Shown here piece by piece: positions 1 to 64,000 of a DNA stretch of 64,000 nucleotides. The notes below the pieces were generated by a model, which had not been told where the DNA came from, did not search any database, and worked only from the letters and a program-made list of their open reading frames with translations. Position 1 is the first letter of the stretch, and every line of letters starts with the position of its first letter. Both the position numbers and the translations under genes were made by a program. Origin of the DNA: Planctomycetota bacterium (lineage in GTDB: Bacteria; Planctomycetota; JACOTG01). The DNA lies in contig JACOTG010000048.1 in the NCBI GenBank assembly GCA_016178505.1, forward strand, positions 5,110 through 69,109, given 5' to 3'.

Positions 1-418
1 CGGGCGCGAGCTGATGCTTCGCTATCGAAAGCAGTTCGAGGCGGCGCTGGACGCCATCGAAGCGCGCACTCCCGATCCCAAGCGTCGTCTCAAGGCGTTC
101 ATCGAACTCTTCGTTGCCACGCTGCGGATGGGCGATCGCATGTGTCTTTGCGGAATGCTCGCCGTCGAGTACGGGACGCTTCCCCGTGACGTTCAGCTCC
201 AAGTGAAGGAGTTCTTCGGCGAATGCGAGCGATGGCTGGCTCGAACGCTCGACGAGGGCAGGCGATCGAAAGTGCTCTCGTTCGACGGCGAGCCGAAGGA
301 CGCCGCGCGCGTGCTGTTCGCCACGCTCGAAGGAGCCATGATGTCGGCGCGCGCGTTCGGCGACGAGTCGCGCCTCGCGTCGGCAGGCCAATGGATGTTG
401 AAGGCGGTTTCGAAGTGA
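1..418 (+). CDS. TetR/AcrR-family transcriptional regulator, C-terminal ligand-binding domain only (5' end and HTH lie upstream of the window)
   Basis: ORF 14..418 translates to an all-helical TetR_C-like sequence (KRRLKAFIELFVATL...). No HTH is present, so the gene must begin before position 1. The annotated Met is probably internal. Confidence 0.5.
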   Translation, partial: GRELMLRYRKQFEAALDAIEARTPDPKRRLKAFIELFVATLRMGDRMCLCGMLAVEYGTLPRDVQLQVKEFFGECERWLARTLDEGRRSKVLSFDGEPKDAARVLFATLEGAMMSARAFGDESRLASAGQWMLKAVSK

Positions 419-472
419 GTTCCTTTTTTTGGATCTCGGTACCTACCTAGTGATAGATAGAAAGGAGAGCCC

Positions 473-1270
473 ATGAAACTGACGTTCGGTATTCTCCTCG
501 TCGTCGTCGTCCTCTTCGCGACCTCGTGCGCTTCGAGCCGACTCGGTGGTGGAACGGCCTCCAAGGGCGAGTCGTTCGACCTCGAAGGCTGGCGTCTGAT
601 CGGTTGCTGCTGCGGGTCGCCATGTCCGTGCCGCATCAACAAGAAGCCGATGCGCTGCCACGGCTGCGATCACACGGACGTCATCCACATCGACAAGGGC
701 TACCTCGGCACCACCGACGTGAGCGGCATCACCTGGGTCATCGCCGGTCGCGGCTTCGGCGAAGACGTGAACCAGAACTGGGTCTACGTCTACGTCACCG
801 ACAAGGCGACGGACGCGCAATACAAGGCGCTCGGCGACATGCTCAACGACGACGTCAAGTCTTGGGGCGACAAAGCGGCGTTCCTCGCCGGCAAGTTCGT
901 CGGGATGCGCAAGGTGCCGATGACCACGGCGCTCAGTCCCGACGGCCTCGGCTACTCGTGCAAGATCCCCGGCATCCTTGACATCGAGACCTGCGCGATC
1001 GTCAACCCGGGACGAACCGAGCCGGTGAAGAGCTCGGGGATCATGGACGCCTGGGGCGACTCGTTCACTCAATGCAACGCGAAGGTTCACACGCTCAACG
1101 ACGCGTCGATCGGCTACTCGTGGGACCTGAGCGGACTCCAAGCGAACTTTGCGAACTTCCACCTGACCCCCGAAAAGAAAGCGGCGGGCGGCGGCTGGGG
1201 CTGCTGGACCGCGAACGCCAAGTACGGCGACAACTCGCCGTACCAAGAGCAGCTGCACGACCACAAATAG
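473..1270 (+). CDS. DUF1326-family lipoprotein
   Basis: Strong RBS AAAGGAGAG 4 nt before the ATG. Signal peptide with lipobox LFATSC. The CCCGSPCPC...HGC cysteine motif resembles the DUF1326 signature CxCxxxCPC. Confidence 0.55.
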   Translation: MKLTFGILLVVVVLFATSCASSRLGGGTASKGESFDLEGWRLIGCCCGSPCPCRINKKPMRCHGCDHTDVIHIDKGYLGTTDVSGITWVIAGRGFGEDVNQNWVYVYVTDKATDAQYKALGDMLNDDVKSWGDKAAFLAGKFVGMRKVPMTTALSPDGLGYSCKIPGILDIETCAIVNPGRTEPVKSSGIMDAWGDSFTQCNAKVHTLNDASIGYSWDLSGLQANFANFHLTPEKKAAGGGWGCWTANAKYGDNSPYQEQLHDHK

Positions 1271-1417
1271 TCCGCCACCGAACGAACGCACGAAACCGTC
1301 TCGCCACGCGCGGGACGGTTCTTTCGTCTACCGCGAACGATCTCGCCGTCGCAAACGGCGAGAGCGCACCGCGGCGCGGGAATCGAGCGACGCGCGGTTG
1401 ACCGCGCTTCCCGGGTC

Positions 1418-1753
1418 GTGCGAGATTCGTCCGTCATGTGGATCACTCAGGAGGAAGCGAAGCGGCTCGCCGCGCTTCCCACTCCGCCGGGCTACAAGAC
1501 GCAGTCCGCCGACACGAGCCCGGCCATCGAGCGCATTCTCTTCGCGGCGTACGCCCGCATGCCGATCTCGGAGAAGGCGCGGATGTTCGCCGATCTCTGC
1601 AACGCGTGCGAGCAACTCGGCCGCGCCGGCATTCGGCAGCGTCATCCGAACGCTACGGAGCGGGAGATTCGACTGCGCCTCGCTTCGCAGCGCCTCGATC
1701 GCGAGACGATGATCAAGCTCTTCGATTGGGATCCTCTCGCGGCTGGGTACTGA
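1418..1753 (+). CDS. small hypothetical protein, possible partner of the downstream nucleotidyltransferase
   Basis: 111-aa ORF whose stop abuts the TTG start of the next gene. No recognisable domain. The start could be the internal MWITQ Met. Confidence 0.35.
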   Translation: MRDSSVMWITQEEAKRLAALPTPPGYKTQSADTSPAIERILFAAYARMPISEKARMFADLCNACEQLGRAGIRQRHPNATEREIRLRLASQRLDRETMIKLFDWDPLAAGY

Positions 1754-1754
1754 G

Positions 1755-2345
1755 TTGACCAACGATTACGTCCGTACTGCACTCGTCGTCGCCGGCATCT
1801 TCGACCGACTGGACATCCCGTACTTCGTGGCCGACTCGGTCGCGAGTTCGCTTCTCGGGGAGATTCGTTCGACGAAGGACGTCGACTTCGTCGCGGACCT
1901 GACCGAGGATCGGGTCGACTCGTTCGTCGCGGCGATGGGCGCCGACTTCTACGCGGATGACGCGACGATCCGCGATGCCATTCGCCGTCGAGCGTCGTTC
2001 AACATCATCGACCTTGCAACGATGACGAAGGTCGACGCGTTTCCGATCCGCGACCTCCATGCTCGTGAGGAGATGCGGCGGCGACGGCGAACGGCGATTG
2101 CCGACTCTCCCGTTGAATCACTCTTCTTGCCGACTCCCGAAGACATCGTGCTCGACAAACTCGAGTGGTATCGCCGCGGCGGCGGCGTCTCGGACCGGCA
2201 GTGGCGCGATCTGCTCGGAGTGCTGAAGGCCCAGGCCGACAAACTGGACCTCGAGTACCTTGAGCAATGGGCCGAGTCGCTCGACTTGTCCGATCTCCTG
2301 GCCCGAGCGTTGGCCGAGGCCGGAATTCCACAGCGACCGCGCTAA
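1755..2345 (+). CDS. nucleotidyltransferase-fold protein (minimal NTase / AbiEii-like family)
   Basis: The N-terminus GIFDRLDIPYFVADSVASSLLGEIRSTKDVDFVADL fits the hG[GS]...DhD NTase motif, followed by a helical C-terminus. TTG start 1 nt after the upstream stop. Confidence 0.5.
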   Translation: MTNDYVRTALVVAGIFDRLDIPYFVADSVASSLLGEIRSTKDVDFVADLTEDRVDSFVAAMGADFYADDATIRDAIRRRASFNIIDLATMTKVDAFPIRDLHAREEMRRRRRTAIADSPVESLFLPTPEDIVLDKLEWYRRGGGVSDRQWRDLLGVLKAQADKLDLEYLEQWAESLDLSDLLARALAEAGIPQRPR

Positions 2346-2452
2346 TGAGAGTGGCGAATCGCGTCGCAGAGATTCGGCGACGGACCATTCTCGTGAAGGG
2401 ATCGGCGAGTCTTGAAAGGGACGTCGTTCTTGCAGCGTCGACTTCATTCCGT

Positions 2453-4984
2453 CTATTCTTCCCGCAAGAGCCGGAGAGTCTTCACATCAATCTCAGAAAT
2501 CCGTGGACCAAACGTTTCACGAAACGCCACTGCTGTGCGCGTGAGCCACTCGATGGCCCCCTGCCAGGTTCCGCGTTCGATGAGCCGGACCTCGTGCGTG
2601 AGCTTGATGCGCTTGTTCCGCTTGTCAGGCCTGGCGTCCCATTCGAGCGGAGCACCGATCCCATCGTCGATCGCCTCGCGCGCCTTCGCCAGTTCCTTGA
2701 ACACCAGACTAGCATCGTCCCCGGTCAGCATCATCGTGACGCATACGCGGTGCTCCGGGACGACTGCGGTCAGTGACAGGTACATGTTGGTTCGACCCAG
2801 GGCGATGTCGTAATAGTGCCGCGGGTGTGGAGATCGGAGGTTGGGAAACTTGCCTGTCGCGGCCAACGCCGGCTTCATCTGAGTCCAGAAGTCGAGCTGC
2901 AACTGCTTCAGTTGAGTCGGTGGATCAGCACTACCAGCCTCATTTTCGTCACCAACGCGTCCGATAGAATTGTATACGACCTGCCATTCGTCAGGGCCGA
3001 TGCCTGCAATCTGCGCCGCCTGCACGCACAGCCTGTGAATCGATGAGGCTGAAAGGTTTGTCTCTACATAGGCACCGTTGTTGAGGCGCCTAGGGCGGCT
3101 TGACCTGCGGAAGCTACCGGCGTCGAAGCTCACCATCCGCGGCAGATCGGCGACGACCCGCTTGAACTCCTCGTCGCCAATGGCGGCGATGCTCTCCAGC
3201 ATCACGATCGCTACTTCAGCCCAGGACTGAACGGGGGTCGAGTGCTCGCGGACCCACACCAGGTTGGGCACCGTTCCCTTCACGGACACCTGATCTGCTT
3301 CGGCGGACTCGACTGACTCCTGTTCGGGACCGAAGTACGGCCAGAGTAACACTGCGAGTTCGGTCAGAACTTCAGATCGGCGCTCGATCTCTTTCGCCGT
3401 CCAACGATCAACCTTCTCGAAGTAGCGATTCAACTCAATGTGACTCACTGCGAAAAGCTGCTTCTTTTCAATGAACGGCGAGTTGCTCAGCTCTGGGTTG
3501 TAACTGGTGAGGGTGAGGTTCCCGAGGGTATGGAGCAGGGCCTCGTGGTCTTCGTCCCAGGTTTCACCGAGCTCCGCCTTCCAGCCATCAGTGAGTGACT
3601 GCGGCATGACGTGCTCGATGGATAGGCTCGACGTTTCGACCCGCTCCTTGTGTCCCAGTCTCCCCTCCAGGCACTCTAGGATTAGGCGGGTCTTCTCTCG
3701 CCGCTCACCACTGCCATACAGCCGCGCGGCCGCGAGACGGTCGCGAAACGTGTCGTCGCGCGGACAGTTCTTGCTGGCAAGAATGCGTTTGATGGCCTCG
3801 ACGAAGTCGGATTCCGACCCAGCCTGATCGTAAAGCGGCGCGAAGATCTTGTTGAGGCCATGCGTGGGGACGCCGACAACGAACCGGCGAACGATGAAAT
3901 TCTCGATCACATCGAGGATAGCGAGTAGTTCGGGTTCGGCGCGACTGCCGCTGGCCATATCAGCGTATACGCGCAGCACGAACGGGTACGCGACCGTCAC
4001 TTCGAGCCTATTCAGGCGCAACAACCGTTCGCGGAGTGCGTTGCTCGGCGCCTTCTCAGGGCGCAACAGCACCTCATAGAACTCCGAGAAGCGATTGAGC
4101 CGTGTGAGGTGCTCGAGTGGCGACTTGGTGGAGTCATCGTCGACGATCGCCTTCAGCCCCGAGTAGACGTCGGACTCTCGCACGACCGTGCCGGACTGAG
4201 TGAGATAGTGGCGTACGAAGTCAGTCAACGCCTCTTCTCCGAGACGCTTCTGCATCGGCCGCCACAGATCCAAGTAAACGCGGTCGTGCTCTGGCTCGGG
4301 GAGGCGCATGAAGAAGTAATTCCGAATGAGGTCGGCCTGCGACAACGGGCGCCCCTTGCCGTTAAGGCTCTCGAAGATCCGGTGAGGATTGTCCTTCTCG
4401 TCAAGGATGATGCTTACGAGTGTCAACCTTGAAGTAATCGCTCGTTGAAGCGCTTCGAGGTTCGATTGATCCCCACGTCGGAGCTTAGTCGCGAAGAATC
4501 CGTAGGCGGCGTTGATGCCAGTCTTTGATGGCCGCCGCTCACCCCCTTCGATGAGGCGAATGAACGTGTCGCGATCGCTATCTGCCGGATCGTCGCCTTG
4601 CGTTGGCAGCAGCTTGTAGCGGTCATGGCCTTCTTCGTGTCGATTCGTGATGAGGTCCTGAATCTTGTCGGCGAGTTTGCTTTCTCCCACGTTACGCGCC
4701 TGATCCCGCACGAGTATGAGCAGGATGATCAACGTCGTCAGGCGCTGCTGCCCATCGATGAGAAGGCGCTTTTCAACACCTTCGGGCACCGAGCGGGCCG
4801 GTGCGGACACGATCGGCCCGAGGAAGTGGGGCTTGGAGTGTGGATCGTCCAGGAGCTCTTCAAGATCATGCCAGAGTGTCTTCCACTGTTCCTCGCGCCA
4901 CGAATAGGGACGTTGGAAATGGGGGATGAGGAATTGCTTGCTGCCCTCGAGGACGCGCTGAATCTTCGCTTCGCCGGCTTCCAT
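2453..4984 (-). CDS. GmrSD-like type IV restriction-family protein (N-terminal DUF262/ParB-like NTPase and DUF1524 His-Me nuclease) with a roughly 250-aa extra C-terminal region
   Basis: 843 aa. FQRPYSW and IDGQQRLTT are DUF262 motifs. The downstream SIEHVMPQSL region is DUF1524-like. The gene lies in a segment of visibly lower GC than its flanks. Confidence 0.75.
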   Translation of the reverse strand: MEAGEAKIQRVLEGSKQFLIPHFQRPYSWREEQWKTLWHDLEELLDDPHSKPHFLGPIVSAPARSVPEGVEKRLLIDGQQRLTTLIILLILVRDQARNVGESKLADKIQDLITNRHEEGHDRYKLLPTQGDDPADSDRDTFIRLIEGGERRPSKTGINAAYGFFATKLRRGDQSNLEALQRAITSRLTLVSIILDEKDNPHRIFESLNGKGRPLSQADLIRNYFFMRLPEPEHDRVYLDLWRPMQKRLGEEALTDFVRHYLTQSGTVVRESDVYSGLKAIVDDDSTKSPLEHLTRLNRFSEFYEVLLRPEKAPSNALRERLLRLNRLEVTVAYPFVLRVYADMASGSRAEPELLAILDVIENFIVRRFVVGVPTHGLNKIFAPLYDQAGSESDFVEAIKRILASKNCPRDDTFRDRLAAARLYGSGERREKTRLILECLEGRLGHKERVETSSLSIEHVMPQSLTDGWKAELGETWDEDHEALLHTLGNLTLTSYNPELSNSPFIEKKQLFAVSHIELNRYFEKVDRWTAKEIERRSEVLTELAVLLWPYFGPEQESVESAEADQVSVKGTVPNLVWVREHSTPVQSWAEVAIVMLESIAAIGDEEFKRVVADLPRMVSFDAGSFRRSSRPRRLNNGAYVETNLSASSIHRLCVQAAQIAGIGPDEWQVVYNSIGRVGDENEAGSADPPTQLKQLQLDFWTQMKPALAATGKFPNLRSPHPRHYYDIALGRTNMYLSLTAVVPEHRVCVTMMLTGDDASLVFKELAKAREAIDDGIGAPLEWDARPDKRNKRIKLTHEVRLIERGTWQGAIEWLTRTAVAFRETFGPRISEIDVKTLRLLREE

Positions 4985-5270
4985 GTCGTGCCGATGTTAT
5001 CCGCACCGGGTCGCGACCGCTACGGTGAGCAAGCCGAATCGGCGCCCGTTCCCGACGTCGAAGGCAATGTGCGCGTCGCCTACTGTGTTCGAGGCGTCGG
5101 GACTACTGGAGTCGCCGATCTGCAGCCGAATCGATAAGCCGCTCGCGCGGCTGGCCCCTGGCTGAGACCCACATCTCTCGACTCACTCGCTGGAGGCGGG
5201 GCACGGCGCCCTCGTCTGTCACGCGAATCGGTCGGCATCTCGAGCGCGACGGTGACTGCGATTGCGAAAT

Positions 5271-7673
5271 CTAGCGCGGGCGCTTTCTGAGGTGCAGGGC
5301 GTTGTCGTATCGGTACAAGATCTCGAGGGTCAACACGTTGATCGCCGTCTGGTAGAGCGGTCCGGTCCCGTGGGACCAGCGGTCGCGGACGAGCCAGCCG
5401 CCTTTCGAGCACGACGTCTCCGATTTGTCTTGAAGGCTGAGAATCGACTCGGACACCGCCTTGTTCCAAGGTCCCCAGTACTTGCCCGTCTTGCGTGGAC
5501 CGTCAGGACCATCGAACAGGTAAAGTGCGAGGCTGCCGAAGTACCAGTAGTAGTAGTCGATCGAAAACTTGTCCTTGGAGATCAACGGAAGGTCCTCGAG
5601 GAGCTGCTTGGCAGCGAGATCGAGGAAGGGATCATTCGGGTTGTGCTCGATGAACGTGCGAATGCACACGCCGAGCGCCGACATCGTCGCGACGTGATAG
5701 TCGTACTGGTCGCCTGGACCGCCGATCGTTCCGCCCGCTCCTTCCGGAGCTAGATAACCAACCAAGCCGTTGCCGTTCTGCGGGGTCACCCATTTCACGA
5801 AGTCGAGAGCACCGTCGAACGCGCTTTGTGGAACCTCGAAGTCCGCGAGGACGGCCGACTTCAGGGCCATGATCACCCAGCACGTCACGGACGTGTCCGC
5901 TTCGTGAAGGAGCTTCTCGTAGGCCGCCGCTTCCCTGGGGTCATTGACGTCGCGCGGCTTCGTCTTCTCGAGGTCGAACCGGGGTCGGTACCGCCAGCCC
6001 CACAGGGCTCCGGAGCCGTTCGGGTTCTGGAGCTGCGCGTCGACGAGAAATCGGACGGCGCGTTGTGCGGAGTCTCGCCAAAGTGGATTTCGCGTCAGTC
6101 CGTAGGCTTCGCACATTGCGAGGGTGGCGATCGCTTCGTTGTACATCATGAAATTGCGCTGATCCGAGAAGGAGCCGTCCTCGTTCTGATGTTGTGTCAG
6201 CCACGAGAGTCCTTGCTTCACGGTGTCCCGAATCGTGAGGCGCTTTTTCGTGACGGGATCGACGATCACTTGTCGAGACTCGTCACTGTAGCCAGCACCG
6301 AGGAATGCGAGCAGGGCCAGCCCTGTGAGGCCCTCGACAGCCTCGGGCGCGAATACTTCGTCCTTCGCAACGCACGTGGATTCGGGGAGGCAGCGCTCGC
6401 TCAGTTTGTCGGCGCTCCAGGAGCCGTTAGGGTTCTGATGACGCATGAGCCAGCGCAGCCCCTCGAGGACGGCCTCTTCAGTTCCGCGGGTCTGCGTCGC
6501 CGGCGACTTAGCGGCGACTGGCGCGGGTCCAATCGGCTGCGCATCGTCGGTCGTCGCGCACGCCATGGACAAAGGCGTCACCATCGCGAGGGCGCCGACA
6601 AAAGCGAGCGCCGCGACGCCGCGCGACGGTTCGCGCCGGCTCCGCGTCGCATCGAGGATTGCTTGGAGCCGGGCTTCGATCTTCGTCGAGCGCGCCATCG
6701 CGATTCCGGCCGCGGTCGACAGCGCGTGCCAGCGCGCACCCGATGCGACGGTGAGGAGATGCTCGGCGTAGTCCGTCGGCTCCGATCCGGAGCGCAAGAC
6801 CTGGTCGTCCGCGGCGCGCTCGCGCTCGACGCAGAGTCGCCGCGTCGCGATCCAGACGAGCGGATGGAACCAGAAGATCGCGGATGCTGCGCGCGCGAGC
6901 AGCAGCGTCACGCCGTCTCGGCGCCGGACGTGCGCCAGCTCGTGCAGGATCACTGTGCGCAGGCGATCCGTCGGCCACGATTCCGCGTCGTGCGGCAGGA
7001 GCACGGTGGCCGTCCTTCCGCCGAACGCCATCGGCATCGCGCCACATGGTCCCTCGATGAGTCGAACGCGTGAAGAGATGCCCAGCTCGCGTCGAATCTC
7101 GTCGAAGACCGCGTGGCAGCCGCCGTCGGTCACGCGGCGCGAATGCTCGACGAGCCAGCACATCCGCGCCCATCCGGCGAGAACCCAGGCGATCACGGCG
7201 AACGCACCGAGTGCCCAAGCGATGAGGAGCCACGCGCGAGGATCGACGAGCAAAACGTTCGGCGTTGCGCTTTCCGCGCGCGCGCCCGCAGGGTGAACGG
7301 CGGCCGCGCGGTCGATCCCGTCGAAACGCTTGGCCGAGTTCCCCGCGATCTCATGGGTCGACGCGTCGTGATGCGCGGCGGGGACGCCGGTGCGCGAACG
7401 ATCGGGCTCGACGGATGAAGCGGCGTTTCCGAGCGATGGCGGCAGCACGCGCCACAAGGGCAGCGTTGCGGAAAGCAGCGGCAGAAGAAGCACTCCGCCG
7501 ATCGCCGCCGTCCACACGAGATGGCGCGTCGCGGCCGACGCGCGTCGCAATGCAAGCGTCGTCACGCTCGCCAGCGCGAGGAGAACCGCGCCCTTCCACG
7601 CGGAGTCGACGAGAACCGGCAGCCACCTCTCGACGAGAAACCCGATCGACGACTGAATCCCCCAGTCCGTCAT
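5271..7673 (-). CDS. BlaR1/MecR1-family M56 peptidase (membrane signal transducer) fused to C-terminal prenyltransferase/squalene-cyclase-like alpha/alpha-toroid repeats
   Basis: The six-frame ORF 5271..8126 overlaps blaI. A real start at ATG 7673 (MTDWGIQSS) lies 2 nt after the blaI stop. Transmembrane helices, an HELAHVRRRD HExxH motif, then the repeats GLRWLMRHQNPNGSWS / GLSWLTQHQNEDGSFS / VRFLVDAQ. Confidence 0.75.
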   Translation of the reverse strand: MTDWGIQSSIGFLVERWLPVLVDSAWKGAVLLALASVTTLALRRASAATRHLVWTAAIGGVLLLPLLSATLPLWRVLPPSLGNAASSVEPDRSRTGVPAAHHDASTHEIAGNSAKRFDGIDRAAAVHPAGARAESATPNVLLVDPRAWLLIAWALGAFAVIAWVLAGWARMCWLVEHSRRVTDGGCHAVFDEIRRELGISSRVRLIEGPCGAMPMAFGGRTATVLLPHDAESWPTDRLRTVILHELAHVRRRDGVTLLLARAASAIFWFHPLVWIATRRLCVERERAADDQVLRSGSEPTDYAEHLLTVASGARWHALSTAAGIAMARSTKIEARLQAILDATRSRREPSRGVAALAFVGALAMVTPLSMACATTDDAQPIGPAPVAAKSPATQTRGTEEAVLEGLRWLMRHQNPNGSWSADKLSERCLPESTCVAKDEVFAPEAVEGLTGLALLAFLGAGYSDESRQVIVDPVTKKRLTIRDTVKQGLSWLTQHQNEDGSFSDQRNFMMYNEAIATLAMCEAYGLTRNPLWRDSAQRAVRFLVDAQLQNPNGSGALWGWRYRPRFDLEKTKPRDVNDPREAAAYEKLLHEADTSVTCWVIMALKSAVLADFEVPQSAFDGALDFVKWVTPQNGNGLVGYLAPEGAGGTIGGPGDQYDYHVATMSALGVCIRTFIEHNPNDPFLDLAAKQLLEDLPLISKDKFSIDYYYWYFGSLALYLFDGPDGPRKTGKYWGPWNKAVSESILSLQDKSETSCSKGGWLVRDRWSHGTGPLYQTAINVLTLEILYRYDNALHLRKRPR

Positions 7674-7675
7674 GG

Positions 7676-8065
7676 TCAGCGTCCTTTCTTTCGGGCGTCG
7701 CGAATCAAGTCGGCGAGTCGCGCCAGCTCGGTGGCGTCGAGGTCGGTCGCGGCATCCGTGAGGTGCGACGCGAGAGCCTTCTCGAGAGAACCGGCGAAGA
7801 ACGTCTGCAGCACGCGGCGGAACGCGGATCGGGCGGCCAGCGCTCGCGGCCGGCTCGGCCGATAGAGATAGGTCTTGCCCACCTCGCGATGCTTGAGGTG
7901 TCCCTTGTGCTCGAGAATTCGGAGAAGCGTGCGCACCGCGGTCTTCGTGGGAGCGTCGGGCAGGCCTTCGCGGACCTGCGCGGCGGACGCCTCGCCGCGC
8001 ACGTAGACGACGTCCATGATCTGTCGCTCGCGACGGCTCAAGTGCTCGAGGTGATGGCCGGCCAC
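7676..8065 (-). CDS. BlaI/MecI/CopY-family transcriptional repressor
   Basis: 129 aa. LSRRERQIMDVVYVRGEASAAQVRE is a winged-helix penicillinase-repressor motif. GTG start with RBS GAGGAGG. Lies immediately upstream of the M56 gene. Confidence 0.8.
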   Translation of the reverse strand: MAGHHLEHLSRRERQIMDVVYVRGEASAAQVREGLPDAPTKTAVRTLLRILEHKGHLKHREVGKTYLYRPSRPRALAARSAFRRVLQTFFAGSLEKALASHLTDAATDLDATELARLADLIRDARKKGR

Positions 8066-8134
8066 GCGGTTTGCCTCCTCCTTGTGGATAGGCCAAAAAA
8101 TTAACCGATGAAGGAGTGGCCGTCAATGATTGAA

Positions 8135-8149
8135 GGCCAAAATTTTGGC
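8135..8149. promoter_or_regulatory. perfect palindrome GGCCAAAATTTTGGC in the blaI promoter region, a candidate BlaI operator
   Basis: 14-bp perfect inverted repeat about 70-85 bp upstream of the blaI start. A second GGCCAAAAAATT half-site-like copy lies about 25-40 bp upstream of the start (8091-8102). Confidence 0.3.
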
Positions 8150-8164
8150 TCGTCGAGCGCAGAG

Positions 8165-8203
8165 CGAAAAAAAGGGCGACCCGCCGCGCGGCGGGCCGCC
8201 CCT
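8165..8203 (-). terminator. rho-independent terminator downstream of the 8223..9476 gene
   Basis: On the minus strand, GGGCGGCCCGCCGCGCGGCGGGTCGCCC forms an approximately 13-bp GC-rich stem followed by TTTTTTT. Confidence 0.5.
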
Positions 8204-8222
8204 CGAACTTCGCGAGTCGCGA

Positions 8223-9476
8223 TCAGAACATGTTGAAATCGGTGAGGAACCAGGTCACGTGCGGGGCGCCAATCAGCACCGCACCGCCGACTCCGTTGGA
8301 GCTTCCCCAGTCCTCGAACTGTTGGCCGAGAACGATTCCCGTGTAGGACATGGTCTGGAAGCCACGCAGCGTCTCGACTCCTTCGAACCACTGATTGCCC
8401 AGATTCGCCGGATTGCAACCGTCTCGGTGGTTCAAGAAGCCCTGGTCGATCCTCAGGTACTCGATGCCCGGGTACGCGTTCGGGTTCGACCAGAAACCGA
8501 TCTTCTTCTGGATGAACGGGAGCGGCGCACCGTTCGCCGGCACGACTTGCGAGCCGCACTGACCGACGACGTCGACGTTCGTGTCCGCATACTGGAGCGG
8601 CGCGATCGGCAACGCGCTGCACGGGCAGTACTGGTTGATGGGGTTGATGCCGCCGCCGCCGACCGGCTCCTCGAAGAGGCAGATGTTCGGGACGGTCGGC
8701 CAGTTGTTCTTCCGGAACGACTCCTGCAGCGGCTGAACTTGGCCTTGGCTGAACGGTCCGTTCACCGGATCGGTCATGAAGCCCGCGGACGGCCAGACGA
8801 AATCGAACGAGCGGGTCGGGTGGAAGCCGCCGGCGGGCGCCGGCCGCACCGTGAACCCCGCGTGATCGATGAAGTCCTTGTCATGGTTCAGCGCGCCGGC
8901 GGTCGTCCACTGACCCGTCTGGCAATCCCGGGCGTAATCGAAGTACCCGGTGAAGTAGACGCGCTGGAATTGGAAGTAGCAGCGCGGCACGACGCACTGA
9001 TTCTGTCCCGCCTGCTGGAGCAGGAACTGAGACGGGACGAGGTCGCCGTTGAGCAGGAATCGCCACACGCCGAGCTGCCGTCCGTTGTTGTCGACTTCGA
9101 GCCAGTTGCGCGCGTAGTGCGCGCGCATCGTGCCCGACCAGAGGACTTGGGCGGCCGCGCCGCACGTCTTCACTTGGACGCGGATCAGGTAGACGCCGCA
9201 GACGAGCGCGCCACCCTGCTGTGCGGGCTGCGGTGCGCCGAAGTCGACGCACAGGTTGCGATCGATGCGGGGCGCGCATCCATCGAAGCAGATGAACCGG
9301 ATGTCACCCGAGCGACTCGGGAACTGCGGCAGCGCGACCTGCGTCGGCTGACAGCACGGGCCGTCCAAATTGTCGCGTTGACAGAAGCCCTGGGCGAACG
9401 CCGCTGAAGTGAACATCGTCGCGAACAGTGCAGCGAACAGCGAAGATCCAAGCCAACGACTCGAGCGAGAGGTCAT
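8223..9476 (-). CDS. secreted cysteine-rich hypothetical protein
   Basis: Start at ATG 9476 with RBS GGAAGGAG. Signal peptide MTSRSSRWLGSSLFAALFATMFTSAAFAQG. Many Cys and Trp residues. No family recognised. Confidence 0.5.
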   Translation of the reverse strand: MTSRSSRWLGSSLFAALFATMFTSAAFAQGFCQRDNLDGPCCQPTQVALPQFPSRSGDIRFICFDGCAPRIDRNLCVDFGAPQPAQQGGALVCGVYLIRVQVKTCGAAAQVLWSGTMRAHYARNWLEVDNNGRQLGVWRFLLNGDLVPSQFLLQQAGQNQCVVPRCYFQFQRVYFTGYFDYARDCQTGQWTTAGALNHDKDFIDHAGFTVRPAPAGGFHPTRSFDFVWPSAGFMTDPVNGPFSQGQVQPLQESFRKNNWPTVPNICLFEEPVGGGGINPINQYCPCSALPIAPLQYADTNVDVVGQCGSQVVPANGAPLPFIQKKIGFWSNPNAYPGIEYLRIDQGFLNHRDGCNPANLGNQWFEGVETLRGFQTMSYTGIVLGQQFEDWGSSNGVGGAVLIGAPHVTWFLTDFNMF

Positions 9477-9865
9477 GAGTGACTCCTTCCGTTTTCGATT
9501 TCGAACCCCTGACGAACAAATGATCCAAAGCACCCAACACGGGACGTCGACTGAGTCCTGAGTCTCCCCGGCAAGTCGAGGTCTGGAAAGCAACCGTCGT
9601 GCCGCGCTCGAGTCGGCCCATGGAGCGAGCAATGGCGACATCGCCAAACTGCACGAAAATGGCCGAGAATCCTTCGAATCACACGGGTTGACGCGGCGCC
9701 GGGCCAGGCGCCGAAGGGGCTGCGCCGGCGGCCGCGAGTGAAAGGAAACGTGACACGCCGCCGCTCCGCCGCAAGGTCGGCAGGTGGGGAGGCGCGGCCG
9801 TCTTCCCGCCCATGGCGCCGACCTCGACGAGCCTCAGCGACGACGAGTCGTCGCGATCGATCGGC

Positions 9866-10468
9866 TCAGCGGCGCTTCGATCCGGTGCCGGCGAGGGCTT
9901 GCTTCGTCGACTTTTCGCCCCGCACGAGCTTCAGGAATTCGCGCAGGAACGCCGGGTGGTCGGGCCACGCGCGTGACGTGACGAGGTTTCGATCGACGAC
10001 GACCTCGACGTCCTTGAACGTCGCGCCGGCGCTCTCCACCTCCGGGCGGATCGCGGGATACGCGGTCATCGTTCGGCCGCGGACGACGCCCACCGCGGCG
10101 AGGATGAGCGCGGCGTGGCAGATCGCCGCGACGGGCTTTCCCTCGTCGAAGAAGTGGCGGACGATCCGCGCGAGGTTCTTGTCGTTGCGGATCCACTCGG
10201 GCGCGCGGCCGCCTGGGATCACGAGCGCGTCGAAGCGCGCGGGGTCGACGTCCGCGAACGCGACGTCGGCGGGAATGCGATAGCCGAGCTTCTCGGTGTA
10301 GGTGTCGAAGCCGGGCTCGAAGTCGTGGACGACCGACTGCAACACCTTTTTCGTCGGCGCGGCGAGCGTCACGGCGAAGCCTTCCTCGCGCAGCCGTTGG
10401 AGCGGGTACATCACCTCGAGCGCCTCGGCAGCGTCGCCGGTCACGATCAGAATCGATGGCGTGCTCAT
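9866..10468 (-). CDS. DJ-1/PfpI-family protein (class I glutamine amidotransferase-like)
   Basis: MSTPSILIVTGD...AAICHA nucleophile-elbow motif. RBS AGGAGGTG. Start chosen at Met28 of the six-frame ORF. Confidence 0.75.
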   Translation of the reverse strand: MSTPSILIVTGDAAEALEVMYPLQRLREEGFAVTLAAPTKKVLQSVVHDFEPGFDTYTEKLGYRIPADVAFADVDPARFDALVIPGGRAPEWIRNDKNLARIVRHFFDEGKPVAAICHAALILAAVGVVRGRTMTAYPAIRPEVESAGATFKDVEVVVDRNLVTSRAWPDHPAFLREFLKLVRGEKSTKQALAGTGSKRR

Positions 10469-10598
10469 GTCTCTGTCACCTCCTGCGCGGATTCTTCGCC
10501 TTGCGCACCGCGAAATCAAGCCGCCCCTCGCTGCGATGGACGCGGGCACGCGAATCGGCTACGGTCGTCGCCACTCGAAATGCAAAGGAGGATCGTCG

Positions 10599-11636
10599 AT
10601 GCGAACACTCGCGCTCGCCGCAACGTCGTTCGTTTTCATCGCGCTCGTCGCGGAGTCGCGCGCCGCGCAGCAGCCGGCCGCGAAACCGATCACGCTCGAG
10701 TCGCTGCAGATCGCGAAATCGGAGTTGCCCGCAGGCTGGACTTTCGTGGACGAGCTGCGGTGCGTCTCGCAGCAGCCACTGGGCTTTTTCGATTCGCCCG
10801 AAACGGCAGGGCTCTTCCCGAAGGCGAAGGCCAAGGCCTTTCAAACGATTGCCGCCGCGGGCAGCCACGGCGGAACGGTCTTGTACTTCGAGTACGCGGA
10901 ACCGTTCGAGGCTCGCAGGAAGTCGACCCTCGCCGGCCTCCTCTGGGGCGGCGTAGAACCGTCGAAAATGCACCCGGAGCAGTTCGCCATCTACGACCAC
11001 TTCCTCGTCATCCTCTCGTTCCCGCAGAACAGCGACGAGGCCGAGTGGGTGAAGGACCGACTTCGGCCGATGATCCCCCTTCGTCTGCCGCGCGCCTGGA
11101 AGAGCCTGCAACCCGTGTTCGCGGAAGCGTTCAACGCGCAGCGAGCGGAACAGCCCGATCGCGGGCTCGCCGCACTTCAGAAACATGCCGACGAGGTCGC
11201 CAAATGCTCGTTCGCGCAATTCCTCACCGGCGAACTCTACTCGCAGAAGCAGGACCACGCCGCCGCGGAGAAGGCGTACACGCGGGCTCTCGAGTTGGAC
11301 GTGAAGGACGATCCGCTTCCCGGCGAGGACAGGATCGTTTGGGCGTCGCTCGATGGCGTGCTCATCGCACAATGCATGCAAGGAAAGATGAAGGAAGGGA
11401 TCGTCACCGGCGAAAAGGCGGCGGCCGTCGCGCGTCGCATGCGCGACGACAAGTCGCTGTCGCAAACCCTCTACAACCTCGCGTGCGCGTACGCGGAGAC
11501 TTCGCGCTTCGAGGAGGCGCACAAGACGCTCGAAGAGTGCCTGCGGCTCGCACCGAATCTCAAGGACCAGGCGCGGAACGATTCGTCATTCAAGAAAGCG
11601 CTCGAGCGGAAGGACTTCCAGGATCTCGTGAAGTGA
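10599..11636 (+). CDS. secreted TPR-repeat protein
   Basis: Start at internal ATG with RBS AAAGGAGG. Signal peptide MRTLALAATSFVFIALVAESRAAQQ. TPR-like helices at the C-terminus (AAAEKAYTRALELD..., YNLACAYAETSRFEEAHKTLEECLRLAPN). Confidence 0.55.
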   Translation: MRTLALAATSFVFIALVAESRAAQQPAAKPITLESLQIAKSELPAGWTFVDELRCVSQQPLGFFDSPETAGLFPKAKAKAFQTIAAAGSHGGTVLYFEYAEPFEARRKSTLAGLLWGGVEPSKMHPEQFAIYDHFLVILSFPQNSDEAEWVKDRLRPMIPLRLPRAWKSLQPVFAEAFNAQRAEQPDRGLAALQKHADEVAKCSFAQFLTGELYSQKQDHAAAEKAYTRALELDVKDDPLPGEDRIVWASLDGVLIAQCMQGKMKEGIVTGEKAAAVARRMRDDKSLSQTLYNLACAYAETSRFEEAHKTLEECLRLAPNLKDQARNDSSFKKALERKDFQDLVK

Positions 11637-11721
11637 GCACGCGCTCAGTTCGTGCCCGACGTTCGAATCGCGGACGCGTCATTGACCGAGAAGTCCTGCT
11701 TCGCGCGCGCGACGCCGTCGC

Positions 11722-13701
11722 TCAGAACTCGATCTGAGCGCCGAGTTCCACGACGCGGTTCGGAGGAAGGCCAAAGTACTCCGTCGCCGAGCGCGCGTTT
11801 CGCGACATGAACGTGAAGAGCCGCTTTCGCCAGCGCGCGAGCCGTGCGCGACCGGTCGGGATGAGCTGCTCGCGGCCGAGGTAGTAGGTCGTGTCGCTCG
11901 GGCGAACCTTCATGCCGGCGTGTCCGCAATCGGTCATGACTTCGCGCACGCGCGGCGTCTGCATGAACCCGAACTTCGCCGTGACGCGAAAGAATCCCTC
12001 GCCGAGCGACTCCACGTGCACGCGGTCTCGCCGCGGCACCTCCGGCACGACCGCCGTCACGATCGACAGCAAGATCACCTGCTCGTGGAGCACCTTGTTG
12101 TGCTTCAGGTGGTGCAAGAGCACGACCGGCGCGCCGCTGGGGTCCGACGTCATGAACACGGCGGTGCCAGGCACGCGGATCGGCTTTGCGCGCTTCACAT
12201 CGTCGAGAAACGTCTCGAGGGGAAGGCTCGCGGCGCGGAGGATCTTGAGCAACTCCTGCCGCCCGCGCCTCCAGGTCGTCATCATGGAGTAGACCACGAC
12301 GGCGACCACCAGCGGGAACCAACCGCCGTGTTGGATCTTCACGGCGTTCGCGAACAAGAACGAGAGATCGATCACGAGGAAGAACAGGAGGAACACGCCT
12401 GAGTTTGCTCCCGACCACTGCCAGCGCTCGTGCGCGATCACGTAGAAGAGCAGCGTCGTGATCACCATCGTGCCCGTCACCGCGATGCCGTACGCCGACG
12501 CGAGAGCGCTCGACGATCCGAAGCCGAGCACGAGCGCGATGGATCCGATCATGAGCGCTTGATTGATCTCGGGGATGTAGATCTGGCCGGCCTCATCCTT
12601 CGACGTGTGCCGAACCGTCACCCGCGGCGAGTAGCCGAGCTGCATGGCCTGCTGTGTGAGCGAGAAGGCTCCCGAGATCAGAGCCTGAGACGCGATGACC
12701 GCGGCCGTCGTCGCCAGGATCAACATCGGGTACTGCAGCACCGATGGTACGAGCCGATAGAACGGGTTGACCGCGGCGCTCGCGTCCCGCAAGAGGAGAG
12801 CGCCTTGACCGAAGTAGTTGAGGAGCAGCGCCGGGAACACGAGCGCGAACCACGCCAGCCGGATCGGACGTCGCCCGAAGTGCCCCATGTCGGCGTACAG
12901 GGCTTCCGCTCCAGTGACGACGAGAACGACCGCGCCGAGGATCAGGAACCCGTGCAGCCCGTTGTGGCGGAAGAACTGCACGCCGTACCACGGATTGACG
13001 GCACCGAGGATTTCCGGTTCGCGCGCGATCTCCGCCACTCCGAGCGCCGCGATGCTCACGAACCACACGAGCATGATCGGTCCGAAGACCCGGCCGATGC
13101 CGTCGGTCCCGCGGCGTTGGAAGACGAACAGCACCAACAGCACGAGGACGGTCGCGGGCACCACGAACTTCTCGAACACGGGCGCCGCGACCTTCAACCC
13201 TTCGAGGGCACCGAGGACGGAGATCGCGGGCGTGATGATTCCGTCGCCGTACAGGAGCGCAGCACCGAAGATCCCGAGCGCGATCAGCACCGGCATTCGA
13301 ACCGTGCCGGTGCTCTGCTGGAGGCGCTGTTGAATCAGTGCAAAGAGAGCGAGGATGCCCCCCTCTCCGTCGTTGTCGGCCCGCATGATGAAGACGATGT
13401 ACTTGACGCTGACGACGAGGGTGAGCGACCAGACGATGAGCGACAGGATGCCGTACACGTTTTCCGGAGTGTGCACGACGCCGGACGTGGAGCCGAAGCA
13501 CTCCTTGAGCGCGTAGAGCGGGCTCGTTCCGATGTCGCCGTACACGACGCCGAGCGCCGTGAGCGAGAGCACGCCGAGCCTCTTGCCTCGCGGGCGGACG
13601 TCGACGCGATGGCGGTCTTGAGGAATCAGGAACGTGCCGGAAGCGTCGCGGCGCGGAACTTCGCCGCCGGCATCATCCGCCGATCGTTGATCAGGGTTCA
13701 A
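11722..13701 (-). CDS. kup: KUP/HAK/KT potassium transporter
   Basis: GDIGTSPLY signature, 12 predicted transmembrane helices, about 650 aa. Probably a TTG start. Confidence 0.85.
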   Translation of the reverse strand: MNPDQRSADDAGGEVPRRDASGTFLIPQDRHRVDVRPRGKRLGVLSLTALGVVYGDIGTSPLYALKECFGSTSGVVHTPENVYGILSLIVWSLTLVVSVKYIVFIMRADNDGEGGILALFALIQQRLQQSTGTVRMPVLIALGIFGAALLYGDGIITPAISVLGALEGLKVAAPVFEKFVVPATVLVLLVLFVFQRRGTDGIGRVFGPIMLVWFVSIAALGVAEIAREPEILGAVNPWYGVQFFRHNGLHGFLILGAVVLVVTGAEALYADMGHFGRRPIRLAWFALVFPALLLNYFGQGALLLRDASAAVNPFYRLVPSVLQYPMLILATTAAVIASQALISGAFSLTQQAMQLGYSPRVTVRHTSKDEAGQIYIPEINQALMIGSIALVLGFGSSSALASAYGIAVTGTMVITTLLFYVIAHERWQWSGANSGVFLLFFLVIDLSFLFANAVKIQHGGWFPLVVAVVVYSMMTTWRRGRQELLKILRAASLPLETFLDDVKRAKPIRVPGTAVFMTSDPSGAPVVLLHHLKHNKVLHEQVILLSIVTAVVPEVPRRDRVHVESLGEGFFRVTAKFGFMQTPRVREVMTDCGHAGMKVRPSDTTYYLGREQLIPTGRARLARWRKRLFTFMSRNARSATEYFGLPPNRVVELGAQIEF

Positions 13702-13898
13702 TGTTGTGAATCCAAGTCTCTCGGTTGGCGGAGCGCGCTGACGTCGAATCCAACGAACGGAATGCCGATCGGACCACCGGAATCGAAGCCCGTGAACTTA
13801 TCGATTCCGCGTGCGGAGTAAAGCGTCCGAATCCTGGGGTCCCGTTGCGCCGTGCCGCGTCGAGCGTTGCCGAGCCTGCTATTCGGGCTGGGACGCGC

Positions 13899-15146
13899 TC
13901 ACAGGAAGCTCAGCCAGGCCGCGCGACGCCGGCTCTTCACTCCCGCGAACCATCGGCAGGGAAAGTACAGCGCGGCGACGACGAGCGCGGTCACGAGGTA
14001 CACGACGGGAAGCGAGTACCCGTAGCCCGGCGGCGGTGGGCCCGCGGCCATCGGTTGGTTTGCCGTCAACCACGGCACGATCACGCCGAAGTGGGCGAGC
14101 GACAGCGCGATCGCGATCCCATGGATGAGCGGGATGTGCAGCACGTAGTAGAAGAACGGGACGCGCCCGATCGTCGCGACGGCGTCGACGATTCGGCCCC
14201 GCGCGCGCTCGATCAGCGGGAGCAGGGCGATCGTCGGCCCGAGCGTCATCAACAAGTACAGCAGCGACGCCGGGTACTTCTGCGTGTTCACGAACGCCAG
14301 CACGGTGAGCATCGGGGACGCCTGGGGTGTCCACGGCCTCGGATCGCCGTAGAGGTTGATTTCGCGCAGGACGAGGAACGCCGCGATCGAAGCCAGGCCG
14401 ATGCCGAGACTGAGTCGTCGCCGTCGCGCCGCGTCGAGCGTCAGGATGGAGCCGAACGCGTAGCCCAGCGCCATCACGCCGACCCACGGAACGATCGAGA
14501 ACAGAATCGCGAGCGTCGGCCCGCCGCCGATCGAGACCGGGCCGCCGTAGTAGAGGATTTGCCAAAACCATCGCCACTCGCTCGTTTGCAGCTTCGACAG
14601 GATCGTGGGCGCGAAGCCATTGAGCACGTTGTGGCCGGCGACGAGAGCGAGGCCGATCAGCGCAATCGCGCCCATCGGCAGCCACACGAGCGCGGCGAGT
14701 CCGACGAGACACCACCCGATCATCCAGATCACGCCGCCGAGCAAGTAGTGCGAGAAGTCGAGGTTGAACGTCCAGCCGAGGCGCATCACGGTCAACTCGA
14801 TGACGACGAGCCACAGGCCGCGTGCGAGGAGGAAGCGCGACAGCGCCGCGCGACTCTCGGTGCGACGGCCGTGGAGAAACGTACCCGTGCCGGCGAGGAA
14901 GACGAACGCGGGCGCGCAGAAGTGCGTCACCCATCGCGTGAGGAAGATCGCGACGCTCGCATTCGCGAGATTCGTCGGGTCGCCGCGAAAGTCGGAGAGG
15001 AACCAGCGCACGTGATCGAGCGCCATCAGCACCATGACGGCGCCGCGGACCACGTCGAGCGATGCGATGCGTTGTCGAGGCGTCGATGGCGCGGTCGCGA
15101 CGAACCCGCCCGACGCGACGTCGTTGCTGGCAGTCACCGTTGGCAT
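13899..15146 (-). CDS. DUF1624 / HGSNAT-like membrane acyltransferase-family protein
   Basis: The true start (MPTVTAS, ATG 15146, RBS GGAG) is internal to the 751-aa six-frame ORF. RIASLDVVRGAVMVLMALDH motif followed by a polytopic membrane protein. Confidence 0.55.
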   Translation of the reverse strand: MPTVTASNDVASGGFVATAPSTPRQRIASLDVVRGAVMVLMALDHVRWFLSDFRGDPTNLANASVAIFLTRWVTHFCAPAFVFLAGTGTFLHGRRTESRAALSRFLLARGLWLVVIELTVMRLGWTFNLDFSHYLLGGVIWMIGWCLVGLAALVWLPMGAIALIGLALVAGHNVLNGFAPTILSKLQTSEWRWFWQILYYGGPVSIGGGPTLAILFSIVPWVGVMALGYAFGSILTLDAARRRRLSLGIGLASIAAFLVLREINLYGDPRPWTPQASPMLTVLAFVNTQKYPASLLYLLMTLGPTIALLPLIERARGRIVDAVATIGRVPFFYYVLHIPLIHGIAIALSLAHFGVIVPWLTANQPMAAGPPPPGYGYSLPVVYLVTALVVAALYFPCRWFAGVKSRRRAAWLSFL

Positions 15147-15392
15147 CGTCAGGACTCCGAGTTCCGTAGGGACGCTTCGTTCGCCAGTGCGCGATCGGGA
15201 TACGATCGGGGACACGCTACGTGTCGAGATCCGCCGACGCTTTCGAAATCTTGCTCGTTGTGCCGGCACCGCGTGTCGACCCGGGAGTTCGCGATCCGCG
15301 TCTGCCTCACGAATCCAATGGACTTCGAGGATCCTTGCCAAGACGCTCACGTATCGAGAGCGCCGTGATCTCCTGAGGAGCGAGGACGTCGC

Positions 15393-16193
15393 ATGAGCCA
15401 AGCGCCGAAGTTGTCGTTGATCTTCCCGACGTTCGTCGTGCCCGACGTGCGCGCGACGGTCGCGTACTATCGCGATGCGCTCGGCTTCCGACCGTGCACC
15501 GAGGCGGGGACCCCGCCGAACCTGTTCGCGATCGTCGAGAGCGCGCCCGGACAGGGTTTTCACTTCAAGCATTCGGCGAGCGCGATCGGCCGAAAGAATC
15601 GCGCGGACGGCGGCGACCAGCTCGACGCCTACGTTCGAATCGGCCGCGGCGAGGACGTCGACCGCCTGTCCGCGGCGCTGACGAAGGGTGGCGCGGCTCG
15701 CATCGCGGCGCCGATCGACCGACCGTGGAAGATGCGCGAGCTGGAGCTCGTGGACCCGAACGGCTTCGCCCTTTGCTTCGCCGGCGATCTCGCGGGCGAG
15801 GCCACGCCGGGAACGATCGTCGTGTCCCCGCAGTTCGTCGTGCGCGACGTCGCAAAGACCGCGGCGTGGTATCAGGACGTGCTCGGGTTCCGAACGCTGG
15901 GGCAATGGGGCGAGCCGCCCGAGTACGCAATCGTTGCGCGCGACGACGTGCGCGTTCATCTCGGCCGCGCCGCCGAAGGCGCACGCATTCGCAAGAATCG
16001 CGACGCCGCCGGGATCTGGGACGCGTACGTCGAGTGTCGCGGGATGGACGCGCTTCACGACGCTTTCCGCGGACGCGGCGCGACGATCGTGCGCGGACCG
16101 CAGAACGCGGAGTACGACATGCGAGAACTCGTCGTTCGCACGCCGGACGGCCACGACCTCTGCTTCGGCGAGCCCGTCATCGCGAGCCGCTGA
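15393..16193 (+). CDS. tandem VOC (glyoxalase/bleomycin-resistance/dioxygenase-fold) domain protein
   Basis: Two copies of the F(V)VPDV..YYRDxLGF VOC module. Confidence 0.7.
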   Translation: MSQAPKLSLIFPTFVVPDVRATVAYYRDALGFRPCTEAGTPPNLFAIVESAPGQGFHFKHSASAIGRKNRADGGDQLDAYVRIGRGEDVDRLSAALTKGGAARIAAPIDRPWKMRELELVDPNGFALCFAGDLAGEATPGTIVVSPQFVVRDVAKTAAWYQDVLGFRTLGQWGEPPEYAIVARDDVRVHLGRAAEGARIRKNRDAAGIWDAYVECRGMDALHDAFRGRGATIVRGPQNAEYDMRELVVRTPDGHDLCFGEPVIASR

Positions 16194-16251
16194 CCCCTGG
16201 ATCGGTTCGCGGCGGGCGTCGTATCATGTCGGCCTCCCGGGTCCAGTTTTC

Positions 16252-17364
16252 ATGGAGGATGGCGAAGTGATTCTCACCCGCATCATCGCGACCGCTCTTT
16301 TCGTGTCGTCGCTCGGGCTCTCGCGGTTCGTTCCCGCGCCCGCCGCGTGCGACGTTTGCCACGACCAGAAAACGGTCCAATGCCCGAACTGCGAAGGCAA
16401 GGGCACGTTCCTCGACAAGTGCCCGACTTGCGAGGGCAAGGGCAAGATGCCATGCCCGATCGAGGGCTGCGGCACGACGAAGAAGGGGATGCTTCCCTGC
16501 CCGAACAAGTCATGCGTCAAGGGCATGATCCCGTGGGAGGGGGGCGACAAGGATTCCTGCCACATTTGCTCGGGACGCGGCGCCATCGATTGCCCGACGT
16601 GCAACGATTCCGAGGTCACGTGCTTCCGTTGCGCGGGCAAGCACACGGTGCAGTGGGGGTGTCTCGACTGTCGCTCGACCGGCCGGCTTCCTTGTCCGAA
16701 GTGCCAGCTTCGGGTGGACGCTTCAGACTGCGTGTGGTGTCACGGCGCCCACGATCTCACGTGTCCGCGATGCAAGGGGAGCGGAAACGAGCTCTTCGTG
16801 TGTCCGGTTTGCCGAGGGACGGACAAGGCATACTGCACCGAGTGTCTCGGACTGGGAAAGGTCGCGTGCGACACCTGCCACGGCACGGGATGGAAGCGCT
16901 ACAAGATGGTCGACAGGTCCGGAGTGAACCACGGCTCCGGCGGGCGGCGGCAATGCGACTCGTGCAACGGCACCGGGACCGAGACTTGTCCGCAGGGCAA
17001 GGATCGGCAGCTGCCGTGCTGGATCGGGAACGTGTTGAAGCGGTGGAAGCACGTCGAAGGCAAACTCGTCGCGAGCTGTCTCTGGTGCGACGGGGACAAG
17101 CACCTTCCGTGCGGAGGGTGCTACCGCGGCGAGCAGCGCGGTCTCGAGATTTCGGCTCGCGTTCTCGCCAAGGCGAATCATCACGCGGAGGCGGCGACGA
17201 TGCTGCGCGCGGCACTCGCTCGGGCGCAGGCCTATTTTGCGCGCGGCCCACAAGGCGAAGTGAAGTCGCCGGACGATCTCGCCAAGTTCAATCGCGCTCG
17301 CTCCGACACTCTGGCGCGCATCGAGGGCGAAATCGCAACCGAGGAAAAGACGCCGGCGAAATAG
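16252..17364 (+). CDS. membrane-anchored protein with multiple DnaJ-type CxxCxGxG zinc-finger motifs
   Basis: N-terminal hydrophobic segment. Eight CxxCxGxG motifs (CPNCEGKG, CPTCEGKG, CHICSGRG, CPRCKGSG, CPVCRGTD, CTECLGLG, CDTCHGTG, CDSCNGTG) plus further CxxC pairs. The start is internal to the six-frame ORF 15688..17364. Confidence 0.6.
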   Translation: MEDGEVILTRIIATALFVSSLGLSRFVPAPAACDVCHDQKTVQCPNCEGKGTFLDKCPTCEGKGKMPCPIEGCGTTKKGMLPCPNKSCVKGMIPWEGGDKDSCHICSGRGAIDCPTCNDSEVTCFRCAGKHTVQWGCLDCRSTGRLPCPKCQLRVDASDCVWCHGAHDLTCPRCKGSGNELFVCPVCRGTDKAYCTECLGLGKVACDTCHGTGWKRYKMVDRSGVNHGSGGRRQCDSCNGTGTETCPQGKDRQLPCWIGNVLKRWKHVEGKLVASCLWCDGDKHLPCGGCYRGEQRGLEISARVLAKANHHAEAATMLRAALARAQAYFARGPQGEVKSPDDLAKFNRARSDTLARIEGEIATEEKTPAK

Positions 17365-17374
17365 GCGACCGCTT

Positions 17375-17938
17375 TCAGCGCAGCGATTCGAGCGCGGTCC
17401 ATCCTGTTTTCGAAACGTGCTTCGACGCGTCGAGTGTCTGCGCCGCGGCGCGCAGCGCCTCCCCGTCGCGCGCAACGACGAGCGCGAGCGGCACGCCGTC
17501 CCGATCCTCGGTCCAGACTGAACCCGAGAGCTTGCCGGACGCCTCGGCCCAGCGCGGTGCGAGGAGTTTGTCCGCGGCGACGATCGCATTCGTCGCGAGA
17601 ACGAGATCGTCCGCGGAGAGGACCGAGCCCGGACGCGTCACCAGCTCGTCCACGCTCGTTGCGTCGTGTGAGACGCGCGAGTACGGCTCGTACGGACCGT
17701 CGCCGTCGTCGCGGTTCGACGTCCACGTCGGGCGCTTTTCGCGATACACGCGAAGCCAGTCGGGGTCGGATGCGCCCGGGCCGAGCAGCCAATCGCGGTA
17801 TCCCGAGCCGTGGTGCGCCCTGCCCGCCGCCGCATCGCGCGCATGGACGAGCGTCGCGGGATAGTTCGCGAAGACCTCGAACGACGGCGCGTCGGAGGAC
17901 GCAGCGAGTGAGGCGAGAAGGGTCAACGCGGGAATCAT
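17375..17938 (-). CDS. small secreted hypothetical protein
   Basis: Start at Met43 of the ORF (MIPALTLLASLAASSDAP signal peptide). No domain recognised. Confidence 0.4.
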   Translation of the reverse strand: MIPALTLLASLAASSDAPSFEVFANYPATLVHARDAAAGRAHHGSGYRDWLLGPGASDPDWLRVYREKRPTWTSNRDDGDGPYEPYSRVSHDATSVDELVTRPGSVLSADDLVLATNAIVAADKLLAPRWAEASGKLSGSVWTEDRDGVPLALVVARDGEALRAAAQTLDASKHVSKTGWTALESLR

Positions 17939-17981
17939 GGCCGATCCGTACGACGCGAGGAGCGGAAGCGTTGGCCGAGTC

Positions 17982-19757
17982 TCACTTCTTCGCGGCCTCT
18001 TCCACGATGCGCGGAAGGAGGTTCTCCTCGCCGAGCTTCCAGCGCTGAACCTCCTTGCCGGCAACGAAGATCATCGGGATCGCCGTGAGGCCGAGCTTCT
18101 TCGCCGCCGCCACGTCGTCGCCGATCGAGTTCAGGAGCTCTGGAAGCTGCATGGCCTCCCACAAGACGTCGCCCTCGATGCCGATGGCCGTCGCCTCGGC
18201 CGAGACCGTGGCCTTGTTGAAGTCTCCTTGGTGCGTCATCAGCCAGTCGTGCATTTTCCAGAACGCCTCGATGCCGCCGAGCGCGGCGCTGGCCTCGGCC
18301 GCGCGCGCGGCGAGGCACGCGAGCGGGTGGAGAGTTTTCTCGGCCGTCCCGTTGCACTGTTGATCGACGGGGTAGTGGCGGAACGCGTACCTCACGTCCG
18401 AGCGCACCTTCACCATCGTGCGACACGTGCGATCGACTTCGGCCGTGTACGGCTCCTGGTAGTCGCCGAAGACGACGATGCTCACGGGCGCCGAGTCAGG
18501 GCCGAGCGTTCGGGGGAACGCGTCGGGCGGCATCGCCACGGTCGGTGCCTCGCGCCAGTCGCCGAGGCTCTTCTCGAGCGCCAACGCCGGTCGATCGGAC
18601 TCGGCCGTGGTCGCCGCCGGGCGCTTCGCCTCGAGCGTGGCGATCGTTCGCAGGACGGCGTCGGGCGCGTTCCAGCCGCGAAGCTCCACGCCGTTCACGA
18701 AGATCATCGGCGTCGTCGAGATCCCGAGCTTCATCGCCTCCGCAATGTCGGCCTGCACGTTTGCGAGCGTCTGCGGACCGTGAATGGCGGCGACGACTCG
18801 CGTGCGATCCAGCCCCAACTCCGCGAGCCCGCGGTCCAGTTCCTCGTTCGTGAACGAGCCGCCGCGTGCGAACAACCACTCGTGCATCTTCCAGAAGCCC
18901 GCCGATCCGCCGACCTGACCCGCGGCCTCGGCAGCGCGCGCGGCCCAACAAGCGTTCGCGTGCATCGTGGGCGCGTTCGGGTTGCACTCGGCGCACATGG
19001 GGAAGTGCTTCACGGAGAGCGACACGGAATCGTGCGTCTTCATCGCGGTGCGCAGCTCGCCCTCGATGCGCTTGCAGTCGGGGCACTGGTAGTCGGTGAA
19101 GACGACGATGCGGATCGCGGCGGGATCGGGTCCCAAGCGGTAGCGTCCGGTGAAGGTGCCCGTGAACTTTCCCATTTCCGACATCGACGCGGCGAGGTCG
19201 CGCTCGGCGCGCGCGCGCACGGCGCCGCGGGTGGAATGCTCCGCGAACGCGAGAAGTCCGGTCATCAGCGCGAAGGCCGCGACGCCGGTCGCGACTTGCC
19301 ATTTCGAAGGCGCGGCCGCCGGACGAGCGAGGCGTCCCCACTCGACGATTGCCCAAAAGACGACGCTTGCGACGTGAACCGCGAGGCACCACGGACAGAG
19401 GAGTTGCTCGCCGATCATCGCCCCGACGAACGTCGTCGACCCGAAGGCGCCGAGCCGCGAAAGCCAGGCGAGGCTCGGGCCCGGCGTGCCGCGCGCCGCG
19501 CTCCACGCCGCCGCAAGGCCCGCGAACCAGGCGACACCGAGGAACGAGACGGGCCAATCGACGAGCGGGACCTTGCCCCACGTGCTCGCCGCGAGCTTCG
19601 CGCACGCGCTCTCAGGCCCGCAGCCCGGAACGGCCATCGCGCCCAAGTGTCCGAGCGCCAGCACGAGCGCGCTTCCGCCCGCGACGACGAGCGCCACGAG
19701 CCCGAATCCAAAGCGGAGCGATGCCGACTGCGGTGGAGCGGGAACCGACTTCGTCAT
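17982..19757 (-). CDS. vitamin K epoxide reductase (VKOR) domain fused to two DsbA-like thioredoxin domains
   Basis: N-terminal VKOR-like transmembrane region with CxxC (CPWC). Two DsbA-like modules (DYQCPDC; FGDYQEP...QCNG). 591 aa. Confidence 0.75.
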   Translation of the reverse strand: MTKSVPAPPQSASLRFGFGLVALVVAGGSALVLALGHLGAMAVPGCGPESACAKLAASTWGKVPLVDWPVSFLGVAWFAGLAAAWSAARGTPGPSLAWLSRLGAFGSTTFVGAMIGEQLLCPWCLAVHVASVVFWAIVEWGRLARPAAAPSKWQVATGVAAFALMTGLLAFAEHSTRGAVRARAERDLAASMSEMGKFTGTFTGRYRLGPDPAAIRIVVFTDYQCPDCKRIEGELRTAMKTHDSVSLSVKHFPMCAECNPNAPTMHANACWAARAAEAAGQVGGSAGFWKMHEWLFARGGSFTNEELDRGLAELGLDRTRVVAAIHGPQTLANVQADIAEAMKLGISTTPMIFVNGVELRGWNAPDAVLRTIATLEAKRPAATTAESDRPALALEKSLGDWREAPTVAMPPDAFPRTLGPDSAPVSIVVFGDYQEPYTAEVDRTCRTMVKVRSDVRYAFRHYPVDQQCNGTAEKTLHPLACLAARAAEASAALGGIEAFWKMHDWLMTHQGDFNKATVSAEATAIGIEGDVLWEAMQLPELLNSIGDDVAAAKKLGLTAIPMIFVAGKEVQRWKLGEENLLPRIVEEAAKK

Positions 19758-20050
19758 TCGCGCGACGAGCCTCCGACAACGGTGATCGACAAAGGAGAAT
19801 CGGCGCGCGAGTGTATCCGAATCCGCGAGTCGTCGCCGAGAGATCGCTAACGGTTATCGTGGTGCCAACTGGACCCACGGGACAGAATGTTCGAACCGTC
19901 GCTGCTCGTGAGTGGGGCGGTCGGGGTCGCTGACGCTATGGACCGCCGCATGCTTGAATGCAAGTCCAGGTTCATGGTCAGCCCGGATAGAATCCGCTCC
20001 ATTCAGATTGTGGGACGCACCCATCCCAACGATGTGGAGGCTGCTGACCG

Positions 20051-22243
20051 GTGACCCTCACCCGAAGGCGCATGGCGTCGGCGATTCTGGCCGGACTCGT
20101 CTTACTGGGTACGGGCATGTTGATTTGGCGCATGATGCGCTCGGAAACGCCTGGGCCATCAAATGGCGCGACTCCTGCTCTGAGTGCGACGCGGACTGAG
20201 ACGCGATCTTCGACGACTACTGGGACTGAACGCGAACTCTCGCGATCGAGTGTCGCAGAACTCCAACGTTCTCCGTCGACGGCGAATCGCTTGGGCGCCT
20301 TGCGGGGTCGGGTGATTGGGCGCGCCGGAGAGCCGGTTTCGAGCGCAACGGTCGAGGTGCGGAAAAACTCGGCGAGCGACTCGTCCATATTGCGGCCAGA
20401 CGTGTCCGCGCCGCCCCTACGAAGTGTGGCGACGGATCGAAATGGAGAATTCAGCTTCGACCTTCCGGCTGGACGGTCGTTCGATCTTCGTGTGATGGCT
20501 GAGGGCTTTGCGCCGATCGTCCGGACCGACCGTTACGCGGGAGAGAACGTCCTCGTCGAAGTCGGACGCGGGGGAACGATCCGCGGAAACGTGAGCCGAT
20601 CGACCGACGGCACTCCGGTCGCGAATGCAATCGTTCGGCTGTCCGGCGGTGGCGCTGACATCGCGAGTCGCAGCGAGACGGACCCAGGAGGCCGCTACGA
20701 GATCGAAGTGGGCGATCCCGGAACGTACTGGTTGAGTGTCTATCCATCGGCGGATGGTGCAGTCGAATCACGAAGGATCGATCTCGAGGAAGGCGAGACT
20801 GTGCGCCAAGACATCGAGGTCGATCCCGGTGTCACCTTCTCGGGACGCGTGACCGATGCCCGAAGCCATGAGCCGATCATCGGGGCTCACGTGACGGATC
20901 GCGGTATCGGCGAGAGATTCGCGGAGACGAACTCGGACGGATACTTCATGCTCGACGGAATCAACCCAGCTCCTCAACGAGGGATTTTCATTCGCGCGAG
21001 CGCCCCGGATCATGCGACCGCGGAGCTCCATGTCGATTCGGCCACTGCGGCGGCGGCACCGCTCGAGTTCGCGCTCCAACGTGGCGGCGACGCACGCGGG
21101 GTCGTCATCGATGCGATGGGCAGACCCGCCTCGGACGTCGAGGTTTCGATACTCGTCATCGACCCTCGCTACATGATGCCGCGTCAAACCACACCGGCGA
21201 TTCTCAGCCGTGCCGACGGCGCCTTCGAGTTTCGAGAGCTGCGTCCCGATGCACGTCATCTCCTCATTGCACGGAAGGATGGTTTCGCGACCCGGACAGC
21301 CGTACTCGATTCGTTTGGCGAACATGCCGGCGTGGCCGATCTTGGCGTCTTTGCGCTCGATCCCCCCGCATCGATTGTCGGACGCGTCACGCGCGAAACG
21401 GGCGAGCCGGTTTCCGACGTGTTCGTGAAGATCGAGTCGTGCGACCGAAGCCGGGGATCGTCGGAAACGCCTCTCGATGCGATCGCGCTTTCGAGCTCGC
21501 GCTCACGGCGCACGGACACGACGGGCCGTTTCTGCATCACGGATTTGGCGGCAGGGCGATATCGGGTGAGTGCCCAGATTCAGGGGCGGCGCAACGACGC
21601 GAAGCGCGACATCGAATTGAAGGTCGGACAAGCGGTCGACGGAATCGATCTCGTCCTCGAGCAAGGACCCTCGATCAGCGGAAGGGTCGTCGATTCGTTT
21701 GGAAAGGGCGTTTCGTTCGTACGCATCGAAGCGTTCGCCGATTCCCTCCCGAAGTCGGCCAAGACGCGGCTCTCGACCGAATCCGACGGTTCCTTCCACA
21801 TCGAGGGGCTCGCCGAAGGAACGTACACCGTCACTGCGCAACGTGTCGAACTCAGCGGTAATCGAGGTGAGTCTCCATTCGGTGTAGGGATTGCCCGTGG
21901 AGTCGCCACCGGATCCGAGGCGCTTCAAATCGAACTTCGCCGTGCGCGACCGACGTCAGGCATTCTCCTCGATCACGAAGATCAGCCCGTCGCCGGCCTC
22001 ACGATTCTCGTATCCGATCCGATAGATCGATTCAGTGATGTCACGGTCACGGATGCCGAGGGTCGATTTTCGATCGTCATGCCGGAACCGGCGCAGTTGA
22101 ACTTCGACGTCGCGACCACGAGCGGATTTACACTCGACGTCTCGGGCCCCGGTACGGTCGAGGCTGCGGTGGCGGAGCGTGCCGTCACAGGAATCCAGTC
22201 GGGAGTGAGCGACTTGGTTTTTCGTCTAGTGCCTAAACGCTAG
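20051..22243 (+). CDS. membrane-anchored protein with tandem carboxypeptidase-regulatory-like (CarbopepD_reg) domains
   Basis: N-terminal transmembrane helix, then repeated G(R)V.D..G.PV beta-sandwich modules (GRVIGRAGEPVSSATV, ISGRVVDSFGKGVSFVRI, and others). Confidence 0.6.
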   Translation: MTLTRRRMASAILAGLVLLGTGMLIWRMMRSETPGPSNGATPALSATRTETRSSTTTGTERELSRSSVAELQRSPSTANRLGALRGRVIGRAGEPVSSATVEVRKNSASDSSILRPDVSAPPLRSVATDRNGEFSFDLPAGRSFDLRVMAEGFAPIVRTDRYAGENVLVEVGRGGTIRGNVSRSTDGTPVANAIVRLSGGGADIASRSETDPGGRYEIEVGDPGTYWLSVYPSADGAVESRRIDLEEGETVRQDIEVDPGVTFSGRVTDARSHEPIIGAHVTDRGIGERFAETNSDGYFMLDGINPAPQRGIFIRASAPDHATAELHVDSATAAAAPLEFALQRGGDARGVVIDAMGRPASDVEVSILVIDPRYMMPRQTTPAILSRADGAFEFRELRPDARHLLIARKDGFATRTAVLDSFGEHAGVADLGVFALDPPASIVGRVTRETGEPVSDVFVKIESCDRSRGSSETPLDAIALSSSRSRRTDTTGRFCITDLAAGRYRVSAQIQGRRNDAKRDIELKVGQAVDGIDLVLEQGPSISGRVVDSFGKGVSFVRIEAFADSLPKSAKTRLSTESDGSFHIEGLAEGTYTVTAQRVELSGNRGESPFGVGIARGVATGSEALQIELRRARPTSGILLDHEDQPVAGLTILVSDPIDRFSDVTVTDAEGRFSIVMPEPAQLNFDVATTSGFTLDVSGPGTVEAAVAERAVTGIQSGVSDLVFRLVPKR

Positions 22244-22427
22244 CCGTTCTCTCGCCGGGGCAACCCTTACGAACTCGCCACACCGCCGCACGCCAGTGCT
22301 CGATCGTGATCGCAAGGGCGAGTTGTCGCGCTCGTCGGGATCGAGGGTGCGGTCCGACGGTGTTCGCCCACGTCTTCAGGCTGTCGTAGTCAGCCTCTGC
22401 CGTCGAATCCGAACGTCTCGTTATCGG

Positions 22428-24302
22428 TCAGAAACTGTTGCCGGTGTTCCGGCTCGTGTTCGAAGACGAGCCGTAGTGGAAGCGGATGATCGCCGGCGGA
22501 TGGCGTCGCATGAGTTCGAGCTGCTCCGGCGTGAGCACGTGGTGGAACTCGCGCTCCATGCGCGCTTGAAGTACGAAGAAGTCCTCGTAGAGCCGCGCTT
22601 GTTCTGTGGGGCTGAGCGCCCGCGGGTTGGCGCCGTACTGTCCGTAGTCGCGCAGGAGTCGCTCGGCCTCGGTCGTGTAGCTTGCGGCGACGGACCGCAC
22701 CGCGCCCTGCTGGCTCTCGTCGAACGAGTAGGCCCAGTCCCATTGTTGGTAGACGTTTTCGGCGTACTTCCCACTCGCGACGTCGTCGAGCATCCCGATG
22801 TCGCCGATCGATTCGTCGCCTCGCATCAGTCGCCCGCTCACGTTCTGGATTGCGTCCCATTGCGCGCGCTGAGAATCGGTGAGCATCCCGTTCACGGAGT
22901 TCGTGATGTCGGAGATCAACTGCATCCGCGCGCGGTACAGCTCGACCGGGAGCGCCGTCGACGGATCGAGCTCCGACAGCCGGCCGGCGAGGAGAGATCG
23001 CGTCGTCTTGTCCAGCTCGGCGAGCTGACTCTCGGTGAGACCGAGGGACTTGCTGAACATGGCGTGGACGTAGTCGGGGAGAATCTTCGGATCGAAGAAA
23101 GGAACGGGCGACGCGGTCTTCACTTGCGCGACGAGCTTCATGTACTCGCTCAGCATGGCGGCCATCTTGGCTTGTTGCTCGGGAGTGAGCTTGTTCTCGT
23201 CCTTCATCGCGATCGCGAGGAGATCGACGTTGTTGGCGAGTAGCTCGGCGAACTTCGTCCAATCGATGGCATCGGGACCGACGAGCTTCGCTTTTCCGTC
23301 GCCGGCCTTCACCGCGGAGTTCGGTGAGGGCGCGAGTTCCGCGCTCGACGCGAGACGAGCGCGATCGGCCGACGCGAGCGCGTCCTGCGCGGTGCGCGCT
23401 TCGGCTTCCTTCTTGTGCAGCGCGTCGATGGTGCGCGCGTAGTCGGCCTTCAGTTTCTCGAACTCGGCCTTGCTGACGCTCGCAGCATCCGAGTGGGTCG
23501 CGTTCTTCTCGAGGGACGGGGCCGCGCCGTCGGCTCGGAGAATCGTACGGCCGGCCCACAGCCCCGCGCCGAGCGACACGATGCCGAGAATCAAAGCGCC
23601 GCCGATGATCTGCTTCGTCATGAGGATTCCTCCTAGGGTCAAACCGGTGCTGATCGTGGCCGTCGACGTCGCGTTCGCGGCGATCGTCATCAGCGATGCC
23701 GAGAGCTTCGCGGGTACGTGAAGCGCCGCCGACGAGCGCATGAGGCTCTCGACGTTCGGGACGACCGAGAGATAGCCCGCCGTCGCAAGTCCTCGCTTGA
23801 GCAGTTTCAGAGCTTTCTGAATTCGCGTCTGGGCGGTCGTGCGCGAGATCGCCAACGCCTCCGCGACCTCGAACTGCGACAGGCCTTGGTAGTAGTGCAA
23901 GAGGATCAGCGATCGCGACGCTTCCGGAAGTTTCGCGATCTCCCCCTCCACGACGGCCTCGAGTTCGCGATGCTCCAGCCGCTCTTTTTCCTCGAACTCG
24001 TCGCGCTTCATGGGCGCCTCGCTCTCCCTCTGCCGTCGCAGCTTGGAGTCTCGGATGAAGTTCCGGAGCACGCTCGTGGCCACTCGGTAGATCCACGGCT
24101 TCAGCGCGCGACGCGAGTCGTAGCGGTGAAAGTTGCGCAGCACCGTGATGAAGATTTCTTGGGTTGCGTCCGCGGCGTCGGCCTCGTTGCCGAGCATGCG
24201 GTACGCGAGGTTGTAGAGCGGACGCTGCCAGTCGAGGACGACTTGCGCGAGCGCCTCGCCGTTCCGGGATGGTTCGCTCGGTTCGAGCACGGCCGTTTCC
24301 AT
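22428..24302 (-). CDS. ECF (sigma-70 family) sigma factor fused to a transmembrane helix and a roughly 370-aa extracytoplasmic domain
   Basis: Region 2 (DATQEIFITVLRNFHRYD...KPWIYRVATSV) and region 4 (ILLHYYQGLSQFEVAEALAISRTTAQTRIQKAL). The frame continues through a transmembrane helix (IIGGALILGIVSLGAGLWAG) into a long Ala/Glu-rich domain. No stop codon at the junction, checked on the DNA. Confidence 0.7.
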   Translation of the reverse strand: METAVLEPSEPSRNGEALAQVVLDWQRPLYNLAYRMLGNEADAADATQEIFITVLRNFHRYDSRRALKPWIYRVATSVLRNFIRDSKLRRQRESEAPMKRDEFEEKERLEHRELEAVVEGEIAKLPEASRSLILLHYYQGLSQFEVAEALAISRTTAQTRIQKALKLLKRGLATAGYLSVVPNVESLMRSSAALHVPAKLSASLMTIAANATSTATISTGLTLGGILMTKQIIGGALILGIVSLGAGLWAGRTILRADGAAPSLEKNATHSDAASVSKAEFEKLKADYARTIDALHKKEAEARTAQDALASADRARLASSAELAPSPNSAVKAGDGKAKLVGPDAIDWTKFAELLANNVDLLAIAMKDENKLTPEQQAKMAAMLSEYMKLVAQVKTASPVPFFDPKILPDYVHAMFSKSLGLTESQLAELDKTTRSLLAGRLSELDPSTALPVELYRARMQLISDITNSVNGMLTDSQRAQWDAIQNVSGRLMRGDESIGDIGMLDDVASGKYAENVYQQWDWAYSFDESQQGAVRSVAASYTTEAERLLRDYGQYGANPRALSPTEQARLYEDFFVLQARMEREFHHVLTPEQLELMRRHPPAIIRFHYGSSSNTSRNTGNSF

Positions 24303-24534
24303 TGCTTCGTCACCTGTGTCAGACCCATGGATTACACGCTTCCGGCATGAGCGGACGGGAAATTCTGCGATGCGGTCGAAGATTTCGCGCGAAACATCCG
24401 CCGCGCTCTCGACCGAGCGAGATGAATTCCAAACCCCTCGGGCGCCATCACGTCTAAGGACCGCGGCGCACGCACGATGCCGACGCTGGTGAGCGCGCGG
24501 GGATGGCGACGGGAGACTTCACAGGAGACTCGAG

Positions 24535-26043
24535 ATGACGTCACGACTCATGCGACACGCACGGCTGTGCGTCCTGATCTTCGCGGCCGCCGCCCGCGCT
24601 TCGGCGGGAGGTCCGGCACTCGACCTCGACAACCGCTCCGTCGTCGACCACCTCGGAGGTCGCGGGCGGGCGTTCACGATGACTTCCGCCATTCTCGGCG
24701 AGACGCGGCGCATCGACGTCGCCACGCCGGAGTCGTTCGACGTCACCGGCCCCAATCGTCGCTATCCGGTGATCCTGGTGTTCGACGGCGAGTACAACTT
24801 CGCGCACACCACCGCGACGGCCCAGTATCTCGCCGAGGCCGGCCAAATCCCCGAGGCGCTCGTCGTCGCCGTCGAGAACATCGGCGGAAACGAGGAGCGA
24901 GTGCGCGACCTCACTCCGCCGGGACTTTCCGTGAGCGGCAGCAGCCTGAACGAAGGCGGCGATCGCTTTCTGGACTTCCTCGAGAAGGAGCTGCTCCCGG
25001 CGCTTGCGACGCAGTTTCGGGCAGGCCCGCCCAACGTGCTCATCGGTCATTCGTCCGGCGGGATCCTCGTGACGTACGCTGCGGCAACGCGCACGACGGT
25101 GTTTCCGTTCATCGTGTCGATCGACGCGCCGACGCACTTGCAAGACGGCTGGCTCGTGGCGCAGCTCGTTGCGAAGGCGCAGAAGCCCCCGGCGAAACCG
25201 CTGCGGTATGCGTCGCTCGAGTCACGCTTCGGTTGGTCGGACAAGGACTGGGCCGCGCTGCAATCGGCGGCGCCGGCGTCTTGGAAACTGCACCGCGAGA
25301 AACTCGCTCACGAAACCCACAACTCGATGCCGCTCCTCGCGACGTACCTCGGCCTGCGCGAAGTGTTCGCGGACTACTCGATGCTGGCGGCCCGCGATTC
25401 ACCGACGAGCGCGGCGCTCGAGCACTACCGCAAGTTCAACGAGTCGCTCGGCGTCACCGTCGTGCCGCCGCGCCCGTTGCTCGGTCGCGTGATCGAAGAC
25501 TTGCTGATCGAAGGCAACGCGAAGGTGGCTCAGTCCGCACTCGATTCGCTGATCGCCGGGTACGGCGACACTCCGAACGCTGCGACGATCCGCGCGCAAA
25601 TCGCGGAAGCGGCCAAGCTGCCGCCGCTGACGGAGACCGTCGAGGACTTGCTGAGCGCTCCGAAGCCCGACCCGAAAGCGATGGCTCCGTTCCTCGGAGA
25701 ATGGAACGGCACGATCCGTCACCGCGGCAGCATTCCCGAGCCCTTGCGCGTGCGTCTGGAAGTGCAGGGCGGCGTGGTCACGGGCGTGCTCACTCATTTC
25801 CCGGAACCGGGCGTGGAGCTGCCGATGCCGCTCCAATACGTCAAGATCGTGGAGGGCGGCTTGCACTTCGGCTTCATGAACGGGATGCGCCCGCGCGGCA
25901 TGATCGTTTACGAGGGCATTCTCCACGATGGCAAGCTCGAAGGCGAAGCGCCGATTCGCGGCGTGCGCTTCGAGCGTCCCCCCGGCGCGCCCGACACGCA
26001 CTTCTCGCTCCAGCTCACCAAGCCGGCGACGCGGAAGGTGTGA
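24535..26043 (+). CDS. secreted alpha/beta-hydrolase, putative esterase family
   Basis: Signal peptide, GHSSGG nucleophile elbow, about 500 aa. Confidence 0.65.
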   Translation: MTSRLMRHARLCVLIFAAAARASAGGPALDLDNRSVVDHLGGRGRAFTMTSAILGETRRIDVATPESFDVTGPNRRYPVILVFDGEYNFAHTTATAQYLAEAGQIPEALVVAVENIGGNEERVRDLTPPGLSVSGSSLNEGGDRFLDFLEKELLPALATQFRAGPPNVLIGHSSGGILVTYAAATRTTVFPFIVSIDAPTHLQDGWLVAQLVAKAQKPPAKPLRYASLESRFGWSDKDWAALQSAAPASWKLHREKLAHETHNSMPLLATYLGLREVFADYSMLAARDSPTSAALEHYRKFNESLGVTVVPPRPLLGRVIEDLLIEGNAKVAQSALDSLIAGYGDTPNAATIRAQIAEAAKLPPLTETVEDLLSAPKPDPKAMAPFLGEWNGTIRHRGSIPEPLRVRLEVQGGVVTGVLTHFPEPGVELPMPLQYVKIVEGGLHFGFMNGMRPRGMIVYEGILHDGKLEGEAPIRGVRFERPPGAPDTHFSLQLTKPATRKV

Positions 26044-26067
26044 CCGCGAACGCTCCCGGCGTCGGGT

Positions 26068-29000
26068 CTAGCGTGGAGTGCGCGTCGGCAGCGTGACGCG
26101 CACCTCGTGGTCGCGAGGCCCGACGATCTCGACGGGGATGTCGATGTCGGGATACTGGAGCACCGTGATGTGGAGCCTGTAGCTTCCGACAGGAAGCGCG
26201 TTCCTCAATATCGTGCGACCTCGGAAGAGAGAGCCCGCCCACTGAGAGCGCGACGAGCCGGCTTCGAAGATCTGCACGTTGCTCATCAGCGAATTCTGGG
26301 ACGCATCCAATAGCTGCTGCTCAAAGGCCACTTCACGTGTTGCAAACCGTTCGTCGTCGACGACGAGAACGATGCGGCCCGCCGGCTTGATGGGAAACGT
26401 CCGATCGATTCGGTCGCCGTCGGTGACGGTGAAGCGAGCGCCGGCGACTTGGAAGCTCCCGCGCGAATCTTCGCGAGCGTTCAGCTCGAGGACGTACTCG
26501 CCGGCCGGAAGGTGCATGAATTCGAATCGCCCGCGGGCGTCCGTGTGCGCGCTGCCTCGCGACCGGCGAGTCACGGCGTCGAGCGCTTCCACCTCGATGT
26601 CGGAGAGATCGACGACGTCGCCTGCGTCGAGCCTTCCGACGAGAGTTGCCGGCGGCGACAGCTCGATGCGAATCCCCGTGACGTCCTCGCCCGCACGAAC
26701 GGTCAACGGCCGCTTCGTCACCTCGTGCCCCGTCGATTCGGTGATTTCCATCGTGTAGTCGCCGGGCAGGACGTTCTCGAATTCGAAGTGCCACGCCATG
26801 GTGCGCGGGATCAAGGACCGGCCGTTGGCATGCTGCATCCACATCGAGTATCGCGTGACGCGCTTTCCATCGCGATCGAACACTGCGCCTTCGACGCGCT
26901 GGCCGGCGACGTGGCCGCCGGGAGGCGCGGACAGTTGGAGTTGGACGGGCTCGTCGCCGGCCGTGATGACCGACGCCTGCAGCCGGTACGGATTCACGAA
27001 GTTCCACGCTCGCACGCGGTAGGGGCCTTCCGGCAGATCCTCGAAGCGGAACCGGCCGGCTTCGTTCGTTTCTCGTGTCCCGAGGATTCCCGGGTCGAAG
27101 GGATTGGCCGTTCGATCGAGCGCGGTGTCGGCGTCGGCGCGCACCACGCGAACCTCTGCGCGCGCGGGCCGTCCGTCGGAGTCGACGACTCGTCCTTCGA
27201 CGACGTGCGCGGCTTGGAGCGTGACGCCGAGCGCGACGCCTTCGTCCGGATAGCAATCCAGCGTGACGCTGCTCTTCGCGAAACCGGGCGCTTCGATCTC
27301 CAGCATTCGCGGAAAATCAGTGGGACGGAAGCAGCGATCGAGACGGGCCATCCCTTTTTCGTCCGTTCGATCGCCCGGGTACGTGAGGAGGTATTGGACG
27401 AGCGCGCCGAACACCGGAGACCCACGATCGTCGGCGACGTGGATCTCGAAGCGGCTCGATCGATGAACGAGGCGAATCGTCACGTCCGCAGCATCCGGCG
27501 AATCGGCGACCTCGATCCCGCCTGACGTTCCGTCGTCGGTTCCGCTCCACACCCAGAAGGCCCCGCCGGTGTGAAAACGCGGGATCGCCGGAAACTCGAA
27601 ATGACCGTTCGCGTCGGCCGAGGTCTCCGCGCTCTGTTCGACTTGTCGAGTGAGCGGCGGGAGGTGAGCGCCGACCTCGATTCCGAGAAGCGAGTGAAGG
27701 TCGTAGCTCACGCCCGCTCCGGCGACGGGCCGATCTTCATCGTCGACGACCACGCCGCGCACGACGCGCGTTCGAACGAGACGCACTTCTTCGACGGGCG
27801 ACGACGACGTGTTCCAGGCGAGGCCGAACCGGCCGGACGCCCGAGCGACGATGCACAGCGGCTCCTCTCGAAAGGGCGCGCCGAGGACGACTTCGCCGTC
27901 CTCGTTCGTCGTCGCCTCGCCGAGACTCACGGCTCCGACGTATCCCGATTCGCGACCCGTGCCGACGCTCACCGTGCGTTCGCGTCCCGACCAAGCGGCG
28001 ACGTTCGCGTCCTTCACGGGGAGTTCGGTTTCCGCATCGAGAACGCGGACGCGCAATCCCTCTCCCGCGACGAGGTCGATCTCACGAGGATGCTCCCGAG
28101 TCGACGCGCCGGCGCGGAACCGGTCGTCCATGTCCAGCTTCAACGGTTGGTATCCGTCGCGCGAAATCCGAAGCTCGGTCGCGTCCCAGTATCTGCCGTT
28201 CCCCGGATCAGGAGTGGAGAAGCGGCCCTGCGAATCCGATTGCGTAAGCCCGCGCGAGACGACTCCGCCTCGCAGCACGAACGTCTCGGCGGATGCGCCG
28301 GCGAGCGGTTCGCCCGTGTCGCTGTCCCAGATGATGAAATACATCGTGCGCGCCGCCTCGAGTCGCAGCTCGACGTCGCGCGGTCTCGAGGCGACCACGA
28401 TGCGCGAGTCTTGTCGGTAGCCGTCGGCGTCGGCGACGACTCGCCGCACTCGCTCGCTGCCGGGGACCCGAATCTCGAACTCGCCTTCTGCGCCGCTCAA
28501 TGTCGCGGGCTTGCCGTCGAGCGTTCCCATCGAATCCGCCGAGCTGATGCGGAGACGAGCGCCGGCGATGGGTCGTCCGTCTTCGTCGACGACGCGCCCG
28601 TCGATGCGCCATGCATTCGGATCGACGGAAGGGACCGAGGACGTCGCCATCGCGTCGGGCGACTCCGGCGCGGAGGCGTTCAGGGGTAGAACGGAAGCCG
28701 TCGTCGACGCGGCGCCCGTCACCGCGGCGATGGTCGTCGCGCGCTCGTCGCGGCTCCCGGCGAAGCGCCACAGCGCCAAGACGGCGAGCAGCAGCAACGC
28801 CGCGATCCACACAACCTTCGCCTTCATCGCCATCACGCCTCCGACCACTGCGCCCACGCCCGTTCGCTTCGACTCGAGCCCGACGAGCGGCAAGAGCGCG
28901 AGCCGCCATTCGCGCGCGTCGTCGCCATGTCGCCGGAGCAACTCGACTCTCAGCATCGCGAGCCCGCGCTTCACTCGCGTGCGCACGGTCTCGACCGGCG

Positions 29001-29454
29001 CGCCGACGCGCTCGGCTATCTCTCGCGGCGGCAGGTCCTCGAAGTAGCGAAGCACGACCGCGGTGCGGTACGGCTCATCGAGGCTCATGACCGCAGTCAG
29101 CACACGGCTTTGCTCCGCGATCCGCGCGATGACGCCGTCCGTCGAAGGCTGTGCCTCTGGGCGAGCGGCGGCTTTCTCGCGCTGGCTGCGGTGCTTGTCG
29201 CTGCGGACGAACCGCCGCGCGACGTTCCGGGCCACGCCGCGGATCCACGCTCGCGAGCTTGCTTTCCGCGAATGCGGCTCGCGCAGCGCGACGAGCATCG
29301 TTTCCTGAACGACGTCGTCGGCGACGGTCTCGTCGAAAACGAGGCTTCTCGCCAGCCGTCGCACGCCATCGACGTGCGCGAGCAGAAAAGTCGGATCGAT
29401 CCGCGAAGCGTCGTCGCTCATGTCGTTCACGGAGAAGTGCCAGCGGCTCGGCAA
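26068..29454 (-). CDS. ECF sigma factor fused to a transmembrane helix and a large extracytoplasmic array of carboxypeptidase-regulatory-like domains
   Basis: N-terminal sigma regions 2 and 4 (ADDVVQETMLVAL...; REIAERVGAPVETVRTRVKRGLAMLR). Transmembrane helix (VVWIAALLLLAVLALW). More than six CarbopepD_reg-like repeats (IDGRVVDEDGRPIAGARLRI, VEGRVVDSDGRPARAEVRVV, and others). 1128 aa. Confidence 0.7.
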   Translation of the reverse strand: MPSRWHFSVNDMSDDASRIDPTFLLAHVDGVRRLARSLVFDETVADDVVQETMLVALREPHSRKASSRAWIRGVARNVARRFVRSDKHRSQREKAAARPEAQPSTDGVIARIAEQSRVLTAVMSLDEPYRTAVVLRYFEDLPPREIAERVGAPVETVRTRVKRGLAMLRVELLRRHGDDAREWRLALLPLVGLESKRTGVGAVVGGVMAMKAKVVWIAALLLLAVLALWRFAGSRDERATTIAAVTGAASTTASVLPLNASAPESPDAMATSSVPSVDPNAWRIDGRVVDEDGRPIAGARLRISSADSMGTLDGKPATLSGAEGEFEIRVPGSERVRRVVADADGYRQDSRIVVASRPRDVELRLEAARTMYFIIWDSDTGEPLAGASAETFVLRGGVVSRGLTQSDSQGRFSTPDPGNGRYWDATELRISRDGYQPLKLDMDDRFRAGASTREHPREIDLVAGEGLRVRVLDAETELPVKDANVAAWSGRERTVSVGTGRESGYVGAVSLGEATTNEDGEVVLGAPFREEPLCIVARASGRFGLAWNTSSSPVEEVRLVRTRVVRGVVVDDEDRPVAGAGVSYDLHSLLGIEVGAHLPPLTRQVEQSAETSADANGHFEFPAIPRFHTGGAFWVWSGTDDGTSGGIEVADSPDAADVTIRLVHRSSRFEIHVADDRGSPVFGALVQYLLTYPGDRTDEKGMARLDRCFRPTDFPRMLEIEAPGFAKSSVTLDCYPDEGVALGVTLQAAHVVEGRVVDSDGRPARAEVRVVRADADTALDRTANPFDPGILGTRETNEAGRFRFEDLPEGPYRVRAWNFVNPYRLQASVITAGDEPVQLQLSAPPGGHVAGQRVEGAVFDRDGKRVTRYSMWMQHANGRSLIPRTMAWHFEFENVLPGDYTMEITESTGHEVTKRPLTVRAGEDVTGIRIELSPPATLVGRLDAGDVVDLSDIEVEALDAVTRRSRGSAHTDARGRFEFMHLPAGEYVLELNAREDSRGSFQVAGARFTVTDGDRIDRTFPIKPAGRIVLVVDDERFATREVAFEQQLLDASQNSLMSNVQIFEAGSSRSQWAGSLFRGRTILRNALPVGSYRLHITVLQYPDIDIPVEIVGPRDHEVRVTLPTRTPR

Positions 29455-29647
29455 TTCGGTTCAAACAAACCGATTCAAGAGTACGCGACCGACGAACGGC
29501 GGGTCAGTAGCCCGCTGCTGGTTGAACGTCCTCCGATCGGAGCACGTCAGGTCCTTGCTGACCTTTCGCGATGGGCGGGCGAGTTCGCTCGTCGATCGGG
29601 GTCGAGTCCCGAAGGGTCTGGTGGCATCCGTCGCGAGTGCGGGTTCG

Positions 29648-31417
29648 TCACTGGATCGCGACCACGACCGCGTTGGTGACGCTGAACCCGATCGAGTTCG
29701 CCGCGCCGGCGTCTTCGATGGCGCCCTGGATCGTGAACATGCGGGCTCGTCCCGCGTTCGAACGTCGAAGGGTCCACGGCGCGGGCCCGGGCCCGACGAC
29801 GTCGATGATGCCACGACTCGCCGCGGGAGGAACGCCGCCGCGAAGGCAGGCGGCGGGTTGCGGACCGGCGCCGAGCTGGATTGGCGTCGGCGCGATCATG
29901 CAGCCGAGCGATTGGCCGCGCGCAACGAAGTCCACGGGATCCATGGGCGCCCCTCGCCAGATCCAGAGCACGTATCGTGCGGGCGTCGGTCCGGTGGGAG
30001 CCGCCGCGAGGGACACCTCGATGGGGGAGGCGGTGTCGACGGGAACGAACCGAGGATTGCCGTTCACGACGAGAACATTGACGACAGGGCCCTGCCCCGC
30101 GTTCACCGTTCCCTGGGCGCAGGACATGCGATCGTGCACGAACACATCCATGGAACCGTTCGTGTCGTTCATCACGAGGTTCGTTGCGTAGCTGATGAAC
30201 GCGACCTGCCGCCCATCGCCCGAGAGGGCGGGGAAGTAGGAATCGCCGTTCGCTTCGGTGCCTGCGGAGTCGATGCTCACGCGCTCCGTTGTCCCTGCTC
30301 GCAAGTCGCGCACGAAGACGTCTTGCAGCCCGTTGGTGTCGCCTGGGACGAGGTTCGTCGCTGTGCTCAAGAACGCCACGTACCGCCCGTCGCGGGAGAG
30401 CGACGGCGCCACGCTCACGCCGTCGCAGGTATCGCCCGACGGCGTCGTACTCACGAGAGACGTTTCACCGGTCGCCATGTCGTGCAAGAAGACGTCGGCG
30501 AGCTCGTTCGAATCGGCCGCCGTCAAGTTCGTGGCGCTGCTCGCGAACGCCACGAACCGACCGTTTGCGGAAACCGACAGCCGGTCGTTGCCGCTCGTGC
30601 CGTTCGCCTGGGCGCCGGTCGAGCTGACGCTCACGCGCGTCGTCGCGAGAATGGCGCGGTCGTAGAGAAACACGTCGTTCACGCCGTTGGTATCTCCGGC
30701 GACGAGATTGCCGGCGAGATGTTGAAACGCCACGAAGCGTCCGTCTGCCGAGATCGCGAGGAAGTTGGCGACGCCGAAGCGATCCGGCTGCGCTCCGAAG
30801 CGTCCGATGCTGACTCGCGACGTCTCGTCGGCGTCGAGGTCGCGCACGAACACGTCCGCGAATCCGTCCGTGTCCCCGACGACGAGGTTCGTTGCGGCGC
30901 TCGTGAACGCCACGAAGCGCCCGTCCGCCGAAATTGCAGCGAGGTCGCTTCGTCCGTCCGCGTCGGCGCCGTTCACTCCGACGCTGACGCAAGAGGTCTC
31001 ACCGCTGGCTCGGTCGTGGACGAACACGTCGACCACGCCGTTGCCGTCGCCGGACACGAGGTTCGACGCGTCGCTCGAGAAGGTCACGTAACGACCGTCA
31101 TCCGAAGTCGAGGCGAAGAAACTATCGCCGTTTCCCTGCCCTCCGGTCGAGTCCACGCTGACGCGCTCGGTCTGCCCCGTGAGTCGGTCGCGAAGGAACA
31201 CGTCCATGAAACCGTTCGTGTCTCCGGGGACCAGGTTCTGCGCTGCACTATGGAAGGTGACGAAGCGTCCATTGGCGGAGATCGAGGGTGCGGTGCTGAA
31301 TGCGTCGCCCTGCAGCTCCGACGCGCTGACGCTGACGCGGGTCGTGGCTTGCTGGGCGAAAGCCCAATCGACGAGGGTGAGCGTCGCAACGACGCAGATG
31401 ACTCTTGTGAAGCACAT
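29648..31417 (-). CDS. secreted beta-propeller repeat protein (TolB/PD40-like repeats)
   Basis: Start at Met64 (MCFTRVICVVATLTLVDWAFAQQ signal peptide). At least eight repeats of SxDGRFVAFxSxAxNLVxGDTNGxxDVFVxDR. Confidence 0.6.
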   Translation of the reverse strand: MCFTRVICVVATLTLVDWAFAQQATTRVSVSASELQGDAFSTAPSISANGRFVTFHSAAQNLVPGDTNGFMDVFLRDRLTGQTERVSVDSTGGQGNGDSFFASTSDDGRYVTFSSDASNLVSGDGNGVVDVFVHDRASGETSCVSVGVNGADADGRSDLAAISADGRFVAFTSAATNLVVGDTDGFADVFVRDLDADETSRVSIGRFGAQPDRFGVANFLAISADGRFVAFQHLAGNLVAGDTNGVNDVFLYDRAILATTRVSVSSTGAQANGTSGNDRLSVSANGRFVAFASSATNLTAADSNELADVFLHDMATGETSLVSTTPSGDTCDGVSVAPSLSRDGRYVAFLSTATNLVPGDTNGLQDVFVRDLRAGTTERVSIDSAGTEANGDSYFPALSGDGRQVAFISYATNLVMNDTNGSMDVFVHDRMSCAQGTVNAGQGPVVNVLVVNGNPRFVPVDTASPIEVSLAAAPTGPTPARYVLWIWRGAPMDPVDFVARGQSLGCMIAPTPIQLGAGPQPAACLRGGVPPAASRGIIDVVGPGPAPWTLRRSNAGRARMFTIQGAIEDAGAANSIGFSVTNAVVVAIQ

Positions 31418-31718
31418 CACGGTGTCTCCTCGCGCGCCTCGAGTGATGAAGCCTGCAGGCGGGCATACGACGCGGGCACGCGCGGCAAAAAACCAGGAGA
31501 GGCCTGACGAAAGCTGCCCATCGTCCCCGAGTGAGCAAATCACAGTCCTCGGCGCGACCGAGAATCCGCCCGTCGGCAGCACGGGATTATGAGGCAGATG
31601 GCTCATCAGGTGCGCCGAACACGGATCCTCGTCGGGAGAATCGACCTCGGTCTTCCGGTGGGGTTGAACGGATTACACGCCCCTTTGCCCTGCGACAGGA
31701 ACCGTGCTGGTGCGTCAG

Positions 31719-32990
31719 TCACGATCCTCGCACAGCGGTCACGACCGTGGCGTAGCAGTTGGGAAACGTGCTCTCGAGCGAATCGAGGTCTGGGAGGATC
31801 TGCGCTCTTTCGAATCCGGCGCGCTCGAGCGATCGGATCCAGTGCAACGGTGCCAGGTATGCGTGATCGGGTCGCACCTCGGGATCTCGCTGCGCGGCGG
31901 TTCGATGGTAGCGCGAGAGGTTCAGGGTCAGCTCCCGCGGCGCCATCTCGCCCACGTGTCGTCGCACGCGCTCGGCGAAGAGAATCCGCCCGCGTGGTCG
32001 GAGTGCTTCCCGGCACTCCGTCAGGAAGGCGACGACGTCGCACGCGACGTGTGCGGCGTTGACCCCGTAGATCAGATCGACGCTTGCGGGCGCCACCTTC
32101 TGGCTCGCGAAAGGCTTGTTCACGTCGAGGAACTGCCACGCACAGGCAAGCGATGGATAGAGCTTCGAGATCTCGCGTCGGGTTCCGAGGACGAACGGGA
32201 TGCTGACGTCGGTGAAGACGTATCGCTCGATGCGCTCGAGCCGCCCCGCGCGCGCGAGATCACCGAGAAGATGTCGCGTTCCATTGCCGGTGCCGCCTCC
32301 GACCTCGAGGGCGACGCCTCCGTCGAAGAGATCGCACGCCGCGTGCGCGCCCATCCTCCCATGGAGATCCTGCAGCGGATCGACGTTGGTCGCTCGATGC
32401 CAAAGGTCGGCAAACCTCGGCTCCTTTCCGGATAGCACGCGGTCGAGGAGATCGGGGTCGTCTCGCAGCGCCTCGAGGAAATGGTCGGCGCCGAATTTCA
32501 CGAAGTCGAGAGCCGACACATAGTCCTCGCCGAGAGCGACCATTTCCGCAGACAACTCGGAGATCTCATCTTCCGGATTGCACGTACTCGCATCGGCGAC
32601 GACGCGGAAATACCCGGCATCGGATCGCTCCTCGACCGCGCAATGGCCACGTTTCGCCAACCTGCGCAGCGCCGCATCGACCGCGACGTCAGCGGTTTGC
32701 TCGAGCCTGAGGAGGCTCGCGATCTCCCGCGCCGACCGGGGAGCGCGAAGGCATTCGTCGAGGTCCAGGCTTCGGAACACTCGAATGAGTTGAGCGTCGC
32801 AGTACCGCTGAACGATGCCTTCGGCGCGGACCACCTCCGGAGTAAAGAGCGCGCCGCGACACCATGCGGTGAATGCGTCGGGCGCGTCCTTCTCGCGGAT
32901 GGGCGGCAGCGCATCAACGGATCCCGCGCCGCTGCTGCCGTAAGTCGACCGGTCGACTCGGTCGTCCGATCGGTCGTCTAGAACATTCAT
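31719..32990 (-). CDS. class I SAM-dependent methyltransferase, O-methyltransferase-like with an N-terminal winged-helix/dimerisation region
   Basis: Motif I LEVGGGTGNGTRHL. Start at Met96 of the six-frame ORF (MNVLDD). Confidence 0.65.
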   Translation of the reverse strand: MNVLDDRSDDRVDRSTYGSSGAGSVDALPPIREKDAPDAFTAWCRGALFTPEVVRAEGIVQRYCDAQLIRVFRSLDLDECLRAPRSAREIASLLRLEQTADVAVDAALRRLAKRGHCAVEERSDAGYFRVVADASTCNPEDEISELSAEMVALGEDYVSALDFVKFGADHFLEALRDDPDLLDRVLSGKEPRFADLWHRATNVDPLQDLHGRMGAHAACDLFDGGVALEVGGGTGNGTRHLLGDLARAGRLERIERYVFTDVSIPFVLGTRREISKLYPSLACAWQFLDVNKPFASQKVAPASVDLIYGVNAAHVACDVVAFLTECREALRPRGRILFAERVRRHVGEMAPRELTLNLSRYHRTAAQRDPEVRPDHAYLAPLHWIRSLERAGFERAQILPDLDSLESTFPNCYATVVTAVRGS

Positions 32991-33612
32991 GGCTGGTACC
33001 CCTCCATCGACAGAATCGCGTGCACGACGCCAAGAGTCGCAAGGAGAGACGATCCGGCGCTGCAACGATGGTTCATCGGGGTCGCGGAACAGATTCGATT
33101 CACCGATCCGCGACGCTCGCGTTGTTTCTCGCAAGGGTCCGAACCGCACGCAAGCCGTGCGCGCTCCGACCGTGCATCGCGGAACGAGCGGAGCGATCGC
33201 CATGCCAACGTCGGTGCCGCTGAACGGCCCGGCCGGTGGAAGTGCTGAGATCGTCCGGCCGGGCATCGAGGACAATCCCGGCGGAGCGACTGTAGATGTA
33301 AGAATTGCGCCGCTGCAGGGCGCGAAGACCGATCGGAGCCGGTCGGCGCTCGAGCTCGCGGCGTCGAATCGTGCGCCTCACGACGAGTGCGCGTGATTCG
33401 GCTTTCTCGCCGCGCGCACTTCACACGAGTTGAGCTCGAGTGACTTCGAGGCCGCGATCCTTCGCCGTTTGCGCGACGTCGCGATCACGGCCTGGCACAC
33501 CCCTTGCTCCGTCCTTGTTGCGTCTCGCGAAGGACCGCTCACCGAGAGGTTCGAATCGTTCGGCGATCGGTTCACTGAAACGTTTGGAGTAAGTGCGAAG
33601 TAGGGAATTCCG

Positions 33613-34806
33613 ATGCAAGCAATCCTGATGCGTGGCCTGACGAACTGGTACGCACGCGTGCAGCAGATGCGGGCGCTCCGAGGCATTCATTCGGCGCGAG
33701 AACTCCATTCGATCATCGAGCGCGAGCGAGCTCGCGTCGATCGCAATTCGCACGAGTTCGCGCTCATCGTTTTCGAGTTCGCGCCGGAAGCGACCGACGA
33801 CAGGTCGCTTTCGCGATTGGCGTTCGTGCTCGCCCGACGGGTTCGGTCCACGGACGAAGTGGGATGGTTCGACGGACATCGCATCGGCGTCGTGTTGCCT
33901 TATACGTCCGCGGCAGGTGCCTGGAATCTCGCGGACGAGATCTGCGGCAAGGCCGTCGAGATCGGGAAAGTCGCGCGGCCCAAATGCACCGTCTACACCT
34001 ATCCGAACGCGGACGTGAACGGACGGAACGGAATGTCGTCACACAATCGAATGCCGGAGGTGTGGCCCGAAACGCGATCGATTACGGCGCGCAACCGGCG
34101 GCGATTCGAGACTCCCCCGGGTTACGTGGCGTTCGCGGCTGCCAGCGATTCCGTGGATCACGCACCCGCTCGACCCGTGTCGGAACTTCAGCGACTTCTC
34201 GTGCATCCGCTCCCGGGTTGGAAGCGGGTCGTCGATGTCGTCGGTGCCGCCATCGCACTGGTCGCTTTCTCGCCCTTGATGCTCGTTGTTGCCCTGCTCA
34301 TCAAGCTGACGTCGCCCGGCGCGGTCATCTTCAAGCAGAAACGCGCAAAGGAGTGCGGCGAGCCGTTCACCTTCTACAAGTTCCGCACGATGTACGCGGA
34401 CGCCGAGAAGCGAAAGCAGGAGCTGCTCAGCCAGAACGAGCAGACCGGTCCCGTCTTCAAGATGCGAAACGATCCCCGCGTGACGCCGATCGGCCGGCTG
34501 CTGCGGGAGACCAGCATCGACGAGCTGCCGCAACTGTGGAACGTGCTCAAGGGCGACATGACGCTCGTCGGTCCGCGGCCGCCGACCCTCGACGAAGTCC
34601 CGCAGTATGAACACTGGCAACGGCGCCGCCTCTCGATCACACCTGGGATCACCTGCATCTGGCAAGTCAGTGGACGGAACGAAATCGGCTTCGAAGACTG
34701 GATGAGGTTGGACATTCGATATGCCGAAGCGCGGTCGCCTCTGCTCGATCTCGCGATTCTCTCCCGGACGGTCGTTGCCGTGCTCTCGCGCAGAGGCGCC
34801 TGCTGA
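33613..34806 (+). CDS. polyprenyl-phosphate sugar-1-phosphate transferase (bacterial sugar transferase, WbaP/EpsZ-like) with an extra N-terminal regulatory-like domain
   Basis: C-terminal VIFKQKR...FYKFRTM...PRVT..G..LR..S.DELPQL..VL.G.M.LVGPRP signature of bacterial sugar transferases. About 190 aa of N-terminal extension and one transmembrane helix. Confidence 0.8.
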   Translation: MQAILMRGLTNWYARVQQMRALRGIHSARELHSIIERERARVDRNSHEFALIVFEFAPEATDDRSLSRLAFVLARRVRSTDEVGWFDGHRIGVVLPYTSAAGAWNLADEICGKAVEIGKVARPKCTVYTYPNADVNGRNGMSSHNRMPEVWPETRSITARNRRRFETPPGYVAFAAASDSVDHAPARPVSELQRLLVHPLPGWKRVVDVVGAAIALVAFSPLMLVVALLIKLTSPGAVIFKQKRAKECGEPFTFYKFRTMYADAEKRKQELLSQNEQTGPVFKMRNDPRVTPIGRLLRETSIDELPQLWNVLKGDMTLVGPRPPTLDEVPQYEHWQRRRLSITPGITCIWQVSGRNEIGFEDWMRLDIRYAEARSPLLDLAILSRTVVAVLSRRGAC

Positions 34807-34862
34807 GCCTTGGAGGAGCGCCCACGACTGAGCCCGTTCGAATCCACGAGACCGACGTCCTC

Positions 34863-36551
34863 GTGATCGGGGGTGGCGGCGCGGCCACCGCAGCCGCTCT
34901 CGCCGCGCACGAGGCGGGCTCCCGCGTTCTCCTCGCGGTGAAGGGTCGTTTCGGCGTCCCGGGCGGGCGCGGCGCCGGCGCGACCTCGAACCCGATCGCC
35001 GACTTCTGGACGATCCGTACCGTCGGCCCCAAGGGCGGGCTCTTCAACACACCGGACGCCGTTCACGCGGACATGCTCCAGACGGGGCTCGGCATGGCGG
35101 ATCCGGTCCTGTGTCGCGTCTTCGTGGACGAGATCGGCGACACTCTGCGCCGCCTCGACGACATGGGCCTGCGTTTCCGGAGCAAGATGCTTGCGACCTT
35201 GTCGGCCAACTCCGCGGCGGGAGGAACGAACGGCATCGTTGCGACACAGAAAGCGCTGATCCACGACGCCGATATCCCGGTCCTCGAGCAAGCCAACGTG
35301 GTCGACCTGATCGTGAGTGGCGGCCGGTGCGTCGGCGCCTTGGGAGTCGACGACCTGGGAGAGCCGTTCGTGATCGAGGCCGGAGCCGTCGTCCTCGCCA
35401 CCGGAGGAGTGGGCCAGCTCTTCCAGTGGAGCTTCAATCCGCCGGGGAACACGGGGGACGGTTACGCCATGGCGCTGCGGGCGGGAGCCGAGCTGTTCAA
35501 CATGGAGTTCATGCAGCAGGGTCTTGCGACGACGTGGCCGACGCAGGCGATCGTGATGCTCTACGAAGTGGACGAGCCGTACCGACTGGTGAACGCCAGT
35601 GGTCGATCGTTCGTCGAGTCGTACCTGCCGTCCGGTGTCGAACTTCGCGCCGTCACCCGTTCGAAGTCACATCATTGGCCGGTGAGCTGTCGCGACGAAT
35701 CGATCCATCTCGACCGCGCGATCAAAGCGGAGGCACTCGCCGGGCGCGCGACGGCGAACGATGCCGTTCTCCTCGACTTGTCCGCCGTGGATCGTGGGTT
35801 CGAGCCGGAGCTGTTCGTGAAGTTCATGCTGTCGAAGGGAATCGACGTCAAGCGCGACCTCGTGCACGTTCAGGTCCACCACCACACGAGCAACGGCGGC
35901 GTGCGAGTCGACGCCGACGGCGAGACGCGCGTCGCCGGTCTCTTCGCGACGGGCGAAACGATCGGTTGGCAGGGCGCCGATCGGCTCGGCGGCACGATGC
36001 TCGGCGGATCGCAGGTCTTCGGCCGGCGAGCCGGCGCGAAGGCCGCACGCGCGAGCGCGGCGCGCCCGGCCGTGACGCTCGGCGCCGCCGCCGCCGATCC
36101 GCTCATCGATCGCATTCGGTGCCTTCGAGAAGCGTCGGGTCGGGTTCGGCCCTCTGAACTCCGGCTCGGACTGCAGCGGACGCTCTGGGAAACGCTTCTC
36201 GTGGAGAAGGACGTGGAATCGCTTGCTCGCGCCCGCTCCTTCCTCGCGGAGGATCGCGATCGGCTGGAGGCGGACGTTGCGATCACGGAGCCCGGAGATC
36301 TCGTGCTCGCGCTCGAGCAGCGAAACCTCCACGATGTCGCCGAGGCGATCGTCGAGGCGGCGTCGGCTCGCACCGAGAGCCGCGGCAGCCACTATCGGAG
36401 CGATTACCCACGTCGCGACGACGCGAACTGGATGACGAACCTGTTCGCCTCGCATGTGAACGGCGAGCTTTCGTTGCGACGCGAATGGGTCGCGCGCGAG
36501 CACGGATGGACGGATCGTCCCGGCGACGTGCGGATCAAGCCCTGGGGTTGA
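34863..36551 (+). CDS. FAD-dependent oxidoreductase, fumarate reductase/succinate dehydrogenase/L-aspartate oxidase flavoprotein family
   Basis: FAD-binding GGGGAATAAALAAHEAG. RSHHWP...ESRGSHYRSDYP C-terminal motifs typical of the FRD/SDH/NadB family. The start is uncertain: the in-frame DVLVIG lies upstream of the first GTG. Confidence 0.65.
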   Translation: MIGGGGAATAAALAAHEAGSRVLLAVKGRFGVPGGRGAGATSNPIADFWTIRTVGPKGGLFNTPDAVHADMLQTGLGMADPVLCRVFVDEIGDTLRRLDDMGLRFRSKMLATLSANSAAGGTNGIVATQKALIHDADIPVLEQANVVDLIVSGGRCVGALGVDDLGEPFVIEAGAVVLATGGVGQLFQWSFNPPGNTGDGYAMALRAGAELFNMEFMQQGLATTWPTQAIVMLYEVDEPYRLVNASGRSFVESYLPSGVELRAVTRSKSHHWPVSCRDESIHLDRAIKAEALAGRATANDAVLLDLSAVDRGFEPELFVKFMLSKGIDVKRDLVHVQVHHHTSNGGVRVDADGETRVAGLFATGETIGWQGADRLGGTMLGGSQVFGRRAGAKAARASAARPAVTLGAAAADPLIDRIRCLREASGRVRPSELRLGLQRTLWETLLVEKDVESLARARSFLAEDRDRLEADVAITEPGDLVLALEQRNLHDVAEAIVEAASARTESRGSHYRSDYPRRDDANWMTNLFASHVNGELSLRREWVAREHGWTDRPGDVRIKPWG

Positions 36552-37944
36552 GGGCGGTCGCGCGGGGACTCGATGTGTCTTCCGTCTTGACGATCCTCGT
36601 GAGATCGATCGAATCGAGGATGCTTCGCGGCACGGTGTTCCTCACGATCGGTCGCTTCGGCGATAGGGCCACGGTCGCATCGACTCCCATCTTCGCGGTC
36701 CGGCCGTCGGCCGAGTCGCACGACGGATCGAGCGGCGTGCCGACGCGATCCGGCCGAACGACGACGTCTCGATCCGGTTGAACGTGGAGGCCGATCGCGT
36801 TGAGCACTTGGCGCGGATCGTTCACGTCGACTTCCGCGTCGACCACGACGACGTGCTTCACGTAGACGTCGCTGTCGAGGAGCGCGTCGATGACCCTCAT
36901 TGGTTCGGCGTCGTCGGACTTGCGCATCGCGACGAACACGGTGAGGGGCGCGGTCGTCTTCACGCGCTCGACGCCCGGCGCGGCCGCCCTCGCGGTCTTC
37001 ACGAGGTGGCGCTCCATCCCGAGGAGCGGAAGCACCAAGTGCTCGAGATGACCGCTCACGATGTCCTGGAACACGGGACTTCGTCTCGAGGTGATCGCTT
37101 GCACGTGAAGCACGGGAGTGCTCATCGGTCCCGTTGCGTACCCGGTGAATTCTCCAAAAGGCCCCTCGGAGATTCGTTCACCGGGGGGAACGACGCCTTC
37201 GAGGACGAGTTCGGCATTCGCGGGGACCTCGAGCGTCGGTTGCGTGACGCAGCGCACGACACCGAGCGGCTCACGCAGGAGGCCTCCGATCACGTCGAAC
37301 TCCTCGACGTCCGTCGCGCCCGTGAACAATGCGCCGAGCGACCACGCTGGATGAGCGCCGATGAACGCCGCAACTGGCATCGGTCGGCCGACCGCCTCGT
37401 GCTTGAGGTAAATACCGTGGAGGTGTTTGCCGTGGGCCATGTAGAGCGCCGCGAGGTCGCGGCCCGCGATCATGAGCCGGTGATAGCTGAGGTTCGTTCG
37501 GCCGGTCTCCGGGTCGCGAGCGGCGACGATCGCGGCCGTCACGTAAGGGCTCGGCGCATCGTGCTCGTGGTAGATGAGCGACGGAAACGATCCGAGGTCG
37601 ACCGCGGGACCGCGTCGAACGATCTCGTGGACCGGGCCGTCGGCCGCCAGTTCCGGTCGGATCGGGTTTTGGCAGCCATCCTCGTAGCGGCGCGAGAGCT
37701 CGTTCGGATTGCACCGGAGAGCGAGCGAAAGTCGTCCGAGCGATCCGCAAACGTTCGACACGAGCGGCATGTCGCACCCGGCGACGCGATGAAACATGAC
37801 GATCGGTGATCGATGCGCGGCTTCGAGTTTGACGACGGTCGCCGCCGTCTCGAACCGCGGACTCACTTCGTGCTCGATGTCCACCAGATCGGACGGGCGC
37901 TCGCGACGAACGTCGGCAAGGAACCCGCGAAGGTCGCGGCTCAC
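36535..37944 (-). CDS. UbiD-family (prenylated-FMN-dependent) decarboxylase
   Basis: 469 aa with family-wide similarity. GTG start overlaps the upstream stop (GTGA). Confidence 0.8.
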   Translation of the reverse strand: MSRDLRGFLADVRRERPSDLVDIEHEVSPRFETAATVVKLEAAHRSPIVMFHRVAGCDMPLVSNVCGSLGRLSLALRCNPNELSRRYEDGCQNPIRPELAADGPVHEIVRRGPAVDLGSFPSLIYHEHDAPSPYVTAAIVAARDPETGRTNLSYHRLMIAGRDLAALYMAHGKHLHGIYLKHEAVGRPMPVAAFIGAHPAWSLGALFTGATDVEEFDVIGGLLREPLGVVRCVTQPTLEVPANAELVLEGVVPPGERISEGPFGEFTGYATGPMSTPVLHVQAITSRRSPVFQDIVSGHLEHLVLPLLGMERHLVKTARAAAPGVERVKTTAPLTVFVAMRKSDDAEPMRVIDALLDSDVYVKHVVVVDAEVDVNDPRQVLNAIGLHVQPDRDVVVRPDRVGTPLDPSCDSADGRTAKMGVDATVALSPKRPIVRNTVPRSILDSIDLTRIVKTEDTSSPRATALNPRA

Positions 37945-39524
37945 GGCTGAGCCATGGCTTGTACGTCCGGACCGCCGCCAGCGTGCTTCGCTAGCTGCCG
38001 GCGATCCACTTTTCCAGATGCCGTCTTGGGCAGCTGATCGACGAACCGGACCTCGCGTGGTGCGCGAACGAACGGAAGAACTTTCAAGCAGTGTGCGAGG
38101 ATTTCGTCGTCGCTCACCGACTGGTTCCGCGCGCGGACGACGAACGCAAGGATGCGCTCGCCGAGCAGTCGATCGGGCACGCCGACCACCGCGGATTCCG
38201 AGACCGCCCGGTGCGTCGCGATCACGTTCTCGATCTCACGGGGGAAGACGCGTTCGCCAGCGCTCTTGATCAACTCGGACTTTCGGCCGACGAGGTAGAG
38301 GTATCCGTCCTCGTCGAGCCATCCCATGTCGCCGGTGTGAAGTCGTCCCACTTCGTCGATTCGAGGCGACGTGTCCGATTCGTTCGCGACGTACCCGCGC
38401 ATGACGTTCCGCCCCGTCACGGTCACCTCGCCGATTTCGCGAGCGCGGAGCAACGTGTTGTTCTCGGAGAGGATCTCGACGTGAACGCCCGGAATCGGCC
38501 GTCCCACGGATCCGCGTCGCAGCGCGACCTCGGACGGCCCGAGGTGAGTCACGCGCGGCGACGCCTCAGTGAGACCGTAGGCTACGTGAATCGCCACTCC
38601 GGGCAGGCTCGCCTCGAGGTCTCTCAAGACGGCCGGCGCGACTCCGCCTCCGGTCACGAGCACATAGCGCAGATCGGGAAGCGGCGTGTCGCGCAGCCCG
38701 CCCCGTTCCATCAAAGCGACGAAGTGATACGGCACGCCGGAGAAGCCGCTGACGTGGTGCTCCACGATGTCGCGCACGACTTGGCGTGGGAAACGAAAGT
38801 CGGTGGAAAACGCCATCGTTCCGCCGATCCAGGTGTGCATGAGCAGCTGCATTCGTCCGTGAATGAAGTGGAGCGGCACGACCACGAGGATGCTGTCGTC
38901 GCTCCCGAGCGGCATTCTCTCGTTGGCGGCATGTAGGTTCGAGCTGAGATTCTCGTGTGAGAGCTGTACGCCCTTCGGAGTGCCGGTCGTGCCCGAGGTG
39001 TAGACGATCATCGCCACGTCCGATTCGGTTGCCTGGGGAGACGCAGGGTCCTCGGACTCCGTCGCGTCGATTTCGTCGAGCGCATGGATCGACATCGATG
39101 AAAAAGTCGACGCCGGAGAATCCAGCGGAGCTTTGTCGGTGAAGACGACGCGTGGCAATGCGGCGCCCGCGCCCGAGTCCACGATCTGTTGAAGCAAGCG
39201 TTGCGAGATGACGATCGCGCGCGGTCGGCATTCGGCGAGGAGCGACTGGATGGCTGCCTGGCTCGCGACGGTCGGGACGTCCACCGAGACGGCGCCGCGC
39301 TTCAGGATTCCCCAGAAGTAGACGACTGCCGCTGGAGCGTTTTCGTGCAAGATCGCCACGCGATCCCCCGTGCCGATGCCGAGGCGACGAAGTCGAGCGG
39401 CGACTTTTCCACTCTTCTCCGCGAGCGTCGCAAAGGAGATGCGCTCGTCCGGAAACGCAAGGGCAATTTTCTCCGGGAAACGCTCCGCGGATTCCTCCAG
39501 AAAGTCGGGAATGATCTGGCTCAT
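37941..39524 (-). CDS. AMP-dependent synthetase/ligase (acyl-CoA or acyl-ACP ligase)
   Basis: IVYTSGTTGTPKGVQLSHEN (A3), YGLTE, GDMGWLDEDGYLYLVGR motifs. The start is Met42 of the six-frame ORF and overlaps the ACP stop (ATGA). Confidence 0.8.
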   Translation of the reverse strand: MSQIIPDFLEESAERFPEKIALAFPDERISFATLAEKSGKVAARLRRLGIGTGDRVAILHENAPAAVVYFWGILKRGAVSVDVPTVASQAAIQSLLAECRPRAIVISQRLLQQIVDSGAGAALPRVVFTDKAPLDSPASTFSSMSIHALDEIDATESEDPASPQATESDVAMIVYTSGTTGTPKGVQLSHENLSSNLHAANERMPLGSDDSILVVVPLHFIHGRMQLLMHTWIGGTMAFSTDFRFPRQVVRDIVEHHVSGFSGVPYHFVALMERGGLRDTPLPDLRYVLVTGGGVAPAVLRDLEASLPGVAIHVAYGLTEASPRVTHLGPSEVALRRGSVGRPIPGVHVEILSENNTLLRAREIGEVTVTGRNVMRGYVANESDTSPRIDEVGRLHTGDMGWLDEDGYLYLVGRKSELIKSAGERVFPREIENVIATHRAVSESAVVGVPDRLLGERILAFVVRARNQSVSDDEILAHCLKVLPFVRAPREVRFVDQLPKTASGKVDRRQLAKHAGGGPDVQAMAQP

Positions 39525-39781
39525 GGCTGTGCCATTCGACCGTTCAGGTTCTTCTCGACGTACGCCCTGAGATTTCGAACCGAGCCGAAGTTCTCGGGCA
39601 CGAGGTCGTCGACAGCGACTTGAAATGAGAAATGCTCCTCGATCCACACGACGAGCTCCATCATCGCCGTGGAGTCGAGCATCCCCGAGCCCACGAGGTC
39701 TGTGGTCGCCGTGACGTCCGGCCGTGGGCCGGAGACGAGCTTTTCATGGATGAATCGCATGATGGTGTCTTCGATGTTCAT
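39521..39781 (-). CDS. acyl carrier protein
   Basis: 86 aa. GMLDSTAMMELV phosphopantetheine-attachment motif. The start overlaps the upstream stop (ATGA). Confidence 0.7.
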   Translation of the reverse strand: MNIEDTIMRFIHEKLVSGPRPDVTATTDLVGSGMLDSTAMMELVVWIEEHFSFQVAVDDLVPENFGSVRNLRAYVEKNLNGRMAQP

Positions 39782-40932
39782 GCGGCGACTCCTCCGAAGT
39801 GCTGGAAAACGAGAGGGGGCGAAACGGCGAAGCGCGCAAGCATGTCTTCTCGAACGCGGACGCCGAGTCCCGTCATCGTTACCGACGCGGGTCCGTCGGC
39901 AGTGCGCGAGGTCGAGGGGGTCTCGACGACGTCTTCGGTGAGCAGAAAACGGCTCTGGCCCTTGCCGTCGAGGAAGTCGAAGCCCTCGACTCGGCTGCCG
40001 AAGATTTCGGAAGCACGGGAGAGGATCCCCGTCTCGCCGACGAGCGTTCCGAGATGACAATCGATTCCGGCATCGCGAGCGACTCGGACGAGTGCGAGCG
40101 ACGCGACGAACCCGCCGCACTTGGCGAGGCGGATGTTGAACGCATCGGCTGCGCGCTCTGCGATCAGCCGATGCGCATCATCGAGCGTGCACACCGACTC
40201 GTCGGCCGTCACCGCGAGCCCCGTGCGCTCCCGAACGAGTCTCATGCCGGCGAGATCGGTCGCGGGCACCGGCTGTTCCACGAACTCGATGTCGATGTGC
40301 TGCATGGCTTGCAGCCGCTCGATCGCGACGCGGGCGGACCACGTGCCGTTTGCATCGACGCGGAGGCGAGCCGTCTTGCCGAGCGTCTTGGAAATGATCT
40401 CGAGGCGGCGCACGTCGTCGTCGCAGCCGATCTTCACCTTTACGTGCCGGCGGCCCGCGAGCCGCACGAGCGTGCAGTGCCACACCAGTTCGTCCGTCGG
40501 AACTTCGAACCCGATCACGACGCCCGGCTCAAGAGAACCCGAGCATGTCGGACCGAGCACGTCGCCGGCATCGAATCCGATCGCCCGTCCGGCGACGTCG
40601 AGCGCCGCCATCTCGAACCCCGTGAACGTCGCAAGCGCGCGGCCGGCGTCGCGAAGGTCGCCTTCGATTGCAGCGACGACGTCTTTCGAGTCCTCGAGTC
40701 TCCGTCCGAGCCACCTGCGGGCCATCGTCGGGCCGTGGTCATGGAGCACGCTCTGGATCGTCTCTCCCGTCAGGTACGGACGCGGCAAGATCTCGCCGAA
40801 GCCACGCTCGCCGGAGTCGGACGTGATCGCGACGATCACGGCGTCGGTCTGACGCCGTTCGTGCGACGCATGCTGGAACGGCGCCCGCAACGGGATCTGG
40901 ATGACGTGTAGTTCAACGTCTCGAATCTGCAT
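39778..40932 (-). CDS. enolase-superfamily enzyme, mandelate racemase/muconate-lactonising/o-succinylbenzoate-synthase-like
   Basis: KVKIG...RLRVDANGTW...IDIEFVEQP metal-ligand pattern of MR/MLE. Confidence 0.75.
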   Translation of the reverse strand: MQIRDVELHVIQIPLRAPFQHASHERRQTDAVIVAITSDSGERGFGEILPRPYLTGETIQSVLHDHGPTMARRWLGRRLEDSKDVVAAIEGDLRDAGRALATFTGFEMAALDVAGRAIGFDAGDVLGPTCSGSLEPGVVIGFEVPTDELVWHCTLVRLAGRRHVKVKIGCDDDVRRLEIISKTLGKTARLRVDANGTWSARVAIERLQAMQHIDIEFVEQPVPATDLAGMRLVRERTGLAVTADESVCTLDDAHRLIAERAADAFNIRLAKCGGFVASLALVRVARDAGIDCHLGTLVGETGILSRASEIFGSRVEGFDFLDGKGQSRFLLTEDVVETPSTSRTADGPASVTMTGLGVRVREDMLARFAVSPPLVFQHFGGVAA

Positions 40933-42577
40933 GAATCCTTTCCGCGATCTCGAACTCGTGGAGAACGCTCGCGTTTCGGGTCAAGTGAATGGGTTTGAGC
41001 TGGTCGGGGCTTGCGCCGTTCATCACGCGCCGGCGCTGCCATGCCGCATAACCACCCGGTTCCACGATCCAGACTTCCGGCGGTCCAAGGCGCAAGGACG
41101 CGCGCTTCGTTGCGTACTCGATGTTCTGACGCTCGATCTCGCGGTCGAGCGTCCCAGGGAAACTCGCCAGACGTTGCGGCTGCGCTGGAGACGCGACCTC
41201 GACGAGAAGCACGTAGTGGGGAAACGGTTCGGCAGCGGGGAAGAGAGTGAACGATTCGAGGTCGATTCCGATCGCGCTTGCGCTCGCAGAAACGGCTTCG
41301 GTCACTTGGTCTTCCGTGAGCTTCTCGCCGGTCATCGAGCACGTGGCGCCTGCACGGTGGAGAAACTCGACGATCGGAGTCGCACCACGGAATCCGTGAA
41401 CCCGCACGACGTCGCCGATGTGGTAACGATACAGCCCTGCGGACGTGCTCAGGATCACGACGTATCGACGGCCCACTTCGAGCTCGTGAGCGAGACGGAC
41501 CTCCGGTTCGCTGCAATCGACTTCTTCCTCGGCGACGAACTCGAAGAAGTGAGTTTCCGTCGCGAGCACTCCGCCGGGCCCTTCATCGACGTCGTCGAAC
41601 GGGATCGCAATGACCCCTTCGGATGCCATGCAAACGTAGTCGCGCTGCGCCGCCCCTCCGATGTACGGCTCGAGCAGCCGGAGATACGGACGCAGCATCG
41701 GGCTCCGCCAGCACACGACCAGGGCAAGCGACAGCCAGATCTCGCTCGCGATCAGGCGCGGGCCGTCGTCGTGCAGCAGCGCTTCGAGCTCACGGGCGCG
41801 CGTTGGATTGGCAGGACATCTTGCCGCGACGAGATCGCGAACGGAGTCGTCGACGTTCACGGTGGCGCCGAGGCCCCCGCGCGCCACGTCTTCGATGAGT
41901 GAGTCGGCGAAGTCCGAGAGTTTCTGCAGGAAAACGAGCAGCGTGCTCGGATGGAGCGCCATGAGGAGTGGGAGGTCCTCTTCGAGGAGGATCCGAGCGG
42001 TCGCATACGCGCGAGCGTCGACGTCGACGATCGAGCCGATCTCGCGCGGCACGAGCGGCGTGCGGCGAAGCGACAATCCCGAGCTCCACGCGGACCAGAA
42101 AGCGCTCTCGGAGCTGCACGGGATGCCGCCCCACGTGAGCGTCGGTGCGCCCGATTCCACGAGGCTCATCACCATCGTCGAGCGATTCACGCTCGGGTGC
42201 CGCTCGAAGACGCGGCTCCAGTAAGTACCGAATGCACGCCACTTGTCCCGAATCAACGAAGCGGTGACGGGGACGCGCTTCGGCTCGCCGGTCGATCCAC
42301 TCGTGAGAAAGAAATGGCGCACCGGCTCGGCGACGAGCACGCTCGCTTCGCCGCGCGCCATGCGATCGACGTCCGCGCGGATGTTCTCGTAGCGGACGAT
42401 CGGAACGGCGCGCTGGTAATCGCGGACCGAGCGAACCACGCGGAACTGGTGCCGACACCCGTATTCGCAGTCTCGATTCGGCTCGACGATCCGTTTCAAC
42501 AGGCACTCCTCTTGAAGGATGTCCGGGCGATCGAGGCCATTCCTCGAGGCGTCGTGCGGCGCGCGAGTGGTCGTCAC
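40913..42577 (-). CDS. GH3-family acyl-acid amido synthetase (adenylate-forming)
   Basis: VPIVRYENIRADVDRMARGEASVLVAEPVRHFFLTSGSTGEPKRVPVT matches the GH3 N-terminal signature. GTG start with RBS GGAGGA overlaps the upstream stop (GTGA). The six-frame ORF extends further upstream into the neighbouring gene. Confidence 0.75.
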   Translation of the reverse strand: MTTTRAPHDASRNGLDRPDILQEECLLKRIVEPNRDCEYGCRHQFRVVRSVRDYQRAVPIVRYENIRADVDRMARGEASVLVAEPVRHFFLTSGSTGEPKRVPVTASLIRDKWRAFGTYWSRVFERHPSVNRSTMVMSLVESGAPTLTWGGIPCSSESAFWSAWSSGLSLRRTPLVPREIGSIVDVDARAYATARILLEEDLPLLMALHPSTLLVFLQKLSDFADSLIEDVARGGLGATVNVDDSVRDLVAARCPANPTRARELEALLHDDGPRLIASEIWLSLALVVCWRSPMLRPYLRLLEPYIGGAAQRDYVCMASEGVIAIPFDDVDEGPGGVLATETHFFEFVAEEEVDCSEPEVRLAHELEVGRRYVVILSTSAGLYRYHIGDVVRVHGFRGATPIVEFLHRAGATCSMTGEKLTEDQVTEAVSASASAIGIDLESFTLFPAAEPFPHYVLLVEVASPAQPQRLASFPGTLDREIERQNIEYATKRASLRLGPPEVWIVEPGGYAAWQRRRVMNGASPDQLKPIHLTRNASVLHEFEIAERIHADSRR

Positions 42578-43509
42578 GATCGTTCCTCCATCGAAGAGAG
42601 GGGACGACCCGAGTGGGGCCGGAGCAAGTCGTCGATCCACGAGAGGACGCGAATGGAAACGGCTTCCGGCTCGTCGAGCTGCATGGCGTGGGCGCAATCG
42701 CACGCAGCGATCGTGACGGGAAGCTCGGAGAGGCTTCGAAACGCGCGCGCGGTCCGCGCGTTGGCGACGACCTCGTCGCGCGAGGCCAGGAGCACGAGCG
42801 TCGGCTGCTGCAAGCGCGCGAGGCCCAAGACCGCATCGATTCCCAGGCGCCGCATCGCGCGGAAAAAGCGCGGCGTGAATGCGCGAAGTCGCCGCGCGTC
42901 GGGCAGGATGAACGATTTCAGCGCAGGTCCCGTCGTGAACTGCTCCTCGCGAATCGGACTCACCAGGCAAGGCGCGTCGGCGGGACTCGAGCGCATGGCG
43001 GAATCCTGCGATCGCATCGCACCGAGGATCGCCTCCGATGGGAAAAGACCGGGTGCCAACAGTGCGAGGCCCGCGATGCGCGGACCGAACTCGAGTGCGG
43101 CGACAACGGCAAGCGCAGCGCCCCAACACCAACCCACGACGACGAGCGGGGCCGTCGTCGCTTCGGTCTCGCGGCGGAGAATCCGATCCAGATCATCGAC
43201 GAGGATTCGCGATGACGGCGCGTCTCCGCGTGCCTCGTCGTTCAGCCCGGAGCCGCGGCGGTCGGCTCCGACGACGTGCAGCCCCGCGCGTGCAAGGCGC
43301 CCGGCCAGCGGCTCGAACCAAAGGGAATGGCTCATGACGCCGTTCACGAGCGCGACCGTCGCCCGCCGCGCGGCTGCCGGCCATACCCGATAGTGCAGCC
43401 GATAGCCATCCGAGGAGACGACGCATCGAACTTCGGCTTCGGCCGGCCCTTCGCCTGGGACGAGCGCGGGCAACGCCGGGCTCGATGGACTAGACCGTAG
43501 TATTGCCAC
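42574..43509 (-). CDS. alpha/beta-hydrolase-fold protein
   Basis: GWCWG-type nucleophile motif and acid/His residues. The start is ambiguous: GTG at 43509 overlaps the SDR 3' end, and a TTG at about 43470 is the alternative. Confidence 0.55.
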   Translation of the reverse strand: MAILRSSPSSPALPALVPGEGPAEAEVRCVVSSDGYRLHYRVWPAAARRATVALVNGVMSHSLWFEPLAGRLARAGLHVVGADRRGSGLNDEARGDAPSSRILVDDLDRILRRETEATTAPLVVVGWCWGAALAVVAALEFGPRIAGLALLAPGLFPSEAILGAMRSQDSAMRSSPADAPCLVSPIREEQFTTGPALKSFILPDARRLRAFTPRFFRAMRRLGIDAVLGLARLQQPTLVLLASRDEVVANARTARAFRSLSELPVTIAACDCAHAMQLDEPEAVSIRVLSWIDDLLRPHSGRPLSSMEERS

Positions 43510-44278
43510 CGCAGACGTTCCATGCTTCCCCGGTAATGCCGCTCGACGCCGGCGAGGCGAGGAAGAGCGCCAGGGAAGCAACTTCGAAAGCCGTAATGAG
43601 ACGACGTTGCGAATCGTCTCCGAGAACCTGATCGATGTGTTCTCGGTCGGATCGACCGAACATTTTCCCGCGCGCCTCCATCGTTTCGTGGACGAGGTCC
43701 GTCTCCACGTGCCAGGGGCAGATGGCGTTGACCGTGATGCCGAGCTTTGCGGTCTCCAACGCGACGGACTTCGTGAATCCGATGACCGCGGCCTTCGAAG
43801 CCGCATAGGCGCTGTTGAATGCCGCTCCGACCTTCCCGGAGACGGAGGATACGTTGATCACGCGTCCCGACCGCGCCTTGATCATCGGGCGGATCGCGGC
43901 CTTCGTGCACCGGTAGACGCCGAAGACGTTGGTCTCGATCACGCGCCGCCACTCGTTCTCGTCGGACATGATCAAGTTGGCCACGTAACTCACACCCGCG
44001 TTGTTGACCAGGATGTCGATCCTGCCGAACTCGTCCAGCGCGGCCGTGACCATTCGATCGACGGCGCTTTGGTCGGTCACGTCCGCCACGATCGAGAGCA
44101 CGGCTCCGCTACCGGTCGAACGAACCCTGTTCGCCGTTTCCTCCAGGGGCTCTACGGACCGCGACGACAAGACCACGGCGGCCCCCTGTTGGGCGAACAG
44201 CAGGGCGATCTCCCGTCCGATGCCGCGTCCGGCTCCGGTGATGACGGCGACCTTGCCAGTCAGTTCAGCGCTGCTCAC
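43490..44278 (-). CDS. SDR-family oxidoreductase (FabG-like)
   Basis: TGAGRGIGREIA...NNAG...YAASKAAV catalytic YxxxK. GTG start with RBS GGAGGA chosen over the upstream Met, which would add a Pro/Arg-rich extension. Confidence 0.75.
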   Translation of the reverse strand: MSSAELTGKVAVITGAGRGIGREIALLFAQQGAAVVLSSRSVEPLEETANRVRSTGSGAVLSIVADVTDQSAVDRMVTAALDEFGRIDILVNNAGVSYVANLIMSDENEWRRVIETNVFGVYRCTKAAIRPMIKARSGRVINVSSVSGKVGAAFNSAYAASKAAVIGFTKSVALETAKLGITVNAICPWHVETDLVHETMEARGKMFGRSDREHIDQVLGDDSQRRLITAFEVASLALFLASPASSGITGEAWNVCGGNTTV

Positions 44279-44400
44279 GGATCCTCCAGCCCTCCGCCTC
44301 GTGGCACTTCTTGCAAACCTCGGTCCCGGTCGCGGCGGGTTGCAGGGGCGCGGCACGGCGCGTGCGTTTCACGTCGCGGGATAGACAGGAAGGTTTGTCG

Positions 44401-45579
44401 ATGCCGGAAAGTCTGTCGGCCGCCGATCCGACTCGGGCGGATGGAGTCGCACGATGGCAAGAAATGCCAGCGGTGCGCGCATTTTACGAGTCGGACGTGC
44501 CGGAGGTGGCCGACCTCTTCGTCCGATCGTTTCGCCCCGGAGGGTCTGCTTCCGCGGCGGCGGTCGCGGCGTACACGCGACGAGCTTACTTCGCGAATCC
44601 GTGGCGCGACGATGCCTACCCGTGCCTGGTTCACGAGGGGCGCGACGGCCGCATCGACGGGTTCCTCGGAGTCATTCCCCGTCCCGTGCGGTTCCGCGGA
44701 GCGGCGATGACCGCCGCGGTCGCGGGCAATTTCATGGTTCGCGCCGACGCGTCCGGACGGCGCGATCCTCTCGCTGCGGTGAACCTCGTGAGGGCTTTCT
44801 TCGCAGGCACTCAGGACGTGTCGTTGACGGACACCGCCAACGATCTATCGCAGTCGATCTGGCAGGCGTGCGGCGGCGTCACGGCGCGCATGCACAGCTT
44901 CACCTGGATCCGGCCGATTCGACCATTTCGACTGGCCGTCGAAGAGCTTGCGAAACGCGGCGACCGTTCGCCGCTCCACGCGCTCGGACGCATGGTTTGT
45001 CCGTTCGCCGACCCGTTCGCTGCGCGGATGGCAGTCCGCCCGCTTCGTCGCGCTGCGGACGAATGCGTCGTCGACGAGCTTCGGGCGAGCGATCTGCGAA
45101 AAGCGTTGTCTGCATGGTGCCGGCACGAACTCTCTCCGGACGACGACGAGGCGTCGCTCGAATGGCTGCTCGAAGAAGTCGGTCGAAAGAACGGGGCGGG
45201 GATCGCTCGGCGATCGCTCGTTCGAGATGCGCACGGTGTTCCGATCGGATGGTACGTCTTCTACCTGAAGCCGGGCGGCATCAGCGAAGTCTTGGGGCTC
45301 GGCGCCGATCCGCGTCACGCGGACCGCGTCGTCTCGCGGCTGATCGTCGACGCGGCGAAGGAGGGCGCGATTGCGCTGCGCTGCCGCTCCGACCCTGAGC
45401 TGGTGACGTTTCTCTCTCGGAGATACTGCTTCTTCTACAACGCCGGCGCTTGGGTGCTCGCGCACTCACGCCACACGGACGTGCTCAACACGATTCACTC
45501 CGGGAGCGCGCTTCTGGGCGGCCTTCACGGCGAGACCTGGACGCGCTTCACCGGAGATTCGTTCGACGAGGAAGTGTGA
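44401..45579 (+). CDS. hypothetical protein, possibly a GNAT/FemAB-like acyltransferase fold, divergent from the GH3 operon
   Basis: 392 aa. RBS GGAAGG. Weak two-lobed resemblance to GNAT-fold acyltransferases. Low confidence. Confidence 0.35.
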   Translation: MPESLSAADPTRADGVARWQEMPAVRAFYESDVPEVADLFVRSFRPGGSASAAAVAAYTRRAYFANPWRDDAYPCLVHEGRDGRIDGFLGVIPRPVRFRGAAMTAAVAGNFMVRADASGRRDPLAAVNLVRAFFAGTQDVSLTDTANDLSQSIWQACGGVTARMHSFTWIRPIRPFRLAVEELAKRGDRSPLHALGRMVCPFADPFAARMAVRPLRRAADECVVDELRASDLRKALSAWCRHELSPDDDEASLEWLLEEVGRKNGAGIARRSLVRDAHGVPIGWYVFYLKPGGISEVLGLGADPRHADRVVSRLIVDAAKEGAIALRCRSDPELVTFLSRRYCFFYNAGAWVLAHSRHTDVLNTIHSGSALLGGLHGETWTRFTGDSFDEEV

Positions 45580-45582
45580 GCG

Positions 45583-45614
45583 GCTGGGGTAGGGGAACAG
45601 CCCCACCCCAGCCG
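45583..45614. terminator. GC-rich hairpin between convergent genes, a putative bidirectional terminator
   Basis: GGCTGGGGTAGGGG-AACA-GCCCCACCCCAGCC: a stem of about 13 bp with one bulge, lying between stop codons at 45579 (+) and 45621 (-). No U-tract. Confidence 0.35.
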
Positions 45615-45620
45615 GTTCAT

Positions 45621-47420
45621 TCAGAACTGCGAGCGATAGGCATCCCACATCGCAGCCGGGAAGTCGCTCCACGTCACCTGCCAATTTGGAGCGCCGATGT
45701 CTCGGCACACCTGCCGGTAGCGGTCCAGGTAGTCGAAGAGCGCGTCGTGATTCCACAGCGCCTCGACTCCCATGATGCGAGCCGAGAGCACGACTCCCCA
45801 CCATGCGTTCGCCGTGCAGCACGTGCGGTAGGCGTTCCCGTACCACGCCTTCGCATCGGACGTGGGATCGGTCGAGTGGCGAATCCCCCACTCGGGCGTG
45901 CCGACGTCGCGGGCGTCATAGCCGCCGTACCCAAAGTCAAACACGCCCGCGCTGGTTTCCTGGACGTAGAAGGTCTGCCCGTCCTCCCCGAACTCGACGC
46001 TCGAATCGAAGCCGATCGCGCTCATGGACGGATCCGCGAGCATGAGGCCGGCAAACAGAATCGGCCACTTTCGGCCGCTGCCGTGTCCGCCGTTGGGCGT
46101 CCAATTGTGAATGCCGCCGGCGCGCACGATTCCATAGAGGTCGATGCCGAGCTGCACGTAGCGGACGAGGAGTCGCTGCTTTTGCGCCGGCGAGAAGTTC
46201 AGTTGCAGCATGAGGGCGCCGGTCGAGATCTGATCGGTGAGGTCACGCCCATAGTCCGGCATGTCGTCTGCCGGATGGTGATAGCGACCCAACCAGCCCG
46301 GGATGTGGTCGATCCACGGCCTTTCGAAGTAGCGCTCGACGACGGCGAGACTCGGCGTCTCGGCGATCGGCGCTAGACTCGCGAGCAGCGCCGTCTGGAG
46401 CTGCGATCGGTTGAATTGCACAGTCTTGTCGCTTCCGCAGTAGGGCGGGCGGAAGCTTCCCGGCGCTGGAGCGGAGTCGAGCACGGTGAGGATCGCCGCA
46501 GTTCGGATCTGCGGCTCGGCGCCAGCCTCCGGCTCACTGATCGTCGAAACGAGTGACGAGCCCGAACGGAGGACGAGCGGGTTCGCCTGAGAAACGTCGA
46601 GCGCGAGGTTCAGGTTCGGTTGGTACTCACCGTTGTCGTACTGACCGTACATGCGGCTGTCATAACCGTGGACCGTTGTCGTCGGATTCGGATTCAACAT
46701 GGACCCGTTCATCGTTCTCGCTCCCGAAGAGAGCGACTCCGGATCGATCCGGATGATCGTCGTCGGGCCGACGACCCACCAGTCGCCGTTTGCGAAGAGT
46801 CCCACCGGATAGTCGTGGTCGAACGTCCACGTGATCCCGAACTGGCTGAGCGACGAGCGAAGGCTCGTTCTCGAAACCGTGACGGCCACTCCATTGCTCA
46901 GCGCGAAGCCCCCGGATAGCGCGTTCTGGTCCTCGACGAACGCCTGGACGAAGATCGTCAAGCCTGCCCATCTCTGAGGGACTCGAGCGACGAACGTCGT
47001 CGACGGGTGAGAGATTCCGATCCCGATCATGGGTCGGAACGGTGGGGTGTTCGTAGCGTCCGGCGTGAGGTCCGGAACGAGGAGCGCGCCTGGGCCAAAC
47101 TGCGACGAGACGTCGGTGCAACCGGCACGAAGCTGCCACCCGATGAACACTCGCGTCGCCGTCGGCGAGAGGTCGCTCACCGTCAATGCGGCCGACTGTC
47201 CCGGAACGAGCGGGTCGATCGAGATCTGCGGAACGAGACCGGTTCCACCTGCAGTCCCGCCGCCGACGCACTGCGCCGACGCGGAGGACGGGACGCCCGC
47301 CGCGACGATGACGAGAGCGAGCAGTGCACCGACCGCAAGTGCGCTTTTCGATCGCAAGCGGTCGGACCCGTGATGGACGGTCGATGACGGCAACACGCGA
47401 GCAGTTTGAACACTAGACAT
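45621..47420 (-). CDS. secreted hypothetical protein (about 600 aa)
   Basis: RBS AGAAGGAG. Signal peptide ...ALAVGALLALVIVAAGVPSSASAQ. Trp/Gly-rich with no recognisable family. Confidence 0.5.
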   Translation of the reverse strand: MSSVQTARVLPSSTVHHGSDRLRSKSALAVGALLALVIVAAGVPSSASAQCVGGGTAGGTGLVPQISIDPLVPGQSAALTVSDLSPTATRVFIGWQLRAGCTDVSSQFGPGALLVPDLTPDATNTPPFRPMIGIGISHPSTTFVARVPQRWAGLTIFVQAFVEDQNALSGGFALSNGVAVTVSRTSLRSSLSQFGITWTFDHDYPVGLFANGDWWVVGPTTIIRIDPESLSSGARTMNGSMLNPNPTTTVHGYDSRMYGQYDNGEYQPNLNLALDVSQANPLVLRSGSSLVSTISEPEAGAEPQIRTAAILTVLDSAPAPGSFRPPYCGSDKTVQFNRSQLQTALLASLAPIAETPSLAVVERYFERPWIDHIPGWLGRYHHPADDMPDYGRDLTDQISTGALMLQLNFSPAQKQRLLVRYVQLGIDLYGIVRAGGIHNWTPNGGHGSGRKWPILFAGLMLADPSMSAIGFDSSVEFGEDGQTFYVQETSAGVFDFGYGGYDARDVGTPEWGIRHSTDPTSDAKAWYGNAYRTCCTANAWWGVVLSARIMGVEALWNHDALFDYLDRYRQVCRDIGAPNWQVTWSDFPAAMWDAYRSQF

Positions 47421-48109
47421 GCAGGGTGCTCCTTCTGGAATCACTTAGTCTGGACCTAAGAACTAAGGCTCCGGCCGCGCTGGAAGCGTCCAGCCCAAGG
47501 ACGCACTCGCGGGGAGCTGAGAGCGGCACGACGAACTTGCTGCACGAGTCGCAGCAACTCGAAAGAGATCGATGGGAACCGATGCATCACGGAAGGAATC
47601 ACGACTCGAATCTGGACGAACAACCCAAGATGCGCTCCCACGAATGGAGGCACATTGCCAGTACCGAACGACGAGTCGCACGATGAAGATGAAGTCGAGT
47701 AACGTCATCAGACTTCTTTGCAAGACACTTCGCGAGGCGTGTGGCCGTGGCTGAAAAGCCCGCCTGTAGTCTTGAACTCCTTACTCTCAGGTGGTCTTCG
47801 GTTTTGCGGGTTGAGAACAAATTGAACGTCGCACAACGATGCGCCGCACTCTACAGAATCCGTTCATCGAGAACAAACGATTCCTTGGTGCTCGACGCTG
47901 CCTTTTCTTTGAAATCGTCGCTGCCGAGAAAATTGACGGATCGCGGCCGATCGCCCGTCGCGTCGGTGATTTCAGAGACGAGGCACGAGGTGGACTGGGA
48001 CTGTCATCGGCTCGGCGGCGCGGACGACTTGATGGTGTCGCGCGTTGCGTCGGCTCAGAGTGAACGGATGCCCGACGAGAAACGACGCATGTAAAAGTTG
48101 CCGCTCATC

Positions 48110-48688
48110 TCAGCGGATGTTCCGTGCACGCGAGATGTAAGAATTGCCGTCCGACTTTGGTCGAGAGAATTTTTTTCGAAGCGGGTCATTCGGCGTGTGA
48201 GTCGTCGCTCGAGCGCCGTCGATGAAACCGCGCAGCGCTGAAATCAATCGATCGGACGCCTGAGGTGCGAGGGCGCCGGAAGCGGTGAGCGTCGATAGTT
48301 CGTCGAGACGCGCATCGAGCTCGCGCTCGTCGAGCGCCACGGCAACCCATCCGAACTCGCGGAAGATTCGCGCCGTGGCGACTTGGTGATCGTTGCGCGT
48401 TTCTTGCAGGTCTCCGCGCCGCGGCATCACGAGGATCGGCTTTCCCATTTCGCGCGCCGTGATGATCGATCCCATTCCAGCGTGAGCGACGATGGCGGTC
48501 GCCGACCGAACCTTCTCGCGGAACTCCGATTGATCGAGGAATTTCGTCCATGCGATGTGTCGAGGATGCCAGTCGGTCGGCCCAATCTGGGCGAACGCAT
48601 CGCTGCGACCCTGTCGCAACGCCCACTCGTCGACGCCGCGCACGAGGCGATCAAAGGGCATTTGAGCGCCAACCGTCACGAAGATCAC
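48110..48688 (-). CDS. Alg13-like glycosyltransferase catalytic subunit (Glyco_tran_28_C, PssE-like)
   Basis: VIFVTVGAQMPFDRLV...AHAGMGSIITAREMGKPILVMPRR. GTG start overlaps the upstream stop (GTGA). Confidence 0.6.
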   Translation of the reverse strand: MIFVTVGAQMPFDRLVRGVDEWALRQGRSDAFAQIGPTDWHPRHIAWTKFLDQSEFREKVRSATAIVAHAGMGSIITAREMGKPILVMPRRGDLQETRNDHQVATARIFREFGWVAVALDERELDARLDELSTLTASGALAPQASDRLISALRGFIDGARATTHTPNDPLRKKFSRPKSDGNSYISRARNIR

Positions 48689-49161
48689 AGCACCGATCCT
48701 TCGAAGGCCGGGCCCATCGGCCGGGCGAGATGAGGCCATTGCGTCAACCACAGATCGACGAAGCGTCCGACTCGCTCGCCCGATAGGGAGAGGCGCTCGA
48801 CGTTCGCGATGCTGTCGATCCATACCGTCCTCGCACCGATCGACTTGGCGAGCAGGATCCCGATGAACCCCGGCGCCGCGCCCGTCGAGACCACGACGTG
48901 CGGGCGCTCGCGCAACAGGATCCACGCGAGCTGGAGCGCCAGTCTTGCGAGGCCGATCTTGTTCCATCGGGTGGCGTCGCTCACCACGTAGAAAGGCGAT
49001 GAGCCGACGTCGCCGCGATAGGTCGGGTTCACCGTCACGAACGATGCGCGATGCCCAGCGAACGCGGGACGCAAGCGCATCAATTGCACCCAATGTCCGC
49101 CCCCGGAGGCGATGGCGAGAATCTTCTTCGGCTCCATGGATTGCGACTTGCCAGCAATCAC
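48685..49161 (-). CDS. Alg14-like glycosyltransferase membrane subunit (PssD-like)
   Basis: KILAIASGGGHWVQL...VVSTGAAPGF pattern of Alg14-family proteins. Precedes the Alg13-like gene. Confidence 0.6.
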   Translation of the reverse strand: MIAGKSQSMEPKKILAIASGGGHWVQLMRLRPAFAGHRASFVTVNPTYRGDVGSSPFYVVSDATRWNKIGLARLALQLAWILLRERPHVVVSTGAAPGFIGILLAKSIGARTVWIDSIANVERLSLSGERVGRFVDLWLTQWPHLARPMGPAFEGSVL

Positions 49162-49264
49162 AGTTCCAAAGACCTCGACTTCGGCCCAAGGATCGACTCG
49201 GGCAAGGCGTTTGCTCCGCGGAGTCGGCGTGCTTGGCCTATCCCAGGGAAGCTATGGGAATCCC

Positions 49265-49963
49265 ATGACAGACGTCTCGGCGAACGGTCACGGAGTCCCG
49301 GAGCGACGGATCGTCAACATCATCTTTCACGGCGTCGGCGAACCGTCGCGCCCGCTCGAGCCGGATGCGGATGATCTGTGGCTGACACCGACGGCGTTCG
49401 CCACGATCCTCGACGGCGTTCGGGATCGCGATGATGTGCAGATCACCTTCGATGACGGCAATGCGTCCGACATCGAAGTCGCGCTTCCGGCGCTCGTGGC
49501 TCGCGATCTGACGGCCGAATTCTTCATCCTCGCGGGCAAGCTCGACGAGTCGGGCTATCTCAGTCGCGACGACGTCCGTGTCCTCGCGGAATCCGGCATG
49601 AGAATCGGCTCTCACGGCATGTTCCACCGACCGTGGCGAGGACTCAGCGAAGCCGCGTTGCGCGAGGAACTGGTCGACGCCCGCACGGAAATCGAACAAG
49701 TCGTCGGCGTCGCGATTCGCGACGCGGCTTGCCCGTTCGGCGCCTACGACCGTCGCGTCCTTCACCGGTTGCGCGAATCCGGCTACGAGCACGTCTTCAC
49801 CACGGATCCGGGCCCGGCCACGAGCGGCGCATGGCTTCAACCCCGCAACACGATTCGCCGAGGGCACGACCCTGCGGACGTCGGTCGCGTTCTCGATGGT
49901 TTCGCGAGTGGCAGCCCCGAGATCATTCGGTGGGTGAAGCTAGCAGTCAAACGTTGGCGTTGA
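49265..49963 (+). CDS. polysaccharide deacetylase (CE4/NodB-homology)
   Basis: VQITFDDGNASD motif and a downstream His motif. Start at Met52 of the six-frame ORF. Confidence 0.6.
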   Translation: MTDVSANGHGVPERRIVNIIFHGVGEPSRPLEPDADDLWLTPTAFATILDGVRDRDDVQITFDDGNASDIEVALPALVARDLTAEFFILAGKLDESGYLSRDDVRVLAESGMRIGSHGMFHRPWRGLSEAALREELVDARTEIEQVVGVAIRDAACPFGAYDRRVLHRLRESGYEHVFTTDPGPATSGAWLQPRNTIRRGHDPADVGRVLDGFASGSPEIIRWVKLAVKRWR

Positions 49964-50048
49964 GGCCTGGACAAGAGGCGAATCACGTGCGATCGGAACG
50001 ATCCGAGAGTCGAATGGAAGGCGAGGCGACGACCTCGCTCTGCGAGCC

Positions 50049-51095
50049 ATGCCGTCGATAGACGTCTCGATCATCGTCATCAGCTTCAATACACGCGATC
50101 TCACGCTTGCGTGCTTGAATTCGGTCTTCGAGCACACCTCGAGGATCTCCTATCAGGTGATCGTGGTCGACAACGCGTCGATCGACGGATCTCCGATCGA
50201 GATCGCGGCGAGATTCCCACAAGCGGATCTGATCGCGGTTGGCGACAACCTCGGATTCGCGCGCGGCAACAACCTTGCGGTCGAGCACGCGACGGGCAAG
50301 TATCTGCTCCTGCTGAACCCCGACACGATCGTCCTCGACCGCGCGATCGAGAAACTCCATGCGTTTGCCGAGCATCGCCCGGACGCCGGGATCTTCGGTG
50401 GCCGCACGCTCTTCCCCGATGGCTCGCTGAACCCTGCCTCCTGCTGGGGACGGCCGACTCCGTGGAGTGCGTTTTGTCTTGCGAGCGGACTCACGAGCGT
50501 CTTCCGCGGCACGAGGGCGTTCGACCCGGAGTCCCTCGGATGGTGGGCGCGCGACTATCCGCGTGAGGTTGACATCGTCACCGGCTGTTTCCTGCTGATG
50601 CGACGAGATCTGTGGGACCGGCTTGGTGGGTTCGACGACGCTTTCTTCATGTACGGCGAAGAGGCGGACCTGTGCCTCCGCGCGCGACGAGCTCGCGTGC
50701 GTTGCGTCATCTACCCCGAAGCTCAGATCATCCACTATGGCGGAGCGTCGGAACGCGTGCTCGAGGACAAGATGGTCCGACTTTTCAGTGCGAAGGCGCG
50801 GCTGTTTCGAAAGCACTGGAGTCCGATTGCAGCCCGATTCGGCGTGTTCACGCTCGACCTTTGGGCCTGGTCTCGCGCGATCGCTTTTGGCGTTCTCCAG
50901 CGCGTCCGCCCGGAGCGTGCCGCATCGCACGATACGTGGCGGGCCATTTGGCGGCGTCGCGCCGAGTGGCGACGGGATTCCGCGGCGATCCTCCAGCCGG
51001 CCGCCAGCGGCGATCGACGACCGATCCACGCCTCCGCATCACCCGAATCGAGCGTGGACGCGAGTGCGGGTCGTGCCGCTGCGAGAAGGGGATGA
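50049..51095 (+). CDS. family 2 glycosyltransferase
   Basis: VSIIVISFNTRDLTLACLNSV...VIVVDNASIDGS...DxD-like GT2-A fold motifs. Confidence 0.8.
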   Translation: MPSIDVSIIVISFNTRDLTLACLNSVFEHTSRISYQVIVVDNASIDGSPIEIAARFPQADLIAVGDNLGFARGNNLAVEHATGKYLLLLNPDTIVLDRAIEKLHAFAEHRPDAGIFGGRTLFPDGSLNPASCWGRPTPWSAFCLASGLTSVFRGTRAFDPESLGWWARDYPREVDIVTGCFLLMRRDLWDRLGGFDDAFFMYGEEADLCLRARRARVRCVIYPEAQIIHYGGASERVLEDKMVRLFSAKARLFRKHWSPIAARFGVFTLDLWAWSRAIAFGVLQRVRPERAASHDTWRAIWRRRAEWRRDSAAILQPAASGDRRPIHASASPESSVDASAGRAAARRG

Positions 51096-51123
51096 ACATC
51101 GTGTACGTGCAAGGAGAGCTCGA

Positions 51124-51873
51124 GTGATCACGATCTCAGCCATCACGGGGATATCGGCGGGGGTCGTCGGCGCTTGCGCCTATTTTGCCCCACAAGTCCT
51201 GCGCGTCCGAGACGAACGCGCGCTTCGCCAGCGTTGCGCGAGAAGCCGATCGCTGGTTCTGTCCTACGACGATGGACCCGGTGCGGAGCTCACTCCACGG
51301 CTTCTCGACGTGCTGGCGGGTGAGAGTGCGCGCGCGACGTTCTTCTTGCTCGGGGTTCGCGTCGCGAAGAACCCCGAGCTCGTAGACCGAATCGTCGAGG
51401 GCGGACACGAGGTCGGTTGCCATTCGCAGCAGCATCTCAACGCGTGGACGACGTGGCCATGGAAGGCGGTTGCGGACATCGACGCGGGATACCGCACTCT
51501 GTCACGTTGGATCTTCGACGATGCGCTCTTCCGTCCGGCCTATGGAAAGCTCTCGTTCGCGACGTGGCTCGTGGTGCGCCGCCGCGGCGCGGCCATCGGC
51601 TGGTGGACGATCGACTCCGGAGATACGCATAGCGTCGAGCCGAGCCCGCAGCAAGCTATCGATCAACTGAAGCGCGACGGCGGCGGCGTCGTCCTCCTCC
51701 ACGATTTCGACCGCTCTCCGAAACGCGCCGCGTTCGTGCTGCAAACGACCGAGCTCCTGCTACGAACCGCGAAACGGGAAGGGCTCATGGTGAGACGCCT
51801 CGGCGACGTGTTCGCCGATAGTGGACGGTGCGTTGCCGCTTCGAGACCCCCGGGAACGGGAGTTGCACGGTGA
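51124..51873 (+). CDS. polysaccharide deacetylase (CE4) with an N-terminal membrane anchor
   Basis: LSYDDGP...HEVGCHSQQH motifs. GTG start with RBS AAGGAG. The six-frame ORF 50623..51873 overlaps GT2 in another frame. Confidence 0.65.
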   Translation: MITISAITGISAGVVGACAYFAPQVLRVRDERALRQRCARSRSLVLSYDDGPGAELTPRLLDVLAGESARATFFLLGVRVAKNPELVDRIVEGGHEVGCHSQQHLNAWTTWPWKAVADIDAGYRTLSRWIFDDALFRPAYGKLSFATWLVVRRRGAAIGWWTIDSGDTHSVEPSPQQAIDQLKRDGGGVVLLHDFDRSPKRAAFVLQTTELLLRTAKREGLMVRRLGDVFADSGRCVAASRPPGTGVAR

Positions 51874-51880
51874 TTGCGCC

Positions 51881-53140
51881 ATGCAACCGCTGATGAACGC
51901 GACCGACGAGGCGCCAGCGATTTTCGCGGGCGATCGGCAGGCGACGAAAGGCAAGGTTGCCACGTGCGACGGCGTCGTCTGCTACGCGGGAGTCGACTGG
52001 TGGTACCACAACCGCGGACACAGCGAATGTCAGATCATCAGCCGGCTCGCGAAGCGTGTTCCGGTCGTTTGGGTGAACTCGATCGGCATGCGAACACCCG
52101 TCCTCGGCAAAACCGAGCTGGCGTTCCGCCGCTACTTTCGAAAGATCAAGAGCACACTCAAGGGTGTGCGGCGCGATCCTTCGGGGATGCGGGTCGTGAG
52201 CCCGCTTTTCATTCCTCGATACTCGAAGCGCGCCGTCGAGGCGAATGGAGTCCTTCTCTCTGCCCAGGTCCGGCTCTTGTGCCGCTGGCTCGGGATCCGC
52301 CGACCGTCCGCGTGGGTCACGGTCCCGACGACCGTGGCGGCGGTGGAACGCGGTCGTTGGCAAAGCATCGTGTTCAATCGCTGTGACGCGTTCTCGACGT
52401 TTCCGGAGGTGAACTCCAAGCTGATCCAGTCGCTCGAGCATCGTCTCCTCGACCGCGCGGATCACGTGATCTACGTCAACCGGCTCCTCTACGAACACGA
52501 GCGTCCGCGCGTCAAGAGCGCCGAGTACATCGGCCACGGCGTCGACTTCGACCATTTCGCGCGCGCGCGCTCCGCGCGGGACCGGCGCCTCGCGCCCGAC
52601 GCGATTCTCGCGCTGCACCGACCGATCATCGGGTACTACGGCTCGCTCGACGACTACACGATCGATCTCGACCTCCTCGTGAAGGTCGCGCGTCACGTGA
52701 GCCCCGCGACGCTTCTGCTCATCGGATTCGAGGCGATGGATCTCCGACGGCTTCTCGCGGAGCCCAACGTCGTGTATCTGGGGCCCGTGCCGTACGGGGA
52801 GCTTCCGGCGTACGCGGCGCAGTTCGACGTCGCGATCATGCCGTGGCAGCGGAACGAATGGATCGAAGGATGCAATCCGATCAAGCTCAAGGAGTATCTC
52901 GCGCTCGGATTCCCCATCGTGACGACGCGATTTCGTGAGCTCGAGCCCTACGAACACCTCGTCTACGCGGCGAACACTCACGAGGAGTTCCTGCGTGGCA
53001 TCGACCGCGCGCTCGTCGAGTGCGACTGCGATCTCGTGGCGTCGCGCCGTCGCGCCGTGGCTCAGGACAGTTGGGACGCGCTCGCCGACCGGGTCGCCGA
53101 TCTCCTGCTCGTCCCGCCTTCCGGAACGGTGGCCGTCTGA
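51881..53140 (+). CDS. glycosyltransferase, group 1 (GT4-like)
   Basis: C-terminal GCNPIKLKEYLALGFPIV (E-x7-E-like). The start is Met21, 8 nt after the upstream stop. Confidence 0.65.
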   Translation: MQPLMNATDEAPAIFAGDRQATKGKVATCDGVVCYAGVDWWYHNRGHSECQIISRLAKRVPVVWVNSIGMRTPVLGKTELAFRRYFRKIKSTLKGVRRDPSGMRVVSPLFIPRYSKRAVEANGVLLSAQVRLLCRWLGIRRPSAWVTVPTTVAAVERGRWQSIVFNRCDAFSTFPEVNSKLIQSLEHRLLDRADHVIYVNRLLYEHERPRVKSAEYIGHGVDFDHFARARSARDRRLAPDAILALHRPIIGYYGSLDDYTIDLDLLVKVARHVSPATLLLIGFEAMDLRRLLAEPNVVYLGPVPYGELPAYAAQFDVAIMPWQRNEWIEGCNPIKLKEYLALGFPIVTTRFRELEPYEHLVYAANTHEEFLRGIDRALVECDCDLVASRRRAVAQDSWDALADRVADLLLVPPSGTVAV

Positions 53141-55098
53141 TGTGCGGCATTGCCGGCTACGTCGACTTCGCATCCCGGAGGCCGTCTCCCGAAATCCTCG
53201 AGTCGATGACGCGATCGCTCGGTCACCGCGGGCCGGACGCGAGCGGCGTTCTCGTCGACGGCCCTTGCGGCCTCGCGCACACGCGACTGAGCATCATCGA
53301 TCTCGAGGGGAGCGCGCAACCCATGCGGGTCGCCGCGAGCGCCATCGCGCTCGTGTTCAACGGTGAGATCTACAACTACCGCGAACTCCGATCGAAGTTG
53401 GTTTCGGCCGGAATCGGATTCGAGACCAACGGGGATACGGAGGTCCTGCTGCGATGCGTCGACGGCGAATGGACGGACGCGTTGTCGCGGTTCGACGGAA
53501 TGTTCGCGTTCGCGGCGTGGGACCGCGTTCGCGAGCGGCTCCTCTTGGCGCGGGATCCGTTCGGCAAGAAGCCGCTCTTCTTCGCGACTCCGTCCCGAGG
53601 CACGCTCGTGTTCGGCAGCGAGATCAAGGCGGTGCTCCAACACCCGGCGGTCGATCGCGAGCTCGACGCCGATGCGCTGCGGCAGGCGCTTCGCTTCCGC
53701 GCGGTCTACGGAGTGCGTTCTCTGTATCGCGGCGTCCGTCAGCTCGAGCCGGGATGTTTCATCGAGTTCGACGCCGACGGTGTGCGGGCCGGCCGGTACT
53801 TCGACCTCAGTGAGCAAGTCGCGCTGGCTCGCGAGACGATGCATGGCCTCGACGATGACGCCCTCGTGCGCGAAGGCGGGCGGATCTTCGAAGGCGCCGT
53901 GCGAAAACGCCTGATCGCGGACGTGCCGGTCGGTGCGTTTCTCTCGGGCGGACTCGACTCGAGCCTCGTCGTTGCCGTCATGCGCGCCCTCCGCGCGCCG
54001 GAAGAGGAAGTTCGCACGTTCTCCGTTGGCTTCCGCAACGACCCCGGCGACGAGCTGCCGCACGCTCGCCTCGTCGCGCAGACGCTCGGCACGCGGCACA
54101 CGGAAGTCCCGCTCACGGAGTCGGACTACCAGAGTTCATTTGCCGACCTCACGGCCTGCCGCGACGCGCCCATCAGCGAGCCCGCCGACTTGGCGATCGC
54201 GCGGATGAGCGAGGTCGCTCGTCGCACCGTCAAGGTCGTCCTCTCGGGCGAGGGCTCGGACGAGGCATTTTGCGGGTACCCGAAGTATGCGTTCGCACGA
54301 ATGCCCGGCGCGCTGAGAGCCGGAATCCGATTCCTCGGGCCGGAGCGCGTGGCGACGTTCGCGGCCCGGCTGGGACTCGACCGCCGCCGCGCTCTCGTCG
54401 CCGCGCGTGCGCTTGCGCCCACCAACGAGCTGTCTCGTCTCGTCCAATGGTTCAGCGATTTCGACCGCATGACGCTCCGCACGTTGCTTCCCGGCCTCGA
54501 CTGGTCGGACGACAACTGGCGGGAGACGACTCGAAGCCAGCGCGAGGCTCTCGATCGTACGCGGCGCATTGGCGCATCCGCGGTCGTGCGAATGCAAGCG
54601 GTCGACTGTCTGACGTGGCTGCCTTGCAATCTTCTGGAACGCGGCGATCGCATGACGATGGCCGCGGGCCTCGAAGCGCGCGTGCCGTTTCTCGACAAGC
54701 AGCTCGTGCCGTTCGGCCTCGCGCTGCCCGACCGTTTCAAGGTGCGCGGCCGGACGCTCAAGTGGATCGTCCGGCAGTGGGCGCGAGACCGGATTCCTCC
54801 GTCGATCGTCCGCCGTCCGAAGTGGGGCTTCCGCGTGCCGCTCGCGAGCTGGTTCCGCGGCGACATGCGACCCATGCTCTTCGACTACCTCACCAACCCG
54901 CGGGGAGTGTGCGGGACGTGGGGCGATTCTCGGCGAGTGCAGGCTCTCCTCGAGTCGCACGATTCCGGGAGAGCCGACGCGAGCCTCGCGCTGTGGACGC
55001 TCCTCGCGACGGAGCTGTGGTACCAGGACGTCTTCCTGAACGCGCGCGTCGCTCATTTCCGTCCCGCTCCCGACGCTCGCATCGCCCATCTTGCGTAG
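53140..55098 (+). CDS. asnB: asparagine synthetase (glutamine-hydrolysing) family amidotransferase
   Basis: MCGIAGY N-terminal nucleophile Cys2, SGGLDSS PP-loop, about 650 aa. The start overlaps the upstream stop (TGATG). Confidence 0.85.
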   Translation: MCGIAGYVDFASRRPSPEILESMTRSLGHRGPDASGVLVDGPCGLAHTRLSIIDLEGSAQPMRVAASAIALVFNGEIYNYRELRSKLVSAGIGFETNGDTEVLLRCVDGEWTDALSRFDGMFAFAAWDRVRERLLLARDPFGKKPLFFATPSRGTLVFGSEIKAVLQHPAVDRELDADALRQALRFRAVYGVRSLYRGVRQLEPGCFIEFDADGVRAGRYFDLSEQVALARETMHGLDDDALVREGGRIFEGAVRKRLIADVPVGAFLSGGLDSSLVVAVMRALRAPEEEVRTFSVGFRNDPGDELPHARLVAQTLGTRHTEVPLTESDYQSSFADLTACRDAPISEPADLAIARMSEVARRTVKVVLSGEGSDEAFCGYPKYAFARMPGALRAGIRFLGPERVATFAARLGLDRRRALVAARALAPTNELSRLVQWFSDFDRMTLRTLLPGLDWSDDNWRETTRSQREALDRTRRIGASAVVRMQAVDCLTWLPCNLLERGDRMTMAAGLEARVPFLDKQLVPFGLALPDRFKVRGRTLKWIVRQWARDRIPPSIVRRPKWGFRVPLASWFRGDMRPMLFDYLTNPRGVCGTWGDSRRVQALLESHDSGRADASLALWTLLATELWYQDVFLNARVAHFRPAPDARIAHLA

Positions 55099-55137
55099 GC
55101 GCCGCTTCCGCCCGCGCAGACTTCGTCGAGCGTGGAC

Positions 55138-55676
55138 TTACTTGCGTTTCGGCTCGCGCGTGAAACCAATTCGACGGCGTCGCGTCTCGGGCGGCGGCGC
55201 CATCATCTCGCGAATCGCGTCGAACACGACGCGGAACCGTTCGTCGTAGTTCCGCTCCAGCTCGTCGAGCCTCTTCGCGAGATCGACGTGCGAGGCGAGG
55301 ATTCGTCGGAGTCGAACGAACGCGCGCACGATCTCGATGTTCACTTCTACGGCCCGTGGACTCTTCAGCACGGACGACAGCATGGCCACGCCCTGCTCCG
55401 TGAACGCGTAAGGCCGGTATCGGCGGCCGCCACGGACAGTCTTTGAGGTTCCAATTTGGAACCTCAAACGGTGGAACTCCTCCGCAGAGAGCTGAAACAT
55501 GAAGTCGCCCGGAATCGGCTGAGGTTTCGTGTCACCGCCTTGACCAGGTTCTTGGTTGCCACCTCGTAGAGCTCGGCGAGATCCACGTCGAGCATTACTG
55601 TCTGGCCGCGGATCGAGAGAATCCGCCTTTCAATGCGCTCCCCGGGGACGAGCGCAGTGGTCTTGCGTTCAGTCAA
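55138..55676 (-). pseudogene. ORF6N-domain protein gene disrupted by a -1 frameshift near 55500
   Basis: ORFs 55464..55676 (…[29 protein letters not shown]) and 55138..55500 ([20 protein letters not shown]…[19 protein letters not shown]…) are the N- and C-halves of one ORF6N domain in different frames. Confidence 0.6.
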
Positions 55677-55799
55677 GGGTCACGACCTCCGGGACCAATG
55701 GGAGCCGCAGAGATCGTCGACCGTCGCCGCGCGAAGTTGCAGGCGAAATCGGGACCCTCGCGCGAACATCTAGTGCCAATGCATCGACGGCGGCGACTC

Positions 55800-58046
55800 C
55801 TACCGCGTTTGCGCGCTCCCGGGCGTTGGATGCTCGACCGGAGTGGCGGCGCTTGCCGGTGGCGGTGCGAGGAGCGGGTGCTGCCATGGCGATTCGTCGA
55901 GCGCCTGAGTCATCGTCGAGAGGTATCGCGCGCAGTCCTCGACCGTGCGCTCCCACCAGCGGCTCGCACGGATGACGTCGCGCGTCTCCTCGGGGAACCG
56001 ATAGCGGATCAGGCGCGCGGGGTTGCCGGCGACGATCGCGAACTCAGGGACGTCCTTCGTCACAACGGCGCCGGCGCCGATCACCGCGCCGATGCCGACG
56101 TGCTTGCAGCCGGGCGTGAGGATCGCGCGCTCGCCGATCCACGCATCGTGGCCGATCTCGAGAGTTCCTGACTCGATCGTGTCTTCGGAAACGAGACCGA
56201 GCTGGCGATTGAAGAAGTACGGATGCGTCGAGAGTCGATCGATGGGATGGTTGCGCACGAAGACGCGCACGCCCGCCGCGATCGAAACGTACCGGCCGAT
56301 CCGGACGCCGCTCGGAAACGCGCCCGGCACCATGCACTCGCCGTAGCTGTACGCTCCGACATGAACGCCGTGGTACGCGGCCAGGATCTCGCGCGCCGTC
56401 GCCGAGCGAAAGGGACCTCCCTCCAGCTTCAGGCAAAGGTCCATGCAGACGTTCCTCAGACGCCGGAAGCGGTACGCGCGGAAGATCGCGTTTCCGAGGA
56501 GCGAGCGGCGCAGCTCGCCGGCGTCGCCGATCGAGGGCCGCGAGTCGGCGGCGGTCAACTCATCGTGAGAAGCCTTTCGGAGGATCTCCTCGGAACTCGC
56601 CCCGAGGAGGATCGCGCGGCAGTCGCGCCGGAACCAAGGGAAGACGCCGAGCATGCCGGCGACGAGCAGTGCGATGAGCAGCAGGGACAGGAGGATGGCA
56701 ACGACCCAATGCCGCTCGGCGACGCCGGCCGCTCCGAGCGCGGACGCGGCGACGATTCCTGCCGCGGCCACGAGCGCGGGCTTGAGACACCAGGCGATCC
56801 GGATTCCGTATTGCCGGCGCAGCCGCGCGACGCACACGACGAGCGCGAGCGCCTCACCGGCGACTCCGAACGCGGCAACCCACACGAGGCTCCCGCGTTC
56901 GGCGGCGACGGCCAGCACGCCCGCGAACGCGGTCGTGCGCGCGAGGTTCGACACGAGCGAGTTCTGCGTGTCGCCTCGCGCCATCGCCGCCAGAGTCGGA
57001 GCGACGCGAATCACTCGCAGGGCCTGCGTCGACGCGAGCAGCCCGATGAACAGACCAGCCGCGGCATAGTCCGCGCCGAACAATCGTGTCATCAACCATC
57101 CGCCGGCGACGATGAACGGAATGGCGAGCGTCCCACCCACGAGCGACAGCGTCAAAGCGCACAGCTCGTAGGCGCGCTCGAACGTCGCCGGCGTCGATTG
57201 CGCGCGCGAGAGGATGGGCAGGAGCAGCGACGAGAAGACGCGCGCGATCATCACGCTCGGCGCGAGCGTGAGCGAGAACGCGGCCGCGTAGACGCCGACC
57301 TCTTGAAGCGAGTAGCCGCTCGAATCGAACAGGCGACCCGCGGATCCGATGATGAAGATGTCGCCCTGGAAAATCAGGAACATGAGCGAGCCATTGATGA
57401 GGAGCGGCCAGCCGAATGCGAGGCTTCGCCGCGCGTAGCTCGGCACCCAACTCCAACCGTAGCGTCGTTCGGCGACGAGATGCGACGCGACCACGTAAGT
57501 CACCGCTTGCGCGAGAAGGATCCACACCATGGCCGAGTAGTCGCGCAGCAAGGCCCCGAGCGGCCAAGCGGCGAGCGTGACGACGACGCTCGACGCGACC
57601 TCGACGACGATTGCCGGCCTGAACATCATGCGGCGGTGCAGCCGGAACATGTCTAGGTGCGCGAAGCCCCTCACGAGCGGGATGGCGGCGAGCCAACGGA
57701 ACGCCCACGTCGCGTCCGGGACCGCGAGCAGGCTCGTGACGGGCGCGGCGAGAACGAAGGTCAACGCCGCGTTCACGACTCCACGGATCGCCTGCATCGC
57801 GTGCGCGGTGTCCACGAAGTGTGGCTCGTCGCCGTCCTCCGCCTGCACGAGGAACGCATCGATCGCGAGGTTGCTGATCATGTCGATCAGCAGGTAAGTG
57901 GTCGCGAACAGAGTGGCGACGCCGAAGTCGGGGGGGCCGATGAGCCGCGCGACGATGACGTTGCGAACGAACGAGAACGCCTGAGTGAGCACGTGTCCGC
58001 CCGCGAGCTCGAGCCCGCCACGCAGAATCCGCCGTCGCGCGCTCAT
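55800..58046 (-). CDS. MOP-superfamily polysaccharide flippase (Wzx-like) fused to a C-terminal hexapeptide-repeat acetyltransferase
   Basis: About 480 aa polytopic membrane domain, then a left-handed beta-helix acetyltransferase region (GECMVPGAFPSGVRIGRYVSIAAGVRVF...IGHDAWIGERAILTPGCKHVGIGAVIGAGAVVTKDVPEFAIVAGNPARLI). One uninterrupted ORF. Confidence 0.65.
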   Translation of the reverse strand: MSARRRILRGGLELAGGHVLTQAFSFVRNVIVARLIGPPDFGVATLFATTYLLIDMISNLAIDAFLVQAEDGDEPHFVDTAHAMQAIRGVVNAALTFVLAAPVTSLLAVPDATWAFRWLAAIPLVRGFAHLDMFRLHRRMMFRPAIVVEVASSVVVTLAAWPLGALLRDYSAMVWILLAQAVTYVVASHLVAERRYGWSWVPSYARRSLAFGWPLLINGSLMFLIFQGDIFIIGSAGRLFDSSGYSLQEVGVYAAAFSLTLAPSVMIARVFSSLLLPILSRAQSTPATFERAYELCALTLSLVGGTLAIPFIVAGGWLMTRLFGADYAAAGLFIGLLASTQALRVIRVAPTLAAMARGDTQNSLVSNLARTTAFAGVLAVAAERGSLVWVAAFGVAGEALALVVCVARLRRQYGIRIAWCLKPALVAAAGIVAASALGAAGVAERHWVVAILLSLLLIALLVAGMLGVFPWFRRDCRAILLGASSEEILRKASHDELTAADSRPSIGDAGELRRSLLGNAIFRAYRFRRLRNVCMDLCLKLEGGPFRSATAREILAAYHGVHVGAYSYGECMVPGAFPSGVRIGRYVSIAAGVRVFVRNHPIDRLSTHPYFFNRQLGLVSEDTIESGTLEIGHDAWIGERAILTPGCKHVGIGAVIGAGAVVTKDVPEFAIVAGNPARLIRYRFPEETRDVIRASRWWERTVEDCARYLSTMTQALDESPWQHPLLAPPPASAATPVEHPTPGSAQTR

Positions 58047-58047
58047 C

Positions 58048-59394
58048 TCACGCCATCCTCGCGCTCTGGAGGCGCCGCGGGCGCGCCTGAGTCGTCGTCT
58101 GCGGGCTTCGGCGCGCCGAAACGGGCGCGAGCGTGGCGATCATCGCAAGAACCAGATTCCAGACGAAGATGATCTGGCCGAAGTAGGAGACTGCAAGGAA
58201 GTTCGTCACGTGGACGAAAAGCGAGGCCCCGAGTGCCCACGCGATCGCGACCTTCCATGGCGGCCCCGGGAGCGCGCGCCACGCGCGACCCACGGCCTGG
58301 AAGCCGAGCGAGATCACGATCACGAACAAGACCAGGCCGACGAGTCCGCCACGCACGGCCTCGAGGACGAACTGGTTCGTGACGTCGAACAACCCGTCGC
58401 CCCAGTGTTCGGTGTCGAGAGTGCCCGCGACGAACCACTCGCCGAAGTTCCGGATCGTTTGATCGATGAGGAGGAATCGATGATAGCCCGTCGAGCCATC
58501 GACCACGTCGACGCGCGCGAGCAGATGCCACACGGGTTGCTTCATCACCAGGTGGAGACCGATGAGACCGGCGAGCAATCCCCACCGCACGAGCCGCATC
58601 CAGCGTCGCGCGAGCCACGCCACGAGACCGACGGCTGCGAACAGGCATGCCGTCACCGGCGTGCTCGAGCTGCAGGTGACGATCACGATCGCCGACGCGG
58701 CGACCCCGATCGCAGCGAGCACCGTCGCCGCCTTTCCCTGGAAGCCGCGCGCGATGACGAGGGGCAGGAGCCCCGCCCAAAAGCACCCCGCAAGGATCGG
58801 GTGTGCGAAGGCGCCTTGGCAGCGAAGTCGTCCCTCGCGGACGACCGTGATCTCCGGCACGCCGCCGAACACGGAGAACGCATTGCGACCGGTAGTCTTC
58901 TCGACGAGAAACGCGATCGCGACCGGGATGCTCACGAGCGTGAAGGCGAGAATCACGCGGTCGAAGTCCCTCCACTCGCGGAGAAGGAAGCGGAAGAGGA
59001 AGTACATCCCGAGCGAGTCGAACATCACGCCGAGGATGTAGACGAGATCGCTGAACGCGCCGTGAAGCGCGGTGTACGCGACCGTCGTCGCGCCGGCCCA
59101 CAGCACGATCATCGTGTCGATCGGCTTCCAGGTGAGTCCTTGCATTTCGCCGCGGAAGACGAGGCGCATGAAGCCGCACACGACCATCACTCGAAGGAGA
59201 TCGAAGTCGAGCGTGAAGAGGACGATTCGCTGCGCGGGCGCGATGAAGCACGCCATCAGGATCATGGGAACGAGCGCGAAGCGGCGCGGCACGACGAGCA
59301 TCGTGAACCCGAGTACGAGGACGGCCGCCAGACCGAGCGGATGCAGGGTGGTCGTGTTGTCGTACTCGTGGTGACCGAACGCGGAGTCTTGCAT
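58048..59394 (-). CDS. O-antigen ligase/polymerase-like (Wzy-type) polytopic membrane protein
   Basis: 448 aa with about 10-12 transmembrane helices and a large loop. The alternative-frame ORF 58043..59449 is Arg-rich junk. Confidence 0.5.
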   Translation of the reverse strand: MQDSAFGHHEYDNTTTLHPLGLAAVLVLGFTMLVVPRRFALVPMILMACFIAPAQRIVLFTLDFDLLRVMVVCGFMRLVFRGEMQGLTWKPIDTMIVLWAGATTVAYTALHGAFSDLVYILGVMFDSLGMYFLFRFLLREWRDFDRVILAFTLVSIPVAIAFLVEKTTGRNAFSVFGGVPEITVVREGRLRCQGAFAHPILAGCFWAGLLPLVIARGFQGKAATVLAAIGVAASAIVIVTCSSSTPVTACLFAAVGLVAWLARRWMRLVRWGLLAGLIGLHLVMKQPVWHLLARVDVVDGSTGYHRFLLIDQTIRNFGEWFVAGTLDTEHWGDGLFDVTNQFVLEAVRGGLVGLVLFVIVISLGFQAVGRAWRALPGPPWKVAIAWALGASLFVHVTNFLAVSYFGQIIFVWNLVLAMIATLAPVSARRSPQTTTQARPRRLQSARMA

Positions 59395-59396
59395 GG

Positions 59397-60701
59397 TCAG
59401 GGCGTGACGGCCGTCGTCTCCCGCGCACGAGGCGGAACGTACGGCTCACAGGTCAGACGCTGTCGCAGCTTCTTCGTGAAGACACGCTTCGCCGTTCCGT
59501 AGAAGGACTGCGCCTTCTCCTTCAGAGAGAGCTGCGTCCACCAGGTCCAAAAGAGCGGGAACCGGTCGAAGCGCGGCGCGGCCGCGCCGAAGAGCCGGCA
59601 CGTCAGCGTCCGACCCCAGACGGCGCCGCGCGTTCGCGCGAGCTCGCGCTGCGACGCCGGAAGGATCGCGGGATCGGCGCGATCGAGCCGCAAGTAGCCC
59701 GCATCTCGCGCCGCGGCGACCGCACGGCGTCCGCGCTCGCTGCGCACGAGCACGAGCGAACGACCCGGTTCGCCCGCGCGAATCTTCCGGTACCAGGGAT
59801 CGCCCACCGAGACGTCGGCGAACTCGCCCGTGTGATCGGCGCACACGTAGCACCGCCACTGCCGATGCTTTTCGAGGACGCCGCCCCACGACTGGTCGTA
59901 CGTCAGCTCGCGTGTCTCCTCACCCGCCTCCGTCCGGAATCGAACGGCGGCCTTGCCCGGCCAACCCATCCCGCGATAGCGCACGCTCACGACGCTCTCG
60001 GGATCGTCGATGCCCATGCGCCGGATCATCTCGAGCGTGCCTCGGGTGGATGGGGTGCCCGCGCAGAAGAACGCGATGGTCAGCCCGAGCTTCTCGTCGA
60101 GTTTCGGGCGAATCGCGCGCGCCTTGACGGTGGCTGCGACGTCGCAGGGTTTACCGATGAAGACGCACGGTCGTGGTGCCTCTTCGACGAGATGCAGTTC
60201 GTCGCAGGGGCTCGCGGGCGCGTAGCGCGATCCCGTCGCCGCGAGGATCTCCTCGCGCGACGTGCTGAGCACCGTGCGGTTCAGGTATGGAACGTCCGGG
60301 CGCGCGGCGACGTGGAGGACGCCGTGCATGTCTGCGCGTTCGATGCAGAAGAGCGCGAGCGCGCTTGCGGCTCCGCCGCTCGACGACGCCCAGCGGATCT
60401 CCGGATCGACGGCGTGACCTTCCCACACCTCGAGCACCGGCCCCCACGTGGGCAGCAGCTCGCGGATGACTTCGGGCGCGCGCTTCTCCCGCGGATGTTC
60501 GAGTCCGACGCCGGGACAGACCTTCAGCGCGTCCGCCGTACGTGAGGCTTCGCCGAGCGCGTTTTTCAGCCGGGGTCGTCGACCTTGGTCGAGGACGTCG
60601 ATCATCTCGATCTCGCCCGGGCACGCGTAAGCGCACGCGCCGCATCCGCAGCAGAGCTGCCTTGCAGCGACCTCGCCGACGTCACGGAACGTCGATCTCA
60701 C
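59397..60701 (-). CDS. coenzyme F420 hydrogenase/dehydrogenase beta-subunit-like (FrhB-family) Fe-S protein
   Basis: CCGCGACAYACP 4Fe-4S motif, then the FrhB-like N and C domains. GTG start with RBS AAGGAG, internal to the 561-aa six-frame ORF. Confidence 0.6.
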   Translation of the reverse strand: MRSTFRDVGEVAARQLCCGCGACAYACPGEIEMIDVLDQGRRPRLKNALGEASRTADALKVCPGVGLEHPREKRAPEVIRELLPTWGPVLEVWEGHAVDPEIRWASSSGGAASALALFCIERADMHGVLHVAARPDVPYLNRTVLSTSREEILAATGSRYAPASPCDELHLVEEAPRPCVFIGKPCDVAATVKARAIRPKLDEKLGLTIAFFCAGTPSTRGTLEMIRRMGIDDPESVVSVRYRGMGWPGKAAVRFRTEAGEETRELTYDQSWGGVLEKHRQWRCYVCADHTGEFADVSVGDPWYRKIRAGEPGRSLVLVRSERGRRAVAAARDAGYLRLDRADPAILPASQRELARTRGAVWGRTLTCRLFGAAAPRFDRFPLFWTWWTQLSLKEKAQSFYGTAKRVFTKKLRQRLTCEPYVPPRARETTAVTP

Positions 60702-60735
60702 GATTGCGTCTCCCGCTCCTTCTTCTGATGTCGGA

Positions 60736-62112
60736 TCAGAAGCTGGCCGCCGTCGAACGCGGCTCGGTCGAGCGAAGCCGTAGGTTCCCGTTGGTGTTCG
60801 GCTCCTGACTTTCGACGAGAGGGCGCGACACACCCAGAATGTCGTCCATCTGCGATTCGGCTTGCCTGACGATTCCCGGAGCAGCGGCAGCGAGGCGTTC
60901 TTTCGTCGCCGTGCGCTCGCACCACGAGCACCAAAGGCTCTCGATGATCTCTTCCGTGTCGAGCCAACGCGGATCCGCAACACGGTCGCCTTGGCCGCAC
61001 GTCTCGAACACGCCAAGTGCCTTCGAGCTATAGGCGATTGCAGACGTCGGAACGCCCGCGGAAAGCGCGGCGATGGTCGCATGCATTCGCGTGCCGCAGA
61101 ACCAGTCGAGCTTGGAGATCACCCACTTCGCTTCGCGCGGATCCGCGAGAGGAGGCATCACGGCCAAGCGTTCGCGGCCATACGGCGCGAGGAGTTTGCA
61201 GAGGTCGTCGCAGGCGTCCACGTCGGACTCGTAGTGGCCGGGCGGCGTGACCACGTGCGGGACGAGCAGCACGTTCACGTCGCTCTGTTCGAGCAGCCGG
61301 ACGAGGAACGAGGTGACGGCCCGCCGGTAGTCGGCGAGAAGTCGATACCGCCGCGCCGAGCCCGCCGGGTCGTTGTAGATGAGACCGCTCACGTTGAAGC
61401 CGGCGATTCTTCGCCCGCGCTCGAGTCGAGACTTCAGCCACGAATCGATTGGCTGAGAGAGGGGTGTCGAAGGTCGGCGAGGCTCGAGGGCGAAAGCGAC
61501 GTCGACTCCGCTGCGATGACGATCGGGGGCAAAGTCCTCGCCCGCCAGTTCACGGAGTCGTTCGAAGCTTTGCCGGTCTCGAGCCCACGCCGTATTTGCA
61601 CTGCGGACGATTCGTTGAGCCGTGCGCCGAATGCGATCGGACGAGAACGGACCGTAGGTCTGAGGCAAGAGCACGAGCGAGCTCCGTGATTCGAGCGCAA
61701 GGCGCTTCGGCATGACGACGGCCTCGAACCGGTCGATCCCGTAGAGGTCGGTGAAGCTGTCACCGCCGCTCGCGTCGAGCACGACGTCGGCCTCGGCAAC
61801 GGCGCGCGCGCCGGCGTTCGCGAGCCCGCCGAACCATCCGCACACGCGCATGTTCCAGAAGCTTTCCGGGCGATAGAAGCGCCGCGAGTAGCGTGCTCCA
61901 CAAAGTTCGTAGGAAAAGTCTCGCCCGTCGATCGACGTGCTTGCCGGCCGGACTCCCCAGCCGTTGTCGAACACCGTGAGACGTGCCTGAGGAAGGCGGC
62001 GCGCGATCGCCGTGATCGCCGAAAGGCACAAAGCGGAAACGCCCAAGTTCCCCGTGTCGGGAGCCGCGCCGAAGAGGCAGATCCGACGACGATCCGATGA
62101 TGATGAACGCAT
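60736..62112 (-). CDS. polysaccharide pyruvyl transferase family protein
   Basis: ICLFGAAPDTGNLGVSALCLSAI N-terminal motif of PS_pyruv_trans. Start at Met71 with RBS AGGAG. Confidence 0.65.
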   Translation of the reverse strand: MRSSSSDRRRICLFGAAPDTGNLGVSALCLSAITAIARRLPQARLTVFDNGWGVRPASTSIDGRDFSYELCGARYSRRFYRPESFWNMRVCGWFGGLANAGARAVAEADVVLDASGGDSFTDLYGIDRFEAVVMPKRLALESRSSLVLLPQTYGPFSSDRIRRTAQRIVRSANTAWARDRQSFERLRELAGEDFAPDRHRSGVDVAFALEPRRPSTPLSQPIDSWLKSRLERGRRIAGFNVSGLIYNDPAGSARRYRLLADYRRAVTSFLVRLLEQSDVNVLLVPHVVTPPGHYESDVDACDDLCKLLAPYGRERLAVMPPLADPREAKWVISKLDWFCGTRMHATIAALSAGVPTSAIAYSSKALGVFETCGQGDRVADPRWLDTEEIIESLWCSWCERTATKERLAAAAPGIVRQAESQMDDILGVSRPLVESQEPNTNGNLRLRSTEPRSTAASF

Positions 62113-62307
62113 GTGTTTCGATGACTCCTGATGTTGCCGCGAGAACTCGGATGGACACTCAAGCGAATCAGGTGCCGCGAAAGGTCCGGCTGGCGACGGC
62201 CGTTTCTCGGGCTGCCGGAGCGGCCTGGCTCGTTTTTTGATCCATCTCGCCGGTTTTCGAGGATTGGCAGAGAAATCGGAAATGCGCACACGTGCGCTCG
62301 GCGGCGA

Positions 62308-64000
62308 ATGGAGATTTTGCACATCACTCGTCCGGTAGGAACGTCGGCGCCATCGCGCCCGCTCGAGGTCGGCGTGGCGACGTCGTTCAACGGGCGTGCG
62401 GCGTCAGGGACGCCGGGCCCGCTCGAGGTCCTCGTCGCGACGTCGCTCGACGGACTTCCTGCGGTTCGGGCTGATTGGCTTTGCGTGCGGGCGCGCCGCG
62501 GAATCACGACCCCCAACACCGACCCGGACTGCTTCGAAAAGACGCTTCCGGCGCTGGGGCCCGGGGTGCGGCCCTACGTTGCGGTCTTCCGGAACGGACT
62601 GGGTCCGCGGGCCATCGTCATCGGCCGAATCGTCGAGCGGCCGGTCTTGTGCCGGTGGGGCTACCTCAATTTCAGGACGCCGCGCCTGCGTTGCCTCGAG
62701 ATCGTGTACGGCGGGCTCATCACCGACGGCGATCGAAGCGCCTGTGCGGCCGTCGCTCATCACCTGCGCGGCCTGCTCGAGACCGGCGTCGTCGAGCACA
62801 TGATGATCAACCATCTCGACCTCAGCGACCCCATGTACGCGGAGGTCTCCGGCCGCGGTGCCATCCACGAGATCATCGAGCCACACTGGATCACGCGGGC
62901 GGTCCCCGGCTCGTTCGAGCAGACGATGTGGCACCACAAGTCGAAGACGAGGCGGAATCTGCGTCGCTTGGACAAGAAGCTCATGGAGCACTTCGGCGGC
63001 GACGCAACGCTGCGAATTTACACTCGCCCTGAAGAAGTCGGGTCGTTTCTTACCGATGCCGCGGACATCTCCAAGCACACGTATCAAGCGGGCCTCGGGG
63101 CCGCGGTGATGGATGATCCCAAGTGGCGGACGATCCTCGATGCCCTCGCGCAGGGCTCTTACTTCCAGTCCTATGTCCTGGTCGCTGGGGGTCGCCCCAT
63201 CGCGTATCAGCAAGGAAGTCGATCGAAGGACGTGCTCATTCTCGGCCCGACCGGCTACCTGCCGCAGTACCGCAGCCTGAGCCCCGGGACGGTGCTGTAC
63301 ATCCGCATCCTCAAGCATCTTTGCGACGAGGGATTCACGGTATGCGATTGGGGATTCGGCGACGCGGACTACAAGCGAATCAATGCGACCGAGTACTGGA
63401 AGGAAACGACGTTGAACTTCTACGGTCGTGGCCTCCGGCCGGGGATCGCGCGCATTCTCGATGTCTCGGTTCTCGCGGCGGCGCGACTGACGGGGCGTGC
63501 CGCGGAATCCGTCGGGCTCGCAGACCGAATCAAGCGTCGATGGCGCTCGCGACTCTCTGCGGATGCGCCGAACGGATCGGACCCGGCGGCCGCCGGTCCC
63601 TCGGTTGCCGCGATCCGACGATCGCCCACGCCCGAGCGGGCGTCGGCTCTCGCGTCGATGCCGCTCGCTCGAGCCGAGCGTCCGTCGGTTGAAGTCGCGA
63701 TCTCGCATGCGGACGTGGAGGCGACGCGCTCGGACTGGCTTTCGCTCCGCAAACGGCACGGCGTTGCGACGCCGAACTCGGACCCCGATCGCTACCTCGC
63801 CGCTCTGCGCGCGATGGGCGATGACGTGCAACCGCACGTCTCGATCTTCCGAGACGGCGGAGCCGTTCGCGCACTCGTCGTCGGGAGGACGACCCGCCGG
63901 CGGATCCGTTGCGATTTCGGATATGCACGCCTTTCCACGCCGTCCCTTCGCTGCCTCGACGTCGTCTACGGCGGGCTCATCACCGACAAGAGCCCGGCTA
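62308..64000 (+). CDS. CelD/FemAB-like GNAT-fold acyltransferase with an internal tandem duplication (3' end beyond the window)
   Basis: Frame 1 (positions ≡1 mod 3) is open from 62122 to the window end and is absent from the six-frame track because it has no stop. Two homologous units share ...LRCLEIVYGGLITD (62690) and LRCLDVVYGGLITD (63960). The start is probably ATG 62308. Confidence 0.55.
   Translation, partial: MEILHITRPVGTSAPSRPLEVGVATSFNGRAASGTPGPLEVLVATSLDGLPAVRADWLCVRARRGITTPNTDPDCFEKTLPALGPGVRPYVAVFRNGLGPRAIVIGRIVERPVLCRWGYLNFRTPRLRCLEIVYGGLITDGDRSACAAVAHHLRGLLETGVVEHMMINHLDLSDPMYAEVSGRGAIHEIIEPHWITRAVPGSFEQTMWHHKSKTRRNLRRLDKKLMEHFGGDATLRIYTRPEEVGSFLTDAADISKHTYQAGLGAAVMDDPKWRTILDALAQGSYFQSYVLVAGGRPIAYQQGSRSKDVLILGPTGYLPQYRSLSPGTVLYIRILKHLCDEGFTVCDWGFGDADYKRINATEYWKETTLNFYGRGLRPGIARILDVSVLAAARLTGRAAESVGLADRIKRRWRSRLSADAPNGSDPAAAGPSVAAIRRSPTPERASALASMPLARAERPSVEVAISHADVEATRSDWLSLRKRHGVATPNSDPDRYLAALRAMGDDVQPHVSIFRDGGAVRALVVGRTTRRRIRCDFGYARLSTPSLRCLDVVYGGLITDKSPA

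Follow-up and report, generated by a model that had tools for sequence, protein, structure and literature searches.

An eight-gene GH3-UbiD cassette conserved across bacterial phyla and its possible role in polysaccharide decoration

What might be made by an operon that joins a GH3-family amido synthetase, a UbiD-family decarboxylase, and an acyl carrier protein (ACP)? We addressed this question for a 64-kb stretch of planctomycete DNA (i.e., the window). No published pathway accounts for the gene set, and a full-text literature search returned no paper that mentions both GH3 and UbiD. The reading that we favor, with slightly less than even confidence, is that the genes use a dedicated carrier protein to assemble an acyl unit, not a sugar, that contains an amide and is handed to a Wzx/Wzy-type polysaccharide or lipid-linked repeat unit. 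The enzyme classes and active-site residues used in this proposal come from the data; we infer the substrates, via distant homologs, and the order of the steps.

Limits and conservation of the cassette

The window carries seven co-directional minus-strand open reading frames at 36535-44278, which confirms the seven-gene observation of an earlier, sequence-only reading. Each of its seven domain calls was confirmed by Pfam. That reading had extended the block to 44356, the start of the longest possible short-chain dehydrogenase/reductase (SDR) frame, but GTG 44278, with a GGAGG Shine-Dalgarno sequence and in agreement with the public call, is the likelier start. Our preferred gene limits agree with the public gene calls. 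Direct reading of the sequence revealed GTGA at the α/β-hydrolase/GH3 and ANL ligase/UbiD junctions, ATGA at both ends of the ACP gene (toward the enolase-superfamily gene and the adjacent ligase gene), and a 20-nt overlap between the GH3 and enolase-superfamily genes. Start/stop overlap at every junction thus held for five of six. The SDR/hydrolase junction, however, depends on the start codon chosen (a 20-nt overlap with GTG 43509, or a 16-nt gap with TTG 43473 of the public annotation) and is ambiguous because the hydrolase N terminus is not conserved among homologs. Such overlaps are commonplace in high-GC operons and are nothing special alone. Promoter-like and terminator-like motifs showed no excess within the seven-gene block.

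The seven genes are co-conserved, but the unit has an eighth member. It consists of genes for the SDR, a Cys-α/β-hydrolase, GH3, an enolase-superfamily enzyme, the ACP, an ANL ligase, UbiD, and an FrdA-like flavoprotein. The last gene (34863..36551, plus strand) is convergent to the operon and shares 17 nt with the 3' end of UbiD. It had been regarded as a flanking gene, together with a divergent gene on the other side; both are present, but a flavoprotein 61 to 69% identical to that of the window (mean, 64%) follows UbiD in 15 loci, and at that mean identity it is the most conserved member of the cassette. Most loci have it in the same orientation as UbiD; the window and locus L005 are the only ones with an inverted copy.

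Of 44 loci that have a GH3 ortholog, 26 contain at least five of the eight genes, and 25 of these 26 share the gene order of the window. The 26 loci belong to Planctomycetota, Myxococcota, and Acidobacteriota. A further look-up found the genes in a related arrangement in a Gemmatimonadales MAG (Gemmatimonadota), which brings the carriers, bacteria from soils and sediments, to at least four phyla. Because the same genes recur in the same order in 25 of 26 loci of three phyla, the arrangement is far beyond chance. Within the available flanks, SDR and UbiD were each present in 22 of the 26 loci and the flavoprotein in 15; both UbiD and the flavoprotein are apparently absent from L007 and L016. 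The Sorangium cassette has additional UbiX, PhyH, and 4HBT thioesterase genes, and L086 encodes a UbiD-PhyH fusion. A Planctomycetes MAG encodes a protein 100% identical to the window GH3. GH3 orthologs (47 to 55% identity) also occur outside the cassette, and GH3 substrate specificity may therefore not be cassette specific.

Enzyme families and active sites

The SDR (43490..44278, minus strand, as for all seven operon genes; 262 aa), encoded by the first gene of the operon, is of the classical type (adh_short, 1e-62). Among NCBIfam models, it comes nearest to 3-hydroxybutyrate dehydrogenase (244.5 bits; cutoff, 258) and FabG, and among solved structures to 3-hydroxyacyl-CoA dehydrogenase, 3-hydroxybutyrate dehydrogenase, and FabG. 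GH3 (40913..42577; 554 aa), of the ATP-dependent acyl-acid amido synthetase family, matched the Pfam N, M, and C domains at 1e-49, 2e-20, and 6e-20. Its solved relatives are plant GH3 structures only, and its nucleotide motifs (TSGSTGEPK, SEG, and YRYxxGD) do not vary within the clade. The stand-alone ACP (39521..39781; 86 aa; PP-binding, 7e-07) has its Ser in an LDS motif and lies nearest the models for the cispentacin ACP AmcB (40.8 bits; cutoff, 80) and the OlsHI-associated ACP. The ANL ligase (37941..39524; 527 aa), of the adenylate-forming ANL superfamily, matched AMP-binding (2e-79) and the C-terminal domain and is presumed to load the ACP. Its NCBIfam matches were a long-chain-fatty-acid-CoA ligase subfamily (375 bits; cutoff, 476), an exosortase-A-associated ligase (337; cutoff, 592), and OSB-CoA ligase (280; cutoff, 556), and among solved structures it is closest to oxalate-CoA ligase (5IE0; 220 bits), OSB-CoA ligase, 4CL, and malonyl-CoA synthetase. 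We counted the relatives that use oxalate, OSB, and malonate in favor of small-acid loading.

The hydrolase (42574..43509, alternatively 42574-43473) matched Hydrolase_4 (5e-28) and, faintly, DLH (E = 0.0037). Its nucleophile elbow, GWCWG, aligned with the GxSxG of solved hydrolases, which places Cys at the nucleophile position; this Cys is kept in 22 of 23 orthologs. NCBIfam matches were all subthreshold (OlsI; hydr1_PEP also weak). It is a candidate acyl-thioester transferase or thioesterase.

OlsH, the one characterized bacterial GH3, produces an N-acyl amino acid (N-acyl ornithine), and OlsI of the same ornithine-lipid pathway is an α/β-hydrolase O-acyltransferase (PMC12493201). Together with the intact motifs, this precedent was counted for amide formation. 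It also invites an alternative that we think improbable, namely, that the cassette is an OlsH/OlsI paralogue system whose product is a membrane lipid of the N-acyl amino acid type. A fatty acid, which may be 3-hydroxylated, would be joined by GH3 to the nitrogen of an amino acid, and the Cys-hydrolase would O-acylate the product from ANL-loaded acyl-ACP; as unlikely a scheme for the remainder has the SDR, enolase-superfamily enzyme, flavoprotein, and UbiD alter the head group or chain and a neighboring MOP-family flippase export the lipid. Such a lipid would fit the presence of GH3, α/β-hydrolase, and ACP in one operon, the nearest or near-nearest rank of the Ols models in NCBIfam, the fatty-acid top match of the ligase, the likeness of the SDR to 3-hydroxyacyl dehydrogenases, the wax-ester synthases beside the L086 cassette, and the planctomycete source. 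All of the Ols models, however, fell far below their cutoffs (OlsH, 131.5 versus 620 bits; OlsI, 22.5 versus 385; ACP, 36.7 versus 130), so that membership was rejected. Moreover, the nearest solved relatives of the ligase use small dicarboxylates, and three further enzymes (UbiD, flavoprotein, and enolase-superfamily enzyme) do not, to our knowledge, take part in any amino-lipid pathway described so far. Beyond the flippase, glycosyltransferases, a Wzy polymerase/ligase, sugar aminotransferases, and deacetylases lie nearby in three phyla. The earlier statement that no textbook pathway matches stands for the full cassette, with a partial precedent for GH3, α/β-hydrolase, and ACP in a system of which the cassette is not a member (PMC12493201).

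The enolase-superfamily enzyme (39778..40932; 384 aa) belongs to the MLE subgroup (MR_MLE_C, 9e-37). Its best solved relatives are L-Ala-D/L-Glu epimerase (1JPM), entry 2P88, and dipeptide and N-acylamino-acid epimerases or racemases; these relatives and the overlap of its gene with GH3 were counted for the proposal. The KxK motif and three metal ligands are kept, but the equivalent of YkfB K268 is Arg (NIRLAKCGG) in 23 of 23 orthologs and 117 of 120 homologs. The family assignment in the description "racemase/lactonising enzyme" was upheld; a racemase role is doubtful because Arg replaces the second catalytic Lys throughout the family.

UbiD (36535..37944; 469 aa), of the prFMN-dependent decarboxylase family, matched the Pfam N, core, and C domains (UbiD, 8e-54) and exceeded the cutoff of TIGR00148 (263.8 versus 244.85), and all specific models were below theirs. 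It falls in an HmfF-like branch: its best solved relatives, 6H6X and 6H6V (240 bits; all others, ≤129 bits), are presumably HmfF. The catalytic Arg and both Glu residues are invariant in 19 of 19 orthologs (i.e., an intact Glu-Arg-Glu network), as is a His aligned with PDB residue 296, which we assign as the His that gives HmfF its furan specificity. The network and the HmfF comparison follow published work (PMC7976604, PMC11350588). UbiX had been supposed to be encoded elsewhere; our search covered the 64-kb window, where no homolog was found even at E ≤ 10. Models of the MenC, MenE, UbiD-proper, and SCO4490 types were all far below their cutoffs, and the genes were thus not placed in menaquinone or ubiquinone synthesis, as a domain search might have done. 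Neighborhood and domain searches alike support an uncharacterized, co-conserved acyl-conjugate pathway outside textbook routes.

The stand-alone flavoprotein, of the FrdA/SdhA/NadB type (at least 562 aa), matched FAD_binding_2 (6e-35) and Succ_DH_flav_C (1e-20), and no Fe-S subunit gene lies next to its gene. Upstream of the annotated GTG, the same frame encodes ETDVLV, which is conserved at the N terminus, and the true start is probably in this upstream part. Equivalents of FrdA R287, H355, and R390 are kept, but the position of H232, presumably the distal-carboxylate ligand, is Gln-Gly in 119 of 120 homologs. Judged from these residues, the protein appears to retain only one of the two carboxylate sites.

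Catabolism, i.e., a variant of aromatic or furan-acid degradation through an AroY/HmfF-like decarboxylase, a muconate-cycloisomerase-like enzyme, a dienelactone-hydrolase-like Cys hydrolase, a reductase, and a CoA ligase, is very improbable. It would fit the top NCBIfam match of the enolase-superfamily enzyme (muconate/chloromuconate cycloisomerase), the Cys nucleophile and faint DLH match of the hydrolase, and the proximity of UbiD to 6H6X/6H6V. That top match, however, reached only 133.8 bits against a cutoff of 334.95, and the enzyme lacks the second catalytic Lys. Conservation does not extend to any ring-cleavage dioxygenase, regulator, or transporter, and the genes themselves include two biosynthetic hallmarks, an ACP and a GH3 amide synthetase, and lie within biosynthetic polysaccharide loci.

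Polysaccharide context and proposed pathway

From 33.6 to 64 kb, the window is a Wzx/Wzy-type polysaccharide locus. A polyprenyl-phosphate glycosyl-1-phosphate (priming) transferase (33613..34806, plus strand; Bac_transf, 3e-64; EPS_sugtrans TIGR03025, 280.8 bits; cutoff, 295.55) is encoded immediately before the flavoprotein, in the same orientation; after its stop codon at 34806 come a GGAGGAG Shine-Dalgarno sequence and the flavoprotein frame. In L043, a copy with 56% identity adjoins the cassette. Public gene calls and Pfam placed in the remainder (48110..63999) an Alg13/14-like split glycosyltransferase, two polysaccharide deacetylases, GT2, GT1, an AsnB-like amidotransferase, a Wzx flippase, an Acetyltransf_6 protein, and an FrhB-like protein with a pyruvyl transferase. 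Myxococcota flanks encode Wzx, GT1, and a class-III aminotransferase divergent from the SDR, and Acidobacteriota flanks encode GT1, Wzy_C, Wzx, Asn_synthase, DegT, Poly_export, and a deacetylase. Raw counts over 118 flanking ORFs were highest for Aminotran_3, which occurred 9 times, followed by Polysacc_synt_3 with 8, Polysacc_synt with 7, and Glycos_transf_1 with 6. Genes of the Wzx/Wzy polysaccharide type dominate the flanks, and the cassette is usually within polysaccharide-synthesis loci. No polysaccharide genes were visible around the Sorangium and L086 cassettes; the latter has wax-ester synthases and LodA as neighbors. No sugar-attaching transferase is conserved with the cassette across phyla.

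These neighbors could be incidental if the product were a diffusible signal, antibiotic, or enzyme inhibitor (e.g., a vinyl- or enamide-bearing N-acyl amino acid), a reading to which we give little weight. In α/β-hydrolases of the CmaE/SyrC type, the nucleophile is Cys. In favor of such a product, these hydrolases shuttle acyl groups in nonribosomal peptide synthetase (NRPS) pathways (PMC8748450), and UbiD/UbiX pairs form the terminal alkenes of tautomycetin and 9-methylstreptimidone (PMC11350588). GH3 orthologs adjoin NRPS genes in Kofleriaceae and Methylomirabilia MAGs, a distant variant of the GH3/SDR/hydrolase/enolase-superfamily quartet has a ketosynthase and two L-amino-acid ligases as neighbors, and near the Sorangium cassette there is a LysE exporter but no glycosyltransferase. 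On the other hand, polysaccharide genes recur in three phyla with different families in each, which makes inherited synteny hard to invoke; the flavoprotein gene of the window lies directly behind the priming transferase; and neither an exporter nor a regulator is conserved with the cassette. Of the earlier "acyl-conjugate or small-molecule pathway," the acyl-conjugate part stands, but the context, including the position of the flavoprotein gene, points to glycan decoration over a free small molecule.

For decoration of a glycan, we propose the following route. The ANL ligase would adenylate a small carboxylic acid, plausibly dicarboxylic or an acidic amino acid, and load it as a thioester on the ACP. 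The leftover free carboxylate end would be reworked by the SDR (3-oxo to 3-hydroxy or the reverse), the flavoprotein or the enolase-superfamily enzyme, and UbiD. An α,β-unsaturated acid could arise by Cα-Cβ desaturation at the flavoprotein, with its one retained carboxylate site, or by α-proton abstraction and elimination at the enolase-superfamily enzyme, whose single-Lys, Arg-containing site would suit elimination or isomerization better than two-base racemization. The HmfF-like UbiD, with prFMN from a UbiX encoded elsewhere, might then strip the carboxylate to leave a vinyl, enoyl, or enamide terminus. GH3 would use ATP to form an amide from a carboxylate and an amine (maybe an amino acid or amino sugar); the L-amino-acid ligases beside the quartet variant were counted for this proposal. 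Finally, the Cys-hydrolase may take the acyl group off the ACP as a thioester and pass it to an acceptor, or release it.

The divergent gene (44464..45579, plus strand; 371 aa) is lineage specific and outside the conserved cassette, with a homolog close to the cassette in L005 only. The description "GNAT-like" was correct for family and fold: its product had no Pfam match above threshold, Acetyltransf_9 was matched in 36 of 48 family members, and an AF2 model (pLDDT, 93.7) resembled Eis-like GNATs and N-myristoyltransferases in Foldseek (E, about 3e-12; TM, about 0.55). The modeled tandem-GNAT fold suggests a possible N-acyltransferase.

The cassette and its distribution

The seven co-directional minus-strand genes named in the sequence-only reading are present at positions 36535-44278, and all seven of its domain calls were backed by Pfam. 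They encode an SDR (43490-44278; adh_short, 1e-62), an α/β-hydrolase (42574-43509; Hydrolase_4, 5e-28), a GH3 protein (40913-42577; N, M, and C domains at 169.4, 73.3, and 72.5 bits versus a cutoff of 23.6 bits), an enolase-superfamily MR/MLE enzyme (39778-40932; MR_MLE_C, 9e-37), an ACP (39521-39781; PP-binding, 7e-07), an ANL ligase (37941-39524; AMP-binding, 2e-79), and a UbiD protein (36535-37944; N, core, and C domains). The G+C content of the window is ~65%, and a protein in NCBI on contig JACQFJ010000008.1, from a Planctomycetes MAG, matches its GH3 at 100% identity. The same reading placed an overlap at every junction. This held for five junctions (GTGA, 20 nt, ATGA, ATGA, and GTGA), while the SDR/hydrolase junction was ambiguous: one candidate start codon gives a 20-nt overlap and the other a 16-nt gap. 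Comparison with homologs did not fix that junction, the N termini being unconserved. A scan of the 36- to 45-kb region for promoter and terminator motifs yielded none beyond shuffled expectation, a result that says little about planctomycete promoters.

The FrdA/NadB-like flavoprotein gene on the opposite strand (34863-36551, +) had been regarded as a mere flank. It is instead the eighth member of the cassette and the best conserved one (mean identity, 64%); in other loci it follows UbiD, mostly on the same strand, and it is inverted in the window and in one further locus (L005).

Conservation was surveyed by scanning a GH3 alignment over one genome per GTDB species, which returned 80 loci. 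The window proteins were run against these by tblastn, and GH3 proteins with at least 42% identity (n = 44 loci) were treated as orthologous. The neighborhood survey that had been proposed for GH3, UbiD, and ACP thus showed that the genes recur together: 26 of the 44 orthologous-GH3 loci hold at least five of the eight cassette genes, and the window order SDR-ABH (the α/β-hydrolase)-GH3-MLE-ACP-ANL-UbiD is kept in 25 of the 26. The remaining orthologous-GH3 loci were 6 truncated contigs with two to four of the genes and 12 loci with GH3 alone. Occupancy among the 26 cassette loci was complete for GH3 and MLE (26 each) and reached 25 for ACP, 24 for ANL, 22 each for SDR, ABH, and UbiD, and 15 for the flavoprotein.

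Cassette hosts belong to Planctomycetota, Myxococcota (Nannocystaceae, Paraliomyxa, and Sorangium), and Acidobacteriota (Terriglobales and "Candidatus Angelobacter"), and a separate look-up found the gene set in a Gemmatimonadales MAG. Cultured carriers are Sorangium sp. So ce1335 and So ce1182 and Paraliomyxa miuraensis SMH-27-4. The Sorangium locus (L001; GH3 53% identical) is arranged as GH3-ACP-ANL-SDR-UbiD-PhyH-flavoprotein-hydrolase-MR/MLE-UbiX-4HBT. Cassette homologs were also present on hundreds of metagenomic contigs, and an MLE homolog (P0346) comes from Bradyrhizobium sp. CCBAU 051011. Given its conserved order in three phyla and these hundreds of contigs, the cassette marks a widespread chemistry for which we found no description. 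It is notable for this distribution and for several noncanonical active sites, and its product is uncharacterized.

Accessory genes varied among loci. No UbiX homolog was detected in the 64-kb window at an E value of ≤10; UbiX lies within the cassette in four loci (L002, L036, L039, and L042). PhyH was also missing from the window and occurred in some cassette loci. In one of them (L086, 17196-19574), UbiD and a PhyH-type Fe(II)/2-oxoglutarate dioxygenase form one fused 792-aa protein, which suggests that the two catalyze consecutive steps on one substrate; in Sorangium they are neighboring separate genes. A class III aminotransferase gene is divergent from SDR in 9 to 13 myxobacterial loci. 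The P. miuraensis cassette (L084) is interrupted by a ~5.6-kb insertion (14866-20389) that splits the ANL ligase from UbiD, carries an nSTAND/AAA_16 NTPase, a CHAT-SIR2 protein, and a Transposase_31 gene, and looks like a defense-type island dropped into the operon. A Terriglobales locus (L022) has a PGA_cap gene (CapA-like, poly-γ-glutamate capsule family; 13077-14210) between ACP and the ANL ligase, with a PhyH gene and a DegT aminotransferase gene upstream. An unannotated 380-aa gene, also upstream there, was compared with the divergent GNAT gene of the window and is not its homolog.

Among GH3 orthologs without the cassette, one group lies beside NRPS genes and another in a conserved, housekeeping-looking context; the housekeeping type is sometimes found in a MAG alongside a cassette, as a second GH3 copy. 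MAGs of Kofleriaceae (L087) and Methylomirabilia (L088) carry cassette-less GH3 genes (54-55% identical) next to genes for a tRNA_bind-domain protein, a ~490-aa methyltransferase, and multimodule NRPSs, joined in Kofleriaceae by a type II thioesterase. These loci put the same GH3 clade to a second, distinct use. In a Thermoanaerobaculia MAG (L047, 893-15323), a distant variant of the quartet GH3, SDR, Cys-type hydrolase, and MR/MLE (34-42% identical) clusters with a ketosynthase, a second SDR, and two ATP-grasp L-amino-acid ligases, which replace the ACP, ANL, UbiD, and flavoprotein genes. A reduced set on a 10-kb contig of a Gammaproteobacteria MAG (L089) adjoins an NDP-sugar epimerase/dehydratase gene and comprises a 307-aa unknown protein, an α/β-hydrolase, a methyltransferase, a cassette-type flavoprotein (65% identical), and an SDR, which suggests that flavoprotein, SDR, and hydrolase can form a separable submodule.

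Comparison with known systems

The earlier proposal of an uncharacterized acyl-conjugate pathway was supported: the gene set is co-conserved elsewhere, and the models of known pathways miss their cutoffs. Specific NCBIfam models (MenC/E, UbiD proper, futalosine, muconate, aspartate oxidase, fumarate reductase, Ols, and exosortase-A) all scored far below cutoff; the sole model of the set to pass was that of the UbiD family, TIGR00148 (263.8 versus 244.85 bits). The domain search proposed at the outset therefore gave no support to a menaquinone or ubiquinone assignment. The menaquinone pathway was rejected on its scores (menC, 101.1 versus 200.65 and 80 versus 130.55 bits; menE, 238 versus 330.15 bits; PRK03640, 279.7 versus 556 bits), and MenD, MenF, and MenB-like genes were not among the window Pfam results. 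Also rejected were a ubiquinone/futalosine UbiD (NF008175, 118.4 versus 788 bits; TIGR03701, 182.1 versus 495.9 bits) and a muconate/chlorocatechol module (TIGR02534 on the MLE enzyme, 133.8 versus 334.95 bits).

A partial precedent is the OlsH/OlsI ornithine-lipid pathway of Singulisphaera acidiphila, with its bacterial GH3 and α/β-hydrolase-fold acyltransferase, in which the GH3 protein OlsH makes an amide bond with ATP and without CoA or ACP (PMC12493201). In both OlsH/OlsI (with ACP model NF052616) and the cassette, GH3, α/β-hydrolase, and ACP are encoded together in a planctomycete; with the three in one operon, the cassette has an OlsH/OlsI-type architecture, in resemblance of design only. 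To our knowledge, OlsH (2025) is the only one of the numerous bacterial GH3 proteins with a demonstrated function. True orthology was rejected, all Ols models being far below cutoff: OlsH (NF052613) reached 131.5 versus 620 bits on the window GH3, with its best stretch at residues 276-520, OlsI (NF052614) reached 22.5 versus 385 bits, and the ACP model reached 36.7 versus 130 bits. Unlike OlsH/OlsI, the cassette has no OlsG methyltransferase and has an additional SDR, enolase enzyme, ANL ligase, UbiD, and flavoprotein. An OlsHI-like amino lipid, which the shared architecture would suit, is an unlikely product; the cassette lies in a context of polysaccharide synthesis, whereas that of OlsH/OlsI is lipid synthesis.

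Sets comprising an ACP, an AMP-ligase, and redox enzymes, which build a non-sugar acyl substituent, are found in O-antigen loci, an example being the rfbK-O tetronate genes of Vibrio cholerae O1. Such dedicated-ACP sets in O-antigen and EPS loci have in common with the cassette a carrier, an adenylating loader, and hydrolase-fold and redox enzymes. The exosortase-A-associated set (TIGR03098-03101) is an uncharacterized ligase/ACP/hydrolase set. TIGR03098 was the second-best NCBIfam match of the ANL ligase, at 336.9 versus 592.35 bits, and hydr1_PEP (TIGR03100) reached 19.1 versus 168.45 bits, which places the cassette outside the exosortase-A set. Neither the tetronate nor the exosortase-A set has the GH3, UbiD, FrdA-like flavoprotein, and enolase-superfamily enzyme, all of which the cassette has.

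Like TtnD/TtnC, SmdK/SmdJ, and HmfF, the cassette UbiD is a prFMN decarboxylase with an intact Glu-Arg-Glu in a biosynthetic cluster, and genomes differ, for the cassette as for natural-product UbiD pairs, in whether UbiX is part of the cluster or would be supplied from elsewhere (PMC11350588). However, it belongs to an HmfF-like branch and not to the TtnD/Fdc branch (240 bits versus 92 bits to TtnD), is accompanied by no polyketide synthase, and is paired with an FrdA-like flavoprotein rather than with a TtnF-type dehydratase.

In the full-text literature (subscription journals lying outside this scope), we found no published description of GH3 and UbiD together. Full-text searches on GH3-like BGCs and on GH3 with polysaccharide or uronic-acid amides returned no account of the cassette gene set, and none was found of UbiD in a glycan locus or of UbiD/UbiX with exopolysaccharide. 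The UbiD enzymes that we know of act in quinone synthesis, in the degradation of aromatics, and in a few polyketide pathways, and none belongs to a glycan locus. The cassette enzymes are all from known superfamilies, and accessory acyl-decoration pathways are already known; the cassette ties GH3 and UbiD to a carrier protein, a noncanonical enolase enzyme, and an atypical FrdA-like flavoprotein. The sequence-only reading needs three changes, namely, an eighth gene, the link to polysaccharide loci, and the partial OlsH/OlsI precedent.

Active sites and proposed chemistry

All three domains of the window GH3 (PF03321, PF23571, and PF23572) pass the gathering score, placing it in the GH3 acyl-acid amido synthetase family, and its nucleotide motifs (TSGSTGEPK, SEG, and YRYxxGD) show no variation across the clade. 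Its PDB relatives are plant GH3 structures alone. The nearest solved relatives of the ANL ligase are oxalate-, OSB-, and malonate-activating ligases, the nearest NCBIfam model of the ACP is that of the cispentacin ACP AmcB, and the SDR is nearest to 3-hydroxybutyrate and 3-hydroxyacyl dehydrogenases and FabG. Substrate prediction from sequence for GH3, the ANL ligase, and UbiD gave weak nearest-relative hints and no assignment. From active-site residues whose conservation is seen directly in the data, we infer the functional meanings that follow.

The nucleophile elbow of the hydrolase is GWCWG in 22 of 23 orthologs, with Cys in place of Ser. A Cys nucleophile makes a thioester acyl-enzyme and is typically found in those members of the fold that transfer acyl groups (PHA synthases and dienelactone hydrolase); CmaE/SyrC-type shuttles likewise have a Cys nucleophile. 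CmaE and SyrC transfer acyl groups from one carrier protein to another (PMC8748450). The GxCxG elbow is common to CmaE/SyrC, dienelactone hydrolase, PHA synthase, and the cassette hydrolase, and the sole sequence hint linking the latter to Cys hydrolases is a faint DLH Pfam match (E = 0.0037).

The enolase enzyme is closest to L-Ala-D/L-Glu epimerase, dipeptide epimerases, N-acylamino-acid racemases, and muconate cycloisomerases, with ~30% identity to the MLE-subgroup epimerases and racemases (YkfB, 1JPM; N-succinyl/N-acylamino-acid racemases; OSBS). It keeps KxK on strand 2 and the D/E/D metal ligands, whereas in 117 of 120 homologs an Arg occupies the position of the strand-6 Lys of YkfB-type enzymes (YkfB K268). 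It thus has only part of the MLE-subgroup set (ligands, KxK, and second Lys) and is an enolase-superfamily member with a noncanonical active site. The sequence-only reading had called it a racemase or lactonizing enzyme; the superfamily stands. Because the strand-6 Lys is Arg, the canonical two-Lys 1,1-proton transfer is unavailable, and the replacement argues against a canonical two-base racemase and for a one-base elimination or isomerization. The YkfB-type relatives act at the α-carbon of N-acylated amino acids, which are the product class of GH3.

The Cys hydrolase and the MLE match prompted consideration of a catabolic route for aromatic or furan acids, combining a muconate cycloisomerase, a dienelactone hydrolase, and an AroY/HmfF-type decarboxylase. 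Such a route is highly improbable in view of the accompanying ACP and GH3, the biosynthetic context, and the lack of a ring-cleavage dioxygenase in the cassette at any locus examined.

The flavoprotein has the FAD_binding_2 and Succ_DH_flav_C capping/C-terminal architecture of FrdA, SdhA, and NadB, and equivalents of FrdA R287, H355, and R390 are kept. Where FrdA has H232, 119 of 120 homologs have Gln-Gly; the T244/E245 region differs as well. The protein stands alone: no gene for an Fe-S or membrane subunit lies near it, which, with the loss of H232, sets it apart from FrdA, L-aspartate oxidase, and TfrA. With an incomplete His/Arg set and its best specific models below cutoff (TfrA, 225.9 versus 718 bits; nadB, 165.4 versus 452.75 bits), it did not classify as a fumarate reductase, succinate dehydrogenase, or L-aspartate oxidase. 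In fumarate reductases, H232 and T244 grip the distal carboxylate. Because these residues are altered, the substrate is probably a monocarboxylate of the R-CH2-CH2-COO- or R-CH=CH-COO- type.

The catalytic Glu-Arg-Glu of UbiD, whose role as a network has been described (PMC11350588), is preserved as the Arg of HRLM and the glutamates of EGPFGE in 19 of 19 orthologs. Among solved members, 6H6X/6H6V scored 240 bits and every other one ≤129 bits. The search output gives these entries generic names; we take them to be HmfF, and the invariant UbiD His that aligns with PDB position 296 presumably corresponds to HmfF H297. In HmfF, H297 sets furan specificity (PMC7976604).

Five of the eight cassette enzymes recognize or consume a carboxylate: GH3 and the ANL ligase adenylate one, and the enolase enzyme, flavoprotein, and UbiD act beside a free one. 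We propose that a small diacid or acidic amino acid would be tethered to ACP by the ANL ligase or amide-linked by GH3. The enolase enzyme would abstract an α-proton, the flavoprotein would perform an α,β-desaturation, and UbiD would decarboxylate an α,β-unsaturated or heteroaryl acid; the free carboxylate end would thereby pass through an enoate, formed by oxidation or elimination, to a vinyl, enoyl, or enamide terminus. The Cys-hydrolase would then hand the ACP-bound acyl group to an acceptor, which the context indicates may be a polysaccharide repeat unit. This overall reading of carboxylate-end remodeling, amide formation, and a polysaccharide acceptor is tentative, and we place its probability slightly short of even. 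An N-acyl amino acid intermediate fits the GH3/MLE overlap, the substrates of the MLE relatives, the L-amino-acid ligases of the Thermoanaerobaculia variant (L047), and the OlsH precedent (PMC12493201). A narrower and more speculative scheme, to which we assign a low probability, is a two-step oxidative decarboxylation in which FrdA-like desaturation beside the carboxylate is followed by its removal by the HmfF-like UbiD, converting an N-acyl (acidic) amino acid made by GH3, or a carrier-bound dicarboxylate, to a decoration with a vinyl or enamide end. If true, this two-step reaction would be new and would yield a new kind of polysaccharide decoration; the enolase enzyme with Arg would represent a new active-site solution, and UbiD would be the first known in glycan biosynthesis. 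Each cassette enzyme offers a simple in vitro read-out.

Polysaccharide loci and neighboring genes

The window cassette sits within a Wzx/Wzy-type polysaccharide locus. Besides a priming transferase gene, this locus has genes for glycosyltransferases (Alg13/14-like, GT2, and GT1), a Wzx flippase, two polysaccharide deacetylases, an AsnB-like amidotransferase, an Acetyltransf_6 protein, and a pyruvyl transferase and its FrhB-like partner. Other phyla repeat the polysaccharide theme with other genes. Myxococcota cassettes are flanked by Wzx, GT1, and aminotransferase genes. One set of Acidobacteriota loci has GT1, Wzy_C, Wzx, and Asn_synthase as flanks, and another has DegT, Poly_export, deacetylase, and FkbM methyltransferase. 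Among 118 ORFs flanking the cassette at 17 loci, ranked against one another, Aminotran_3, Polysacc_synt_3, Polysacc_synt, and Glycos_transf_1 came out on top. A non-sugar substituent of a surface polysaccharide is the most likely cassette product; the exopolymers of the carrier groups matter for soil aggregation and biofilms. The Sorangium and L086 cassettes had no polysaccharide context at those loci. A diffusible natural product, against which the polysaccharide flanks elsewhere speak, is unlikely.

Immediately past the stop codon of the priming transferase gene (33613-34806, +), and on the same strand, the flavoprotein frame of the window opens. The annotated GTG start at 34863 drops an N-terminal FAD-fold strand, ETDVLV, that is present in all homologs and is encoded in frame just upstream (as RIHETDVLV). 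No in-frame ATG, GTG, or TTG occurs between this strand and the previous stop, and a Shine-Dalgarno sequence, GGAGGAG, lies at 34811-34817, right after the priming transferase stop. These features suggest a noncanonical start codon (e.g., ACG at 34824 or ATC at 34842) or a sequence error. The N-terminal third of the priming transferase (33613-34220) gave weak GGDEF/diguanylate-cyclase matches (E of ~0.001, far below cutoff) and may be a degenerate regulatory domain.

The divergent gene (44464-45579, +) encodes a 371-aa protein with no significant Pfam match (Acetyltransf_9, 14.5 bits). Its family comprises 1,856 cluster representatives (50% identity) matching at an E value of ≤0.001; Acetyltransf_9 was matched by 36 of 48 sampled members, and the model of the window protein (pLDDT, 93.7) matches Eis-like tandem GNATs and N-myristoyltransferases. 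The label "GNAT-like" given from sequence alone was therefore right. Because the loci that pair this gene with the cassette are all planctomycete, it may be the transferase of that lineage.

Between this gene and the Alg13/14-like glycosyltransferase genes lies one for a 599-aa protein (45621-47420, -) that appears to begin with a signal peptide or hydrophobic stretch and has no Pfam match even at an E value of ≤10. Elsewhere in the window, two very long proteins of ~700 and 1130 aa (22428-24518, -, and 26068-29460, -) carry N-terminal ECF-type sigma-70 regions 2 and 4. In the longer one, the sigma regions are followed by CarboxypepD_reg/transthyretin-like repeats, whereas the shorter one has sigma-domain matches alone; a third protein (20048-22243, +) is rich in CarboxypepD_reg repeats.
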